Of a stretch of 64,000 nt of DNA, positions 1 to 64,000 are shown piece by piece. This stretch comes from Hormiphora californensis (Eukaryota; Animalia; Ctenophora): the NCBI GenBank assembly GCA_020137815.1, contig CM035352.1:62001-126000 (forward strand), in the 5' to 3' direction. The position numbers were made by a program, and so were the translations under genes. Each line of letters starts with the position of its first letter. The first letter of the stretch is position 1. The notes beneath the pieces are model-generated. The model was not told the origin of the DNA, did not search any database, and worked only from the letters and a program-made list of their open reading frames with translations.

Positions 1-391
1 GAGGATGGTGTACCGATACAGCATCCGTTAAAATGTAAGCTCTCTTGCTAACACGTCATAATTTGATGGGGATCACATGACTTACCCTAGGCTTAGAAAA
101 TGGATTACTGTGATTCTTTTGGTGATCCAATTAAGCTCAAACTGGTCCCATTCGAAAGGAAATCGATAGCCAAACAAATTTGTGAAACTTTGGTACCGAA
201 ATATGGTCCCATATTGGTGTTCATTCAATGTTCATTCGGTCGAAAAAAATGAACTTTTATCCAGAGGGCTGAAACTTCGGATTCTTCGAATGAGTACCCA
301 TGCAGACATTGTGTCAAAATATCCGAGTGATTGAAATTAAACTTCTGGGTGAAAAGAAAGCCAACGTACCCTCCCTTTAATTTGGGCCACG

Positions 392-1164
392 CGATAACTA
401 CATCGACCCCTCCCATTGTTCCAGTTTTTGTTACATCTGTTTGGAGCCTCGAAACGACCTCTAAACAGATTTTACTTTTTCACAAACTTTTTTCATCATG
501 GTGTAATCAGCATTTGAAATGTTGCTGATCATAACAAAAGCCGAACTATTTTTTAACTTGGGGTAAAACCATGGGTGTCAAAAGTTAGCTCTAGGTCTCC
601 TGAGTAACCATCTGGAGACTCTAAGAGATATTTCAAGCCGTTCTCCTGTAATCATTAATCCCGGTGGAGACAATAAATACAATATGGACGTACGTGAGCG
701 CTGGCAGGCTTTTACATGTTATTGTATGTCTCTCACTCTCTCTGGAAAAACCGCACGTGCGGTTGCGCCGCGCGAGATAACTCTTTCTCAAGGCGGAGAA
801 AATAGAGACGCACATTAACGTTATGCATTAAAGTTGAGGTTGTAGGCAATTGCACGTACGTCCATACTCAAATATGTGCTCTACCGGGATTAATGATCAC
901 GGGAGAACGGCTTGAAATATCTCTTAGAGTCTCCAGATGGTTACTCAGGAGACCTAGAGCTAACTTTTGACACCCATGGTTTTACCCCACGTTTAAAGAA
1001 AATAGTTCGGTTTTTGTTATGATCAGCAACATTTCAAATGCTGATTACACCATGTATGGTGAAAACAGTTTGTGAAAAAGTAACACCTGTTTAGAGGTCG
1101 AGTCGAGGCACCAAACAGATGTAACAAAAACTGGAACAATTGGGAGGGGTCGATGTAGTTATCG
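392..1164. mobile_element. Foldback MITE with ~300-bp inverted arms
   Basis: 392-~695 is the reverse complement of ~853-1164 (CGATAACTACATCGACCCCTCCCA ... TGGGAGGGGTCGATGTAGTTATCG); the same termini recur at ~60381-60600; TSD not evident. Confidence 0.75.
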
Positions 1165-1744
1165 ACTCTACTATGGTGCCAAGGTAGCTCAAATCATAGG
1201 GCAACCTTTCCGGCCTAGTAATTTCAATTAGTTTTGGTATAATTTGCATAATTTTTGGGTTTTTTTTATATCCATTTAGATATACAGTCGGACCCCGATT
1301 TAGTGGCATCCTCGGGGGAACAAAATCCTGCCACTAAATCGGGGTGCCACTAAATCGGGGTGAGCCATATTTGGCCCATAAAAACCTATTTTATGCCCAA
1401 AATGCTATACTAAGACTAAAGACACCTCTAACTGTTATATGCAATATTCATGTATTGATGATATGATCATTTCTGATTAGAAATATTATAGAAAACTATA
1501 AAATAAATTTTCAAAAAAATTGTGAAAAATTTTCTAAGTTATACCAGCCCGTCCGATTTGTGTTTCGAATCGGTGCAGCTTCCTGGATGTCCTGTCTAAT
1601 TAGCGGGTTCGAAACGAACCGATACGTGATACCATGCCGAATCGGGGCACTCTAAGCGGGTGAAAATGTATCAAAATTTCAAAATAACTTTTTCTCTCAA
1701 AATTTATGGGGAGCCGGGGGGGGGGTTCAGGATAAATGGTTCGG

Positions 1745-2636
1745 ACGTATATGCCACTTAAGGGGGTGGGTGTTTTTTCAAACTTGCCACTTAGTGTTTT
1801 TCGCTAAATGGTCATTTTTTGGCCAGATTTGGTCAATTTTCGGCCAAATTTGGTCAATTTTCGGTAAAAATTGGGATTCTTCGAGGTGGACCTGAAAAAT
1901 TTTCAATTTTCAAAATTCAAATTTCAATTTTCTCACGCGCGAAAATTTTTTCTGGAAATTTTTTGGTTTTGGTCCCAGAAAACAGCCTAAATTTTGCCAT
2001 TTTTTGGGCAAAAAAGCTAGTTTTTCGGTAAATTTTGGGGGTTTAGGGGTCTATTTGGGGTTTGACCACTAAAAAAACTGATTAAGTGGTCAATTTTAGG
2101 GGGTGGGGGGGTCTTTTTGGATTTTGACCACTTAAGCAATTTTTAGGCATATACGTCCGACGGGTACCGGACAGAAACTCGAACGGACGATAACTCGAAC
2201 TCGAACTCGAAAATTTCGGACTATAACTCACTTTTGAAAATGTCGAATTTAGGTGAGTTATAGTCCGGATCAGGTGACTTTCTGTCCGCCCCACTGTTTA
2301 GCACTATTTACGGTGAGTTAGAGTCCGGGCGGACACTAACTCACCTATTCGAGTTGTGGGGGCCAAGGTGAGTTTCTGTCCGCTAAAAATGTCGAAATTC
2401 GACTTTTTGTCCGCCCTCTAAACTCACAAATTCGGACTACAACTCACTTTCGGTAGACAGGGGGAACAAGAGTGACAGGGAAAGGGCGGGAAAATATGTG
2501 AGTTTTTGTCCGCTTAAATAGCGAATTTCGATTTTCTGTCCGGACTAGAACTCACTTCATGCATAGAGAGAAAAAGGCGGGAAGACATGGCGGCGTCGTT
2601 GGCAGAGAGAGGGATGCAAAGTTGTAGAGAGAGCCT

Positions 2637-2672
<36 letters not shown>

Positions 2673-4875
2673 AGAAAGGGCGGGCTAGTTCAGTTCTCGT
2701 TGTTCACTCATACATTGGTTGAGCTCTGCTTCTCTTTGTCTCTCTAGCTCCCGGGCTTAATCCCCATCTCGGATCTCTCATCCAATGAGTCATCCAATGA
2801 GTCATCGTTCATCACCTGCAGTGGTCTGTATCTCCTCTCCAATCTGTTCCCAACCAGCCTAGCTGCATGCTGCAGCTGCTCTCCTACTCAGTGACTCACC
2901 TATCCTTCACTCGACAATCTATCACACCGTTCAAAGAGGAAGAGAGATGGAGAGACAAAGAGAGATGGAGAGACAAAGAGAGCTGTTCATCACTCGCAGT
3001 GGTTTTTTCTCCTCTCCAATCTGTTCCCGACCTGCCTATAGCTACCCACCTATCCTCGACAATCTATCACAGCGAGACCTACTGATTGTGGATCCTTCCT
3101 CCTTATCGACACCATACCCACTATGCAATTACGACTCAAAACTTCTCTCTACTGAGTCCAGTCCGATCCTATAATATGACTCCATCACAGGGGTGGCGGA
3201 ACAAGGGGGGCAGCCGGGGCTATGGCCCCATGTAAAATTTTACCTACCAGGGGCAGCTGGGGCCACTTTCACCGAGACTTTTTCTAACGCTAGGTAAACA
3301 TTTGGCGTTGTATGAGGCTGGCCCAGGATTATGTTCTAAACCGTTTCGTATTACGCTAAACAGAAATTCTGGTAGAAGCAGTTTGTCATACGAGGTGGGA
3401 TAGAGCGGTAGACATCGATCTAATGAGGGTTCGTCTATGATATGTGTGCGTGAGCTAGCCATTCGCCTGAAAGTAATTTATTCTTGAATTGTGATTTAAC
3501 ATTTGCACGACAATGAAACGCTTCTTAGTCAAAGTTGCTCCTCCGTCAGTTCAACCTCCTGCTTCCCTACCTCTCAGTTCAAACCATGAGCATACTGATC
3601 AACCAGTCAGAACGCCAACTCCTCCACTAACTCCTCCACCTACGCCACCAGTTCCCCCTACTCCGCCAGTTCCACCTACACTACCAACTTCTCCTTCATC
3701 ACCCAACGAGTCTTCATGCAGCCTGGATCGATTTTGAGGGTGCTGTTCCTTACTGTTATGTATTATATTATCATATTTTGACTAATGGATTTAAGAACAA
3801 AAAAAACTTTGTTTTTCAATTTGATGTATAGAGGATCCTGAAGTTTGGTGAAACTGTGCGCAACTTGAAAAATTTGAAAATGTCACGTGACCGGTCACGT
3901 GATCAAAATATCTGAAAGTGGCCCCAGCTGAGAAAAATATCTTCCGCCATGCCTGCTCCATCATCTGTTTCTGAAGAGCAGCACGTATATGCCACTTAAG
4001 GGGGTGGGTGTTTTTTCAAACTTGCCACTTAGTGTTTTTCGCTAAATGGTCATTTTTTGGCCAGATTTGGTCAATTTTCGGCCAAATTTGGTCAATTTTC
4101 GGTAAAAATTGGGATTCTTCGAGGTGGACCTGAAAAATTTTCAATTTTCAAAATTCAAATTTCAATTTTCTCACGCGCGAAAATTTTTTCTGGAAATTTT
4201 TTGGTTTTGGTCCCAGAAAACAGCCTAAATTTTGCCATTTTTTGGGCAAAAAAGCTAGTTTTTCGGTAAATTTTGGGGGTTTAGGGGTCTATTTGGGGTT
4301 TGACCACTAAAAAAACTGATTAAGTGGTCAATTTTAGGGGGTGGGGGGGGTCTTTTTGGATTTTGACCACTTAAGCAATTTTTAGGCATATACGTCCGAC
4401 GGGTACCGGACAGAAACTCGAACGGACGATAACTCGAACTCGAACTCGAAAATTTCGGACTATAACTCACTTTTGAAAATGTCGAATTTAGGTGAGTTAT
4501 AGTCCGGATCAGGTGACTTTCTGTCCGCCCCACTGTTTAGCACTATTTACGGTGAGTTAGAGTCCGGGCGGACACTAACTCACCTATTCGAGTTGTGGGG
4601 GCCAAGGTGAGTTTCTGTCCGCTAAAAATGTCGAAATTCGACTTTTTGTCCGCCCTCTAAACTCACAAATTCGGACTACAACTCACTTTCGGTAGACAGG
4701 GGGAACAAGAGTGACAGGGAAAGGGCGGGAAAATATGTGAGTTTTTGTCCGCTTAAATAGCGAATTTCGATTTTCTGTCCGGACTAGAACTCACTTCATG
4801 CATAGAGAGAAAAAGGCGGGAAGACATGGCGGCGTCGTTGGCAGAGAGAGGGATGCAAAGTTGTAGAGAGAGCCT

Positions 4876-4909
<34 letters not shown>

Positions 4910-5446
4910 AGAAAGGGCGGGCTAGTTCAGTTCTCGTTGTTCACTCATACATTGGTTGAGCTCTGCTTCTCTTTGTCTCTCTAGCTCCCGGGCTTAATCC
5001 CCATCTCGGATCTCTCATCCAATGAGTCATCCAATGAGTCATCGTTCATCACCTGCAGTGGTCTGTATCTCCTCTCCAATCTGTTCCCAACCAGCCTAGC
5101 TGCATGCTGCAGCTGCTCTCCTACTCAGTGACTCACCTATCCTTCACTCGACAATCTATCACACCGTTCAAAGAGGAAGAGAGATGGAGAGACAAAGAGA
5201 GATGGAGAGACAAAGAGAGCTGTTCATCACTCGCAGTGGTTTTTTCTCCTCTCCAATCTGTTCCCGACCTGCCTATAGCTACCCACCTATCCTCGACAAT
5301 CTATCACAGCGAGACCTACTGATTGTGGATCCTTCCTCCTTATCGACACCATACCCACTATGCAATTACGACTCAAAACTTCTCTCTACTGAGTCCAGTC
5401 CGATCCTATAATATGACTCCATCATCTGTTTCTGAAGAGCAGCACG
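1745..5446 (+). repeat. Near-identical tandem duplication (copy 1 1745-3982, copy 2 3983-5446)
   Basis: Identical ORFs at offset ~2238 (1819/4057, 2867/5104); ACG microhomology at the junction; copy 1 carries an extra hAT insertion. Confidence 0.95.
3188..3955 (+). mobile_element. hAT-type non-autonomous element (deletion derivative)
   Basis: TIRs CAGGGGTGGCGGAA / TTCCGCCATGCCTG; 8-bp TSD CTCCATCA (3180-3187, 3956-3963); empty site in the duplicate at ~5417; Pro-rich ORF 3513-3737 may be a transposase N-terminal remnant. Confidence 0.9.
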
Positions 5447-7317
5447 GAGAGAGGGAAAGAGGGAAAGAGAGAGCGAGAGAGAAAAAGAGAGAGGAAGGGA
5501 GGTAGAGATAGAGAGAGGGAAAGAGAGATATGAAGGGAGATAGAGAAAGGGATGGGAGATGGGTTTTACAGTGTATTTATGTCAACCACTCAACTTGTTT
5601 CTCTTGTAATTATGATAGCTAGCACAAAAAAAACTCAAAACTCCTGTTTGTAAACCTATTTCATTGGCCGGACAGAAACTCACCTGCCATGGAAAATGAA
5701 AATGTCACCAGAATTTTCGACATTTTCGTAGTTTTAGCAAGTGAGTTTCTGTCCGCCAACTCGAAACAAAATTCGAGTTATTGTCCGCATAACTCACCTA
5801 GGTGAGTTTAAATTTCGAGATTTTGTCCTAGCTATCGACTTTTTGTCCTAGCAAAAAGTCGAAAATAATGCGGACAGAAAGTCACCAGAAAAAAAAAGTA
5901 GACGCCAATTTTCGGACAATAACTCACTTTCGAGTTACTGTCCAGGTGAGTTACAGTCCTAAAGCCCGTCCGACCACTTAATCCTGAACCCCCCCCCCCC
6001 GGGGGAGCACCGATCAAAGCATTGACAATCGTACTGTAAAATTTTGCAAAAAAAGTTTTAAATTTTTATAGGTATACCAGCCACGTCCGAATCGTGTTTC
6101 GTATCGGTGCATCTTATCGCATGTCCTGCTTCTAATTAGACGGTTCGGAACGAATCGAAACGTGATCCCCATCGAATCGAAATTTTGACGCTTGGTGAAC
6201 TTATGATTCAATGGCCCCATGGGATCACGTATCAATTCGTTCCAAACCGTCTAATTAGCAGCAGGACATGCGATAAGATTCACTGATTCGAAACACGATT
6301 CGGACGTGGCTGGTATTCCTTTGAAAAATTTTCAAAAAATTTTCAAAAAAAAATTCACAAAAAAAATTCAGAAAAGTTTTTGGGGGAAAAAAATCCTGCC
6401 ACTAAATCGGGGTGCCACTAAATCGGGGGCCACTAAATCGGGGTCCGACTGTAGTAGAACAGGTATGGAGAAGATGGAATGAAAATTGAAAATTTTTCAT
6501 TTTGACGTCACGACATTATGACGTCATATCATCGGGATTACCTAGATGAAGAACTGACCAAGTCTGAGATCGATTGACGTCTAAACAACGTCTCGCGATT
6601 CAGAATCAAATACCGTCTAGTCACTTCTCACATATCACTTATCAGTTTCGTTTGAAAAGCTCGCTCCTGATAGTTTTTTGATCTTGCACCGTTGTACACG
6701 CGAACGAGCATGGCCTCCAAGTTGGATCGTGCCTTCACTATCTGGCAGAATAGCGGCCCGGATAACAAAGCTACTAATGCTGAATACAGCAGGCTGGAGA
6801 TGTCCATCGTACCTACCTTGAGACGAGTCGGTGGGTACCCTGACCCTAACAAGGAAGGTGGCACGTTTGACCCGAACAAGCTGACCACCACCTATCTCTC
6901 AACTATAGATACCAACAAGAAAGTTAGTTTAATTTCTGATATGGCGGGCTTGCTTTGGTATCGTGCTCTCCCTCTCAGTCGGTTAGCTAAGAAGAACTTG
7001 TCAGATGACATGCGATCGGTTCAGAACAGTTCTGTGTGTAGCGATGAATCAAAAGAGAAGGTAGAGAAGCTTATGGAGCATCTGGACCACACCCGTACGG
7101 TGGCAGATTCCGGCCAAGTGTTTTTTAGTCAAGTGAAATGTTTTTGCTTGAAGTTTTATAAAAATTTTATTTCAAAATAAAAATTAACATGTCGTTAAAA
7201 TTATTGGCCGGAATCTGCCACGCGAGTGGCAGATCTCGGCCAAGATTCTAAAAAAACCTTGGCCAGAATCTGCCAACCACGTGGCAGATTCCGGCCAACA
7301 AACTTTAACTTACTTAA

Positions 7318-8329
7318 GGCCAGAGGGGGGGGTCGACCGATTTTTGACCCCCATTTTGGGCCATTTGTGGGGTTACCATCATGTGATAGCGCTTGGCACA
7401 CCGGACCAGATGGATATGACAGAATCGATTTTGCGCGAACGGTCTGGGAGAAAAATGGGGTTAACTTTTGGCCTGAAATCAATGTAAACCCCATTATTCT
7501 AGGACTGGTAGGGTTTGGAACACCCAATCGAGTGTTAAACACTTTGTCTTATCAAGAGGGATCACTCTGCAAAGTTTTACACCATTTGTCCAACTGGTCT
7601 TTGAATTATTTGGGGTTTACAAAATCCGGAAAAATCGACATTATGGCTCCCATATACACCCCATTTTTTCACATGGTTAACCACTTTCTGAGAAAACGGC
7701 TAAGATCTAGACCTTGTCGTTTGGCATACTTGTTCTACAGACCAAGGAGCATGAAACATATGTAGCGATTTTTGATTAAGGCCCTCATTCAAAAATTATG
7801 GGGGTTTACATAATATTTTTCCCGACCAAACATTTGTAAACCCCCATAATTTTTGAATGAGGGCCTTAATCAAAAATCGCTACATATGTTTCATGCTCCT
7901 TGGTCTGTAGAACAAGTATGCCAAACGACAAGGTCTAGATCTTAGCCGTTTTCTCAGAAAGTGGTTAACCATGTGAAAAAATGGGGTGTATATGGGAGCC
8001 ATAATGTCGATTTTTCCGGATTTTGTAAACCCCAAATAATTCAAAGACCAGTTGGACAAATGGTGTAAAACTTTGCAGAGTGATCCCTCTTGATAAGACA
8101 AAGTGTTTAACACTCGATTGGGTGTTCCAAACCCTACCAGTCCTAGAATAATGGGGTTTACATTGATTTCAGGCCAAAAGTTAACCCCAATTTTCTCCCA
8201 GACCGTTCGCGCAAAATCGATTCTGTCATATCCATCTGGTCCGGTGTGCCAAGCGCTATCACATGATGGTAACCCCAAAAATGGCCCAAAATAGGGGTCA
8301 AAAATCGGTCGACCCCCCCCCCTCTGGCC
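7318..8329. mobile_element. ~1-kb near-perfect foldback MITE, TTAA TSD (Kolobok-like)
   Basis: ttaa|GGCCAGAGGGGG...CCCCCTCTGGCC|ttaa; ~495-bp arms with a loop at ~7811-7834; mirrored ORFs 7226+/7880- arise from the palindrome. Confidence 0.9.
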
Positions 8330-8333
8330 TTAA

Positions 8334-8559
8334 AGGTCCCCCCAAACTACTATGTCCCTTGCTGCGCGCGACCGGATTTTAGACGGCCATAGCTCCACCC
8401 CCTGATAAGATAGAGACTTGAAATTTGTTTTGTGAGGAGATCATGTCGAGTTCTTCCTACAAAACAAATTTCAAGTCTCTATCTCATCAGAGAGTGGAGT
8501 TATGACCCTGGGAAATTTTACAAAACCCGAGTGAGGGACATAGTAGTTTGGGGTGTACT
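8334..8559. mobile_element. Kolobok-like MITE (~225 bp)
   Basis: TIR AGGTCCCCCCAAACTACTATGTCCCT / AGGGACATAGTAGTTTGGGGTGTACT, flanked by TTAA/TTAT; other copies at 36205-36430 and 52098-52309, and a longer variant from 41440. Confidence 0.8.
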
Positions 8560-10848
8560 TTATATCAAAGCGAAAACCGCTGTACCGGACTAATTTTGAT
8601 ACGCTGAATCACGTGAGCAACTTTTCCAATCCCTCGGAGGTCGGGATAGTGTCCTAATTGAGCAATTAAGGCCAATTAGACCCAATCATACTAAATTAAG
8701 GCAAATTCCCGACCTCGGAGGGCTTGGAAAAGTTGCTTACGTGATTCAGCGTATCAAAATTAGTCGGAAAAGTGCCTTCACATAAGCGTCTATCGTTTCC
8801 AGGTGAAAAGTTGTAAGTGGGGTCAATTATACCCTATTATGCTCAAAAAATATTTCACTTGATTGAAAAAAACTCTTTGCCGGAATCTGCCACCGTACAC
8901 CCGAGACCGTCTTGACAGTGCTACAGATTTGTTATTAGAACGTGATTCTAAGATCATTGAACTGCAATCAGAGATCAGTGCCCTGAAAGACTCGATCATA
9001 TCCATGAAAGATACCATGATAGAGATCAGAAGAGCGTAACCGCTGTACAGACAGTTGTAATGGACGAGATTCAGAACTACGCCAGAAGACCAGCTAAGTG
9101 ACAGTACTTTAGTCAAGGATCTATTTGGACATTTGTCTGAAGCACCAGTGTTATCAGAGGTGGCACGACTTGGTAAAAGAGGTGGTGAGGGAGTTCGGCC
9201 AGTATGGGTAGTGCTGAGGAACAGAGAGATTGCTAGGAATATTTTGGGGAAATCAGCGACGCTGAAGGACTATGACCAGTATCAGTCAGTGTTTGTTGCA
9301 TCGGACAGATCAGTAGAAGAGAGAGCAGAGAGAAAATAATAAGTTACTAAACTGAGAGAGAGAGAAGAGAAAATGAACCTGATAAAGTGTGGAGGATTAG
9401 AAGAGGCTATATTGTAGAGAGTGAGACGTGAGAAGTGTTGCGAGAGATTAGAGAGATAGAGATTGATGAGTTAACTTTTTGAGATACGGATTTGTTTTAT
9501 GTTTTATAATTTTGTTATGGTTTTCAGTTTTGTAAAGATGCATAGGATTACCTACAACTATGGCTCATGCAACTATGGCTCATAGAAATGTGATCTGATT
9601 AGGTTCTATGAGCCAAAGCTAGTGAGAGTGAGAGGGACACATGAGTGACACGTGAGTGGCACGTGAGAGATCGACTCATATAATATTGAATGAGCACAAT
9701 ATGAATAATGAGCACAAATGTAAACGATTTACATAATAATAAATCTAATATTACATAATTAAAATTACACTATCAGTTCATCTTGGATATTTAAATGGTA
9801 AAAGGGGTCCTTCTTTGGACAGTTCAGGTTTTCACGTGATGTACCTCCTTAAGATGGTTGTTAAATCTATGTCGGGGGTCTCAGCCGCCTGGGCTTTGCA
9901 TACTAGACGCACGAAAAATCTCATAGGATCTGATTTAGTAAGTGTATGTTAGGATATCCATCTTCACTGACTAGGATTTACGACATCACAATCTCAATAA
10001 CTCCCGTCTCACCGCCAACTTCTCTACTTTTCCATACTGGGGGATTAAATCCTCAACACCAAACGACTCTAGGAGAACAACAGGGTAAGAGTTTAAACAG
10101 AACGAGAAATTTATAAGACTGAAGACAGCGGGAGTATGACTTTTATAAGTTTGAATCGGCCTGATCACATACCTAAAAGAACTCGACTAGCGATACAACC
10201 GCCTGCCTTCGAACGATACCGTACTAAGATGATCTGCATTCATTAGTTACTGATAGTGTACAGGCTCCCTAATCCAGTACTATACATTTGAATCTTGCCC
10301 GTAGTGACACGGTACAGCATGACACAATGGATCGTCTTCACTATCTGAGAATAGTCCAGTCGATATAAAACTACACTATCGTTCAATCGGAGTTGAGATG
10401 TAAGGTCCTTTTGGACAGTGTCATAGACCTTTTACCTATAAAGAAGCACTCCTTAACCGACATCAAATACCAACCTACTTCATACTCTACCCCCGAAGTT
10501 ATCATATCAGATCCAGTAAAGCCTTCCATGGTTCTGATTTCGAAATGTCAAGGTAGGTTACCCTAAGAAATTGCAATGGCTAGTTTGATCATTCTGTGTG
10601 TCCAATAATCACAGAGTAGCTCTGTCCAAATTATCGGACTCTGCCACACCCTGTCGGGGCAGATCCGCCATGCTGATTTAAAAGCCCATTGTGAAGTTTT
10701 CATGGGGTTTAAAAATTTGGTAGTTAAGAGAAATTAACGTAGTGCGGTTAAAATTATGCCAGTAAAGCTGGCACCAGGGTCACATACTAAAATCCATGCT
10801 AGTACATCCTCAAATTAATTTGTTTAAAGCAGTGCTGAAAAGCCCGAA

Positions 10849-11773
10849 AGTGACGTCGATAACAATTATAGCTAGTGAATCCACTAACAAATTCTAATGA
10901 GCGGGATGGATATGTGACAGTGTCACATATCCACCCCCCTCACTGACACGATTCTGGGATGCGTCATTAGCAGAGTGAAACGATACGAGATACGATACTT
11001 ATGATTCGGGGGAGCTCATTAGCAGTGTGAGACGATACGGTATGTGGAACATGATTCGGGAGAAGCTTATTAGGAGTGTTAGACGATATGAGACACGATT
11101 CGGAGAATGTTTTATCGCTCTTTCTATCTAACTCTATCTCTTTTTGTCAATTATCTTGAGAACCAGATGAGATACCTACCCATGATACTAATGCAAGGAA
11201 GCTACAAACTTTGGTGCCCTTACTTTTGTCCATACTCCTTTTCCTTTTTTATCTGGATGTCGACTCAGCCCCGTTGTTTTTAGGGGGATATGTTGTTGTT
11301 TTAGATGGAATGGTTTGAATTTGGTCTGTTTGGCAAGACTCGAAAATAAATAAAACCCAACGCATTCCATCTACACCACCCAACCGTCTGGCACTAAACT
11401 CACCAAGTGTGTAGCGTCAGCTCGCATTTCTCTCATCTGGTTCTCAAGTCCAAGATAACTGACAAAAAGAGATGGAGATAGATATAGATAGATAGAAAGA
11501 GCGATAAAACATTCTCCGAATCGTGTTTCATTTTATCGTCTAACACTTCTAATAAGCTTCCCCGAATCATGTTCCACGTCCTGTATCGTCTCACACTGCT
11601 AATGAGCTCCCCCGAATCATAAGTTTCGTATCTCGTATCGTTTCACTCTGCTAATGACGCATCCCAGAATCGTGTCAGTGAGGGGGGTGGATATGTGACA
11701 GTGTCACATATCCATCCCGCTCATTAGAATTTGATTAGTGGATTCACTAGCTATAATTGTTATCGACGTCACT
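10849..11773. repeat. Foldback palindrome with ~320-bp arms
   Basis: AGTGACGTCGATAACAATTATAGC... at 10849 mirrors ...GCTATAATTGTTATCGACGTCACT ending 11773. Confidence 0.85.
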
Positions 11774-12830
11774 AACAACACTACAACGTTCAACGAGTAC
11801 CGGGAGGTTTTGGAAGAGTGAAAGATCAAAAACTTTAGCCAGGCAATTTCTGGGAACATCCTACCTATACTACTTTCTCGAAAATCAGACCTGTTGGAGA
11901 GTTTTTTACTGTGGATCCTGATAGTGATAATGCAAGGCGGCTGTTTAGTACCTACCCGATCATATGAACTGTCCAAAGAAGGACCCCTTTTACCGTTTAA
12001 ATATCCAAGATGAACTGATAGTGTAATCATACTACTTACTAAGCAAATTGTGTGACACATGTCACCTAGCAACTACACTTGCACGTGCAATTATTAGAGG
12101 GACTTGGAGATCTCTCTCCCGGTTGCAGTTGGGTACCAAGGGGAAATTCAATTCTGCACGTGCATTCTTTTACTTCTGTCCTGATGTCTAGCTCTTCCAC
12201 CCTAAGCGCTATTCAGCAACGTTTATCTAGGTCTGCAGCTGTGAACTGCTGCTGTCAGGGAGCAGGCTAGAGAATATGACAGATTACGCCAACGTGTTCA
12301 AGCGAGCTAATCAACGACTACTGATAACTTTACCCAACGTCGCCCAACGGCGATTACTCAAGTCGAATATAGAAATCTCCGAATCGTCTACAAAGCGGCC
12401 AAGTTTTCACGTGATGAGTTTCTGGAACAGTATTGCACCTCCCTTGATCTCTTAAATTCGCACCTTGACATTGTCAGGAAGCCCAGAGCGTACACCAACA
12501 TGGGTAGGGACGGATGGTGCAGGTGATGTCAGCGTTCCCTAATCCAGCTACCATTTCCCCGAAATTCGCCCGTAGGGCGAACAGGCCTACTAGTTTTAAT
12601 TATGTTATATTAGATTTATTATTATGTAAATCGTTTACGCTGTGCCAACCTTGAGGGGCTGGTTTCACCGTCCGCGGCATCCGTGTTTTATTAACATTTG
12701 ATTTGAACACCTGAATCAACATCGTTTTCCTGAATGCCTGAACCCACCCTAACACACGCGAGACCAGTTTGGAGGTCACCCAGTGGCCCCCACTCCAATC
12801 ATTAAATCGTTTACATTTGTGCTCATTATT

Positions 12831-13855
12831 CTATTGTGACAAGTGAAACAAGGTTTTACAAAATCAACAAATGTTTCACGCAAAAGCTGCGATCGTCAGG
12901 ATTAACAAGAATTATTGCATTAAAAATGTAAACTTGTTTACTCGTTAACCATCCTCTGCTCCTTCATAAAGTTGGATGTTTCATGAGTTTAACGGCTAGA
13001 TACTTTCTCAAGTGTCCGCACAAGAGGAAGTATCTAGCCGTTAAACTCATGAAACATCCAACTTTATGAAGGAGCAGAGGATTGTTAACGAGTAAACAAG
13101 TTTACATTTTTCCCTGCCCGGGTGAATGACCGAAGGGCATTCACCCGGGATGATGTTTTTAGCACGCACGTGCTAAAAAGATCATTCAGGGTTTAGAAAT
13201 CAGCAGATCGTGGAGTTAACTAAATGTCCGTCCGTCCGTCCGTCCACCGTTACGCATAGTAACAAAGTCTGCTCCTTCATAAAACTATCAGCTCACACTA
13301 TGTTGATGCAACAAAGGAAATGATTAACACGCATTGTGGTGCGCAATTACTCACTCATAACACTTCCTACTTTCACCTGAAATCACTTTGAGTACCCTAC
13401 AGCCGTACCATGACGTGGTAGCAAGTCTTCTAAGCATGAAACTACTATCACACAATAATTGTAAGTGACTGGAGTTAAGATGAGGGTAATATAAAGTTGA
13501 AGCACTTGGTAACCAACTAGGGTCTCCTAAGTAACTGTCTTGGTTATCATAGCAACTGCCTTGGTTACCATAGCAACTGCCTTGGTTACCATAGCAACTG
13601 CTTTGAATACCATAGCAACCACCCTGGATACCATAGCAACTAACATCGTATCAGCCAAAAATGCTCTTTGAGTGCAATATTCATCGGGAAATCCAGTTTT
13701 GAAGCTTAGTCATCAATTTTACACCCATCTGGGGCAGGGAAACACCGCATTATGAATACATTATAATGCAATAATTCTTGTTAATCCTGACGATCGCAGC
13801 TTTTGCGTGAAACATTTGTTGATTTTGTAAAACCTTGTTTCACTTGTCACAATAG
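12831..13855. repeat. Foldback palindrome interrupted by a HINE
   Basis: 12831-13005 is mirrored by 13028-13111 plus 13764-13855. Confidence 0.8.
13107..13782 (+). mobile_element. Helentron-associated interspersed element (HINE/DINE-1-like)
   Basis: T-run start, subTIR TCCCTGCCC, hairpin CCCGGGTGAATG..CATTCACCCGGG, (GTCC)n microsatellite, internal 21-bp repeats, 3' subTIR GGGCAGGGA then hairpin GCATTAT..ATAATGC and CTTGTT; a related 5' end lies on the minus strand at ~58870-59208. Confidence 0.75.
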
Positions 13856-13977
13856 TTCAGCTCTCCGCATCCCCGAATCGAGCACTCTACCAGGATACAA
13901 ACTTCTAAATCTAACTAGTGCTCATTGTTCATATTGTGCTCATTCAATATTATATGATTCGATCTCTCACGTGCCTC

Positions 13978-15060
13978 GATTCACCCCCTGGTGACCTACA
14001 AGCCTGTTTACCTACTCTCTGATTGGCCTAATCAGAGACCAGGAGTATGCGATCGGGCGAGTAGGTCATAAGGCCATACAGGTACTCGTTACCTACTACT
14101 GAACTTCATCATAGTTTTGAATGGCAGAAACTAAAACACGTTGTTTCTCAAACAAAAATAAAAAGTTCATTTTACACAATCAGTTTAGATATCCAATATT
14201 TTTACAGTACATAACATTCGCAATCCTTCCATAAAATGAAACACTCGTTTGTAGCCTTTTCTCCAGTTGTACATATACGGTCTTCCTCTTCTTTGGCGGT
14301 AGTGGCTTTCCCGTCAAGATATGCAGAATCATGGTATCCGTTTTAGCATTGAAAGTCCTCAGGATTTCCAACAGCCGCGGTATGGAAGGATGAGCGGAGG
14401 CTGCAGTATTATTTAACGCGTTGTTAGATCCCTCAGAGTAGTTGTTAGTCCTTGGGCTGCCAGAAAGGACTGCAGAGTGGACGTTCCACATGTTGATCGG
14501 GTAGACTGTTGGGTTGTAGATCCATTCCTTCTTCACGTACTCCAGGACAGGTAGAAAGTCAGGTCTTCTTCCTAGGTGATGTTGTAGTTCCATCCACACA
14601 GATGTAACGTCAGTTGCTGGGACGAATGCTAATCCAAAGAGAGAATGAAGAGCCTCCTTGATAGTGGGATCATAGTCATTGGAGCCCTGTCGGTAACCGG
14701 GAACTTTCTGGAATCGGCGGATGAGGCACTGCTTCCAGTGAAATAGACAACCACAAATACAGGCTTCCGGGAAGATCTGGCGGATGGCATTGTGTTCCGC
14801 AACTTCAAAATCAACCACCACTTTTCCAACAGACATTCTCGGGCAAAGATCCTTTATGAACTGAAGGGCTTTGCTGTATGATGCTGTAGATTTCTGATTG
14901 GAGAAAAACACTATGATCAGTGTGATTGGTATGCCACACCTTGGAGTAGGTCACCAGGCTGGTAGGTAATTGCGACTTTTGGTCGCCGTGACCTACTGGT
15001 CCCCTAATTAGGGTTTACATGAGTAGGTCACCAGGCTAGTAGGTCACCAGGGGAGGCACC
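13978..15060 (-). mobile_element. MULE deletion derivative nested in the TIR of the outer MULE
   Basis: TIRs GATTCACCCCCTGGTGACCTAC / GTAGGTCACCAGGGGAGGCACC; 8-bp TSD CGTGCCTC (13970-13977, 15061-15068). Confidence 0.85.
14180..14911 (-). pseudogene. MULE transposase C-terminal half (5'-deleted)
   Basis: Motifs VVDFEVAEHNAI...GCLFHWKQ and WNV...PRTNNYSEGSNN typical of MULE DDE transposases; no stops in 243 aa. Confidence 0.9.
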
Positions 15061-17391
15061 CGTGCCTCTCACGTGCCACTCACGTGTCACTCACGTCCCT
15101 CTCACTCTCACTAGCTTTGGCTCATAGAACCTAATAAGATCATATTTCTATGAGCCATAGTTGTATGCATCTATATGGCTCATAGAATCTATGAGCCATA
15201 GTTGCATGCATCTATGGCTCATAGATTCTGAGCCATAGTTGCATGAGCCATAGTTGTAGGTCACCGATGCATAGTGGGGACCAGGGTCCACGGTGGGGTA
15301 ACAGGTTCAAAGCACACATAAGACCTCACCGTCTTCGTGCTAACGACCCTGTTACGTCACCCTGAATCATCACTCAGTTTGGTCTGTGTGGCTGGTTTGC
15401 TTCATATTATATGTTTATTTCGGCGCAATGCCACTGCCAGCGGCAGTTTTGATTTGATTGATTTATTGACGTTGTTTAGACGGTACGTTCATCGATTTTC
15501 CTTTAGACGTCGTTTAAACGTACTTTTAGAATCCCGTCTGATTTACAGACGGGGTTGTTAAAGTCCGTATCAACTCCTGGTAAAGTTTTCTCAACTTCGA
15601 GACGACACCGTCTAGACACCGTGACGGTACAGTCTAGACACCGTCCAGACGTTGTCTGAGACCCGTCGCAACAACGTCTGATACCGTCTATATCCCGTCT
15701 TTTAATATTTTCAAGTCTCGTTTTTTGCATTCTACGCAGAATCGTCAGATCTTCCAGCCCATAATTGTGGCTAAGCAGGGGCCGAGAAAAAAATATCAAT
15801 AGCACGGGCTAATGTGCACCCTGTGTGTACCCCGTGAATGTTTAGGTGACAAAGGTAGCTCTAATAATAAGGCAACCTTTCCGGCCCACTAATTTCAATG
15901 AGTTTTGGTATTTAATACCTACATAACAAACTTGGCATACTTACAAAAGATTTTATGTCAGTTTCAATATCTTCGGCGATTCGGTATAGCTCATCACATT
16001 CGCCTCCACATAACGTACTAGATTCACATGTCATAGTTGCTAGAAAAATGAGTGGCCTCAAAAATTGTGAGAGGCCGAGGGACCCAATTCGAGTTGTGAC
16101 AAAGTCCGTTTCAAATGTCGAATTTCGAGTTAACGTCCATTCAAAAAACTAAAGTGATTTGCATTTTCGACATTTTGTTCTAACCAGAAATCGAAAGAAA
16201 TTTCGGACAAAAAGTCAACCTCGAAACGCATTCGAGTTGATTTTTTGTTTATTCGAGTTATCGTCCGTTCGACATTCAGTCCACCTCCCAACTCACCCTA
16301 AATTTAGTGGGGCGGACAGAGAGTCACCAGATTCGGACTATAACTCACATAAATTCGAGATTTTCAAAAGTGAGTTATAGGAATTTTCGAGTTCGAGTTA
16401 TCGTCCGTTCGAGTTTCTGTCCGGTACCCCGATCCAACGATGTTTTTTTGGTATACGAATTAAAAATACGTTATATGCTGGGGCCACTAACGGTAGTTTA
16501 AAAGGAACGAGAAAAGGGAATATGTTCACATCACCCACCCTCCCACAGATATGACACTGACAATCTAACTCACCAATCTTCATCTCTCTCTCTCTCTCTG
16601 GCATGGGTTTCTCTCATAGTTAGTGATGGTTCGCCATGGGACTAAAAACGTTCAGATTAGGTGGTATAAACAATGTTTATTGTACCCATCTGGGTCGCGA
16701 CTCTCCATCTTACTTATGACATGCGCAATGACGTCACGAGTGACGTCATTGCGCGAGACCGACTAACTTTTTTAAACGCCTCTAGCACCCTGAAGACATG
16801 TTCCGATTTCTGATTTGACAAAAATCATCACCGGCAAATCGTCTAAACTTTCAAATACTACATCGCGAATTTTCGCAGCTCATCATTTAAAGCATATAAT
16901 TAAATCGCGTCGGAAGTCAAAAATTTAACGAAAAATTCAGCAAATCGTACGTTTTTCGAGCAAGAACTCCCATTTCTGACCACTGTAGCCAATAAAACTT
17001 TAAAAGCGACTTTGGTATATTGATTAAAAACATATCGTGATACAATGACGTCAAAATTACGATTTTTACAGAAATTTGTCTCGTTTCTCATATTATAACC
17101 CATCATTTTGACAATATTACATCATGGAATAATGTCATACTGAAATTAGAAACCAAAAAGGAATCGATTACCCACTTCTCTGGCTACTACAACTCTGGCT
17201 ATTACAACTCTGGCGAGTAGCCACAGTTGTATACAACTCTGGCTACTAGGGGTGCAACTCTGGCTATTACAAAATCCCGGCTATAGAAGAAATATAACGC
17301 CGTATTGCATGTTAGTCAGGACCACTATTGGTGTGCAGTCGTGCCCACGGAAGGAGTGCTTGGATCATCTTGAAACCGGTTTTAAAGTGAG

Positions 17392-19184
17392 AGTGGACAG
17401 AATCAGAATTGGACAAGTTTTTTGGAGGTTGTAGAGATTCGTTCTATGAGCATTTTGCCGCTCAAAATCGACCCATCCATAACTGAGATATTTTTGTTAC
17501 TCTCGGGGAATTCCTGCTGGATCAATATTTATCAAACAGGACAGAGACAATCCTTGTGTTTTACTAAAAATTCTTCAAATTTTTAATATGCTGAATTGCA
17601 TTGCTCTGCTTCTGTGCATTGGACATGTCAACCTCACTGCTTATATATTCAGAATGTGTTAGTAAAACACGACGATTGTTTCTATTATCCTGTTTTGTAC
17701 ATACCGTAAGTTGGGGTAACTTTGTACCACTTTTTAGCATTCTCCTAAAATAACTCCTTGCCAGAACCACACTCGAAAATTTTTGAACCAAATAATCCCG
17801 TTCCAGACCCAGTACACCAGATATAACTAGTGAAATTTTTGGTCCCGTCTCATTTAATTAGATTAATTAACACGTATTTTAGTGTAAGTGGGGTTTTAGG
17901 GCATGGGGTAACTTTGGAATGAGGGTGGGGTAACTTTGGACACATTTTGCAATGATAAATAAATGAACGTAAAATGTTGAGGTTTTCGATATGAGCGTTT
18001 GTAGAGTTGCCTTAGACCCTCTCTGACTTGTTTAGGACCATATGACCAAGATTCAGCCCAATCCACACCCGTTTTCAACCATCTACTCGCTAAATGTAGT
18101 GAATAAACGAGGATTTGGTTTATTTATTGGAGCTAAATCACAAACAACCGTCCTAAAACACATCAAACTTCAATAATTTGGGGTCCCTCATCCACCCTCT
18201 AGCTTGGTAGGTGGTATTGGCCCCCTAGGCGGCAGTATTAGTTCTTTTTACTGAATTGGACCGCCAGGAAGTGGCCGGACACTTATGGGTACTGGCTAAA
18301 TAAAGGAGTTTTGGTGTCTGTGTTCCTGGATAGAATGTCCACAAGAACTAATAGACTCGCCTAGAGGGTCAATACCATCTACCAAGCTACAGAATGGATG
18401 AGGGACCCCAAATTATTGAAGTTTGATGGGTTTCAGGTCGGATTTCTATGATTTAGCTCGATAAAGTAGAAATAATTCTGTTTTTTACTACCTTTAGAGA
18501 ATAGATCGATGAAAATGGGCATGGATCGGGCTAAATCTTGGTCAGATGGTTCTAAAAAAGTCAGAGAGGGTTTAAGGCAACTCTGCAGACATCAAAAGTT
18601 CAAAACATGTAGTATGGGGTAACTTTGGCACCCCGTCCAAAGTTACCCCAAAATTCAAAATATGGTGGGGTAACATTAGCCACCCCAATTAGTCTCAATT
18701 AAAGTAATTGGTCGGATTTGAAAAATGGTGCCCCGAATTATTTGATCGAAACCCTTCCACTCTATGGAGCAAACTTGATTCGATTATTTGCCCGGTCAGA
18801 TCTATGGTACCCATTTTGATTTGAACATTTTTAGCGATTTTGACATCAACTATGTTTGACCCTAATTAGGAGCTAATTAGCATAGACTTGGAAAAAATAA
18901 TTGTACCGTTAGTTAGACATTTGTGGGTCAGTTACTTGTACACCCGAAAATTTTTCCAAATCTCTCGTTATCTGTTCGTAATTTTGGACTAAAGCCAAAT
19001 TTTGAAAGTGTCCAAAGTTACCCTGCAAAACAAAGTTACCCCAACTTACGGTACTAACTAAACAGGAATTCCCCGATAACAAAAATATCTCAGCGATGGA
19101 TCGGTCGATTTTGAGCGGCAAAAATGCTCATAGAACTAATCTCTACAACCTCCAACAAACTTGTCCAATTCTGATTCCGTCCAC
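17392..19184. repeat. Foldback element (arms ~17392-17517 and ~19063-19184) hosting a pogo-type MITE
   Basis: GTGGACAGAATCAGAATTGGACAAG...GGGGAATTCCTG mirrors CAGGAATTCCCC...CTTGTCCAATTCTGATTCCGTCCAC. Confidence 0.7.
17704..19051. mobile_element. pogo/Tc1-type MITE, copy 1 (~1.35 kb)
   Basis: ta|CCGTAAGTTGGGGTAACTTTG ... CAAAGTTACCCCAACTTACGG|ta; internal palindrome; near-identical to 33811-36005. Confidence 0.9.
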
Positions 19185-19229
19185 TCAGGGATACAAGAGG
19201 TGAGTGAAATAGAGTGAGAGAAAGGGTGT

Positions 19230-19255
19230 ATGAGAGAGGGAGGGAGGAAGGGAGG

Positions 19256-19329
<74 letters not shown>

Positions 19330-19393
19330 AGAGAGAGAGAGGGGGGGGGGAGAGAAGGATAAATAGAGAGATAGAGAAAGAGAGAGAGAGAGA

Positions 19394-19452
<59 letters not shown>
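19230..19452. repeat. (GA)n microsatellite
   Basis: Direct inspection. Confidence 0.95.
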
Positions 19453-19456
<4 letters not shown>

Positions 19457-19732
19457 CACAAGAAAAAGTTACCCTCCTGGGTGGGCTACCTTTCTCGCAA
19501 ACTAATTTCAATTAGTTTTTGGATTAATTTTCTTTATCATATGCATTGTGTATATCAATTTTTATCCTTTTTCAAATCAAATCAAATCTTGCTCACAGAA
19601 AAACGTTCCTTGGGCGCTGACCAGCGCTCTAATTTGTCATGTGACACCCCCACTTGAGAAATCATTCCTATACCCGTGCTGAGAAGGGCCATGAAGCTCA
19701 CCATCACTAACTAAATGATGCTTTATGATGCC

Positions 19733-20527
19733 CACAGTGGGGCAAAATGCTAAAAAAGTTTATATACAGTCGGACCCCGATTTAGTGGCCCCTATTTAGT
19801 GGCACCCCGATTTAGTGGCAGGATTTTTCCCCCCGATATAGGAAATTAACCTTATTTGACCCCGATTTAGTGTAAGTAAGAGGTGCACGAAAACGAAATT
19901 TCTTTTTTTTACACGATTCAAGTTAATACTGCTAGACAACCATATAATATAGTTGTTAACATCGAATTTGGTCTATAAAATCAAACGAAGATCGGTTAGA
20001 GTCTCGCGGCATATTCTGAACCATGTAGCCAGACATTGAGAACAAGTTCGGAGATATGCCGCGAGACTCTAACCGGTTTCTGACGGTTGATACAGTTCTC
20101 CAAGAGTCTATAGATGAGGACTGTATGTGTTTCCATGCGCTACTATAAACTTTTTTTGAGCTCAACTCATTAAAAAAGCATACATTTTTAATGTAATAAC
20201 TTTTTTGTCAAAAATCAAAACCAAAAACGGACTTCAACACGATTAAGGATTTCATTGAAGTTACATCATGCCAAATGGCATTCAGAACTACGAAAAGAGA
20301 AATTGGCAGCGGCCATTCAATCGAGGCACTAATTTGACTGCCAAAATCGAAAATGGATGTTGCACATCTATTCAGATGGTCACAGAATCTCCAAAACTTA
20401 GTCTTTTTTCATGCCATTTGTTCATTGTTGCATAGAAAAATTTGAACATTTTCCTATCAACATGCCAATTTTCAGCGAAATCAATTTTTTTCTATTTCCC
20501 GAAAGTATGGCATTTTGCCCCACTGTG
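19733..20527. mobile_element. Transib-like MITE
   Basis: TIRs CACAGTGGGGCAAAATGC / GCATTTTGCCCCACTGTG; 5-bp TSD ATGCC/ACGCC (1 mismatch); contains a truncated pogo-MITE end at 19767-19872. Confidence 0.75.
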
Positions 20528-21946
20528 ACGCCGGCAATATAATAGTAATAGCAAAAGGTGGAAATAAAATGGACCGCCTTTCCCGCCAACTAATTTCCAT
20601 TAGTTTTTGGCTTTAAAATACAAATTAGTTTGTTGATACCGTAAATGTTATAACATATATATTTAGAGTTTCACTTTCATCATCCGGAATCCAAGTCTTT
20701 CGTGAAGTCTACGAAACATCTGAGGGGAAAAATTCTTTTGAGGGAGAAAACGGTGGGGTATAGAATTATAGACCCCGCCGGCTCAAATAGACGCACGGCG
20801 CGCTCAAACAATTTGCACTGGTCTATTGGGCCGTGCACTGCCGTGAGTTTGTGTCTCGATAGACGCACGCCCTCTGACAGATTTGTGTAAAGATCACAAA
20901 GAATCACTGGAAACACGATAAAATGACTTGGTAACTCAAGAGGGAGTGTGTGTACAACCTACAACGCTCTCTGTCTAGATTTGGCGCCCGCCAGTCTGTT
21001 GCAACTGTTGCTCATGACCCACAATTAACTGTAATCTCTCTCTGCATTCCACGCTTTGAAACTGTTACGACGATTGTTACGAGTGTGTAGGAATGTAGAG
21101 ACTAGAGAGGCACTCTGTAGCTTCATTTCTAACTGTTTGACCCGTTTTGTGTGAGCTCTCTCTGTGTCAACCACCTAATTTGTGCTTGTTTTGCTTCTAG
21201 GTGCCCGCCAGCGGGGTCTATAGAACACAACTCCCTCCCTTACGTGCAGATATACCTGTAAACCCCTCGCTGACGCTCGGGATTTACAGGGCTGTAACGC
21301 ACGGGTCCCTTCGGGACCCGTGCATTAGGTACAGCTCAATAGACGCACTGCTCTGCAGTGCGTCTATTGAATAGATGCCCACGCGGGAGGGAGTTATGTA
21401 CTATTTAAATTAACCCTTCTATCACGTATGTACTTGCCCAAGGCAGTTTTTTCGAAATTGCCAGACACCCCACCTGCACCACCCCCTTTAAACTTTGCGG
21501 TTAGGTGCTGGACCCACCCCAATTTTTGACGTTTAGTCACATAAATTTTGTCAATTAGCACTGAAATTAGGTCTAGTTTGGTGGATTCTCTCCTGAATTT
21601 TAGTCCACAAGGTTGAATAAGCGAAAATTGGGCGGTCGATTTTTCCGTGCAGAATTTTTGAAAAATCGGGTTCGAAATTTTTAAAGCTTCGAGGCAAAAT
21701 TTTCGAAAAAAATGGCGAATTTTAGACATTAATTAATGACATAATTGGCTAAATTTTCTGCAGTTAGGTATGTGTCATGCAGTTGAGTGCTGAGCCCCCC
21801 CCCCCACCCGCGGTGCTCTAGGACTGTAACTCACCTGTACTGGCATTAGGACTGTAACTCACCTGGGCAGTAACTTTATAGGTACTCACGGGGTTCTCCA
21901 TTTTCTAAAAAGCGCAAGGATTACGCAAGGATTACGCAAGGAAAAC

Positions 21947-22412
21947 GCTTTCCGTGCTTGCTTTCGTCGATCTGGACGATCACTCCAGGTCCGCCGATCA
22001 TCCCCGAGGTGGTGTTGATCTCATCATGCATCTTCTCCCGGATAATGTCAAAAAACCTCCTCACGGTTCCCCCGTCCAGGGTAGAGCTAATGGCGGTGCG
22101 GGCGACGGTGGTCCTCTTCGAGTACTCGTGTAGGAGGCTGATGAACTTCCGGAAGGGCATGGGACTCTGCTCCAGGATGCTGTGTTTCCGCACGGACACT
22201 GAAGATCCACAGGGGCATCTCCAGCAGAAGCCGTCGCTGTAGATACTGGCCGAACAGGGCTTTATCTGCATCACCGTCCCGCAGGAGAGGCAGTTCCGGT
22301 TGGTAGGGAGGATCTTCTTTCCGATGAGGTAGAGGCAGCAGTCCGAATCCGAGGAGAGAACTCCAGCGTTGAGCAGGTCTTCATAGCAGAGAGATTGGAT
22401 GGAAGAAGGCAT
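21947..22412 (-). pseudogene. Merlin/IS1595-family transposase, N-terminal part
   Basis: Zn ribbon CLSC...WRCPC, SVRKHSIL, and IGGPGVIVQIDESKHGKR (first catalytic D), then truncated into the TIR. Confidence 0.88.
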
Positions 22413-22661
22413 TGTGGTACTGATGGTATGGATTGAACTCCACTACTCTTAAATACTGGTCACATAAGGGACGTCCCAGATCCATGCCACCCAACTTTGA
22501 GGGTGGCATGGCAATAACAAGGCAATAAAAACCAAGACCAAGCCTTGTTTCAAGGGCCTGGCCCAATTAGCAGATATGCGTCATTACAGAGGTGGGACTG
22601 GGTAATACCCAGTGGGTATGGTCATGTGATACATCTATTCCAACCCTTTCTCTCTCGTAAT

Positions 22662-22714
<53 letters not shown>

Positions 22715-22735
22715 TACACTCCTGTATATATAATA

Positions 22736-23894
22736 CTAGCGCACCCATTGGGTGCGCCCCAAGTAAAGGCGTTTTGATAACCCGGGTGGCCCTCTTTTTC
22801 CCACATATGTCACCAATTCAATGGTTGCCATGGCAACTAAATCGGTAACTATGGAGACTGAATTGCTAAATTATGTTCCTAAATGACCTCAAACTGCCAG
22901 CAAAGTAAAAACAACTGCTCCCAAAAGAGGGCCGGGTGTTACACGTAACGCTTTGGGTTTGACATCTGATTTAGAGTTCTAATCGACACTCCCATAATAA
23001 TGGGTGTGGTAATTTAAACATGTGACACTGTGCAGTAGGGGTTGCTAAGTTGAAATTTTTGAATACTCAATTTTAAAGTCTTGCACATGTATTGGGATGT
23101 TCTATGAGCTAATTTCCGTGTTTTGAAATTTTAAAATTTTTTTTCGATTTTTTCCCGATTTTTCACCAAAAACAAGGGTCGCAAAAGTGGCTTGCGATCC
23201 TTAGTGGCTCAACCGTTTGGGCTGAAACTCCGGATATCTGTAGATAATTGCCCAATAAATAACAGGAAATATGATTCATAGCGATATTTGACTATAAAGA
23301 CCCAATTATACTATACAACCGTATGTGCACGAATACAACCCATGCGCACTGCAATAAACAGCAAAAACAAGGGTCACAAAAGTGGCTTGCGATCCTTAGT
23401 GGCTCAACCGTTTGGGCTGAAACTCCGGATATCAGTAGATAATTACCCAATGAATAACAGGAAATATGATTCATAGCGATTCATTCCGACTTAGCAACCC
23501 CTACTGTGCAGTGTACAGAGCTGATGACTGTGAGATATGTGACACTGACAGGGCCTGGTTTCTGATGAGATGAAATGTGATCGGATAGCAGGAGCAGTGA
23601 GCACACATCAAGAGGACCCAAAACAATTTAAATCAGTACCATAGCAACATGAAGTGGTCATGGCAGGAACTTATCATTCCAGGAACGCGCGCAGCGGAAG
23701 GAGAAGTTAAAGCAGTCGCTGTTAGTAGTCACTGTGTGCGCGCGGCTCAACTTCCGTTATAGTTACGTAAATGTGGGCACTGCACCACTGCAGGATGCCA
23801 TTGAAATTCTTAATGAAGGAGCAGTCTGTCGCGTAGAAACGCACTGAACGAACGACCACCACTTCGACGCGACATCTCCAAATTATAATAGAGA
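22736..23894 (-). mobile_element. Non-autonomous Helitron
   Basis: Minus strand reads a|TCTCTATTATAA ... GCGCACCCAATGGGTGCGCTAG|t (5'-TC, 3' hairpin + CTAG, A/T target, no TSD); internal direct repeat ~23167-23286 / ~23363-23480. Confidence 0.85.
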
Positions 23895-24347
23895 TATGCA
23901 AGAGGGGTACAACAAAAATTAACAAACGTGAAAGGGAGAGATTTGAGGACAATTGCAAAAGGTATGAGAGAGGTGAGGTGGTTTGGAAGCCAGTAGTGGG
24001 TTTTACGCAAAGGATACGCAAGGGATACGCAAATTGCGTATCCCTTGCGTATTTTCTGCTTATTTCTTGCGTGTTCTTTGCGTAATCCTTGCGTAATCCC
24101 TGCGTAACCCTTGTGTGTTCCTTGCGTATTACTTGCGTAATCCCTGCGTATCCCTTGCGTATTCTATGCGGAACCATAGCGTATTCCTTGCGTAGTCTTT
24201 GCGTAATGCTTGCGTAATCCTTGCGTTTTCCTTGCGTAATCCTTGCGCAATCCTTGCGCTTTTTAGAAAATGGAGAACCCCGTGAGTACCCTTTTTACTT
24301 TCCCCTTACTTTAACCCATATGTACATTGTTCGACTTACCCTTCATA

Positions 24348-27289
24348 TATGGTCAGTGATCTAATCGTTGCGAGGATTTTTCACAAATTTGTATCTGGAT
24401 ATTTAAATATGCTCCTATTATTACTGGTACTCATAATACCACTAGACCGGTGTACAATTGTTTACTCTAAATTTCTGTGAAAACTAGAACATATTTACTT
24501 GCTCTAAAGCAAAGTTATAGCCGTTTAAACACGTGTGGAGCAAAATTCTGCGGAGCCCCCTCTAGAGGAGATGTTTTTCATCCTTTCTCCTTGAAATTTT
24601 AGTAAATATACAATCAAATTATTTCTAGCTATACCGTTTAAAAATTAAAAGTCAGGAACTCAAATTGTGCGGAGCACATCGATTTTTTGTAGCAAATCTT
24701 ACTCTTTGGGGTTACTTAAATTTACTTTACATTTTATTCATAAACTATTAGATTCTAGAGACATTTTAGGAGCTTTTTAAGTCATTAACTTGATCAAAAC
24801 ATTTGCTCAAATTTGTGTGGAGCTGATTTTTCCTAGCCGATAATTTGTTCCAAATTTAATCGACGGAAGATCTGCAGCTATACTTCCAAATAGAGTAATA
24901 AATCAAAAAGTAATAGGAGTAGCTTCTTGAAATAAGTCAATTAAGTTAGCAAAATGATAGTGGAGCAAGATTCTTGTGTATTTCGAAGATACTAACTCAA
25001 AATATGTGGAGCAAATACTGATTTTTTGACAAAAACTGCTCCACATCGTTTGAGTTGCGGTTTAACCGGTTCTTGATTTTGAAAATAAGCTGTACAGATA
25101 ATTGGGCACCAACAATTTACCATTTTAACCACAAAAAGTTACTCAAATTGTATGGAGGAGCCCCTAAAGGAGCCGTATTTGTGTCCAGACAGTCATAAAA
25201 TTCGCCCAAAACCTTATGGCATGCTCTGTTTCTGATTCTCAGAGAGGAAAATCATTGCTCCCCTGATTTTGAGTAAGGCTATAACTAATATTTGGTTAAA
25301 TTAAAGCTAATATTTGGTTAAATACTCAATTGGTTGTAATATAACTCGATTTGTCAAGGCCAAAGTAACTGATGGTATTCCAAGGTTTTATGTGTAACTG
25401 CTCCACACAATTTGAGTCCCATGATTAGGCAATATTATTACTGTAATATTACGGTCTGATGAACGTTATCTTGATGCAAATAAAGCTTATTATGTTGATA
25501 TTCAAGTAGATATTTTATACTGCGAAAATGGAGGGGGAAATCGTGATTTGCTCCACAAATTTTGAGTCATAAGATTAAATTAGTGATAAAATATGTACTG
25601 GTATGTTATTGTTACCACTTAGCATACGTTTTTAGTTTGATTGCTTGTGAATTGAACCCGCAAAGTATCGAAGTAAAAAATAATAATTTGGACCCATGAA
25701 TATAACACCCGCTCCACACAATATGAGCATATCAGGGTACATTTTTTAGCATGGAGATTTATTTTTAACATTTATGAAAGAAGTTCTATTAATCACTGCG
25801 CTGGCAAGCGCAAAGGTTGCCATTCCCCCCCCCAAAAGCGCTGCCAGAAACGCAGTTATACGTTTTATGGGTATTTGGCTGAAAAAGCCGGATTTCAAAA
25901 GGCTTTAGCGTGGCTCTCTTTCATCGGTTTGACTTGAAATTTGGAATGAATACCCGGCTTGGGGTCTTTGACTCATGTTAAAAATTTGAAGTCTCTATCT
26001 CATCTGGGTCCGAAGTTACAGACTGGTCCCATTTGCTATAGATTCAGTGTAACGGACACGCGCGCGCGCGCGCGCGCGCATAGGAGAGACGCTTTTTTTG
26101 AACACGGTTCTGAACGAACGGAAAGAGATAGAGACTTCTCGTTTTCACTAGCTTGTAGATCTACTCAATTATTGTGTTATTAGCGGGGTGAGGGTTTCCA
26201 TCATCCCCAGGAACGTCCTACAGAACGTCTTAAAGTCGTCATTTTTCAGACTCTGACCAAAATTCTTTGAGCTCAATTTACACCCTGAAGACGGATTCTA
26301 ATCGAAAATCAAAGACTATATCATGGAAAGAGAATTGTCTGAACTTTCAGAAACTATATCGCGAATTTTCAAAACTAGACGTATAAGGGTCTTAAAACGC
26401 GTCTAAAGTGTTATGACTGTTTAAAAATAGATATGACGATATGGGGTTTTTCGCCATAGCCGACTCAAATCTCATCCAATTGATCTCAAACTTGGTCAGT
26501 ATCTTCATCTAGGTAATCCCGATGATATGACGTCATCATTATGACATCATAACGACGTGACGTCATTTTATGACGTCAAAATGACGTCAAAAATGAAAAT
26601 TTTGCAAATTTGCGATTCCATCATCTCCTTACCTGTTCTACAACATCGAAATGGATAAAAAAACCCAAAAATGATGCAAATTATACCAAAACTAATTGAA
26701 ATTAGTAGGCCGGAAAGGTTGCCCTATGATTTGAGCTACCTTTGGCACCAGTACATTCCCTTTTGAAGACAGAAGAAGCATCGGTTATACCCTGTCTGTA
26801 CCCCGTGAATGTTACGGTAGCAAAGGTAGCTCAAATCATAGGGCAACCTTTCCGGCCTACTAATTTCAATTAGTTTTGGTATAATTTTAGAAGATACAAT
26901 TATGATTATCTTACCTCAAATGGGCAATAAAAAAAGCTACCCCTTCAAGCAGCTATGGCTCCGCATATTAGGAGCAAACCTTTACTCTTCGGTAATTACG
27001 GTTCAGTTTCATCAATTATCTAGACATTTGCATATATCCGACTGTCATACTGATAAAACTCGAAAATCCAGGGAGCATTTAGCATCTTTGCCTTTGGGCT
27101 CCACATGATTTGAGTTGAAGGTTTAAAACACATGTAGTATACTAATTTAAACATATTTACATAAGTATACCAAATTTTAAATTAATTCAAGTAGTATAAG
27201 ATGTCCTAATATGGATTTTAGGAAATTTGCAGTGAAATCAGTCATGCCTTTTTGCAAAAATCCTCGCAACGATTAGATCACTGACCATA
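24348..27289. mobile_element. Large AT-rich TIR element (TAY..RTA termini, possibly IS3EU-like)
   Basis: TATGGTCAGTGATCTAATCGTTGCGAGGATTTTT at both ends, inverted; dispersed ACTCAAATTGTGTGGAGC-like motif; no clear TSD. Confidence 0.75.
26260..26884 (-). repeat. Abundant unclassified repeat ending in a ~200-bp palindromic module (TATACCAAAACTAATTGAAATTAGTAGGCCGGAAAGG...)
   Basis: 26681-26884 has ~60-bp inverted arms; same family at 55510-56125, 1175-1284/6452-6580, ~15850, ~52705, ~61415, ~63805. Confidence 0.8.
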
Positions 27290-27295
27290 TGTACA

Positions 27296-27921
27296 CTAGC
27301 GCACCCATTGGGTGCGCCTCAAGTAAGGGCTTTTTGATAACCCACCCGGCTTCGCCGGGTGGTTCTGTTCGCCCCTTTCAACGTCAAAAACACGGTTGCC
27401 ATGGCAGCTGAATTGGTAACTATGGGGACTGGCCTGTTAAAAGTTGTTTGAAAATAATCACAAACTTCCACTGGAAGTTCCAAAAGTGTGAATGACAGCT
27501 TTATAGCTTTCATCATATAAAGTGTTTTATGAAGGAGCAGTCTGTCGCTTAGATACCGCTGAACGAACGGCCACTTCGACGCGACATCTCCAAATTATAA
27601 TAGAGACTAGCGCACCCATTGGGTGCGCCTCAAGTAAGGACTTTTTGACAACCCACCCGGCTTCGCCGGGCAGTTCTTTTCGCCCTTTCAACGTCAATAA
27701 TTACACGGTTGCCATGGCAACTGAATTGATAACCATGAAGACTGGCATCTTAAAATTCATTCGAAAATATTAACAAACTTCCACTGGAAGTTCCAAAAGT
27801 GTGAGCAACAGCTTTACAGCTTTGGTCACATAAAGTGTTTTATGAAGGAGCACTGTCGCGTAGAAACGCACTGAACGAACGACCACCACTTCGACGCGAC
27901 ATCTCCAAATTATAATAGAGA
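27296..27921 (-). mobile_element. Head-to-tail tandem of two short non-autonomous Helitrons (27296-27606, 27607-27921)
   Basis: Each unit has the same TC... 5' end and hairpin-CTAG 3' end as 22736-23894; the junction reads CTAG|TCTC on the minus strand. Confidence 0.88.
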
Positions 27922-27930
27922 TTGTTTGAT

Positions 27931-28053
27931 CTACCTACCTTTACTCCGCAGGCCCTCCGGGCCCTCAGATCCAACAGGATCCGGGCTCGGGGGATTTAAC
28001 CCTACTCTTGTATGGGACCTTACGGCCCCATGTGGGAGTGGTGCGTGTAGTGG

Positions 28054-28131
<78 letters not shown>
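27931..28131 (-). mobile_element. SINE-like/RTE-tail retroposon fragment with (AGGT)n tail running into (GA)n
   Basis: Reverse complement matches ~48160-48297 (...GGATCTGAGGGCCCGGAGGGCCTGCGGAGTAAAGGTAGGTAG). Confidence 0.55.
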
Positions 28132-28135
<4 letters not shown>

Positions 28136-28143
28136 TACACTCA

Positions 28144-30278
28144 TTAAACTAACCAAAACTGATCGAAAAATTGGTCAAAATGGTTCTAACAAAAACCAGT
28201 GTTCTAGAGAATTGTCTGGCGAACATGTTGGTTGCAAGATTGACTTTCCAAGTCTTACCAATCGTCAGATATATCGTCGTAAAGTCAAAATTACGTGTTC
28301 ATGAAATCCGACCGGGGTTCACGTTTTGAAAAATTCAGTATTCACAAGTGCAAAGTTGCTCGGATCACATTGCATCCCTCATAAGAGTTGTAGGAAATTG
28401 TCTGGCGGTCATTTTGGTACCCGGGTTTTTATCCTAGCTCAATGTTTAGAATGTCTTATTACTGTCAGAACTGGAATTTTCCCAAAAGTGGTTTCAGGTA
28501 TCGCATCGCATTTTGCCCTGTTATGAAGCTCATAGCTGCTTGAATAACATCTTAGTGCATGATAGGGTTGAGATAGACCACTTGCGTATCCTACACATTA
28601 ACAGGGGCCTTGCCAAATCGTCATAACAACCCTGTCAAGTGTCTAGATGAAATTGAGACGATATGTGCTGATTATCATGGGATTACACACGACACCGAGC
28701 CACCTAATTAGGGGTTGTGAGCCGATACCAACTAAGACTCAGCATAGAAAAATCTTCATGTTCCTACAGTCATAACGCAACTTAAACGTAGAGCTATGGA
28801 AAAAACCATGGTATCAAGATGAACCTTAGACGATTCCAATGAAGCTCTTGTAAATTTCAAATCATTTTACCCATTTGTTGAGGACACGTGATCCCCTCAA
28901 AAATGCTGGTTGAATTTCGTCTTTAGACAGTCATAAGACACTCTAAAAATTGAGTTAGGACAAAAACCCGGGTACCAAAATGACCGCAAGACAATTTCCT
29001 ACAACTCTTATGAGGGATGCAATGTGATCCGAGCAACTTTGCACTTGTGAATTTTTCAAAACGTGAACCCCGGTCGGATTTCGTGAACACGTAATTTTGA
29101 CTTTTAATCCATGGAATATGGGTATCGAACCCTGCATAGTGGAAGGGCAAAGGTTTCTTTTCACCAAAGTGTAGTCTAAGGGGTCCTTAATCACAAAAAA
29201 AAAGTTTACATCCCAGAAGTGGGGGATAAGGGTCGTAATAGGCTATAATTGGGTACCTGTATTTTCAGCGTGAGGCCAAAACCATGAGTACCCTTAAAAT
29301 AGGAGTAGAGACAAATCTGAGGGCACTAAAGTGATCAGCGTCCTCGTATTAGTGGGGGTAGGTGCCGGAAATAAGTCGCTATCTCATCCGGTTAATTAGA
29401 TAATTGGATAATTAGGTATGCGCATAACCGTTTTTTGGCTATATGGCTATAGCCACTTAGGAATGGTTTAGAGACTTTTCACTGGTGCCATTTTGTTGAG
29501 AAGAAAATTTTAATCTAAGAGTTGTGGAAAAATTTAGGCCCTATCTCTTACCGTTTTGGCGTTATTTGCGGTCAAAGTAGGCCAATTTACTCAATTTTTG
29601 GCATTTTCGGCCAATTTTCCCCCCATTTTTGGCATTTTCGGCTGATTTGACCTTCTTTGACCGCAAATAACGCCAAAACGGTAAGAGATAGGGCCTAAAT
29701 TTTTCCACAACTCTTAGATTAAAATTTTCTTCTCAAAAAAATGGCACCAGTGAAAAGTCTCTAAACCATTCCTAAGTGGCTATAGCCATATAGCCAAAAA
29801 ACGGTTATTCGCATACCTAATTATCCAATTATCTAATTAACCGGATGAGATAGCGACTTAATTCCGGCACCTACCCCCACTTTAATGCGAGGACACTGAT
29901 CACTTTAGTGCCCTCAGATTTGTCTCTACTCCTATTTTAAGGGTACTCATGGTTTTGGCCTCAGGCTGAAAATACAGGTACCCAATTATAGCCAATTACG
30001 ACCCTTATCCCCCACTTCTGGGATGTAAACTTTTTTTTGGTGATTAAGGACCCCTTAGACTACACTTAAGTGAAGAGAAACCTTTGCCCTTCCACTATGC
30101 AGGGTTCGTCAAAAATTTGACCCAGATTCCATGGATTATTTACGACGATATATCTGACGATTGGTAAGACTTGGAAAGTCAATCTTGCAACCAACATGTT
30201 CGCCAGACAATTCTCTAGAACACTGGTTTTTGTTAGAACCATTTTGACCAATTTTTCGATCAGTTTTAATTAGTTTAA
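28144..30278. repeat. Foldback element with long inverted arms
   Basis: 28144-~28470 mirrors ~28925-29104 plus 30139-30278. Confidence 0.8.
29105..30138 (+). mobile_element. ~1-kb foldback MITE, Academ-like termini, copy 1
   Basis: ttt|TAATCCATGG ... CCATGGATTA|ttt; the 3-bp TSD is supported by the empty site in the opposite host arm (GACTTTACG); ~490-bp near-perfect arms. Confidence 0.8.
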
Positions 30279-32605
30279 GGGTACGCTAACCAAAATTTTT
30301 TTTCGAGTGCAGGGAAATCTCTCACCGCAGGGTTGTAGGCCATGCCAAGGAGACCTCAAATATGAAATTTTAGCCCTCAAGTCGAATTCATATTTTTGCT
30401 ACAGCCGTTTTAAAATCGTCTTGAAAATTTCTGAAAAGACGTTTTTGACACCCTAAAAATTCATTTTCAGGGCTAGAAGCGTAAAATTATGGGGATTTGA
30501 AGGGGATAGGAAGGTTTATCGACACAAAAATTTTTATTGAAATCGGTGATGATTTTCGGTCGTGAGATTGATTTACTTTTTTTCCCTCTTAAAGGCCCTA
30601 TTTAGCAAAGTTCCGAAAGTTTGTGAAGGCTGTAAAATGGCGAAAAGTTGCATCTAACGATTATCTAAGTGGCCACAAATTTTTGGCATGTCCTTATTTG
30701 AGACAAGTTGTACAGAGCTTTTTTTGTGAAAGCCGTTTTTTAGAAATAAAGAAATAGCCTGTATCTCAAAAACGACTGATTTTAGAGACCTGAGACCAAG
30801 CTTAAACGATTCAGAAGGTCCGATTTTGAGGGGGTCTTCTGGGAGACAGTTTTCTCCTACTTCAACGGTTTTTGCTGTAATTGCGAAAAAGGATTTAGCA
30901 AGAAGGTGGAAAAGCAGCACGAAACAGGCTGTCGGAACTCCTCTTTTGCCCTCTTCAAAGGATTTGTTTTTCGCAATTACAGCGAAAACCGTTGAAGTAG
31001 GAGAAAAATGTCTCTCAGAAGACCCCCCCCAAAATCGGACCTTCTGAATCGTTTAAGCTTGGTCCCAGGTCTCTAAAATCAGTCGTTTTTGAGATACAGG
31101 CTATTTAATCCATGGAATCTGGGTCAAATTTTTGACGAACCCTACATAGTGGAAGGGCAAAGGTTTCTCTTCACTAAAGTGTAGTCTAAGGGGTCCTTAA
31201 TCACCAAAAAAAAGTTTACATCCCAGAAGTGGGGGATAAGGGTCGTAATTGGCTATAATTGGGTACCTGTATTTTCAGCCTGAGGCCAAAACCATGAGTA
31301 CCCTTAAAATAGGAGTAGAGACAAATCTGAGGGCACTAAAGTGATCAGTGTCCTCGCATTAGTGGGGGTAGGTGCCGGAATTAAGTCGCTATCTCATCCG
31401 GTTAATTAGATAATTGGATAATTAGGTATGCGAATAACCGTTTTTTGGCTATATGGCTATAGCCACTTAGGAATGGTTTAGAGACTTTTCACTGGTGCCA
31501 TTTTGTTGAGAAGAAAATTTTAATCTAAGAGTTGTGGAAAAATTTAGGCCCTATCTCTTACCGTTTTGGCGTTATTTGCGGTCAAAGAAGGTCAAATCAG
31601 CCGAAAATGCCAAAAATGGGGGGAAAATTGGCCGAAAATGCCAAAATTGAGTAAATTGGCCTACTTTGACCGCAAATAACGCCAAAACGGTAAGAGATAG
31701 GGCCTAAATTTTTCCACAACTCTTAGATTAAAATTTTCTTCTCAACAAAATGGCACCAGTGAAAAGTCTCTAAACCATTCCTAAGTGGCTATAGCCATAT
31801 AGCCAAAAAACGGTTATGCGCATACCTAATTATCCAATTATCTAATTAACCGGATGAGATAGCGACTTATTTCCGGCACCTACCCCCACTAATACGAGGA
31901 CGCTGATCACTTTAGTGCCCTCAGATTTGTCTCTACTCCTATTTTAAGGGTACTTATGGTTTTGGCCTCACGCTGAAAATACAGGTACCCAATTATAGCC
32001 AATTACGACCCTTATCCCCCACTTCTGGGATGTAAACTTTTTTTTGGTGATTAAGGACCCCTTAGACTACACTTTGGTGAAAAGAAACCTTTGCCCTTCC
32101 ACTATGCAGGGTTCGATACCCATATTCCATGGATTTCTTTATTTCTAAAAAAACGGCTTTCACAAAAAAAGCTCTGTACAACTTGTCTCAAATAAGGACA
32201 CGCCAAAAATTTGTGGCCACTTAGATAATCGTTCGACGCAACTTTTCACCAATTTACAGCCTTCACAAACTTTCGGAACTTTGCTAAATAGGGCCTTTAA
32301 GAGGGAAAAAAGTAAATCAATCTCACGACCGAAAATCATCACCGATTTTAATAAAAATTTTTGTGTCGATAAATTTTTCAAGACGATTTTAAAACGGCTA
32401 TAGCAAAAATATGAATTCGACTTGAGGGCTAAAATTGCATATTTGAGGTCTCCTTGGCATGGCCTACAACCTTGCCAGGTTAGACTGTTTTTCGCGCGCC
32501 CCGTGTTTTTTTATAAAATAAAATAAAACAGTTTGTACAAAACAACTACAACCCTGCGGTGAGAGATTTCCCTGCACTCGAAAAAAAATTTTGGTTAGCG
32601 TACCC
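30279..32605. mobile_element. Kolobok-like foldback element, TTAA TSD
   Basis: ttaa|GGGTACGCTAACCAAAATTTTTTTTCGAGTGCAGG ... CCTGCACTCGAAAAAAAATTTTGGTTAGCGTACCC|ttaa; long inverted arms. Confidence 0.85.
31106..32135 (-). mobile_element. ~1-kb foldback MITE, Academ-like termini, copy 2 (inverted relative to copy 1)
   Basis: Same sequence as 29105-30138 in opposite orientation; inserted after ATT; right end trimmed by a few bases. Confidence 0.8.
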
Positions 32606-32662
32606 TTAATGGAGCCCGGTCATGACCCAAAATCGCAGGTGATGCAAAGACAGTGGGACACC

Positions 32663-33342
32663 CTGTATATGCAAGAGGGGTACAACATAAATTAACAAAC
32701 GTGAAATGGAGAGATTTGAGACAATTGAAAAAGGTATGAGAGAGGCGAGGTGGTTTGGAAGCCAGTAGTGGGTTTTACGCAAAGGATACGAAAGGGATAC
32801 GCAAATTGCGTATCTCTTGCGTATTTTCTGCTTATTTCTTGCGTGTTCTTTGCGTAATTCTTGCGTAATCCCTGCGTAACCCTTGTGTGTTCCTTGCGTA
32901 TTACTTGCGTAATCCCTGCGTATCCCTTGCGTATTCTGTGCGGAACCATAGCGTATTCCTTGCGTATTCTTTGCGTAATCCTTGCGTATACCTTGCGTTT
33001 TCCTTGCGTAATCCTTGCGTAATCCTTGCGATTTTTAGAAAATGGAGAATCCCGTGAGTACCGGATACGCAAGAAAATACGCAAATTGCGTATCCCTTGC
33101 GTATTTTCTGCGTATTTCTTGCGTGTTCTTTGCGTATTCCTTGCGTAATCCTTGCGTAACCCTTGTGTGTTCCTTGCGTATTACTTGCGTATTACTTGCG
33201 TAATCCCTGCGTATCCCTTGCGTATTCTATGCGGAACCATAGCGTATTCCTTGCGTATTCTTTGCGTAATCCTTGCGTATACCTTGTGTTTTCCTTGCGT
33301 AAACCTTGCGATTTTTAGAAAATGGAGAACCCCGTGAGTACC
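32663..33342 (-). mobile_element. Merlin terminal region with tandemly duplicated TIR end
   Basis: Matches 23895-24290; the TIR ...GGAGAA(T/C)CCCGTGAGTACC ends at both 33062 and 33342. Confidence 0.85.
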
Positions 33343-33810
33343 GAAATAAGGATGTAGTTTTTCAAATTTAGTCAATTATTTTATCTTATCGTTATAATTT
33401 TGAACTTTTTAAGAAAATGGGGGCTAAAAAAGTTTCAAAAAGCTAAAAAAGGCCATCGACCAAAATCAGGGTACCGTTAGCTTTTTTAAAGGCTGGACCC
33501 CCCTATCTTGTCAACCTTTAATAAGGGTGACGGCAAGATTATTGCATGGAATAAAATTGTAACAAACTTACATGACATGGAGTGAGTACTTCCGTTGTTC
33601 TTCAAATGATCCTGGGTATAACGCACAAACGCATCGTACTGTTCTGCCGAAAAGAGAGTATTAAGGCCAGAGGGGGGGGGGGGGGGGGGGAGGGGAGCGG
33701 TCCGGGGTATAAAAATTAACTGCTTTTTCGCCATAGCGACCTTAAATCTTGTCCAATCAATCTCAAACTTGGTCAGTCTCTTTATCTAGATGAGCCCGAT
33801 AATAATATTA

Positions 33811-36005
33811 CCGTAAGTTGGGGTAACTTTGTACCACTTTTTAGCATTCTCCTAAAATAACTCCTTGCCAGAACCACACTCGAAAATTTTTGAACCAAAT
33901 AATCCCGTTCCAGACCCAGTACACCAGATATAACTAGTGAAATTTTTGGTCCCGTCTCATTTAATTAGATTAATTAACACGTATTTTAGTGTAAGTGGGG
34001 TTTTAGGGCATGGGGTAACTTTGGAATGAGTTAACTTTGGACACATTTTGCAATGATAAATAAATGAACGTAAAATGTTGAGGTTTTCGATATGAGCGTT
34101 TGTAGAGTTGCCTTAGACCCTCTCTGACTTGTTTAGGACCATATGACCAAGATTCAGCCCAATCCACACCCGTTTTCAACCATCTACTCGCTAAATGTAG
34201 TGAATAAACGAGGATTTGGTTTATTTATTGGAGCTAAATCACAAACAACCGTCCTAAAACACATCAAACTTCAATAATTTGGGGTCCCTCATCCACCCTC
34301 TAGCTTGGTAGGTGGTATTGGCCCCCTAGGCGGCAGTATTAGTTCTTTTTACTGAATTGGACCGCCAGGAAGTGGCCGGACACTTATGGGTACTGGCTAA
34401 ATAAAGGAGTTTTGGTGTCTGTGTTCCTGGATAGAATGTCCACAAGAACTAATAGACTCGCCTAGAGGGTCAATACCATCTACCAAGCTACAGAATGGAT
34501 GAGGGACCCCAAATTATTGAAGTTTGATGGGTTTCAGGTCGGATTTCTATGATTTAGCTCGATAAAGTAGAAATAATTCTGTTTTTTACTACCTTTAGAG
34601 AATAGATCGATGAAAATGGGCATGGATCGGGCTAAATCTTGGGCAGGTGAGAAGAAGCCCGACCGGTTAAGGGACCCTTTAAGGGACCCTTTAAGGGACC
34701 CTTTTAGGGACCCTTTAAGGGACCCTAGAAAGTTAAGGGACCCTTTAAGGGACCCTAGAAAGTTAAGGGACCCGTGAGCGGTACCCTCGTATCAGTTCAC
34801 ATTGTAAGCGGTTCCATTGCTAATGAGGTACACCGAATCGTGGTCAGTACCCTCGTATCAGTACACATTGGAAGCGGTTCCGTCGCTAATGAGGTGCACC
34901 GAATCGTGAACACTGAGCAGTACCATGTATCGGTTCACATCTCTGTCTCTGTCTCTGTCTCTGTCTCTGTCTCTGTCTCTGTCTCTGTCTCTGTCAGCTA
35001 TCTCCATCCTAAAAAGACAGAGAAAGAGAGAGCCAGAGAGAGAGAGAGAGAGACAGAGAGAGAGACAGAAAGACAGAGTCAGAGACAGCGACAGAGACAG
35101 AGACAACGACAGAGGCAGAGACAGAGGGAGAGAGATACAGAGACTGAGACAGAGGGAGAGACATAGCTTAGAGAGGGACAGACACAGAGGGGGAGACAGA
35201 GACAGAGATGTGAACCGATACACGGTACTGCTCACTGCTCACGATTCGGTGTACCTCATTAGCAGTGGAACCGCTTACAATGTGAACTGATACGAGGGTA
35301 CACGATTCGTTCTGCCTCATTAAAGGGTCCCTTAACTTTCTAGGGTCCCTTAAAGGGTCCCTTAATTTTTTAGGGTCCCTTAAAGGGTCCCTTAACTTTC
35401 TAGGGTCCCTTAAAGGGTCCCTAAAAGGGTCCCTTAAAGGGTCCCTTAAAGGGTCCCTTAACCGGTCGGGCTTCTTCTCACCTGCCAAATCTTGGTCAGA
35501 TGGTTCTAAAAAAGTCAGAGAGGGTTTAAGGCAACTCTGCAGACATCAAAAGTTCAAAACATGTAGTATGGGGTAACTTTGGCACCCCGTCCAAAGTTAC
35601 CCCAAAATTCAAAATATGGTGGGGTAACATTAGCCACCCCAATTAGTCTCAATTAAAGTAATTGGTCGGATTTGAAAAATGGTGCCCCGAATTATTTGAT
35701 CAAAACCCTTCCACTCTATGGAGCAAACTTGATTCGATTATTTGCCCGGTCAGATCTATGGTACCCATTTTGATTTGAACATTTTTAGCGATTTTGACAT
35801 CAATTATGTTTGACCCTAATTAGGAACTAATTAGCATAGACTTGGAAAAAATAAGTGTACCGTTAGTTAGACATTTGTGGGTCAGTTACTTGTACACCCG
35901 AAAATTTTTCCAAATCTCTCGTTATCTGTTGGTAATTTTGGACTAAAGCCAAATTTTGAAAGTGTCCAAAGTTACCCTGCAAAACAAAGTTACCCCAACT
36001 TACGG
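33811..36005. mobile_element. pogo/Tc1-type MITE, copy 2, with nested insertion
   Basis: Same TIRs, TA flanks and body as 17704-19051. Confidence 0.9.
34642..35486. mobile_element. Foldback MITE with GG..CC termini and 8-bp TSD (Merlin-like)
   Basis: AAATCTTG at 34634-34641 and 35487-35494; TIR GGCAGGTGAGAAGAAGCCCGACCGG; (TTAAGGGACCCT)n subterminal repeats; empty site at 18533-18540. Confidence 0.88.
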
Positions 36006-36204
36006 TATATAATATAAATATTTCACTACCATGACGTTATAACGTCGTGATGTCACGCTATGACGTCAAAATTAAAAAAGTTCGTATTTTAGCGATTCCT
36101 GACGGTCCTTACACGTTCTGCTACATCCATGGATCCAGACATGTCTTACATCTATTTCACATAAGAAAATACCAAAAATATACCCAAATTATGCAAAAAA
36201 CTAA

Positions 36205-36430
36205 AGTACACCCCAAACTACTATGTCCCTCACTCGGGTTTTGTGAAATTTCCCACGGTCATAACTCCACTCCCTGACAAGATAGAGACTTGAAATTTGT
36301 TTTGTACGAAGAACTCGATACGATCTCCCTACAAAACAAATTTCAAGTCTCTATCTTATCAGGGGGTGGAGCTATGGCCGTCTAAAATCCGGTCGCGCGC
36401 AGCAAGGGACATAGTAGTTTGGGGGGACCT
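36205..36430. mobile_element. Kolobok-like MITE
   Basis: Reverse copy of 8334-8559, flanked by CTAA/TTAA. Confidence 0.8.
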
Positions 36431-36507
36431 TTAATAGAAATTAGTTGGCTGGGAAGGTGACCACTTTTGTTGTCGAACTGATACCTTTGCCCGACCCAGG
36501 TTACGGA

Positions 36508-36730
36508 TCTTGGCTCTTGGATAAGAGACTCAAAGAGGGACATCAAGGTTAGGAAGGCTAAGGCCTGGAATGCATGTCATGGGCTCAGGAACATCTGGAC
36601 GTCGAAACTCAGAGACGAGATCAAAGCTAGACTTTTTGTAGCAACAGTTGAAACGGTCCTCCTGTATGGATGCGAAACCTGGACGCTTACAAAGGATATG
36701 GAGCGGAGTCTCAATGTACTCACAGGGAAT
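36508..36730 (+). pseudogene. RTE-clade LINE reverse transcriptase fragment
   Basis: Translates LGSWIRDSKRDIKVRKAKAWNACHGLRNIW...LFVATVETVLLYGCETWTLTKD, homologous to the 39011-40798 protein. Confidence 0.85.
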
Positions 36731-37334
36731 GTTGGCGTAGATCGGGTCCAGCATGAAATAGGAACCTTATAGATCTGGAAGTCCCTTTTCCGACGTACTT
36801 GCGAAGTTACGGATCGGCGATCGGATCAAAGGGACAAGTTGTAGGAAGGTGAATGAGCAGGGCAGAAACTGCGTCAACTATCGGATCAAGCGACTTGCAA
36901 AGAACGCTCTGGATCGAATTAGGAGACTCAGACTCATGTACCGGGACCGACATGCGAGGTCATCGAAACTAAACGCCAACAAAGTACCTTGGGAGACCCA
37001 AGGACACAGGATGGGGACGACAAACAGACGGATCATGCGGTCGGGACTAGGGTCAGGAACATCCGAAATTCTCGTGATGTGACTGTAGAGCATGCGAGAA
37101 TGTCAGAGGAGATCGGAAGAACCACATGTGGAACCGCAAGTCAGCATGACGTAAGTCAAGGTACGGACATTCACTTTGGGGTAATCAGGGGGGAAAAGCA
37201 TAACGAGGAGTTGGACTGACGTAACGGAGACGGGAGAGAGAGACGAATGACGAGGGGACGAGAGAGAGAGAGGTCGAAAGAGAAGTGAGAGAGAGGAGAG
37301 AGAGACGAGAGAGAGGAGATGAGGAGAGAGAGAT

Positions 37335-37368
<34 letters not shown>

Positions 37369-37374
37369 GAGAGA

Positions 37375-37432
<58 letters not shown>

Positions 37433-37486
37433 AGGGCAGGTCGGAAGAATCTCGACACGCTATTACAGTACTGTAATAACTCACTA

Positions 37487-37869
37487 CCTTACTCACTGTA
37501 AATCAGCGAACCGTTAATTATCGCTTCTATAATTAAGAATAACATAATTAAGAATAAATTTTCTAGCGAAGAATATGACCAAAATTTGGATAAAAAGGCT
37601 AAAATACAATCTATACTTGTTTCAAATTGCCATTGAAGCAAAGGGGTCAACCAAATCATTTACAACACTGTCACTACGTGCACTCTTCAACGCATCAATG
37701 ATGCCAGCTGCTCTCCAGCCACTCTCCATGATACGCTTTCCCTTATCAGAGTGGAAGAAGTTGTAAGATTGTAGAAAAATAAGGAACTCTAAAATTAAGA
37801 ATAACAAAATTAAGAATATTTTTTGGCCATATTCTTAATTTTAGGTTCGCTGATTTACAGTGAGTAAGG
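37487..37869 (-). mobile_element. pogo-like deletion derivative with transposase C-terminal remnant
   Basis: ta|CCTTACTCACTGTAAATCAGCGAACC ... GGTTCGCTGATTTACAGTGAGTAAGG|ta; 37622-37765 (-) reads YNFFHSDKGKRIMESGWRAAGIIDAL...DPF. Confidence 0.8.
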
Positions 37870-38262
37870 TATTACAGTACTGTAATAGCGAGGCCCTGTA
37901 ATAGCGGCCCCTGTAATAACTCGCTATTGCAGTACTGTAATAGCGATACCTTGTAATAGTGATTAGCTATTACAGCAATACCCTCGTATCAGTTCACATT
38001 GTAAGCGGTTCCGCCGCTAATGAGGTTTACCGAATCGTGAGCAGTACCCCGTATCAGTTGATATTCTAAACAGTTCCGTCGCTAATGAACTACACAGAAT
38101 CGTGAACCGATACGGAGTGTACTGCGTATCGGTTCACACACCAAACTAGTCTCCTCTCTATCCCTCTCAGCTATCTCTGTATCTCTGTCTCTGTATCTCT
38201 GTATCTCTCCTTTCTCACGTTGCACAAGCCTACAATGCTTAAATCATGACATGTGATTCGTT

Positions 38263-38544
38263 GACGGCAGGGTGGTGTAGTGGCTAGTACACTCGCCTCT
38301 CACGCACTAGGTCCCGGGTTCGATCCTGGTCTAGCGCATGTCGTCTAGTCCACCAAGCTATGATTGGTAGGGGCTCTCTTGAGAGACCCGTAAGCAACAC
38401 GGAGTGCGTATGTTGTGGGGTAAGCGCCCGGCTACGCTGCAGAGAAATCTGCACCGGAAGGACCCGTGGCTGAAACGCCATTGAAAGGGATATCAGCACC
38501 CCCGGCACTGGATTTATCCTAGCCGTCCTGCATTTGCATTGCAT
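38263..38544 (+). mobile_element. tRNA-derived SINE (tRNA-Val-like head)
   Basis: A box TGGTGTAGTGG, B box GGTTCGATCC, (CATTG)n tail, 11-bp TSD TGTGATTCGTT (38252-38262, 38545-38555). Confidence 0.88.
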
Positions 38545-38993
38545 TGTGATTCGTTAAGATCATGTTTATTATAACGGGGGGGGGGGGGGGGGGGGGGGAT
38601 TTGGTGACAAATGAGATGCTGACATACGGGGGGGGGGGGGGCCTGTAATGTTAAGCACATGATCTTAACGAATCACGTGTCATGATTTAAGCACGTTAAG
38701 GTCGTGCAACGTGAGAAAGAGGGACAGAGAGAGACAGAGGCACAAAGAGATAGGGACAGTGATCATAGGGATAGAGCGATAGCTGAAAGAGACAGAGAGG
38801 GGATTAGTTTCGTGTGTGAACCGATACGTAGTACACTGATCCGTATCGGTTCACGATTCGGTAATCGGTATAGCTCATTAGCGGCGGAACTGTTTACAAT
38901 ATCAACCGATACGGGGTACTGCTCACGATTCGGTAAACCTCATTAGCGGCGGAACAATGTGAACTGATACGAGGGTACTGCTGTAATATAATA

Positions 38994-40813
38994 ACTTAAC
39001 TTAACTTAACTTAAGGCGAGTGGTATTCTCGAACGCTGTAGGTCAGTTTTCGCCAAGGATCTCGGCCAGCCATCATTGAAGATATCTCCTCTACGCTTTT
39101 CACTCCAGTATCTCTTCGTATGGTGTCCACGAATGTAAGGTTTGGTCTCCCTCTCTTCGTTTTACCGTGGGAGGGTTCCCATAACAATACTGAGTGGAGT
39201 GTTAGCTCTGGGTGTCTAAACGCGTGGCCAGCATGTCTCAGGCGTCTCTCTGCTATTTTGGTGCTGAGAATCGGCAGGTCACCATACAGCTCGCAGTTGG
39301 TCATCCTCAGGAGATACTGGTTTTTATTCAGTGCCATCCTGAGCATTCGGGTGTAGGTGCCGTTTAGACTGGGCTCTTGGTCTTTAGTAAGCGTCCACGT
39401 CTCACAGCCGTACAGCAGAACAGATTCTACACATGCCACAAATAATCGGACCTTTAGCTCGTCTTTAAGACTTGAGTTCCAGATCTTCTTAAGTTTATGA
39501 CATGCCACCCATGCTTTAGCCTTCCTGGTGTTAATGTCCCGAGTGGAGTCGGCGATCCAGCTACCAAGATACTTAAAGTCCTTTACCCTCTTGATGCTCT
39601 CTCCCGATAGAGATGTTAATTGCCCTGGGTCATCGATGCCCTCTGTCAGGAACTCTGTCTTGCCAAGGTTACAACGGAGGCCAATTTGGCCACACACGGT
39701 TTCCACCTCCTTGAGCAGAGATCCAAGTTGTTCAGTAGAGTCAGCAAGGAGCGCTAGATCGTCAGCAAACTCCGTATCCGATACCCGTTGAGCCTCAATC
39801 GGTCGAGATCTGGTACGCCGTGCTGGTTTGATTGTGAAACCAATATCCGGGTGCCTCGAGAGTGCCGTGGTGATGCAGTAGTCTAGAGCGATTATAAATA
39901 AGTAAGGTGCCAGTGTATCGCCCTGTAACACCCCAGCAACAATTTCAAAGAGAGCAGATTCTCCGTCAGCGGTGATGACCTTTGCCCTTGTGTTGGTGTA
40001 GAGCCAAGATATAAGGTCCACTATCCGTGCTGGGATCCCATACGCTCTGAGGATCTTCATCAAAGATTTCCTGTTGATGCTGTCAAAAGCTTTACAAAAA
40101 TCTATGAACACCATCGCAACAGGAAGGTTCTTTGCCCTCGCACCCTCAAGAATCCGCCTCAAAGTGAGGACATGGTTAGTAGTGGATCGGCCCTCCCGGA
40201 ACCCGTTCTGGTTATCGCTGAGCAGAGTTTCCACATGGGGCCTAATTCTGTGAAGGATCATCCGATTTAGCGTCTTAGCTACAATCGAAGTCAGAGCTAT
40301 CCCACGGTAGTTGCCGGGTTTTGAAAGGTCGCCCTTTTTTGGGACTGGGATCAAGTTGCTTATACGCCACTGATCCGGGACTCCTTTCCCATTTAGTGCT
40401 CCGTTACAGAACTCTAGTACAATGTCATCTACATCGCATCTCTTTAGTACTTCTGGAGGGATTGAGTCATCTCCAAACGCCTTGGCTTCCTTCAGTCTAG
40501 ACTTCGCTGATTTCAGCTCGTCTCGGGTGAAGGGGCCAACTTCGATTGGGCCAGGAGGGTGGATCTCCGGAATTTCCAGATCTCCATCTGTAGATTCAAC
40601 CGGTGTCCCAAGTAGGGTCTTGAAATGGTTGTACCATATCTCAACTCTATCGTCGGCTGAGTCACCCTCAATCTGACTTTGCTCTCGCTGGTGTCGTCCC
40701 GAAATTTCGTTGATCAACCTCCAGCTTTCCCTGGTCTTGGCGTGCTTAGTAGCAACCTCAACCTTACTGATCTTGTTCTCCAGTAGTTCAGAGTGCACAT
40801 TTTGGTACGCATT
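38994..40813 (-). mobile_element. 5'-truncated RTE-clade LINE, young insertion
   Basis: 13-bp TSD CTGTAATATAATA (38981-38993, 40814-40826); (GTTAA)n tail directly after the stop codon. Confidence 0.92.
39011..40798 (-). CDS. RTE non-LTR reverse transcriptase (endonuclease domain lost by 5' truncation)
   Basis: 595-aa open frame with PVPKKGD...NYRGIAL, QNGFREGRST, FIDFCKAFDS, GVLQGDTLAPYLF, FADD, FKYLGS. Confidence 0.93.
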   Translation of the reverse strand: MHSELLENKISKVEVATKHAKTRESWRLINEISGRHQREQSQIEGDSADDRVEIWYNHFKTLLGTPVESTDGDLEIPEIHPPGPIEVGPFTRDELKSAKSRLKEAKAFGDDSIPPEVLKRCDVDDIVLEFCNGALNGKGVPDQWRISNLIPVPKKGDLSKPGNYRGIALTSIVAKTLNRMILHRIRPHVETLLSDNQNGFREGRSTTNHVLTLRRILEGARAKNLPVAMVFIDFCKAFDSINRKSLMKILRAYGIPARIVDLISWLYTNTRAKVITADGESALFEIVAGVLQGDTLAPYLFIIALDYCITTALSRHPDIGFTIKPARRTRSRPIEAQRVSDTEFADDLALLADSTEQLGSLLKEVETVCGQIGLRCNLGKTEFLTEGIDDPGQLTSLSGESIKRVKDFKYLGSWIADSTRDINTRKAKAWVACHKLKKIWNSSLKDELKVRLFVACVESVLLYGCETWTLTKDQEPSLNGTYTRMLRMALNKNQYLLRMTNCELYGDLPILSTKIAERRLRHAGHAFRHPELTLHSVLLWEPSHGKTKRGRPNLTFVDTIRRDTGVKSVEEISSMMAGRDPWRKLTYSVREYHSP

Positions 40814-40975
40814 CTGTAATATAATAGCTGATCATTATTACAGGGCATCTCTATTACAGTACTGTAATAGCGAGTTATTACAGGGGCAGCTATTACAGGG
40901 CCTCGCTATTACAGTACTGTAATAGTGAGTTATTACAGTACTGTAATAGCGTGTCGAGATTCTTCCAACCTGCCC

Positions 40976-41429
40976 AAGAAGGATTGAGGGAATGGAAAAC
41001 CTCGACTACTGGGAGCGAATGAAAAAACTTCACCTCATGTCGTTACAAAGACGTAGAGAACGATACACTATTATTCAGCTATGGAAAATCAACAATGGCG
41101 TCGCCCCAAATAGCACCGGAACCCGGTTTTATCACCACGAACGGCTTGGAATAAAAGCCGAAGTTCCAAACCTGTACAGCGGAGCACAGAAGTCAATATC
41201 AACAAAATACTTCAACTCCTTCGGTGTAAGGTCTGCTCGGTTATGGAATGCATTACCGAAAAATGTCAACACGGCAGAGACTTTGGACACGTTTAAGGTC
41301 GTGCTGGGACGGTGGCTCGATCAGTACCCGGACAATCCACCCGTGAAGGGTTATGTGACTCAGAATGGAAATTCAATCTTAGATTGGGTACTAGCGGTTC
41401 GGGCGAAGGGGGGAGGTCGAAGAGACTGA
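40976..41429 (+). pseudogene. CR1/L2-group LINE ORF2 C-terminal fragment
   Basis: LDYWERMKKLHLMSLQRRRERY...NSFGVRSARLWNALP...FKVVLGRWL is the conserved post-RT region of CR1-group LINEs. Confidence 0.85.
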
Positions 41430-42323
41430 CACCTTTTAAAGTACACCCCAAACTACTATGTCCCTCACTCGGGTTTTGTGAAATTTCCACGGTCATAACT
41501 CCACTCCCTGATGAGATAGAGACTTGAAATTTGTTTTGTACGAAGAACTCAATATCAGGGGCTGATAGTGAGACCGCAGAATCTGCTGTGTGCTGCGCAC
41601 AAAAGACTAGCAAATTTGAGTGGGTTTTACGGAAAAGCTTGCCGAGAGAGCAAATAACGGAATTTTTCCAAATTTTTTTCACTGTGGGATTCACAAGACC
41701 GTCACCTACAGCCCAGTGTAATCCCCGTGAAAAACGGTTAATTACAAGGTTCGCAGTGATCAAAACCGTAAACAACTTCATTTTTCAGTTTTCTTCATTT
41801 TTGAGAGGGTAGAGCTCTTTACCAGACTGTCACTCAAAATTGAGATAGAAAATCGAAAAAAATCGTCAAGTGTGTATCTCAAAATTGTCCATTCTTTCGA
41901 TTCCCGGGTTTTTTGAAACTCCTAGGGCAACCGTCTAGGGTGCAACCTCAAAAAACTTTGAAAACACCGTTTTTTTGAGCGCCGGATGAATTCTGCGGTC
42001 TCACTCAAAGTCACGTGACTTAGGACTAATTAGGCAAGTGAGAGCTGGGTTGTGAGACCGCAGAATGTGTTGTAATTCGTATATTCATATGAATCTCTCT
42101 CCCTCCCTCTCTTTAACACCACATTCTCTCCTTTTTGAGTGTAGAAACACACCAAGGGGGGGGGGGGGGGGGGGGGGAGTCTTTGGCCTTTCCTCGATCG
42201 AGTTGATCAGAAACTGGGAGAGTGCACAGCAGTGGGCAGTGGCTGTAAAAATGAAAATATAGTCAAAGCTTTCATCATCATCTGCCTATCTCTCTCTCTC
42301 TCTCTCTCTCACTCTCTCTCACC

Positions 42324-42424
<101 letters not shown>

Positions 42425-42431
42425 AGTCTCT

Positions 42432-43058
42432 GGGGGGGGTCCAGCCCTAAAAAAAGCTAAGCTAACGGCCAAAATCAGGGTACCTTTAGCTTTTTTTAGC
42501 TTTTTTTAGCTTTTTTTTAGCTTTTTTTTAGCCTTTTTTTAGCTTTTTTTTAGCTTTTTTTAGCTTTATTTAGCTTTTTTTAGCTTTTTTAAGGCTAAAA
42601 AAAAGCTAAAAAAAGCTAAAAAAAGCTAAAATTGAGTTTTTAGTGGATTCATATAGGTTCGAATCCCGCTGACGCCAAATTTTTTAAACTTTTATTATAA
42701 CGTTTTATAACGTTTTTTGAACTTTTTTAAAACTATTTTTATCAAATTTGAATAATATTTTTATCGAAAAAATGTCTCCAGAAAATGGCAGTAGGGGTGG
42801 ATACAGAAATTGCTATGTATGGACATAAACGGTAGATTATGGTAAAAAATGTGCAGGAAATGAACAAATGCAGTCAATAGACGTCCGGAAGGATGAAAAT
42901 TTAATGGAAAAGTGTCAAGATGAATGCTTGAAAAAACATAAAAAGTAGGGCTAAAAAAAGCTAAAAAAAGCTAAAAAAAGCTAAAAAAAGCTAAAATAAA
43001 AAACGCTATCGACCAAAATCAGGGTACCTTTAGCTTTTTTTAGGGCTGGACCCCCCCC
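42432..43058. mobile_element. MITE with G8/C8 termini and 7-bp TSD
   Basis: AGTCTCT|G8TCCAGCCCTAAAAAAAGCTAA ... TTAGCTTTTTTTAGGGCTGGAC8|AGTCTCT; (TTTTTTTAGC)n arrays; partial copy at ~33420-33504. Confidence 0.85.
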
Positions 43059-43139
43059 AGTCTCTCGATAAATCATAAGGCTGTAAAAAGCCTGGATATC
43101 TCTGAAATCCTACTTTGTTTTTCTTGAAGTTTTATTGAA

Positions 43140-43383
43140 AGAGATCGAGAGAGAGATCGAGAGAGAGAGAGATCGAGAGAGAGAGAGAGAGAGAGATCGA
43201 GAGAGAGAGAGATCGAGAGAGAGAGAGAGAGATCGAGAGAGAGAGAGATCGAGAGAGAGAGAGATCGAGAGAGAGAGAGATCGAGAGAGAGATCGAGAGA
43301 GAGAGAGAGATTCTATAGATATATAGAGACTAGAGAGCTAATAGATATATATCGATAGAGATAGAGATAGAGAGATAGAGATA

Positions 43384-43431
<48 letters not shown>
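43140..43431. repeat. (GA)n/GATC compound microsatellite
   Basis: Direct inspection. Confidence 0.9.
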
Positions 43432-43432
<1 letters not shown>

Positions 43433-46099
43433 CGGGGGGTCTCTCTCATCTAGTTGAGATCAGCCAAAGGATAGAGAAAGAGAAGGAGCTTGAGTTGGCT
43501 GTGTAGCGGCCAAGCCCTGTACAAAACAGAGGTCAGAGGGGTGCGAGATGCCCAAGAGGTTGATAATAACTATTGCCCAGTACCCGAGACCCGTCCACGC
43601 TATGTTGACATTCTCAGCACCGTGTATATGTGGTTCATCTCTTATTTCTATCATCACCTCGAAGAGAAGATGGTATAACACGGGTGGCCATAAATGAGGA
43701 CAATTTCTGAGGATCAACCCAGACCTATTAATACTAGTACCTACCTACGGGGGGGGGGGTCTGTATCAGACATCTATGGTGGTTAGGGTGGGTGGGTCCC
43801 GCAGGGACCCAGACGGCAGACAGTTAGGGGTTTCCCGGACAGTTAGGATTTTCCTCTAAGTACTGTCAAAATTTTGGAAATTTGGGTCAAAATTTGTGAA
43901 TTTTAGGTCCTGAAGGCACCACAGTGAAATATTTTTGCACGCTACGATTTTGGTCAGGCATCACACTGAAAATGTGGGGTTATGTGCGAACTATTTTTGG
44001 GGGTGGGTCCAAAAATTTGGGTAAGGAGACAGTTAGAGGAGGACCCCTAACTGTCAAAAATTTGAAATTTTCTGGAAAAATAGGTGTGGGTCCCAACTTT
44101 TGGGTTTGGGCAGTAGAGTCCCCCCTCAAAAAGGGGGGTTTTTTTCCCCTGGGCAAGGGGGGGGGTTCCCCAAATTTTTGGGGGGTTTTCCCCCCCCCCC
44201 CATTTAGAAGGGACCCCTCCTTCTTCAATTTTTTTTTTTTCCGGGGGTTTGGGTTTTTGGGGGGGATTTGGAAATAGGTTGGTTTTACCCCCCCCCCCCC
44301 CCTACCGTTTTTGGCCCTTGACCCCTTTTTTCATTCCAACCCTTTCTTTTTGGGTTTGGGGTTTGGAGCTTTACGGTTGCACCGGGTTTAAAAAGGAGCC
44401 CAGGCCCAGTACTTTTTTGGGCACTTTCATCCGGGGTGAAATCGTCTAAAGCCCTGGTTTTCAATAAGCCCCTGTTCCCCCCTTTTTCCCCCCTCCTCCT
44501 ATTTTCCATCTCTCTTTTCCCCCCCTTTCCCTTCTTTCCCCTCTCTCCCCCTTCTTCCTCTCTCTTCCCTCTCTCTCTCTCTCTCTCTATCTCTTCTCTC
44601 TCCCCCTCTCTCTCTCTTTTCTCCTTTTTCCCCTTTCCTCTCTTCTTTAAGCGAACAAAATAATTTCCCCTTTTTTAAAAAATCAAGATTGGATAGAATC
44701 CAGGCTTTTTACGCCAAATGTTTATCTAGAACTAAAAAGAAGAGAGAAAAAAAAAGGGGGGAGAGAGAAGAAGCAGAAAGGGGGTTTTTAGGAAAAAGGA
44801 AGAGAAAAATAAAAAAAGGGGGGGGGGATACGAGTGATGAAAGCTTGGGGACTATATTTTCATTTTACACCCATGCCCCCCGGGCCTCTCCCTTTTCTAT
44901 AAACCTCATAAAGGAAAAGGGCCCAAAAGACCCCCCCCCCCCCCCCCTGGTTTTTTTTACCTAAAAGGGGAGAAGGGGTTTTGTTGAAAGAGGGAGGGAG
45001 AGAGATTCATATAAAATACGAATTACAAAAAATTTTTTGCGGTTCAAACCCAGCTCTCACTTCAAATTAGTCCAAGTCCGTGACTTTGGTGAGACCGCAA
45101 AATTTATCCGGCCTAAAAAAACGGTGTTTTCAAAGTTTTTTGAGGTTCCCCAGAGGGGTTGCCCGGGTTTCAAAAAAAACCCGGGGGAACAAAAAGAATG
45201 GCTTTTTTGGGAATACACATTTGACGTTTTTTTTCGTTTTTCTATCTTTTTTGGGCCGTCTGGAAAGAGCTCAAACCCTCTCAAAAAAAAAACTAAAAAA
45301 GAAGTTGTTTATGGTTTTGACACTGCGACCTTGAAATTAAACCTTTTTTTTCAGGGGGAATTTAAATGGGCTGTGTGCGGTTTTGGGAATCCCACAGTAA
45401 AAAAAATTTTGGGAAAAATTTCCGTTTTGGCTCCCCGGGCCCAGCTTTCCGTAAACCCATTTAAATTTTTGCTATCTTTGTGCGCGCACAGAAATTTGCG
45501 GTTCATATCCCCCCTGAATATGATCTTACAAACAAATTTTTAAAGTCCCTTTAAGAAAAACCCCCTTTAATTTTAAAAAGTGTACTGAAAACCCCCGGTA
45601 GCCCCAAAAAAATTTTAAGGATAGTGCTCTTTTTTACAGTAAGTTTATTTTTGGCATCGCGCGCTCCAACAAATTAATTTCAAAGTGGTTTTCCCTGTCC
45701 GGGTGCTGTACCACTGCGTGGCCAACCGGAAAGGTGGTCCCGTCCATCCCGTGAAAAAAAAATACCGCCAGCTGAAATTTTCTGGACTGAGAAGCTTCTT
45801 GTAGACCTCTTCGATGGTGAAAATTTCAGTGCTAGCTCATTTGTTCGAAAGCTAATACACTACTCCAACAAGAAAAATTCAGAGACCGAGAACGTTACTC
45901 CCCCTACTCCATCCAATCATGCTCTGGAAAATGGCACACGGTTGAAGCGCCAAACAACATCGGTATCCGCTTTTACCAAAATGATCGTCAGGGACTCGAG
46001 CGGAGTGGCCAACATGCCCCACTACCAACATCGTCGGTGGCCACGAAATTCCCCAACTCTTCGCTTCTAGAGCGACCGACTCATGGAAGACCCTTGCCC

Positions 46100-46870
46100 A
46101 AGTAAGTGAACTCAGCCAAAACTGTGTGCAAAGTACTTCTTGGAGAGGGTCTTGAAGGGTAGGTTGTTTTGACCACCTTTCCTCCACTCGGTTCCATACT
46201 CCTCTTTTGTCAGGTTTTGAGTACGAGTGGTGATAACACGAGCGAATGTTCATTTCTGCGGTCCATTCTTCGTGTCGCTCTAGTTGGGGGTGGTTGGGGG
46301 GATCGGTGGTGTCCCCATTTGCCGAGGTACTCGGACCTGCAGTGTTATCATTCACCGTGTGATATCCACTTCCGGGAGTATATTTAGGCCAGATGCTGCT
46401 AGCCTGCTAGCATTCGCTGATCAGCCATCTCCTGCGGTGTTGTTACCATGTGTCCAGATTTTCTCTATTGATCTGAACTGGCTTGAGAGTTTGGCACCTG
46501 TTATGGGGGTTGCACCCTTGTCTTCCCATAGGCGTTCGAGCCTCTTCAGGATCCGGATGTGCCTGGGTTCTGCTGAGTAGTAGCAGTACCCCAATCTAGG
46601 TTCTCTTGCTTAACGCCGACCTTCCTGGTTTACGGGTGTTATACTCATGTCGAATAAGATAAGTAGTTTTGGGGGTGAAGTTTCAAACCAATCACTGTGC
46701 ATTGGTGTTACATAGTCATCGGTTTTTTAGAAGGAAGAGCCGGGTTTGGGGGTCTTAACACACTGCCACCGGTGCACAGCGGTAAACGGAATCCCACCGC
46801 CACATTTGGTCCGTTAGTGGATGGTTTACCCGCCATCCTTGCAGCGCTTTTTTAGCACGAACCGACACTT
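46100..46870 (-). mobile_element. Probable R4-like non-LTR retrotransposon 5' fragment
   Basis: EWTAEMNIRSCY..SKPDKRGVWNRVEERW resembles the WT.E.N...CYY.S.P..RGY..RM...W N-terminal motif I recall for R4-clade ORFs; boundaries approximate. Confidence 0.45.
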
Positions 46871-46929
46871 TCAAGCGTACGGGTGGTATATGTCTATATG
46901 GTGGATCTGGAACGGGGATATATATGTAA

Positions 46930-47730
46930 CATTGTGACTAGCCGGAACGGGGTAAACTATCCCCAGGAACGGATAAAACGATCCCTCCGGAACGGGGCAC
47001 CACCTCTGTGTGAGCGGGGTAAACATCCTCTCAGGCGGGGGTAAGGGGTAATACTTCCTCCCGGAACGGGGCAACTATCCTCTGTGGAGCGGGTAAACTA
47101 TCCTCTCAGGCGCGGGGTGGGGCAACATCCTCTCAGAACGGGGCAACTATCCTCTGTGGATCGGGGTAAACATCCTCAGGCGCGGGTAAGGGGTATACTA
47201 TTCTCTCTGGATCGGGGCAACTATCCTCTCGAGAACGGGGCAACTATCCATACTGTGGAGTGGGGTTAAATATCCGCTCAGGCCGGCAGGTAAGGGGGTA
47301 TACTATCCTCTCCGGAACGGGGCAACTATCCTCTGTGAGCGGGGTAAACTATCCTCTCAGGTGTGGGGTAGGGGTATCCTATATCCTCTCCGGAACGGGC
47401 AACTATCCTCTGCGGAGCGGGGTAAACTATCCTCTCGGTGTGGGGTAAGGGTATACTATCCTCTCCGAACGGGGCACTATCCTCTGTGGAGCGGGGTAAC
47501 TATCCTCTCAGGCGCGGTGGTAGGGGTATACCTATTCTCTCCGGAACGGGGCAACTATCCTCTGTGGAGCGGGGTAAACTATCCTCTCAGGGCGGGGGTA
47601 GGGGAATACTATTCTCTCTGGATCGGGGTAGACTATTCTCTCTGGGACGGACGATGGTAAAATTTCATCCTTGTGAATCAGCGGGGTAAACTATCCTCCC
47701 CGGAACGGGGAAAATGATCCTCTCCGAAGT
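46930..47730. repeat. Degenerate tandem array (~75-80-bp unit with CGGGG(C/T)AACTATCCTCT subrepeats)
   Basis: About 9 units; an oppositely oriented related array (CAGCTGACCCCGCTCCAGAGA) at 48570-48843 suggests subterminal repeats of one TIR element. Confidence 0.8.
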
Positions 47731-48843
47731 AATAACCCTAGTCTGGAGCGGTACCTCTTTAATGAGAGGTTTAGGGGGTTAGCAGATTAGTATCAGGATT
47801 TGTTAGTGGGTATTAGATAAAGGGGCATTGAGGTCCACAGGTGGCGGAAGTGCCGTTCCACGGTAACCCTAAGCCGGGGTAGGAACGTAATAGTTTGGCG
47901 ATGATACACTGTGGGCCGCCTAGCCAAGAGATCTTTTTGTGTTTTGGTATTTTATGATTTTTTTCCCGTATTTTTGATACACAGCCACGCTTAGCCACGG
48001 CCACACGGACCTAAAATCGATCAAGGGAAAAGGGGATGGGAAAGTACTCCGTGTGACCCTGTTGCCCGGGGAACCCGATAGGAGGTGGTGGCAGGTGGAC
48101 AACTCCCCCTCTCTCTCTCCTCTCTCTCCTCCTCTCTCTCCCTCTCTCTCATCTCTCTCGCTCTCGGTCCCCTACACGCCCACTCCCACATGGGGCCGTG
48201 AGGCCAATGCGAGAGCAGGGTTAAAATCCCCGACCCGGATCCTGTTTGGATCTGAGGGCCCGGAGGGTCCTGCGGAGTAAAGGTTAGGGTAGGTAGAACA
48301 ATGTACATACGGGTAAATTTAACATGTAACATTGGGTAAGGAAAAGGGGATGACTATTAAAAAAGGGGGATTAAAGCTCACGGAACGGAGCACAAGACCC
48401 CTAAACTATCTGCAAGAAGCCCAATCCTGCTACAATAATTCTAAGAAGAGACAACTTATCAGGAACTGAAGAGCAAACCGCCCTGAATACAAGGCAGCCT
48501 AAAACAAGCAGGAACGGGGTTCGAGCGAAAAAAAATTATACAATGGATGATGATTACATGTCGAGCCAGAGAGGACAGCCAGCCCGGTCCAGAGAAGCCA
48601 GCTGACCCCGCCCCAGAGAAACAGCTGACCCCGCCCAAAAGCCGCTGGCCCCGTTCAGAAAAACCAGCTGACCCCGCTTCCAGAGAAGCCAGCTGACCCC
48701 GTTCGAGAAGACGCCACCCCTTTCCAGAGAAGACAGTCTGAACCTCAACCCCGTTCCATTAAGGACAGCTACTCCCGCTCCAGTAAATACAGCTGACCCC
48801 GCTTCCAGTAAGACACTTACCCCGCTCCAGAGAGGACCGCCCC

Positions 48844-48943
48844 NNNNNNNNNNNNNNNNNNNNNNNNNNNNNNNNNNNNNNNNNNNNNNNNNNNNNNNNN
48901 NNNNNNNNNNNNNNNNNNNNNNNNNNNNNNNNNNNNNNNNNNN
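48844..48943. other. Assembly gap (100 N)
   Basis: Run of N. Confidence 1.
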
Positions 48944-49759
48944 TCAGTAATGCATAGATGGGCCGCGTGATGGTGCTATAATAATAAAAAAAAGCACAAG
49001 GGGGGGGGGGGGGGGGGTACCAGTATCATGTTAACGGGCGAAGGCCATAAAATCATGGATTATTGAAACCTACCATAGCTTGCATACTGTCTTTGCAAGG
49101 ATTCATTGGGGCCTGCTTCGCGCCGAAGTTCTATTCATCTTTAGACTGCTGTGCTCCTCCATGTATCGCCGTCCTTTTCTTCGGGCTAATGGTGTAGTGA
49201 CACTATCGCCAACTTATACATCATTGTTCCAGCCTTTCGCCTTCGAGACTCACGCATCTCTGTTGTCGTGGAAGTGGCTTCCTATGCCCTGCTTCAACTT
49301 CCAAGCTTATCCCTGGTCCATTCTCTCCCGGTGTTCTTATCCCGTGTACGATCGTAACGAGGAGCACATAATTGCATCATTATCAAATTGACCCTGATTT
49401 TATCGGTACCGTCTCCAACAGCTTTCTAGCATCATGTTTCTGGGTCGCATAGGAGTGCTCTATGAGGTCTGTGGCCCTTCTTTCTATTCGTAATAGAACA
49501 TCCTTGCCTGCCCATCATTATACCTTCTTTATCCTGTCTATGACCATATCGTTCCGAATATTGGCGTATCTTCGATTCATGAAAAATTGAAGTCCTGACC
49601 AGGTCTCTCGATGATAGTGTCCTCTCATCGCGAGCACTAGTACATTGCAGACTGTCAAGATGGTGTGTGTTGGTGGGAGAATAGAAGTGAGTCGCCATAC
49701 CGTCCTTAGATCGTAAGGGTTTCTCGGCGTGTCTGAGACGAAGAGGGAGAGAATGATCA

Positions 49760-50450
49760 GGGGGGTGTGTAGAGTTTTGGTACCAAGAAAATCGGACTAT
49801 TCCATTCCGAGGGTTCATCCAGCTCTTGTACCACACCAGCCTTCATCATCTCACTGATATTCCTCCTCATTTCATCTCTCAACTTGTACGCTGTTGGGAT
49901 TGGGTTCGACCATCTTGGTTCTGCATCGTGTTTCAATTTCACTTCAGCTTCAAAAAAATTTGAGCACCCGATATCATATCCTATTACTGAAATGTATGAA
50001 AGTTGACAGTGTAAATTCTTTCACCTCCTTTTGTCTTCCTCCCCCACTTCTTCACTGCATTTTTCCAAATTCAGCCTCCCGAACAGCTCTTCCTCTGTCC
50101 ACCTCTCTTGTCGCGTTTCTTCAGAAGAGACCCCGTTGACTGTATCTTCTTCTGGTTCCCATCTCACACCTGTCATGGGGCTGTAATCCGGGATAGGTTC
50201 TAGCTGCCCTGCTCTCTCTCCTGCTCGCAGATCAATACTTTCATCTCCCAAATTCAGAACTTCAATTAATATGACGTGATCAACTGCTATAGCCCAACTG
50301 TTCATTCTGAGAATTCTGATACAAAGATATTATTTGCCGTACTGATATATGAGGTAACTCCAACCCCCACAGTTTTCTCCTTGTTAACAGGAGTGTGACC
50401 AGAGGGAATCACAGTGGGTTGAGTTAATCTAGGCACAAACCCACAGTAAC
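49760..50450 (-). pseudogene. Ty3/Gypsy LTR retrotransposon pol fragment
   Basis: KLKHDAEPRWSNPIPTAYKLRDEMRRNISEMMKAGVVQELDEPSEWNSPIFLVPK matches the Gypsy RT N-terminus; upstream IEVLNLGDESIDLRAGERAGQLEP linker; frameshifted. Confidence 0.8.
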
Positions 50451-50604
50451 TATTCGAATTGGCGTATCTTTATATCAGGAATCTCGGATAGCAACCCTTT
50501 TGTTTTATTGCTATCTGAACAGATTAGGCGTATAGACAAGGCTCTTATTATCAGCAGTGCTTACGTTTCAAGGATAATAGTAATAATTATACACTGAACT
50601 GCTG

Positions 50605-50723
50605 TAGGGTTAGGGTTAGGGTTAGGGTTAGGGTTAGGGTTAGGGTTAGGGTTAGGGTTAGGGTTAGGGTTAGGGTTAGGGTTAGGGTTAGGGTTAGGGT
50701 TAGGGTTAGGGTTAGGGTTAGGG
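50605..50723 (+). repeat. Interstitial telomeric repeat (TTAGGG)~20
   Basis: Perfect hexamer array. Confidence 0.97.
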
Positions 50724-51999
50724 CCATAAACAATCGAATTCCTGCCAGCGAGGGCGCGGTTAAGATCAATCGATTTCCTGCCACGCCCACGGTTAGGAAC
50801 ACAGTGTACGGAAATCCGACACATTTTATTTTTAAGTGCTACTTTAGTTAATCACTGCTAATTAGTGGTTGAATATTTTGAAGTTTTAAGAACGGAAAAA
50901 GGGAACAGAAGGGATTATCTATCCAGCTATGTAATTTTTAGTTGAATTTTCAGATCATAACATAAGTCTATCCTTCCAGAACACCAGGTCATTTTTGGTC
51001 AATTTTGGACATAATTGATCAATTATCTAATTGACCAATTAACTTTTTTTAAGGTTAAGCTGGCCTAACCTTCACGTCTCAACGTCCTCTTTCAGATGGT
51101 GTAATTTTTTTGGAATTTTGTAAAACACATTATTGGGCACGTCGCGCCCCCCATGTTCGCGCGCCCGTAGGGCGATCCCCTCACATAGGGGGCACAGTCA
51201 CGACTAGCGCACTCGTAGAATGCTTCGTTCTGCTAAACGGCGCTAGTTAGCGTTTTAATTTTTGGATTTTCTGATCGGTCATGTTCTAAATGAATGCAAC
51301 GAACAGGTCTCGATTTGAAACTCTCAAAAACCGTGGCGTAATCGCCGATTTGCTCAAATCGGTTTTTTGGCAATTACGGGAGAACGGAATATCCATAAAA
51401 TCCCAAACTCTGGGATATGTTAGAGGAGACAATTTGACACCTTCGTGTCGAAGGATTTTTCGCTTATTCTTCTGGTCTTCAACTGACGGCCATTTGAATT
51501 AATTTGACCTCTCTTCCCCCGACCCTTAGTCCCACTAAACGACAGCTTTATAAGTAACCATCTTTTTTTCCCAGGTAGAGAATCCCTTGAACTGGTGCAA
51601 CGTATAGGTGGATAAGCCAGAAACGATTTCTGGACAGAGGAATCGACTCTCAAAGTTGGATGATTTCAAACAGTGATTGGACTTTTTGGGACACTTTGAC
51701 TTTAAAAAGAGTGATACATTTATCATTTTCCGACATAATTTTACCTAATTTGACCAACTAAAGTGTTTAATTAATCGTTAATTGCTTAATTAAGAAAATC
51801 GGACGCGCAAATATACAAACGCGCAGTTTTTTTCAACTTACCGCGCGCGATGAATAAATCATCGCAAGGCAAGTGTGCGCGAGCTAGAAAATCTTTTAAA
51901 TTTTTCAAAAACAAACTTTTTCACAGCCTTGCGCACCTGTCCCTCACTGAACAGCATTTACTTGACGATGAGGTACGTGCAAAAGTCTTTAATTATTAA

Positions 52000-52083
52000 G
52001 GGGCGATTCAAAAAGGACGTTGAGGGATAGGGGGAGGGGCAGGTAGCCGATTTCGAAAACGGACGTCCTTTTTGAATCGCCCC
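52000..52083. mobile_element. PIF/Harbinger (Tourist-like) MITE, 84 bp
   Basis: taa|GGGGCGATTCAAAAAGGACGT ... ACGTCCTTTTTGAATCGCCCC|taa. Confidence 0.85.
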
Positions 52084-52097
52084 TAAACCCAAAAAAA

Positions 52098-52309
52098 AGG
52101 TAAACCAAAACTACTGTAGCCCTTGCTGTGCGCGACCGGATTTTAGACGGCCATAGCTCCACCCCTGATAAGATACGAGATTTGTTTTGAGATCATGTCG
52201 AGTTCTTCCTACAAAACAAATCTCAAGTCTATCTCATCAGGGAGTGGAGCTATGACCGTGGAAAATTTCACAAAACCAGAGCGAGGGCTATAGTAGTTTT
52301 GGTTTACCT
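52098..52309. mobile_element. Kolobok-like MITE (diverged copy)
   Basis: Homologous to 8334-8559; TIR AGGTAAACCAAAACTACT. Confidence 0.75.
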
Positions 52310-52311
52310 TT

Positions 52312-52705
52312 ACATCCTTCGTTAGCGTCCAGTTTCAACTACAAAAAGTCAGTGTGCATCTTGTATCTAAGTTATGTAGTCAGAATTCATATGTTTCTGA
52401 GCCTACGACAAGAATTGCAGGCCTTCTAACCTTGATGTCCATCTCGGAGTCTCTTATCCATGAACCAAGATTTAAGATTAGTGTGACAGTTTGGTACAGG
52501 TTCCGTCTATCTGTGTATTTCTAGCTCCTTTACTGAAGCAATGCCATCAGCAGACTCTTCTCCTTGGGGCACGTTTCAGTGTAAATGGGTGCCTCTCCAG
52601 TCCCAAGTGCAGTTCGCATACATGTCAGTAAAGACCTGTGCTTTATTGTTAGCATGTATATATAAAACAGACAAAGCATCTGTGCTCTGTGATTTTCAAG
52701 GTGAC
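52312..52705 (-). pseudogene. Decayed RTE reverse transcriptase fragment
   Basis: Minus strand reads LGSWIRDSEMDIKVR...WTLTKD, matching 36508-36730. Confidence 0.65.
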
Positions 52706-53270
52706 TAAGGTAGCTCAAATAATAGGGCAACCTTCCCGGCCTATTAATTTCAATTAATATCGGTATAATATTGGTATAATAAAAAATAAAAAACAACGGT
52801 GTGGATGTTTAGACATAATCTATGTTATAATCTATATTATAGTACAATTAAATACCTTTTTATAAATCAAGATTTGTTTCAGACACGTGCTACTGGCTAT
52901 GATATTGGCGTCGGCACAGTCACTTTGCTGGATCAAAGGTGTTACTTATCATCTCCAGAGGAACACAACGCAGTACTGTGGCTCAGTTGAACGCGCTATG
53001 ATGATTCACGAAGGTTAGTTTTGCATTATAATAAAACATATTTCGTGTCCTGGTGTTTGTACCGTTTCAGTGAGCTAGCTAAGCTAAGGAGCTTCTAAAA
53101 TCATTCCCCTACTAAAACGCTATCTCGTGCGATCTCGTGCGATCTTGAATATGGGACAAGTTGAACTCATGTTGTGCACTATCGTCCTAGGAACAGATAG
53201 TCGATTAGTCATTTATAGGTATGACAACATGGGAAGATCATAACGTAAATATTTAGTACTTACTTCTGGT

Positions 53271-54483
53271 TTAGGACATTGTTGTAAGTTTATCAAGCAG
53301 CTCGTCCTTCTCTACCTGTTGTTTCCGCTCTATTTTCTTGGTTTCTTTGCGGTACAAAGATGCTGATATGAACTTGTAACATGCCAATGACAGGCGACAG
53401 TAAACTGCTAATATCGGTAGTAGTAAGATACCTGAAACATTTTTTAGTCCCGACCTTGTTTCACTATACCTTGTTTCACTATACCTTGTTTCACTATACC
53501 CCACACACAAGATAAGAGGAGAGTTAAAACCTCCCTCCCTCCCTCCCTCCCTCCCTCCCCTCCCTCCCTCCCTCCCTCCCTCCCTCCCTCCCTCCCTCCC
53601 TCCCTCCCTCCCTCCCTCCCTCCCTCCCTCCCTCCCTCCCTCCCTCCCTCCCTCCCTCCCTCCCTCCCTCCCTCCCTCCCTCCCTCCCTCCCTCCCTCCC
53701 TCCCTCCCTCCCTCCCTCCCTCCCTCCCTCCCTCCCTCCCTCCCTCCCTCCCTCCCTCCCTCCCTCCCTCCCTCCCTCCCTCCCTCCCTCCCTCCCTCCC
53801 TCCCTCCCTCCCTCCCTCCCTCCCTCCCTCCCTCCCTTTTTTCTAACCAGCAATAATGACGAATAATATAAGACGCCAGTGCGAAATACCCCCATCCACA
53901 ATGCCAATAAGTTCGCCAAACAGTTCGCCGATAGAGTGACTATGAGTATGCTCCTTTTCCTCTCCTTCTTTTTCGTCAGCAATCAAATCCGTCCTAGAGA
54001 GTAAGACATGAGCTGATGAACACCCTGTTACATGAAGTTCCCCGACCAACCAATAATTTTTACGTGTCACATATATATGTATCACAACAATATATATGTA
54101 TCACAACAATGTAAACCCCGATTAAGATAGGTGTAATATCGGTAGTTTGAAGATTTTACACGCACTCGTTAACTGCGAGCTGGGTGATTGATTTTAGCTA
54201 TAAAAATGAGGGCTCCCTGTGTCAAACAGCTGGGAAGCAGAGCTGCCCCAACAAGGGTGCCACCAGATCATCCTTGAATAATATTTTTAAACGTCAACTT
54301 ACGCATTAAATTCAATATCTGAGATATCCACTGATTTGACATTATCACGATAAATGAGGTGTCCCTCTATCTTCCTTGGTGGGTAAATGGTTTCACCTGT
54401 AGGGATATTATTTGATGTATCTTGATACTTGTAGAATACGGACAGTGGTGACATTTTTGAGAGAGAGAGAGAGAGAGAGAGAT

Positions 54484-54556
<73 letters not shown>

Positions 54557-57500
54557 AAGAGAGAGAGTGAGTGAGTGAGTGAGTGAGTGAGTGAGTGAGT
54601 GAGTGAGTGAGTGAGTGAGTGAGTGAGTGAGTGAGTGAGTGAGTGCGTGCGTGAGTGGTGCGTGGTGCGGTGGTGACGTGAGTGTGGTGTCGTGCGTGCT
54701 GCGTGCGTGCGTGCGTGCGTGCGTGGTGCGTGCGTGCGTGCGTGAGTGAGTGCGTGAGTGAGTGCGTGGTGGTGCGTGCGTGGTGCGTGGTGCTGGTGGG
54801 CGTGGTGCGTTGGTGCGTGAGTGACGTGCGTGGTGGTTGCGTGGCAGGAGGAAGCAGGCGAGACGACGCAGCGCGGAGCGGCGGCTGCGTCGCGTGGGTG
54901 CGTGTGCGTGCGTGCGTGATGACGTGCGTGCGTGCGTGCGTGGTGCGTGCGTGCGGGTGCTGGTGCTGGTGACGTGCGTGGTGCGTGTGAGTGGTGCGTG
55001 CTGCGTGCGTGAGTGCGGTGCGTGCGTGCGTGGTGCGTGCGTGCGTGGAGTGCGTGAGCTGCGTGCGTTGCAGTGCGTGCGTGCGTGGTGGTGCGTGCTG
55101 CGTGAGTGCGTGCGTGGGCGTGGTGACTGCGTGCGTGCAGTGGTGAGTGAGTGAGTGAGTGAGTGAGTGAGTGAGTGAGTGAGTGAGTGAGTGAGTGAGT
55201 GAGTGAGTTAGTGAGTGAGGAAAATTCCAGATTTAAATGTACCTCCTTTAATGTTAACGGATAGTGTTGTTTTCCAATCGAAGAAGCAGGTGCTAGCCGT
55301 GCACTTCCTCTCATTTCCTGCGACCATCTCCCCAACAACCACCAAACTGTGGACGTTTCCTACCAGTATCCCCGATGGTAGGTCCACGTAAGGTGTACTG
55401 CTGGGGCACTCAATGGTCTGCCTGGGGCACGACTCACTGTTAAGTTGCAGACAGCTCAACTTGTGGTCCTGAAGAGAAATTAATATAATTATAATTTAGT
55501 ATATATGTATTATACCAAAACTAATTGAAATTAGTAGGCCGGAAAGGTTGCCCTATGATTTGAGCTACCTTTGCCACCGTAACATTCACGGGGTAAAAAC
55601 AGGGTATAACAGATGTTTCGTCTATCTTCAAAAGGAAATACATACTGGTGCCAAAGGTAGCTCAAATCATAGGGCAACCTTTCCGGCGTACTAATTTCAA
55701 TTAGTTTTGGTATAATTTGCATCATTCTTGGGATTTTTATCCATTTAGATGTAGTAGAACAAGTACAGAGAGGATAGAATCGCTTAGTTGCATTTTTTTC
55801 ATTTTTGACGTCATTTTGACGTCATAAAATGACGTCACGACGTCATGAAGTCAAAATTTTGACGTCATATTATCGGGATTACCTAGATGAAGTTACTGAC
55901 CAAGTTTGAGATCGATTGGATAAGATTTGAGTCCGCTATGGCGAAAAACCCCATATCGTCATATCTAATTTTAAACAGTCATAACACTTCAGACGCGTTT
56001 TAAGACCCTTTATATACATGTAGTTTTGAAAATATAGTTTCTGAAAGTTCAGACAATTCTCTTTCCATGATATAGTCTTCGTGTTTCGATTAGAATCCGT
56101 CTTCAGGCTGTAAATTGAGCTCAAATAATAAGATAATATTTGGGCCCACTATACACTAGTTTTGGTGTAATTTTTGGGATTAGATGTACATAGTTCAAAG
56201 ATGCAATAAAATTGCAAAATTTTCATTTATGACGTCATAAAGCGACATCATGTCATAATGATGACGTATTATCATCCGGATTACCTAGATAAAGATACTG
56301 TAATTTCAGAATAAAATCTTCACGGGATTTTACCTTTGCGCTTGCCAGCGCATTGACTTACTGCTGTCACAAAATACTGTGCGTCACGCTCATAAATTGG
56401 CCCACGTACAACCACCCTCTTGCATTTTCCTCCAACTATCAGGTCTGTAGATAACGCCATAAATTCCTCCACCAATCTGACCCTCTTTGGCATTATCACC
56501 AACCCGTGGAAGGTTATAGGCCCACTGACGTCCACTTCTGTCAGTTGCATCCTCCCCAGGTCGATGACGGCATCGTAAGGAATGCTATCCTAAAACAGGA
56601 GTATTTTGCATTAATTAAACTATGTTTTGGGAACCTTGAAGTGCAATTTGAATATATATTCTTAAACATCTATTGTGATTTACAGTTTCATGGTTACTTA
56701 CATTAATCAGGGTTTTCAGTAATGAAGACGTGGCAGTCTTCAAGTCAATCCTCTCGATTGATTTATACCTTAATAGCCTCAGGACAGTTTCCTCGAACAG
56801 CGTCATATCGTGTCTATATCGTGTATATAATAGAATTATGTATACAGTCGACGACGGAAAATCATTTCCTAGTGCAGGAGCTAAGTAGTAAAGATCGGCA
56901 CGTGCCAAAACTTTTGGAGCTATGACAAAAATGTGACTTTTGGCCCAAAAGTCACCTTTTTGTCATAGCTCCTTCCAAAAAAATCACTAGTGTGTTAGTA
57001 ATATAATGTAGGGGTGCTTGTGTTAAGGGTGCGACGTGCCCAAATGATGATCTACCTGCTCCTACTATATCACAATGAACAGCTGGTAGTAAATCACGAC
57101 ATATCAATTTACTTACCGTTTATCCAGCGTAAACATTGCCAGCTGCTCCCAGCACTGGATAACTGTCGCCACTGCCCTGAGGCTAGAAGACTCCTGCCAG
57201 AACCCCTCCACTACGTGCTTGTTAAACTGAACCTAAATATACGGAATTTGATAAGTTTGGCAAATGTTTACTACTCTTACTTATATATCCATTAGAATGT
57301 AAACACTTAGCCAAACTTACATGATCCTCTCCATTCTTGTGCGACCCAAAAAGCTGCCTTTCGATCTCGTCACGAAGGTTAAATCTCTTCGATCGGGAAC
57401 CTATTTTAAGGTAATTATAGTTTGTCACACACAAAAACTCCACAACAAGCTCATGTGAGGCCCTTGTCCCTCACTCAAACAGTTAATATAGTATCTTAAT

Positions 57501-58090
57501 ATAGTATACTTACTCTGTAGACTCGTTGGTCCACCTACTTGATCAACTTTATCGGCCAAATATAACAAATCTTTTGTTAGGTTTTCAACAGCTAGAAATG
57601 AAGTGAGTCAGGTTGCCCTTTTATCACTAAATGATGCAGTAACTAGCACAAAAGTTGCTTGGGTTTTAACTATTTAACTCAAATGTAATTACTTACTCGT
57701 TGTCCATCCGTCAAAACATGTATCTATGTCCTCCCGTCCCTTGAACCCTCTCCTCCCATCCATGAGTCCTCTTATCATTACCGGTATCTCTATCACCGGG
57801 ATATCAACAGTTATAACCACGTTCATTGTCGTAATAGTTGTATCTGCCAGATAAGAGAATAAGAATTGGTTGATTGATCTGCGAAATTGAAATGCAATAA
57901 ATGAGTGGGTGGGCATTTTAGCACGTGTGCTAAAAATATCATACAGGTTTTTTATAACGATTTTTCTCAAAACCATCTTACCTTCAACGATCCATTTGTG
58001 CCCAGAAGAGTGGAGCACTGTTCCAATAGAAGGGTAAACGATCTTGGCTTGTACTAGCTGGCATATCAGCAGGATTGCAAAGATAATCAT
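53271..58090 (-). CDS. Spliced type I membrane glycoprotein, 498 aa, F-type viral envelope-like (candidate domesticated env)
   Basis: Coding exons (minus): 57982-58090, 57697-57843, 57514-57591, 57321-57400, 57117-57232, 56702-56813, 56362-56589, 55243-55468, 54303-54396, 53848-53993, 53271-53431. Total 1497 nt, no internal stop, all GT-AG, phases match. Signal peptide MIIFAILLICQLVQA, furin site RSKR, TM WRLILFVIIAGILLLPILAVYC. Gene structure is firmer than the family call. Confidence 0.85.
53530..53836. repeat. (CCCT)n microsatellite in the last intron of the env-like gene
   Basis: Direct inspection; G-quadruplex-capable (GGGA)n on the transcribed strand. Confidence 0.97.
54459..55219. repeat. 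Compound microsatellite (GA)n-(GAGT)n-(GCGT)n-(GAGT)n in an intron
   Basis: Direct inspection; central part degenerate. Confidence 0.95.
55510..56125 (+). repeat. Copy of the abundant palindromic-end repeat family, intronic
   Basis: Reverse complement of 26260-26884. Confidence 0.85.
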
Positions 58091-59228
58091 CACGCTAGAT
58101 CTAAAGGAAATAAAAATAATAAATAATTTTAAATGTAAGATACATCGTTTACATTCTTGCTGAGGTCGTTCCTGGCGGCCCACTTGGGGGAATAAAACCT
58201 CTGCGCTTGCCAGTGCAGTGACTAGTTCGGGTCAGACCACGAATTACCAGAAACCCGATTTACCGGATTATATAATAGGGAATTTACAGTATGTATTTTG
58301 CCCCCCCCCCCCCCCCCCATATTGTATGTATGTATTATAAAAGTATATTAACCCAAGTTCCTCACTACAGATCCATGCCAATGTGGTCACGAAGGACTGA
58401 TGGTACGCATTGAGAGAGACATTTGTGGGGGGATAACCGTTCATGGGTTCGGATGTTGCAAGGTTGTAAACCCACCGCTGACATGCCATGAAGGTTTGAA
58501 AACAATTTTTTTAAATCTGCTTTTAAAATTGGAACTTAAGTCGGATTTTTTGAAGTTGTCACCCCCCTGGTGTGCGGAATGTTTTTGTGCATCACATGAC
58601 ATGTTAACGTGTGATGTTTGGCTCAAAACTGAAAAATTTTACATGTGCTTTGAGGGTGACAACTTTAAACATGTGCAGAGTTTCATGTGATCTGAAATCT
58701 AATTTAATTAGCTAATGAGAGAACGGGCACTTGAATGCAGTTACATTTTATGTGATCTTCATAGTTGGTATTGAAGGCGCCATCGTGTTTTTATTGATCA
58801 AAAGCCGCACATAGTGGCTCAAAATTTCCGTTATAAATGGCCTCATCATATTTAGTGAAACCAGTTAATTGGTTTAATGAAGGAGCAGTTACTATGCGCT
58901 GACGTGACGTTACGCATTTTGACCACGCTCGAGTTCTATCTATCTACGGAGTGCCTGGGCTTGCCAACGGCAAGCCCACAGGGGACTATCGCAAAGCGAT
59001 ATCGCCGGCACTAGGAGAATAGCCCCCCTCCCCTCCCCCACCATCAGGAACTGCCCACAGGACAGGTTCCATTATAGGTGGCTTCGGGTTCGGGAGGGTA
59101 AACGCTCGAGTTATTGTCCTTTCAAATCCTTTATGATCTTTTTAGCACACGTGCTAAAACAATCAACCGGATGGATGCCTTCGGCATCCACCCGGGCAGG
59201 GGAAAAAATCCCAAATCCCATTATTAGA

Positions 59229-59870
59229 GAACGAAGTGGAGGACAAACGTGAGGAGAACGGTGAGGAGCCCAAAGATGAGGAGGCAAAAAATGTACTTAT
59301 TACCATTGCCTGTGTGGCTAGTTTCTTCACCATCATTTCCCTCATCCCCAAAGCAGTGTAAGAAATTTAACATTATTCTCTACCTATTTTAATTTTTATT
59401 GTGATGGTTAAATTTGCACTTGCAAAATTGTAGTTGCAAAATAATAATCAAATAATTTAATTTGCACCCCCCCCCCCCCCCCAGAAGAGGATGTATTTCA
59501 TTGACAAGAAGAATATTTATCCGAAACCGTCCGGTTCCAGCTACGGTTCCGGTTCCGACTGCCCGTTACAGCCGCCCCGTATGTGAGGGGACCGCCCTAC
59601 AGGCGCCCGAGAATGGGGGGCCCGTCGTGCCCAAGGTAGCGTCGGACTTTTCACTTGCGGATTTATGTTAAAAACATTGCCGTAATTCTTCCTTTGAATA
59701 TCTGCAGGATGCATACTATTCTTTTGGGTATCAAATTACCAAATTATGGTCAAATATCCATTTGAGATTCAGTACACGTCCCTAGGGATCGTCTTATTGG
59801 CCATATATAGAACTGTTTTTAACAATTGTTTTGATATCGGGTGCCTTTGGTTATTTAATAAAAAGACACT
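59229..59870 (+). pseudogene. Possible membrane-protein (GPCR TM6-TM7-like) exon relics
   Basis: AG-flanked exon 59229-59356 (..KNVLITIACVASFFTIISLIPKAV|gtaag) is phase-compatible with the acceptor before 59708; YTSLGIVLLAIYRTVFNNCFDIGCLWLFNKK follows only after a frameshift. Confidence 0.3.
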
Positions 59871-60436
59871 TATTTCAGCTATCAATGTTATTTTACTATG
59901 TAATAATTTTTTAAAGACTTATTTTAAATTAATTTGCGGTAAAATTGGCACACTTACACCTTTCGCTAATTTCCACCAGTTTATGACTTTTTATCCCGTC
60001 CTTTTTGTGTGTGTTTTGTGAGCCAGGATAACCTTATAAGCAATAAGAACCATAACCTGACCATTGCTATATTGATATCTACACCGCCGACACAATTGTG
60101 TGTCTTTGTTTAACAGTAAATTTGTTTATTTTAAATCTTTATTAAGAATGTGTGGGATGTTCTAAGCTACCCTACACCGCCATCCAAAAACAATTTTTAA
60201 TGATTAACGACCTAAATGTGTGTCCTTGTTTAATAGAACTGTTTATTTTTAATTTTTTCAAGTTTATAAAATATGTGTTTTTAACAACTAACAGCAAATT
60301 TGCCAAAAGAAATCTGGCACTTTCATCATTGCGACCACAGAAGGGGTCATTGTATCAACACACTGACCCCGGCCTCATCTCGATAACTACATCGATCCCT
60401 CCCAAGTGTTGCAGTTGTTGGTACATACAGCGCCGA

Positions 60437-60519
60437 CAGTCGGACTCCGATTTACCGGGATGCTCGGGGGAAAGGGTTTTGCTTGTAAATCGGGGTCCCG
60501 GTAAATCGGGGTCCAACTG
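60437..60519. mobile_element. Short pogo-type MITE within a 392-family foldback remnant
   Basis: CAGTCGGACTCCGATTTACCGGG ... CCCGGTAAATCGGGGTCCAACTG. Confidence 0.7.
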
Positions 60520-61451
60520 TTCCTGTTCGGAATGACGATCCAAACAAATGTAGATACCAAAAAGTGAAATAATTGAGAGGGGTCGATGTAGTCATCGACT
60601 CTAATGCGGCATTTAATAATAATAATATTTGGTATCACAGGTACAGAGAGCACAACATTTTCTAGGTTATCCAATGAGTGATCCGGAAAACAAAATTGAT
60701 GCACCTAAGCCGAAACGGAAACGTCGTGCTAGTAAACTGGACCGACGGTCTGTCTTGAAAAGCAAGTCCCCCCGTGATACCCCCACTCAAGGAATGCTTA
60801 CTTTTTATGACTTTATCGATGAAAAGTATGTTTTATTTAAATTCCTTTTATCACTGTGCTGGAAAACGCGGGGGAGGGGGGGGGGGGTAATCATGGTGAC
60901 AAATGGTGACAAATGGTGACAAATGGTGACTCATCTGACCATTTAGGGTATGTCACCAATCACCATCACCATTTGTCACCATTTTTTGACGAAATGTGCG
61001 GATTTCGGCCGAATTACTATGAAAATTTTATAAAAATATATATTTTTTCATAAATTGTTAACATGGCCATTACGGATCGGCTAGTAATTTTTTGAAAAGC
61101 TAAAACTTCCCAAAAGTCACGTTTAGGGTGTGCCTCCTTCGCACAACACATAAAAGCGCAATTAACCACCGGTTACCCCTTAATTACATCCAATCGACTT
61201 GAAACTTGGTAGTGTCCCATAACATCATATTATGCCTGTAGGAAGCTCCAGAGATGCTCCATGATTACCCCCCCCCCTCCGCCCCGCAAACGCAAAGGTG
61301 GCCCCATCGTCCCATGACTGTTCTAAACAAAATCCTCTCTTAGAATAAAAGAAGAAGAAGAGGTAAAGCAGAAGAAGGAACAGCTACAAAAGGTAATAAT
61401 TAGAATAATATCATTGAAATTAGTAGGCCGGAATGGCAACCTTTGTGCTGG

Positions 61452-61712
61452 CCAGCAGCTCCAGGACTACCATTAGTTCCCCTCATTCCTGGGGTACCAG
61501 GTCGTCCAGCATACCCGTCTCGTCTTGCCCGCCTAGCATGAGGGGCGTGACGTGCCCAACGTCTCGTCCGGGGGCACCCACAGGCCACAGCACCCTTGGC
61601 ACCAGCAGCTCCGGGAGTACCATCATTTCCGGGGGTTCCAGGGGTTGATTTTCCAGGAGCACCCGCGTCACCGGGGTAACGACAGTTACCGGGTCGGCCA
61701 GGGGTACAGTCG
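61452..61712 (-). pseudogene. Collagen-like Gly-X-Y fragment
   Basis: CTPGRPGNCRYPGDAGAPGKSTPGTPGNDGTPGAAGAKGA...DGYAGRPGTPGMRGTNGSPGAAGQ, with interruptions and a probable frameshift. Confidence 0.65.
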
Positions 61713-62203
61713 GACGTCCATATATACTGAGATACTCTGGTGAAGGGGTTTTGCCCGGGAAATTGGGACAATAGAGAGGGGGTACTACACTGCACGTGCT
61801 AACGGAAAGAGGTTGATACATAGATAGATAGACCCGGGACATTTATTGCTTTTTTCACGATGCCATATCTCTAAAACGAAAAGAGCTAGAGACGTGCCCT
61901 TTGAAACTATAGTAGACCTAGACTATGTGACACTGTATACCGATTAGTGCAGTGGGGGCCTCGCAATGGGCCTCGCAAAATGCCATTTTTGGCTAAAAAC
62001 TGAAAAAAGTTATTACTGCATTCTGGCACGCGCGGCTTTGGGGGGGATGGTCACCTTTGCGCTTGCCAGCGCAGTGATATATGGAATCGGTAACAGTAAT
62101 GAGTATGCTCAGGCATTGGGACCCTGAGACGTAGTTTACGGCCACTAATAATCCTAGTGGACGCCCTCACTCATCACACTCATTAATGAGATCATTGGTG
62201 CTA

Positions 62204-62479
62204 TATGAATACCACGTATATAATATGCATTAGGGTTATCACGAAAAGCTGCATATCAGTGGCACCTGACTATCTGGAAATCAGGGTTTTTATATGAATA
62301 CCACATATTATACACAGAAGGGATCATTATTAAAGCGGTGTATCAGTGGCACCTGACCATCTTGAGAACAGGTTTTTTTATGAATACCACATATACACAG
62401 AAGGAATCATTATTCAAACGGTGTAACAGTAGCACCTGACCATCTGGAAATCAGGGTTTTTTATGAATACCACGTATAT
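62204..62479. repeat. ~85-bp minisatellite, ~3.2 units
   Basis: TATGAATACCAC...CAGTGGCACCTGAC..TCTGGAAATCAGGGTTTT repeated. Confidence 0.85.
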
Positions 62480-62593
62480 GCAGTAGGAACAAAATCTTCT
62501 CTTGAATAAAAGAAGAAGAAGAAGTAAAGCAGAAGAAGGAACAGCTACAAAAGTAGGCCGGAATGGCAACCTTTTTGCTTGCCAGCGCAGTGA

Positions 62594-64000
62594 CTAACTG
62601 TCGCTGTCAAAATCACTGTCCATGCTGTCTAAACTGTCATCACTCGAAGATAGCTCAAGGTTATCATATATGGGCTGTGTTTCTATCCTTTGACAAGATG
62701 GGCGGTCATAAACAAAATCAAAATCATGAAAGTAGCAGTGTACTAATTTCAGAACTTGGTGCTTCAGCTGGTTATCAGTTAAAAAATCGAGTTGATCAAC
62801 TGATTTGAGCCTAGGCAGCATTGTCACTATCTTACCAATGTCGGATGTGTCAAGCTTGGCTAGTCCGAAACTAGGACCTCCAAAGCTGACCGACGTTTCT
62901 TGAATTTGCTTAAGATCACCTTCAAAGTGTTTCTGTAAGCTCCTGTTAATAATTCTGTCGCCCATATCCTGATCCTGTGAGTCCTCCTGACGTTCCTTGG
63001 CTTCGTTAGTCATAGATTGAATGAGCTCGTCAGCTGGGTTGCAGCAGTTGCTGCACTTACCACAATCACTGTGAGTTGCTTCACATGGAAAGTATGTGGC
63101 AAGTTGGCGAACCCAACATACTTTCGAACTCCCTCTGAGACAAAGTCTCACACCAGGTTCGGTTGCGGAATGGAGTTTGTCGGCCCATGGATAAAGCATC
63201 GTGAACCCCAATTTTCCATTTCGGGCCGTTCGTCCTACGATTAAATTTATTTTAACAAAAAAGCCGTCATTACGTATTTAACGGGGCAATATAATATGTA
63301 ATAGCACAGCTGTATTTAAACTTACCACACTTTTGCAAAAACTCCTCGAATGAGGTCGGAAGTCCCAGTTGAATGACGTATCTCACGTTCGTTATATTAA
63401 CCCCTGAAATTGTTCAAAATCAACTGCACAGTGTGTTTATTTAGCATGCATCTGGAAAATAATTTCTATTAAAAAAGGCATTATGTACAGTCGGATCCCG
63501 GTTTTAACGGACAAAACCCCCGAGGGTGCCGTTAAATCGGAGTCCGACTGTAGTACATATTTAAAAAAAATTACCCATAGATAGTGCTGTTGTTGCCAAT
63601 ATAACACTGTACTGGTAGTTTTCCATCCCAAAGTCTTCCATTAGCTCCTTTTTCTTGTTCTCTTCGGTGAGCTTTGTGAAAATTGTTAAACAGCCCTTAT
63701 TACTGAGATAGTGCTTCAGTTCATGGTACAACGTTCCACAATCTTCTATTTTCCTGGCAAAAATTAGAACCCTAGAAGAGAAGTTTTATATTAGTGAGAT
63801 CCTGGCCGGCTAATTTCAATTAGTTTTGGTATATGTATATATAATATACTTTTATGCTATATTATACCTTCCATTTAATCTATCTTTGTTGATGAATGTG
63901 GCTAGTCGTATCATCGACAATTCCACGCCTTTACTGAACACCGTTATTGATAATGTGTCTGGTATGGGCATTCGGTGCATCTCAAACACAGTGTTGTTGT
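62594..64000 (-). CDS. RecQ-like SF2 helicase, 3' exons (AcademH-type); 5' part lies beyond the window
   Basis: Exons 63868->64000, 63575-63771, 63326-63403, 62594-63234, phases match. Motifs VLIFARKIEDC (IV), VILATTALSMGVNITNVRYVIQLGLP (V), FLQKCGRTARNG (VI), Zn-binding CWVRQLATYF...CGKCSNC, acidic tail. Confidence 0.85.
63488..63550. mobile_element. 63-bp pogo-type MITE in a helicase intron
   Basis: ta|CAGTCGGATCCCG ... CGGAGTCCGACTG|ta. Confidence 0.8.

What the first reader, a model, noticed from the sequence alone, without database searches (positions are those of the whole stretch)
53271..58100. Hidden 11-exon gene encoding a viral F-type envelope-like glycoprotein (candidate domesticated env/fusogen)
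Seen: eleven minus-strand exons joined at GT-AG introns give one uninterrupted 498-aa frame, with every splice phase matching. The protein runs: signal peptide MIIFAILLICQLVQA; beta-rich KIVYPSIGTVLHSSGHKWIV...MNVVITVDIP; helix with an N-glycosylation sequon (NLT); furin motif RSKR|F at ~aa 114-117; long amphipathic helices; YDAVIDLGRMQLTEVD...FHGLVIMP; Cys cluster (GKCKR, SCLQ..SCPR..IECP, KCTASTCFFDW); one TM helix; basic/charged tail. Established: signal peptide + short F2 + furin site + F1 + TM is the layout of class I F-type fusion proteins (paramyxovirus F, baculovirus F, errantivirus Ty3/Gypsy env), and domesticated env genes exist (mammalian syncytins, Drosophila Iris). Inference: ten introns, no flanking LTR/pol in register, and intact exons amid TE-filled introns point to an old, selected host gene derived from an env, apparently in a non-bilaterian animal. 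Family assignment rests on my pattern recognition only.
Basis: partly seen in the sequence, partly recalled or inferred. Interest (0 to 1): 0.92.

Follow-up and report, generated by a model that had tools for sequence, protein, structure and literature searches.

The report
Intron-rich gene resembling viral fusion protein
An intact eleven-exon eukaryotic gene encodes a predicted surface protein that likely descends from a measles-type viral fusion protein but has no greasy fusion tip after its cleavage site, so it would more likely act as a decoy or adhesion protein than fuse cells.

Summary
The gene model is real. Eleven minus-strand exons, ten GT-AG introns with matching phases, give 498 aa with one terminal stop; 0 of 500 shuffles give so long a spliced frame. 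Signal peptide, RSKR|F site and one transmembrane helix are present. The F-type assignment is only partly supported. A ~40-residue stretch of exon 8 matches the in-register region of 37 paramyxo/pneumovirus F proteins (0 of 1000 shuffles, 0 of 1500 natural segments), but the other four segments are at chance level. Full-length hhalign probability is 13.6%, and there is no baculovirus-F similarity. No homologue or RNA support turned up; no genome is held and the spliced protein could not be folded, so host taxon and copy number stay open. Best reading: an old host gene derived from an F-type env and likely fusion-dead, like Drosophila Iris but with ten coding introns (0.42). Rivals: ordinary lineage-specific membrane protein (0.30), mobile-element cargo (0.15), active fusogen (0.13).

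The parts
57982..58090 (-). Coding exon 1 (aa 1-37): ATG, predicted signal peptide, first predicted beta strand; an AG acceptor lies at 58101-58102, 10 nt before the ATG
   Evidence: phase, donor GTAAGA, 19-residue hydropathy 2.15
57697..57843 (-). Coding exon 2 (aa 37-86)
57514..57591 (-). Coding exon 3 (aa 86-112), sequon N89
57321..57400 (-). Coding exon 4 (aa 112-138): furin-type RSKR|F (57395-57384) followed by a hydrophilic stretch where F proteins carry the fusion peptide
57117..57232 (-). Coding exon 5 (aa 139-177); holds a V-A-T-x-x-Q motif at aa 159-164 (57172-57155), a possible remnant of a fusion-peptide core (noticed post hoc)
56702..56813 (-). Coding exon 6 (aa 177-214)
56362..56589 (-). 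Coding exon 7 (aa 215-290), predicted beta-rich; no significant F match on its own
55243..55468 (-). Coding exon 8 (aa 291-366); aa 292-333 (55465-55340) match the C-x7-C..G..N region of paramyxovirus F in register
54303..54396 (-). Coding exon 9 (aa 366-397), sequon N396 across the junction with exon 10
53848..53993 (-). Coding exon 10 (aa 397-446): acidic/His stretch, start of predicted TM helix
53271..53431 (-). Coding exon 11 (aa 446-498): end of predicted TM helix, charged tail, stop
53187..53263 (-). Probable 77-nt intron in the 3'UTR (GTAAGT..TTCCTAG); first AATAAA at about 52647
   Evidence: predicted from sequence only
55481..56129 (.). Dispersed repeat inserted in intron 7, 90% identical over 660 nt to 26262-26913

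Best explanation
This is an intact, spliced gene for a predicted type I surface glycoprotein that likely descends from a paramyxovirus-like (F-type) retroelement envelope and is likely no longer able to fuse membranes. Shown in the sequence: reading frame, splice sites, signal-peptide-like N-terminus, R-x-K-R site, single TM segment, absence of a hydrophobic peptide after the site, and a shortened F1. Inferred: it is secreted and furin-cleaved into a short F2-like and a long F1-like chain and sits at the cell surface, probably as a trimer; it was captured long ago, since ten coding introns had to be gained. With the fusion peptide and much of the heptad region gone, the retained head would serve as a binding module, most likely a decoy that blocks or poisons related env-bearing elements, as proposed for Drosophila Iris, or as an adhesion or recognition protein.
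For: Gene; 0 of 1497 exon bases fall in window repeats against 26605 of 64000 bases overall. F link: exon 8 against the in-register F region scores 53.3, reached by 0 of 1000 shuffles and 0 of 1500 natural segments, and at most 29.1 against the other four F regions. Its best local hit falls at residues 343-368 in 25 of 37 paramyxo/pneumovirus F proteins; hhalign of exon 8 alone gives P 0.0023, 41% identity over 39 columns. The whole protein aligns colinearly over 435 columns with the R-x-x-R|F site on the family's cleavage site and the TM on its TM (probability 13.6%, E 0.002). That is stronger than the profile-profile score between baculovirus F and paramyxovirus F, which the eLife paper treats as homologous (0.26%, E 0.24), so weak scores are expected at this distance. 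Loss of fusion: hydropathy of the 20 residues after cleavage is -1.40 against 1.30-2.08 in 37 of 37 family members; cleavage-to-C356-equivalent distance is 178 against 245-247; the helical moment of the pre-TM stalk is low (0.09-0.17 at aa 388-417). Plausible donors exist: F-type env elements are reported across invertebrates, including cnidarians and ctenophores (PMC13524379). Precedent: Iris (PMC1262188 passages).
Against: Four of five segments match their F region no better than chance (shuffles at or above the score: 762, 841, 594 and 655 of 1000); Fisher combination 0.08 (shuffles) and 0.04 (natural). Even in exon 8 only 4 of 9 highly conserved columns match, and the C388/C393/C395 trio does not. 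hmmsearch gives 3.1-4.4 bits, below 5 unrelated ORFs. In whole-ectodomain profile tests 0, 4 and 1 of 129 unrelated ORFs and about 7 of 158 (some of these carry the motif used to fetch them) scored as high, and one unrelated ORF reached hhalign 27.2 against 28.0 for the ectodomain. No Pfam family per exon and no true homologue. Iris lost its furin site, whereas this gene keeps one. The decoy role is by analogy only.
Confidence: 0.42

Rival explanations
1. An ordinary, lineage-specific cellular type I membrane proprotein with a furin site; the resemblance to F is chance plus a common layout.
For: Only one of five segments matches F; hhalign probability 13.6%; 4 of 9 conserved columns match in the best segment; ten coding introns are unusual for env-derived genes (Iris orthologues have none, Iris-B has one; PMC1262188); no fusion peptide.
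Against: The one strong match falls in register with both the cleavage site and the TM; a V-A-T-x-x-Q motif, matching four invariant residues of the family's fusion peptide, lies 41 residues after the cleavage site, at a natural rate of 0.007 per 100 aa (post hoc); no exon matched a cellular Pfam domain above cut-off.
Confidence: 0.3
2. An F-derived gene that is spliced cargo of a DNA mobile element, for example a helicase-encoding transposon, rather than a domesticated host gene.
For: Repeat-rich, gene-poor surroundings (42% of the window in dispersed repeats). The only other intact multi-exon gene I found is a divergent spliced RecQ-like helicase on the same strand, ending 4.5 kb upstream, and helicases of this Pfam family occur in AcademH/KolobokH elements (PMC10799480 passages). 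A 61-nt inverted repeat pair, 87% complementary, brackets the gene at 51133-51193 and 59574-59634.
Against: No second copy in the window; by eye the inverted pair has no target-site duplication, and its first 17-23 nt recur at 57043 and 61559; intron 7 carries a younger insertion and introns 8 and 10 long microsatellites, as in settled host DNA; no transposase linked to the gene was recognised.
Confidence: 0.15
3. A domesticated F-type protein that is still an active cell-cell fusogen, using an internal or acid-triggered fusion segment around aa 145-174 after furin cleavage.
For: The furin site is kept and in register; the most hydrophobic 20-mer of aa 101-250 starts at 155 (0.94) and holds the V-A-T-x-x-Q motif; domesticated mosquito envs keep cleavage site and fusion peptide (PMC1262188).
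Against: 0.94 is below the family minimum of 1.30; only one R-x-K/R-R site exists, so no second furin cut would expose this segment; in that register even more of the first heptad region is missing; the pre-TM stalk is charged and weakly amphipathic.
Confidence: 0.13

Closest known systems
Paramyxovirus/pneumovirus fusion glycoprotein F0 (Pfam PF00523)
   Same: Signal peptide, basic cleavage site about 115 aa from the start, C-x7-C..G..N segment in register, single C-terminal TM.
   Different: No hydrophobic fusion peptide after the cut, F1 67 residues shorter before the C356-equivalent, several invariant cysteines unmatched, about 16% identity, and encoded by eleven nuclear exons.
F-type env of Ty3/gypsy 'errantiviruses' across invertebrates (PMC13524379; abstract, passages, first parts of sections 6 and 9, supplement searches)
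   Same: Most plausible donor class: F-type env with conserved furin site, reported in many phyla; 6 of the 7 ctenophore rows shown in the supplement search are ENV_F.
   Different: Those are ORFs inside LTR-gag-pol-env elements with a conserved fusion peptide.
Drosophila Iris (CG4715) and the mosquito domesticated envs (PMC1262188; passages)
   Same: Host genes derived from F-type env; Iris lacks the fusion peptide and is proposed to act in defence.
   Different: Iris is baculovirus-F-like, lacks the furin site and is intronless (Iris-B has one intron). This gene keeps the furin site, has ten coding introns and shows no similarity to a baculovirus-F profile.
Lokiretrovirus Env (PMC7947760; passages)
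   Same: Retroelement env with detectable similarity to PF00523 and an RXKR site.
   Different: Vertebrate proviral ORF with fusion peptide and coiled coil; not compared by sequence here.
Mammalian syncytins (as described in PMC1262188 passages; otherwise recalled)
   Same: Idea of a host gene from a retroelement envelope.
   Different: Retroviral-type env and active fusogens with an intact fusion peptide; a different protein family.

Membership tests
Paramyxo/pneumovirus-type F (PF00523) | Type I topology: signal peptide and one C-terminal TM helix | tested here: met
   Hydropathy peaks at aa 1-19 (2.15) and near 438 (2.99); hydropathy only, no dedicated predictor
Paramyxo/pneumovirus-type F (PF00523) | Basic cleavage site separating short F2 from F1 | tested here: met
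   RSKR|F at 114-118 aligned with the family site; cleavage itself untested
Paramyxo/pneumovirus-type F (PF00523) | Hydrophobic fusion peptide directly after the cleavage site | tested here: not met
   -1.40 against 1.30-2.08 in 37 of 37; invariant core replaced by charged residues
Paramyxo/pneumovirus-type F (PF00523) | Full-length heptad regions and F1 spacing | tested here: not met
   178 against 245-247 residues from cleavage to the C356-equivalent; weak helical moment before the TM
Paramyxo/pneumovirus-type F (PF00523) | Conserved cysteine pattern | tested here: inconclusive
   C356 and C364 matched by C296 and C304; C388, C393, C395 not matched; C70, C193, C332 not matched in the hhalign register
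Paramyxo/pneumovirus-type F (PF00523) | Significant profile score | tested here: inconclusive
   Whole protein 3.1-4.4 bits on my own profiles; baculovirus F scores 0.6-4.0 on the first profile; exon 8 significant in a register-restricted test; only single exons were scanned against Pfam
Paramyxo/pneumovirus-type F (PF00523) | F fold and trimer | not testable with these tools
   The spliced protein could not be folded; single-exon models had mean pLDDT 38-39
Baculovirus F (PF12259) | Profile similarity | tested here: not met
   hhalign E 0.45 against 4 sequences; not among the top 19 against an 8-sequence HMM, below shuffles. Insect errantivirus envs were not in the set.
Errantivirus (intact element) | env ORF within LTR-gag-pol-env | tested here: not met
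   No LTR-like direct repeat of 40 nt or more around the gene in 48950-64000; no long gag/pol ORF nearby; ten introns
Domesticated env host gene (Iris/syncytin type) | Intact frame outside a retroelement | tested here: met
Domesticated env host gene (Iris/syncytin type) | Low copy number, syntenic orthologues, purifying selection | not testable with these tools
   No genome held; no homologue found
Domesticated env host gene (Iris/syncytin type) | Expression as a spliced transcript | not testable with these tools
   No RNA holder was listed

The most novel reading that the evidence does not exclude
An ancient F-type retroelement envelope was domesticated in an early-branching animal, gained ten coding introns, and is still a working cell-cell fusogen with a non-canonical internal fusion segment. 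If the host is a ctenophore, it is a testable candidate for the protein that fuses neurites of the syncytial nerve net.
Probability: 0.07. Interest if true: 0.93.

Novelty: new variant of a known kind. Interest (0 to 1): 0.58.

Why it matters
The F-type domestications I found in print (Iris, the mosquito genes; PMC1262188) are baculovirus-F-like, and Iris has no or one intron. A paramyxovirus-F-like host gene with ten coding introns would be a much older capture from a different branch, and host-side evidence for the recent proposal that F-type env elements go back to early animals (PMC13524379). Keeping the furin site while losing the fusion peptide would be a new combination. My searches listed no paper on such a gene; they cover open-licence PMC and bioRxiv only.

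Tried and rejected
No whole genome is held. RNA: no RNA holder was listed; the one run offered (X1, kind guessed) laid nothing on 55230-58500, which says nothing about expression. Pfam on all 11 exons: no family above cut-off. NCBIfam on exons 7 and 8: none. Word-based homologue searches with exons 7 and 8: none among 54 and 10 candidates. HMMER over 1.84 billion representatives with exon 8: one hit, P0121 (E 1.6e-4), a repetitive sequence with no Pfam family above cut-off, rejected as spurious. The third homologue search, with the paramyxovirus alignment, listed only close paramyxovirus F proteins and added no diversity. PDB sequence search with exons 7 and 8: nothing meaningful. Viral contigs with exon 8 and metagenome contigs with exon 7: none. 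ESM Atlas with exon 8 and with the exon 1-intron 1-exon 2 ORF: no usable hit. AlphaFold2 on single exons: pLDDT 38-39, too low for a fold search, which was not run. hhalign in global mode gave no useful alignment. A missed exon supplying a fusion peptide: introns 3, 4 and 6 have no candidate; intron 5 has 19 frame-neutral AG..GT pairs, one with a GTGA donor (57051-56956), not pursued. Rejected: baculovirus-F membership; env of an intact LTR element. The prokaryotic promoter/terminator scan is not relevant to this gene. Scan notes held nothing on this genome or sequence. The AcademH paper was not held. The eLife figure supplements with the F-type env alignments are images I could not read, and they bear on the fusion-peptide comparison.
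Full report
OBSERVATION. I rebuilt the gene from the minus strand. Eleven exons between 58090 and 53271 join at ten GT..AG introns, with every phase matching, into 1497 nt: 498 residues and one stop. Eight donors read GTAAG; of the 10 GTAAG sites on that strand of 53200-58300, eight are these donors and a ninth opens a probable 77-nt intron just after the stop. As a chance control I computed the longest ATG-started frame that can be spliced with GTAAG donors in 55200-58120: 1350 nt with 6 introns in the real sequence, at most 909 nt in 500 dinucleotide shuffles, and at most 657 nt in 77 of 78 other window tiles, the exception being a LINE reverse transcriptase. None of the 1497 exon bases lies in a repeat found elsewhere in the window, while 26605 of 64000 window bases do; intron 7 holds a 660-nt insertion 90% identical to 26262-26913. 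The gene is real and looks maintained. The junctions are predicted only, and intron 1 is frame-neutral and stop-free, so it could be retained.

ANATOMY. By hydropathy the protein has an N-terminal signal-like segment and one TM segment near 432-456; there is one R-x-K-R site (114-117), three sequons (89, 214, 396), eleven cysteines and a 42-residue charged tail.

IS IT F-TYPE? Library searches with single exons found nothing. I therefore gathered natural F proteins from the viral contig collection with short recalled motifs: 37 paramyxo/pneumovirus-type (two checked as PF00523) and 8 baculovirus-type (two checked as PF12259), and scored the spliced protein locally. HMMER gave 3.1 and 4.4 bits; these are not significant, but baculovirus F gets only 0.6-4.0 bits on the first profile, so the test is weak at this distance. 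hhalign gave a colinear alignment of 435 columns from signal peptide to tail, 16% identity, probability 13.6%, E 0.002, with the R-x-x-R|F site on the family's cleavage site. The ectodomain scored 28.0 against 15.6 +/- 2.1 (max 21.6) in 60 shuffles, but six unrelated ORFs picked as earlier high scorers reached 17.9-27.2. Whole-ectodomain profile alignments beat nearly all shuffles, yet 0, 4 and 1 of 129 and about 7 of 158 unrelated ORFs did as well; some of the latter carry the motif used to fetch them.

The register-restricted test is the clearest. Exon 8 against F residues 345-440 scored 53.3, reached by 0 of 1000 shuffles and 0 of 1500 natural segments from 134 control proteins lacking the fetch motifs; the other four segments were at chance. 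Its best local hit falls at residues 343-368 in 25 of 37 family members and at scattered positions in the 8 baculovirus proteins. Four of nine highly conserved columns match (C356, C364, G382, N387); the C388/C393/C395 trio does not. There is no similarity to baculovirus F. For scale, the baculovirus and paramyxovirus profiles score only 0.26% against each other. I put F-type ancestry at about 0.65-0.7; the fold is untested, since single-exon models had pLDDT 38-39.

CAN IT FUSE? Probably not. The 20 residues after the cleavage site have mean hydropathy -1.40 against 1.30-2.08 in 37 of 37 F proteins, and the distance from cleavage to the C356-equivalent is 178 against 245-247. The stalk before the TM is acidic and His-rich with a low helical moment. 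One loose end keeps the fusogen reading alive: a V-A-T-x-x-Q motif, matching four invariant residues of the family's fusion peptide, sits at 159-164 in the most hydrophobic stretch of this region (0.94); its natural rate is 0.007 per 100 residues, but I noticed it afterwards, and no second furin site precedes it.

CONTEXT. No LTR pair flanks the gene and no long gag or pol frame lies near. Downstream, beyond a (TTAGGG)n tract at 50605-50723, 50020-49760 looks by eye like the broken start of a Ty3/gypsy reverse transcriptase on the same strand (recalled pattern, not confirmed). Upstream, four exons from the window edge to 62594 form an intact 348-residue frame with helicase motifs (Helicase_C E 0.0007 and 0.004; recQ E 0.003). 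Such helicases occur in AcademH/KolobokH transposons (PMC10799480, passages), and a 61-nt inverted repeat pair brackets the gene without an evident target duplication, so a cargo reading cannot be dismissed. The host clade is not established. TTAGGG repeats and short GTAAG introns fit an animal, and a ctenophore-like genome is my recalled impression only.

MECHANISM. Shown: frame, splice signals, layout, missing post-cleavage hydrophobic peptide, shortened F1. Inferred: secretion, furin cleavage, an F-like head displayed at the surface, capture from an F-type env element followed by intron gain, and a non-fusogenic role, most likely as a decoy against related elements or as an adhesion protein (0.42). 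Rivals: unrelated cellular protein (0.30), mobile-element cargo (0.15), active fusogen (0.13).

COMPARISON. PMC13524379 (abstract, passages, first parts of sections 6 and 9, supplement list and two searches) reports F-type env elements across invertebrates with conserved furin site and fusion peptide, and has no occurrence of 'domesticat' in its main text. PMC1262188 (passages) describes Iris, which lacks furin site and fusion peptide and is intronless except for Iris-B, and mosquito genes that keep both features. PMC7947760 (passages; lead from scan note e1-7806935) describes lokiretrovirus env similar to PF00523. PMC7617566 (passages) describes the ctenophore syncytial nerve net, with 'fusogen' only in its reference list. 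I also read passages of PMC10730927, bioRxiv 10.64898/2026.08.30.748148 and PMC3670739; they did not change the reading. Searches listed no description of an intron-rich, paramyxovirus-F-like host gene. The protein fails the fusion-peptide and spacing criteria, so I do not file it as a member of PF00523; it is laid out like an F protein and is probably derived from one.

VERDICT. Observation confirmed, interpretation partly supported. A likely new variant of env domestication, resting on one good local match and the layout. Interest 0.58; one structure prediction of the spliced protein would move it sharply either way.

Noticed in passing
window 62594-64000 (-): Intact, spliced, divergent RecQ-like helicase C-terminal part (exons 63998-63868, 63771-63575, 63403-63326, 63234-62594; 348 aa, cut by the window edge); could belong to a helicase-encoding DNA transposon.
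   Followed up: partly
window 51133-51193 and 59574-59634: 61-nt inverted repeat pair, 87% complementary, bracketing the gene at 8.4 kb; no evident target-site duplication; its first 17-23 nt recur at 57043 and 61559.
   Followed up: partly
window 49100-50500 (-): Broken frames; 50020-49760 resembles by eye the start of a Ty3/gypsy reverse transcriptase; the following 49796-49521 frame is unassigned. No library hit.
   Followed up: partly
window 50605-50723: Perfect interstitial (TTAGGG)n tract of about 20 copies, 1.7 kb from the 100-N gap at 48844-48943.
   Followed up: no
window 62592, 62076, 58220, 56355 (-) and 25794 (+): Recurrent ~22-nt motif (TCACTGCGCTGGCAAGC core), once directly after the helicase stop and once at the start of intron 7; probably the end of a small dispersed element.
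   Followed up: partly
window 39011-40831 (-): 606-aa open frame of a non-LTR reverse transcriptase (RVT_1 E 1e-33); a decayed related fragment lies near 36482-36769.
   Followed up: partly
window 14180-14950 (-) and 21921-22442 (-): MULE transposase fragment (E 1e-6) and a Cys-rich transposase-like frame without a Pfam hit.
   Followed up: no
window about 1730-3190 and 3970-5425: Near-identical duplication of about 1.4 kb at a spacing of about 2.24 kb (same tandem repeats and ORFs).
   Followed up: no
window 61400-61798 (-): Short Gly-rich collagen-like frame (G-x-y repeats) between repeats; status unclear.
   Followed up: no
window 43900-48800: Noisy, satellite-like sequence with 23- and 78-nt periods next to the gap; possibly low-quality assembly.
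   Followed up: no
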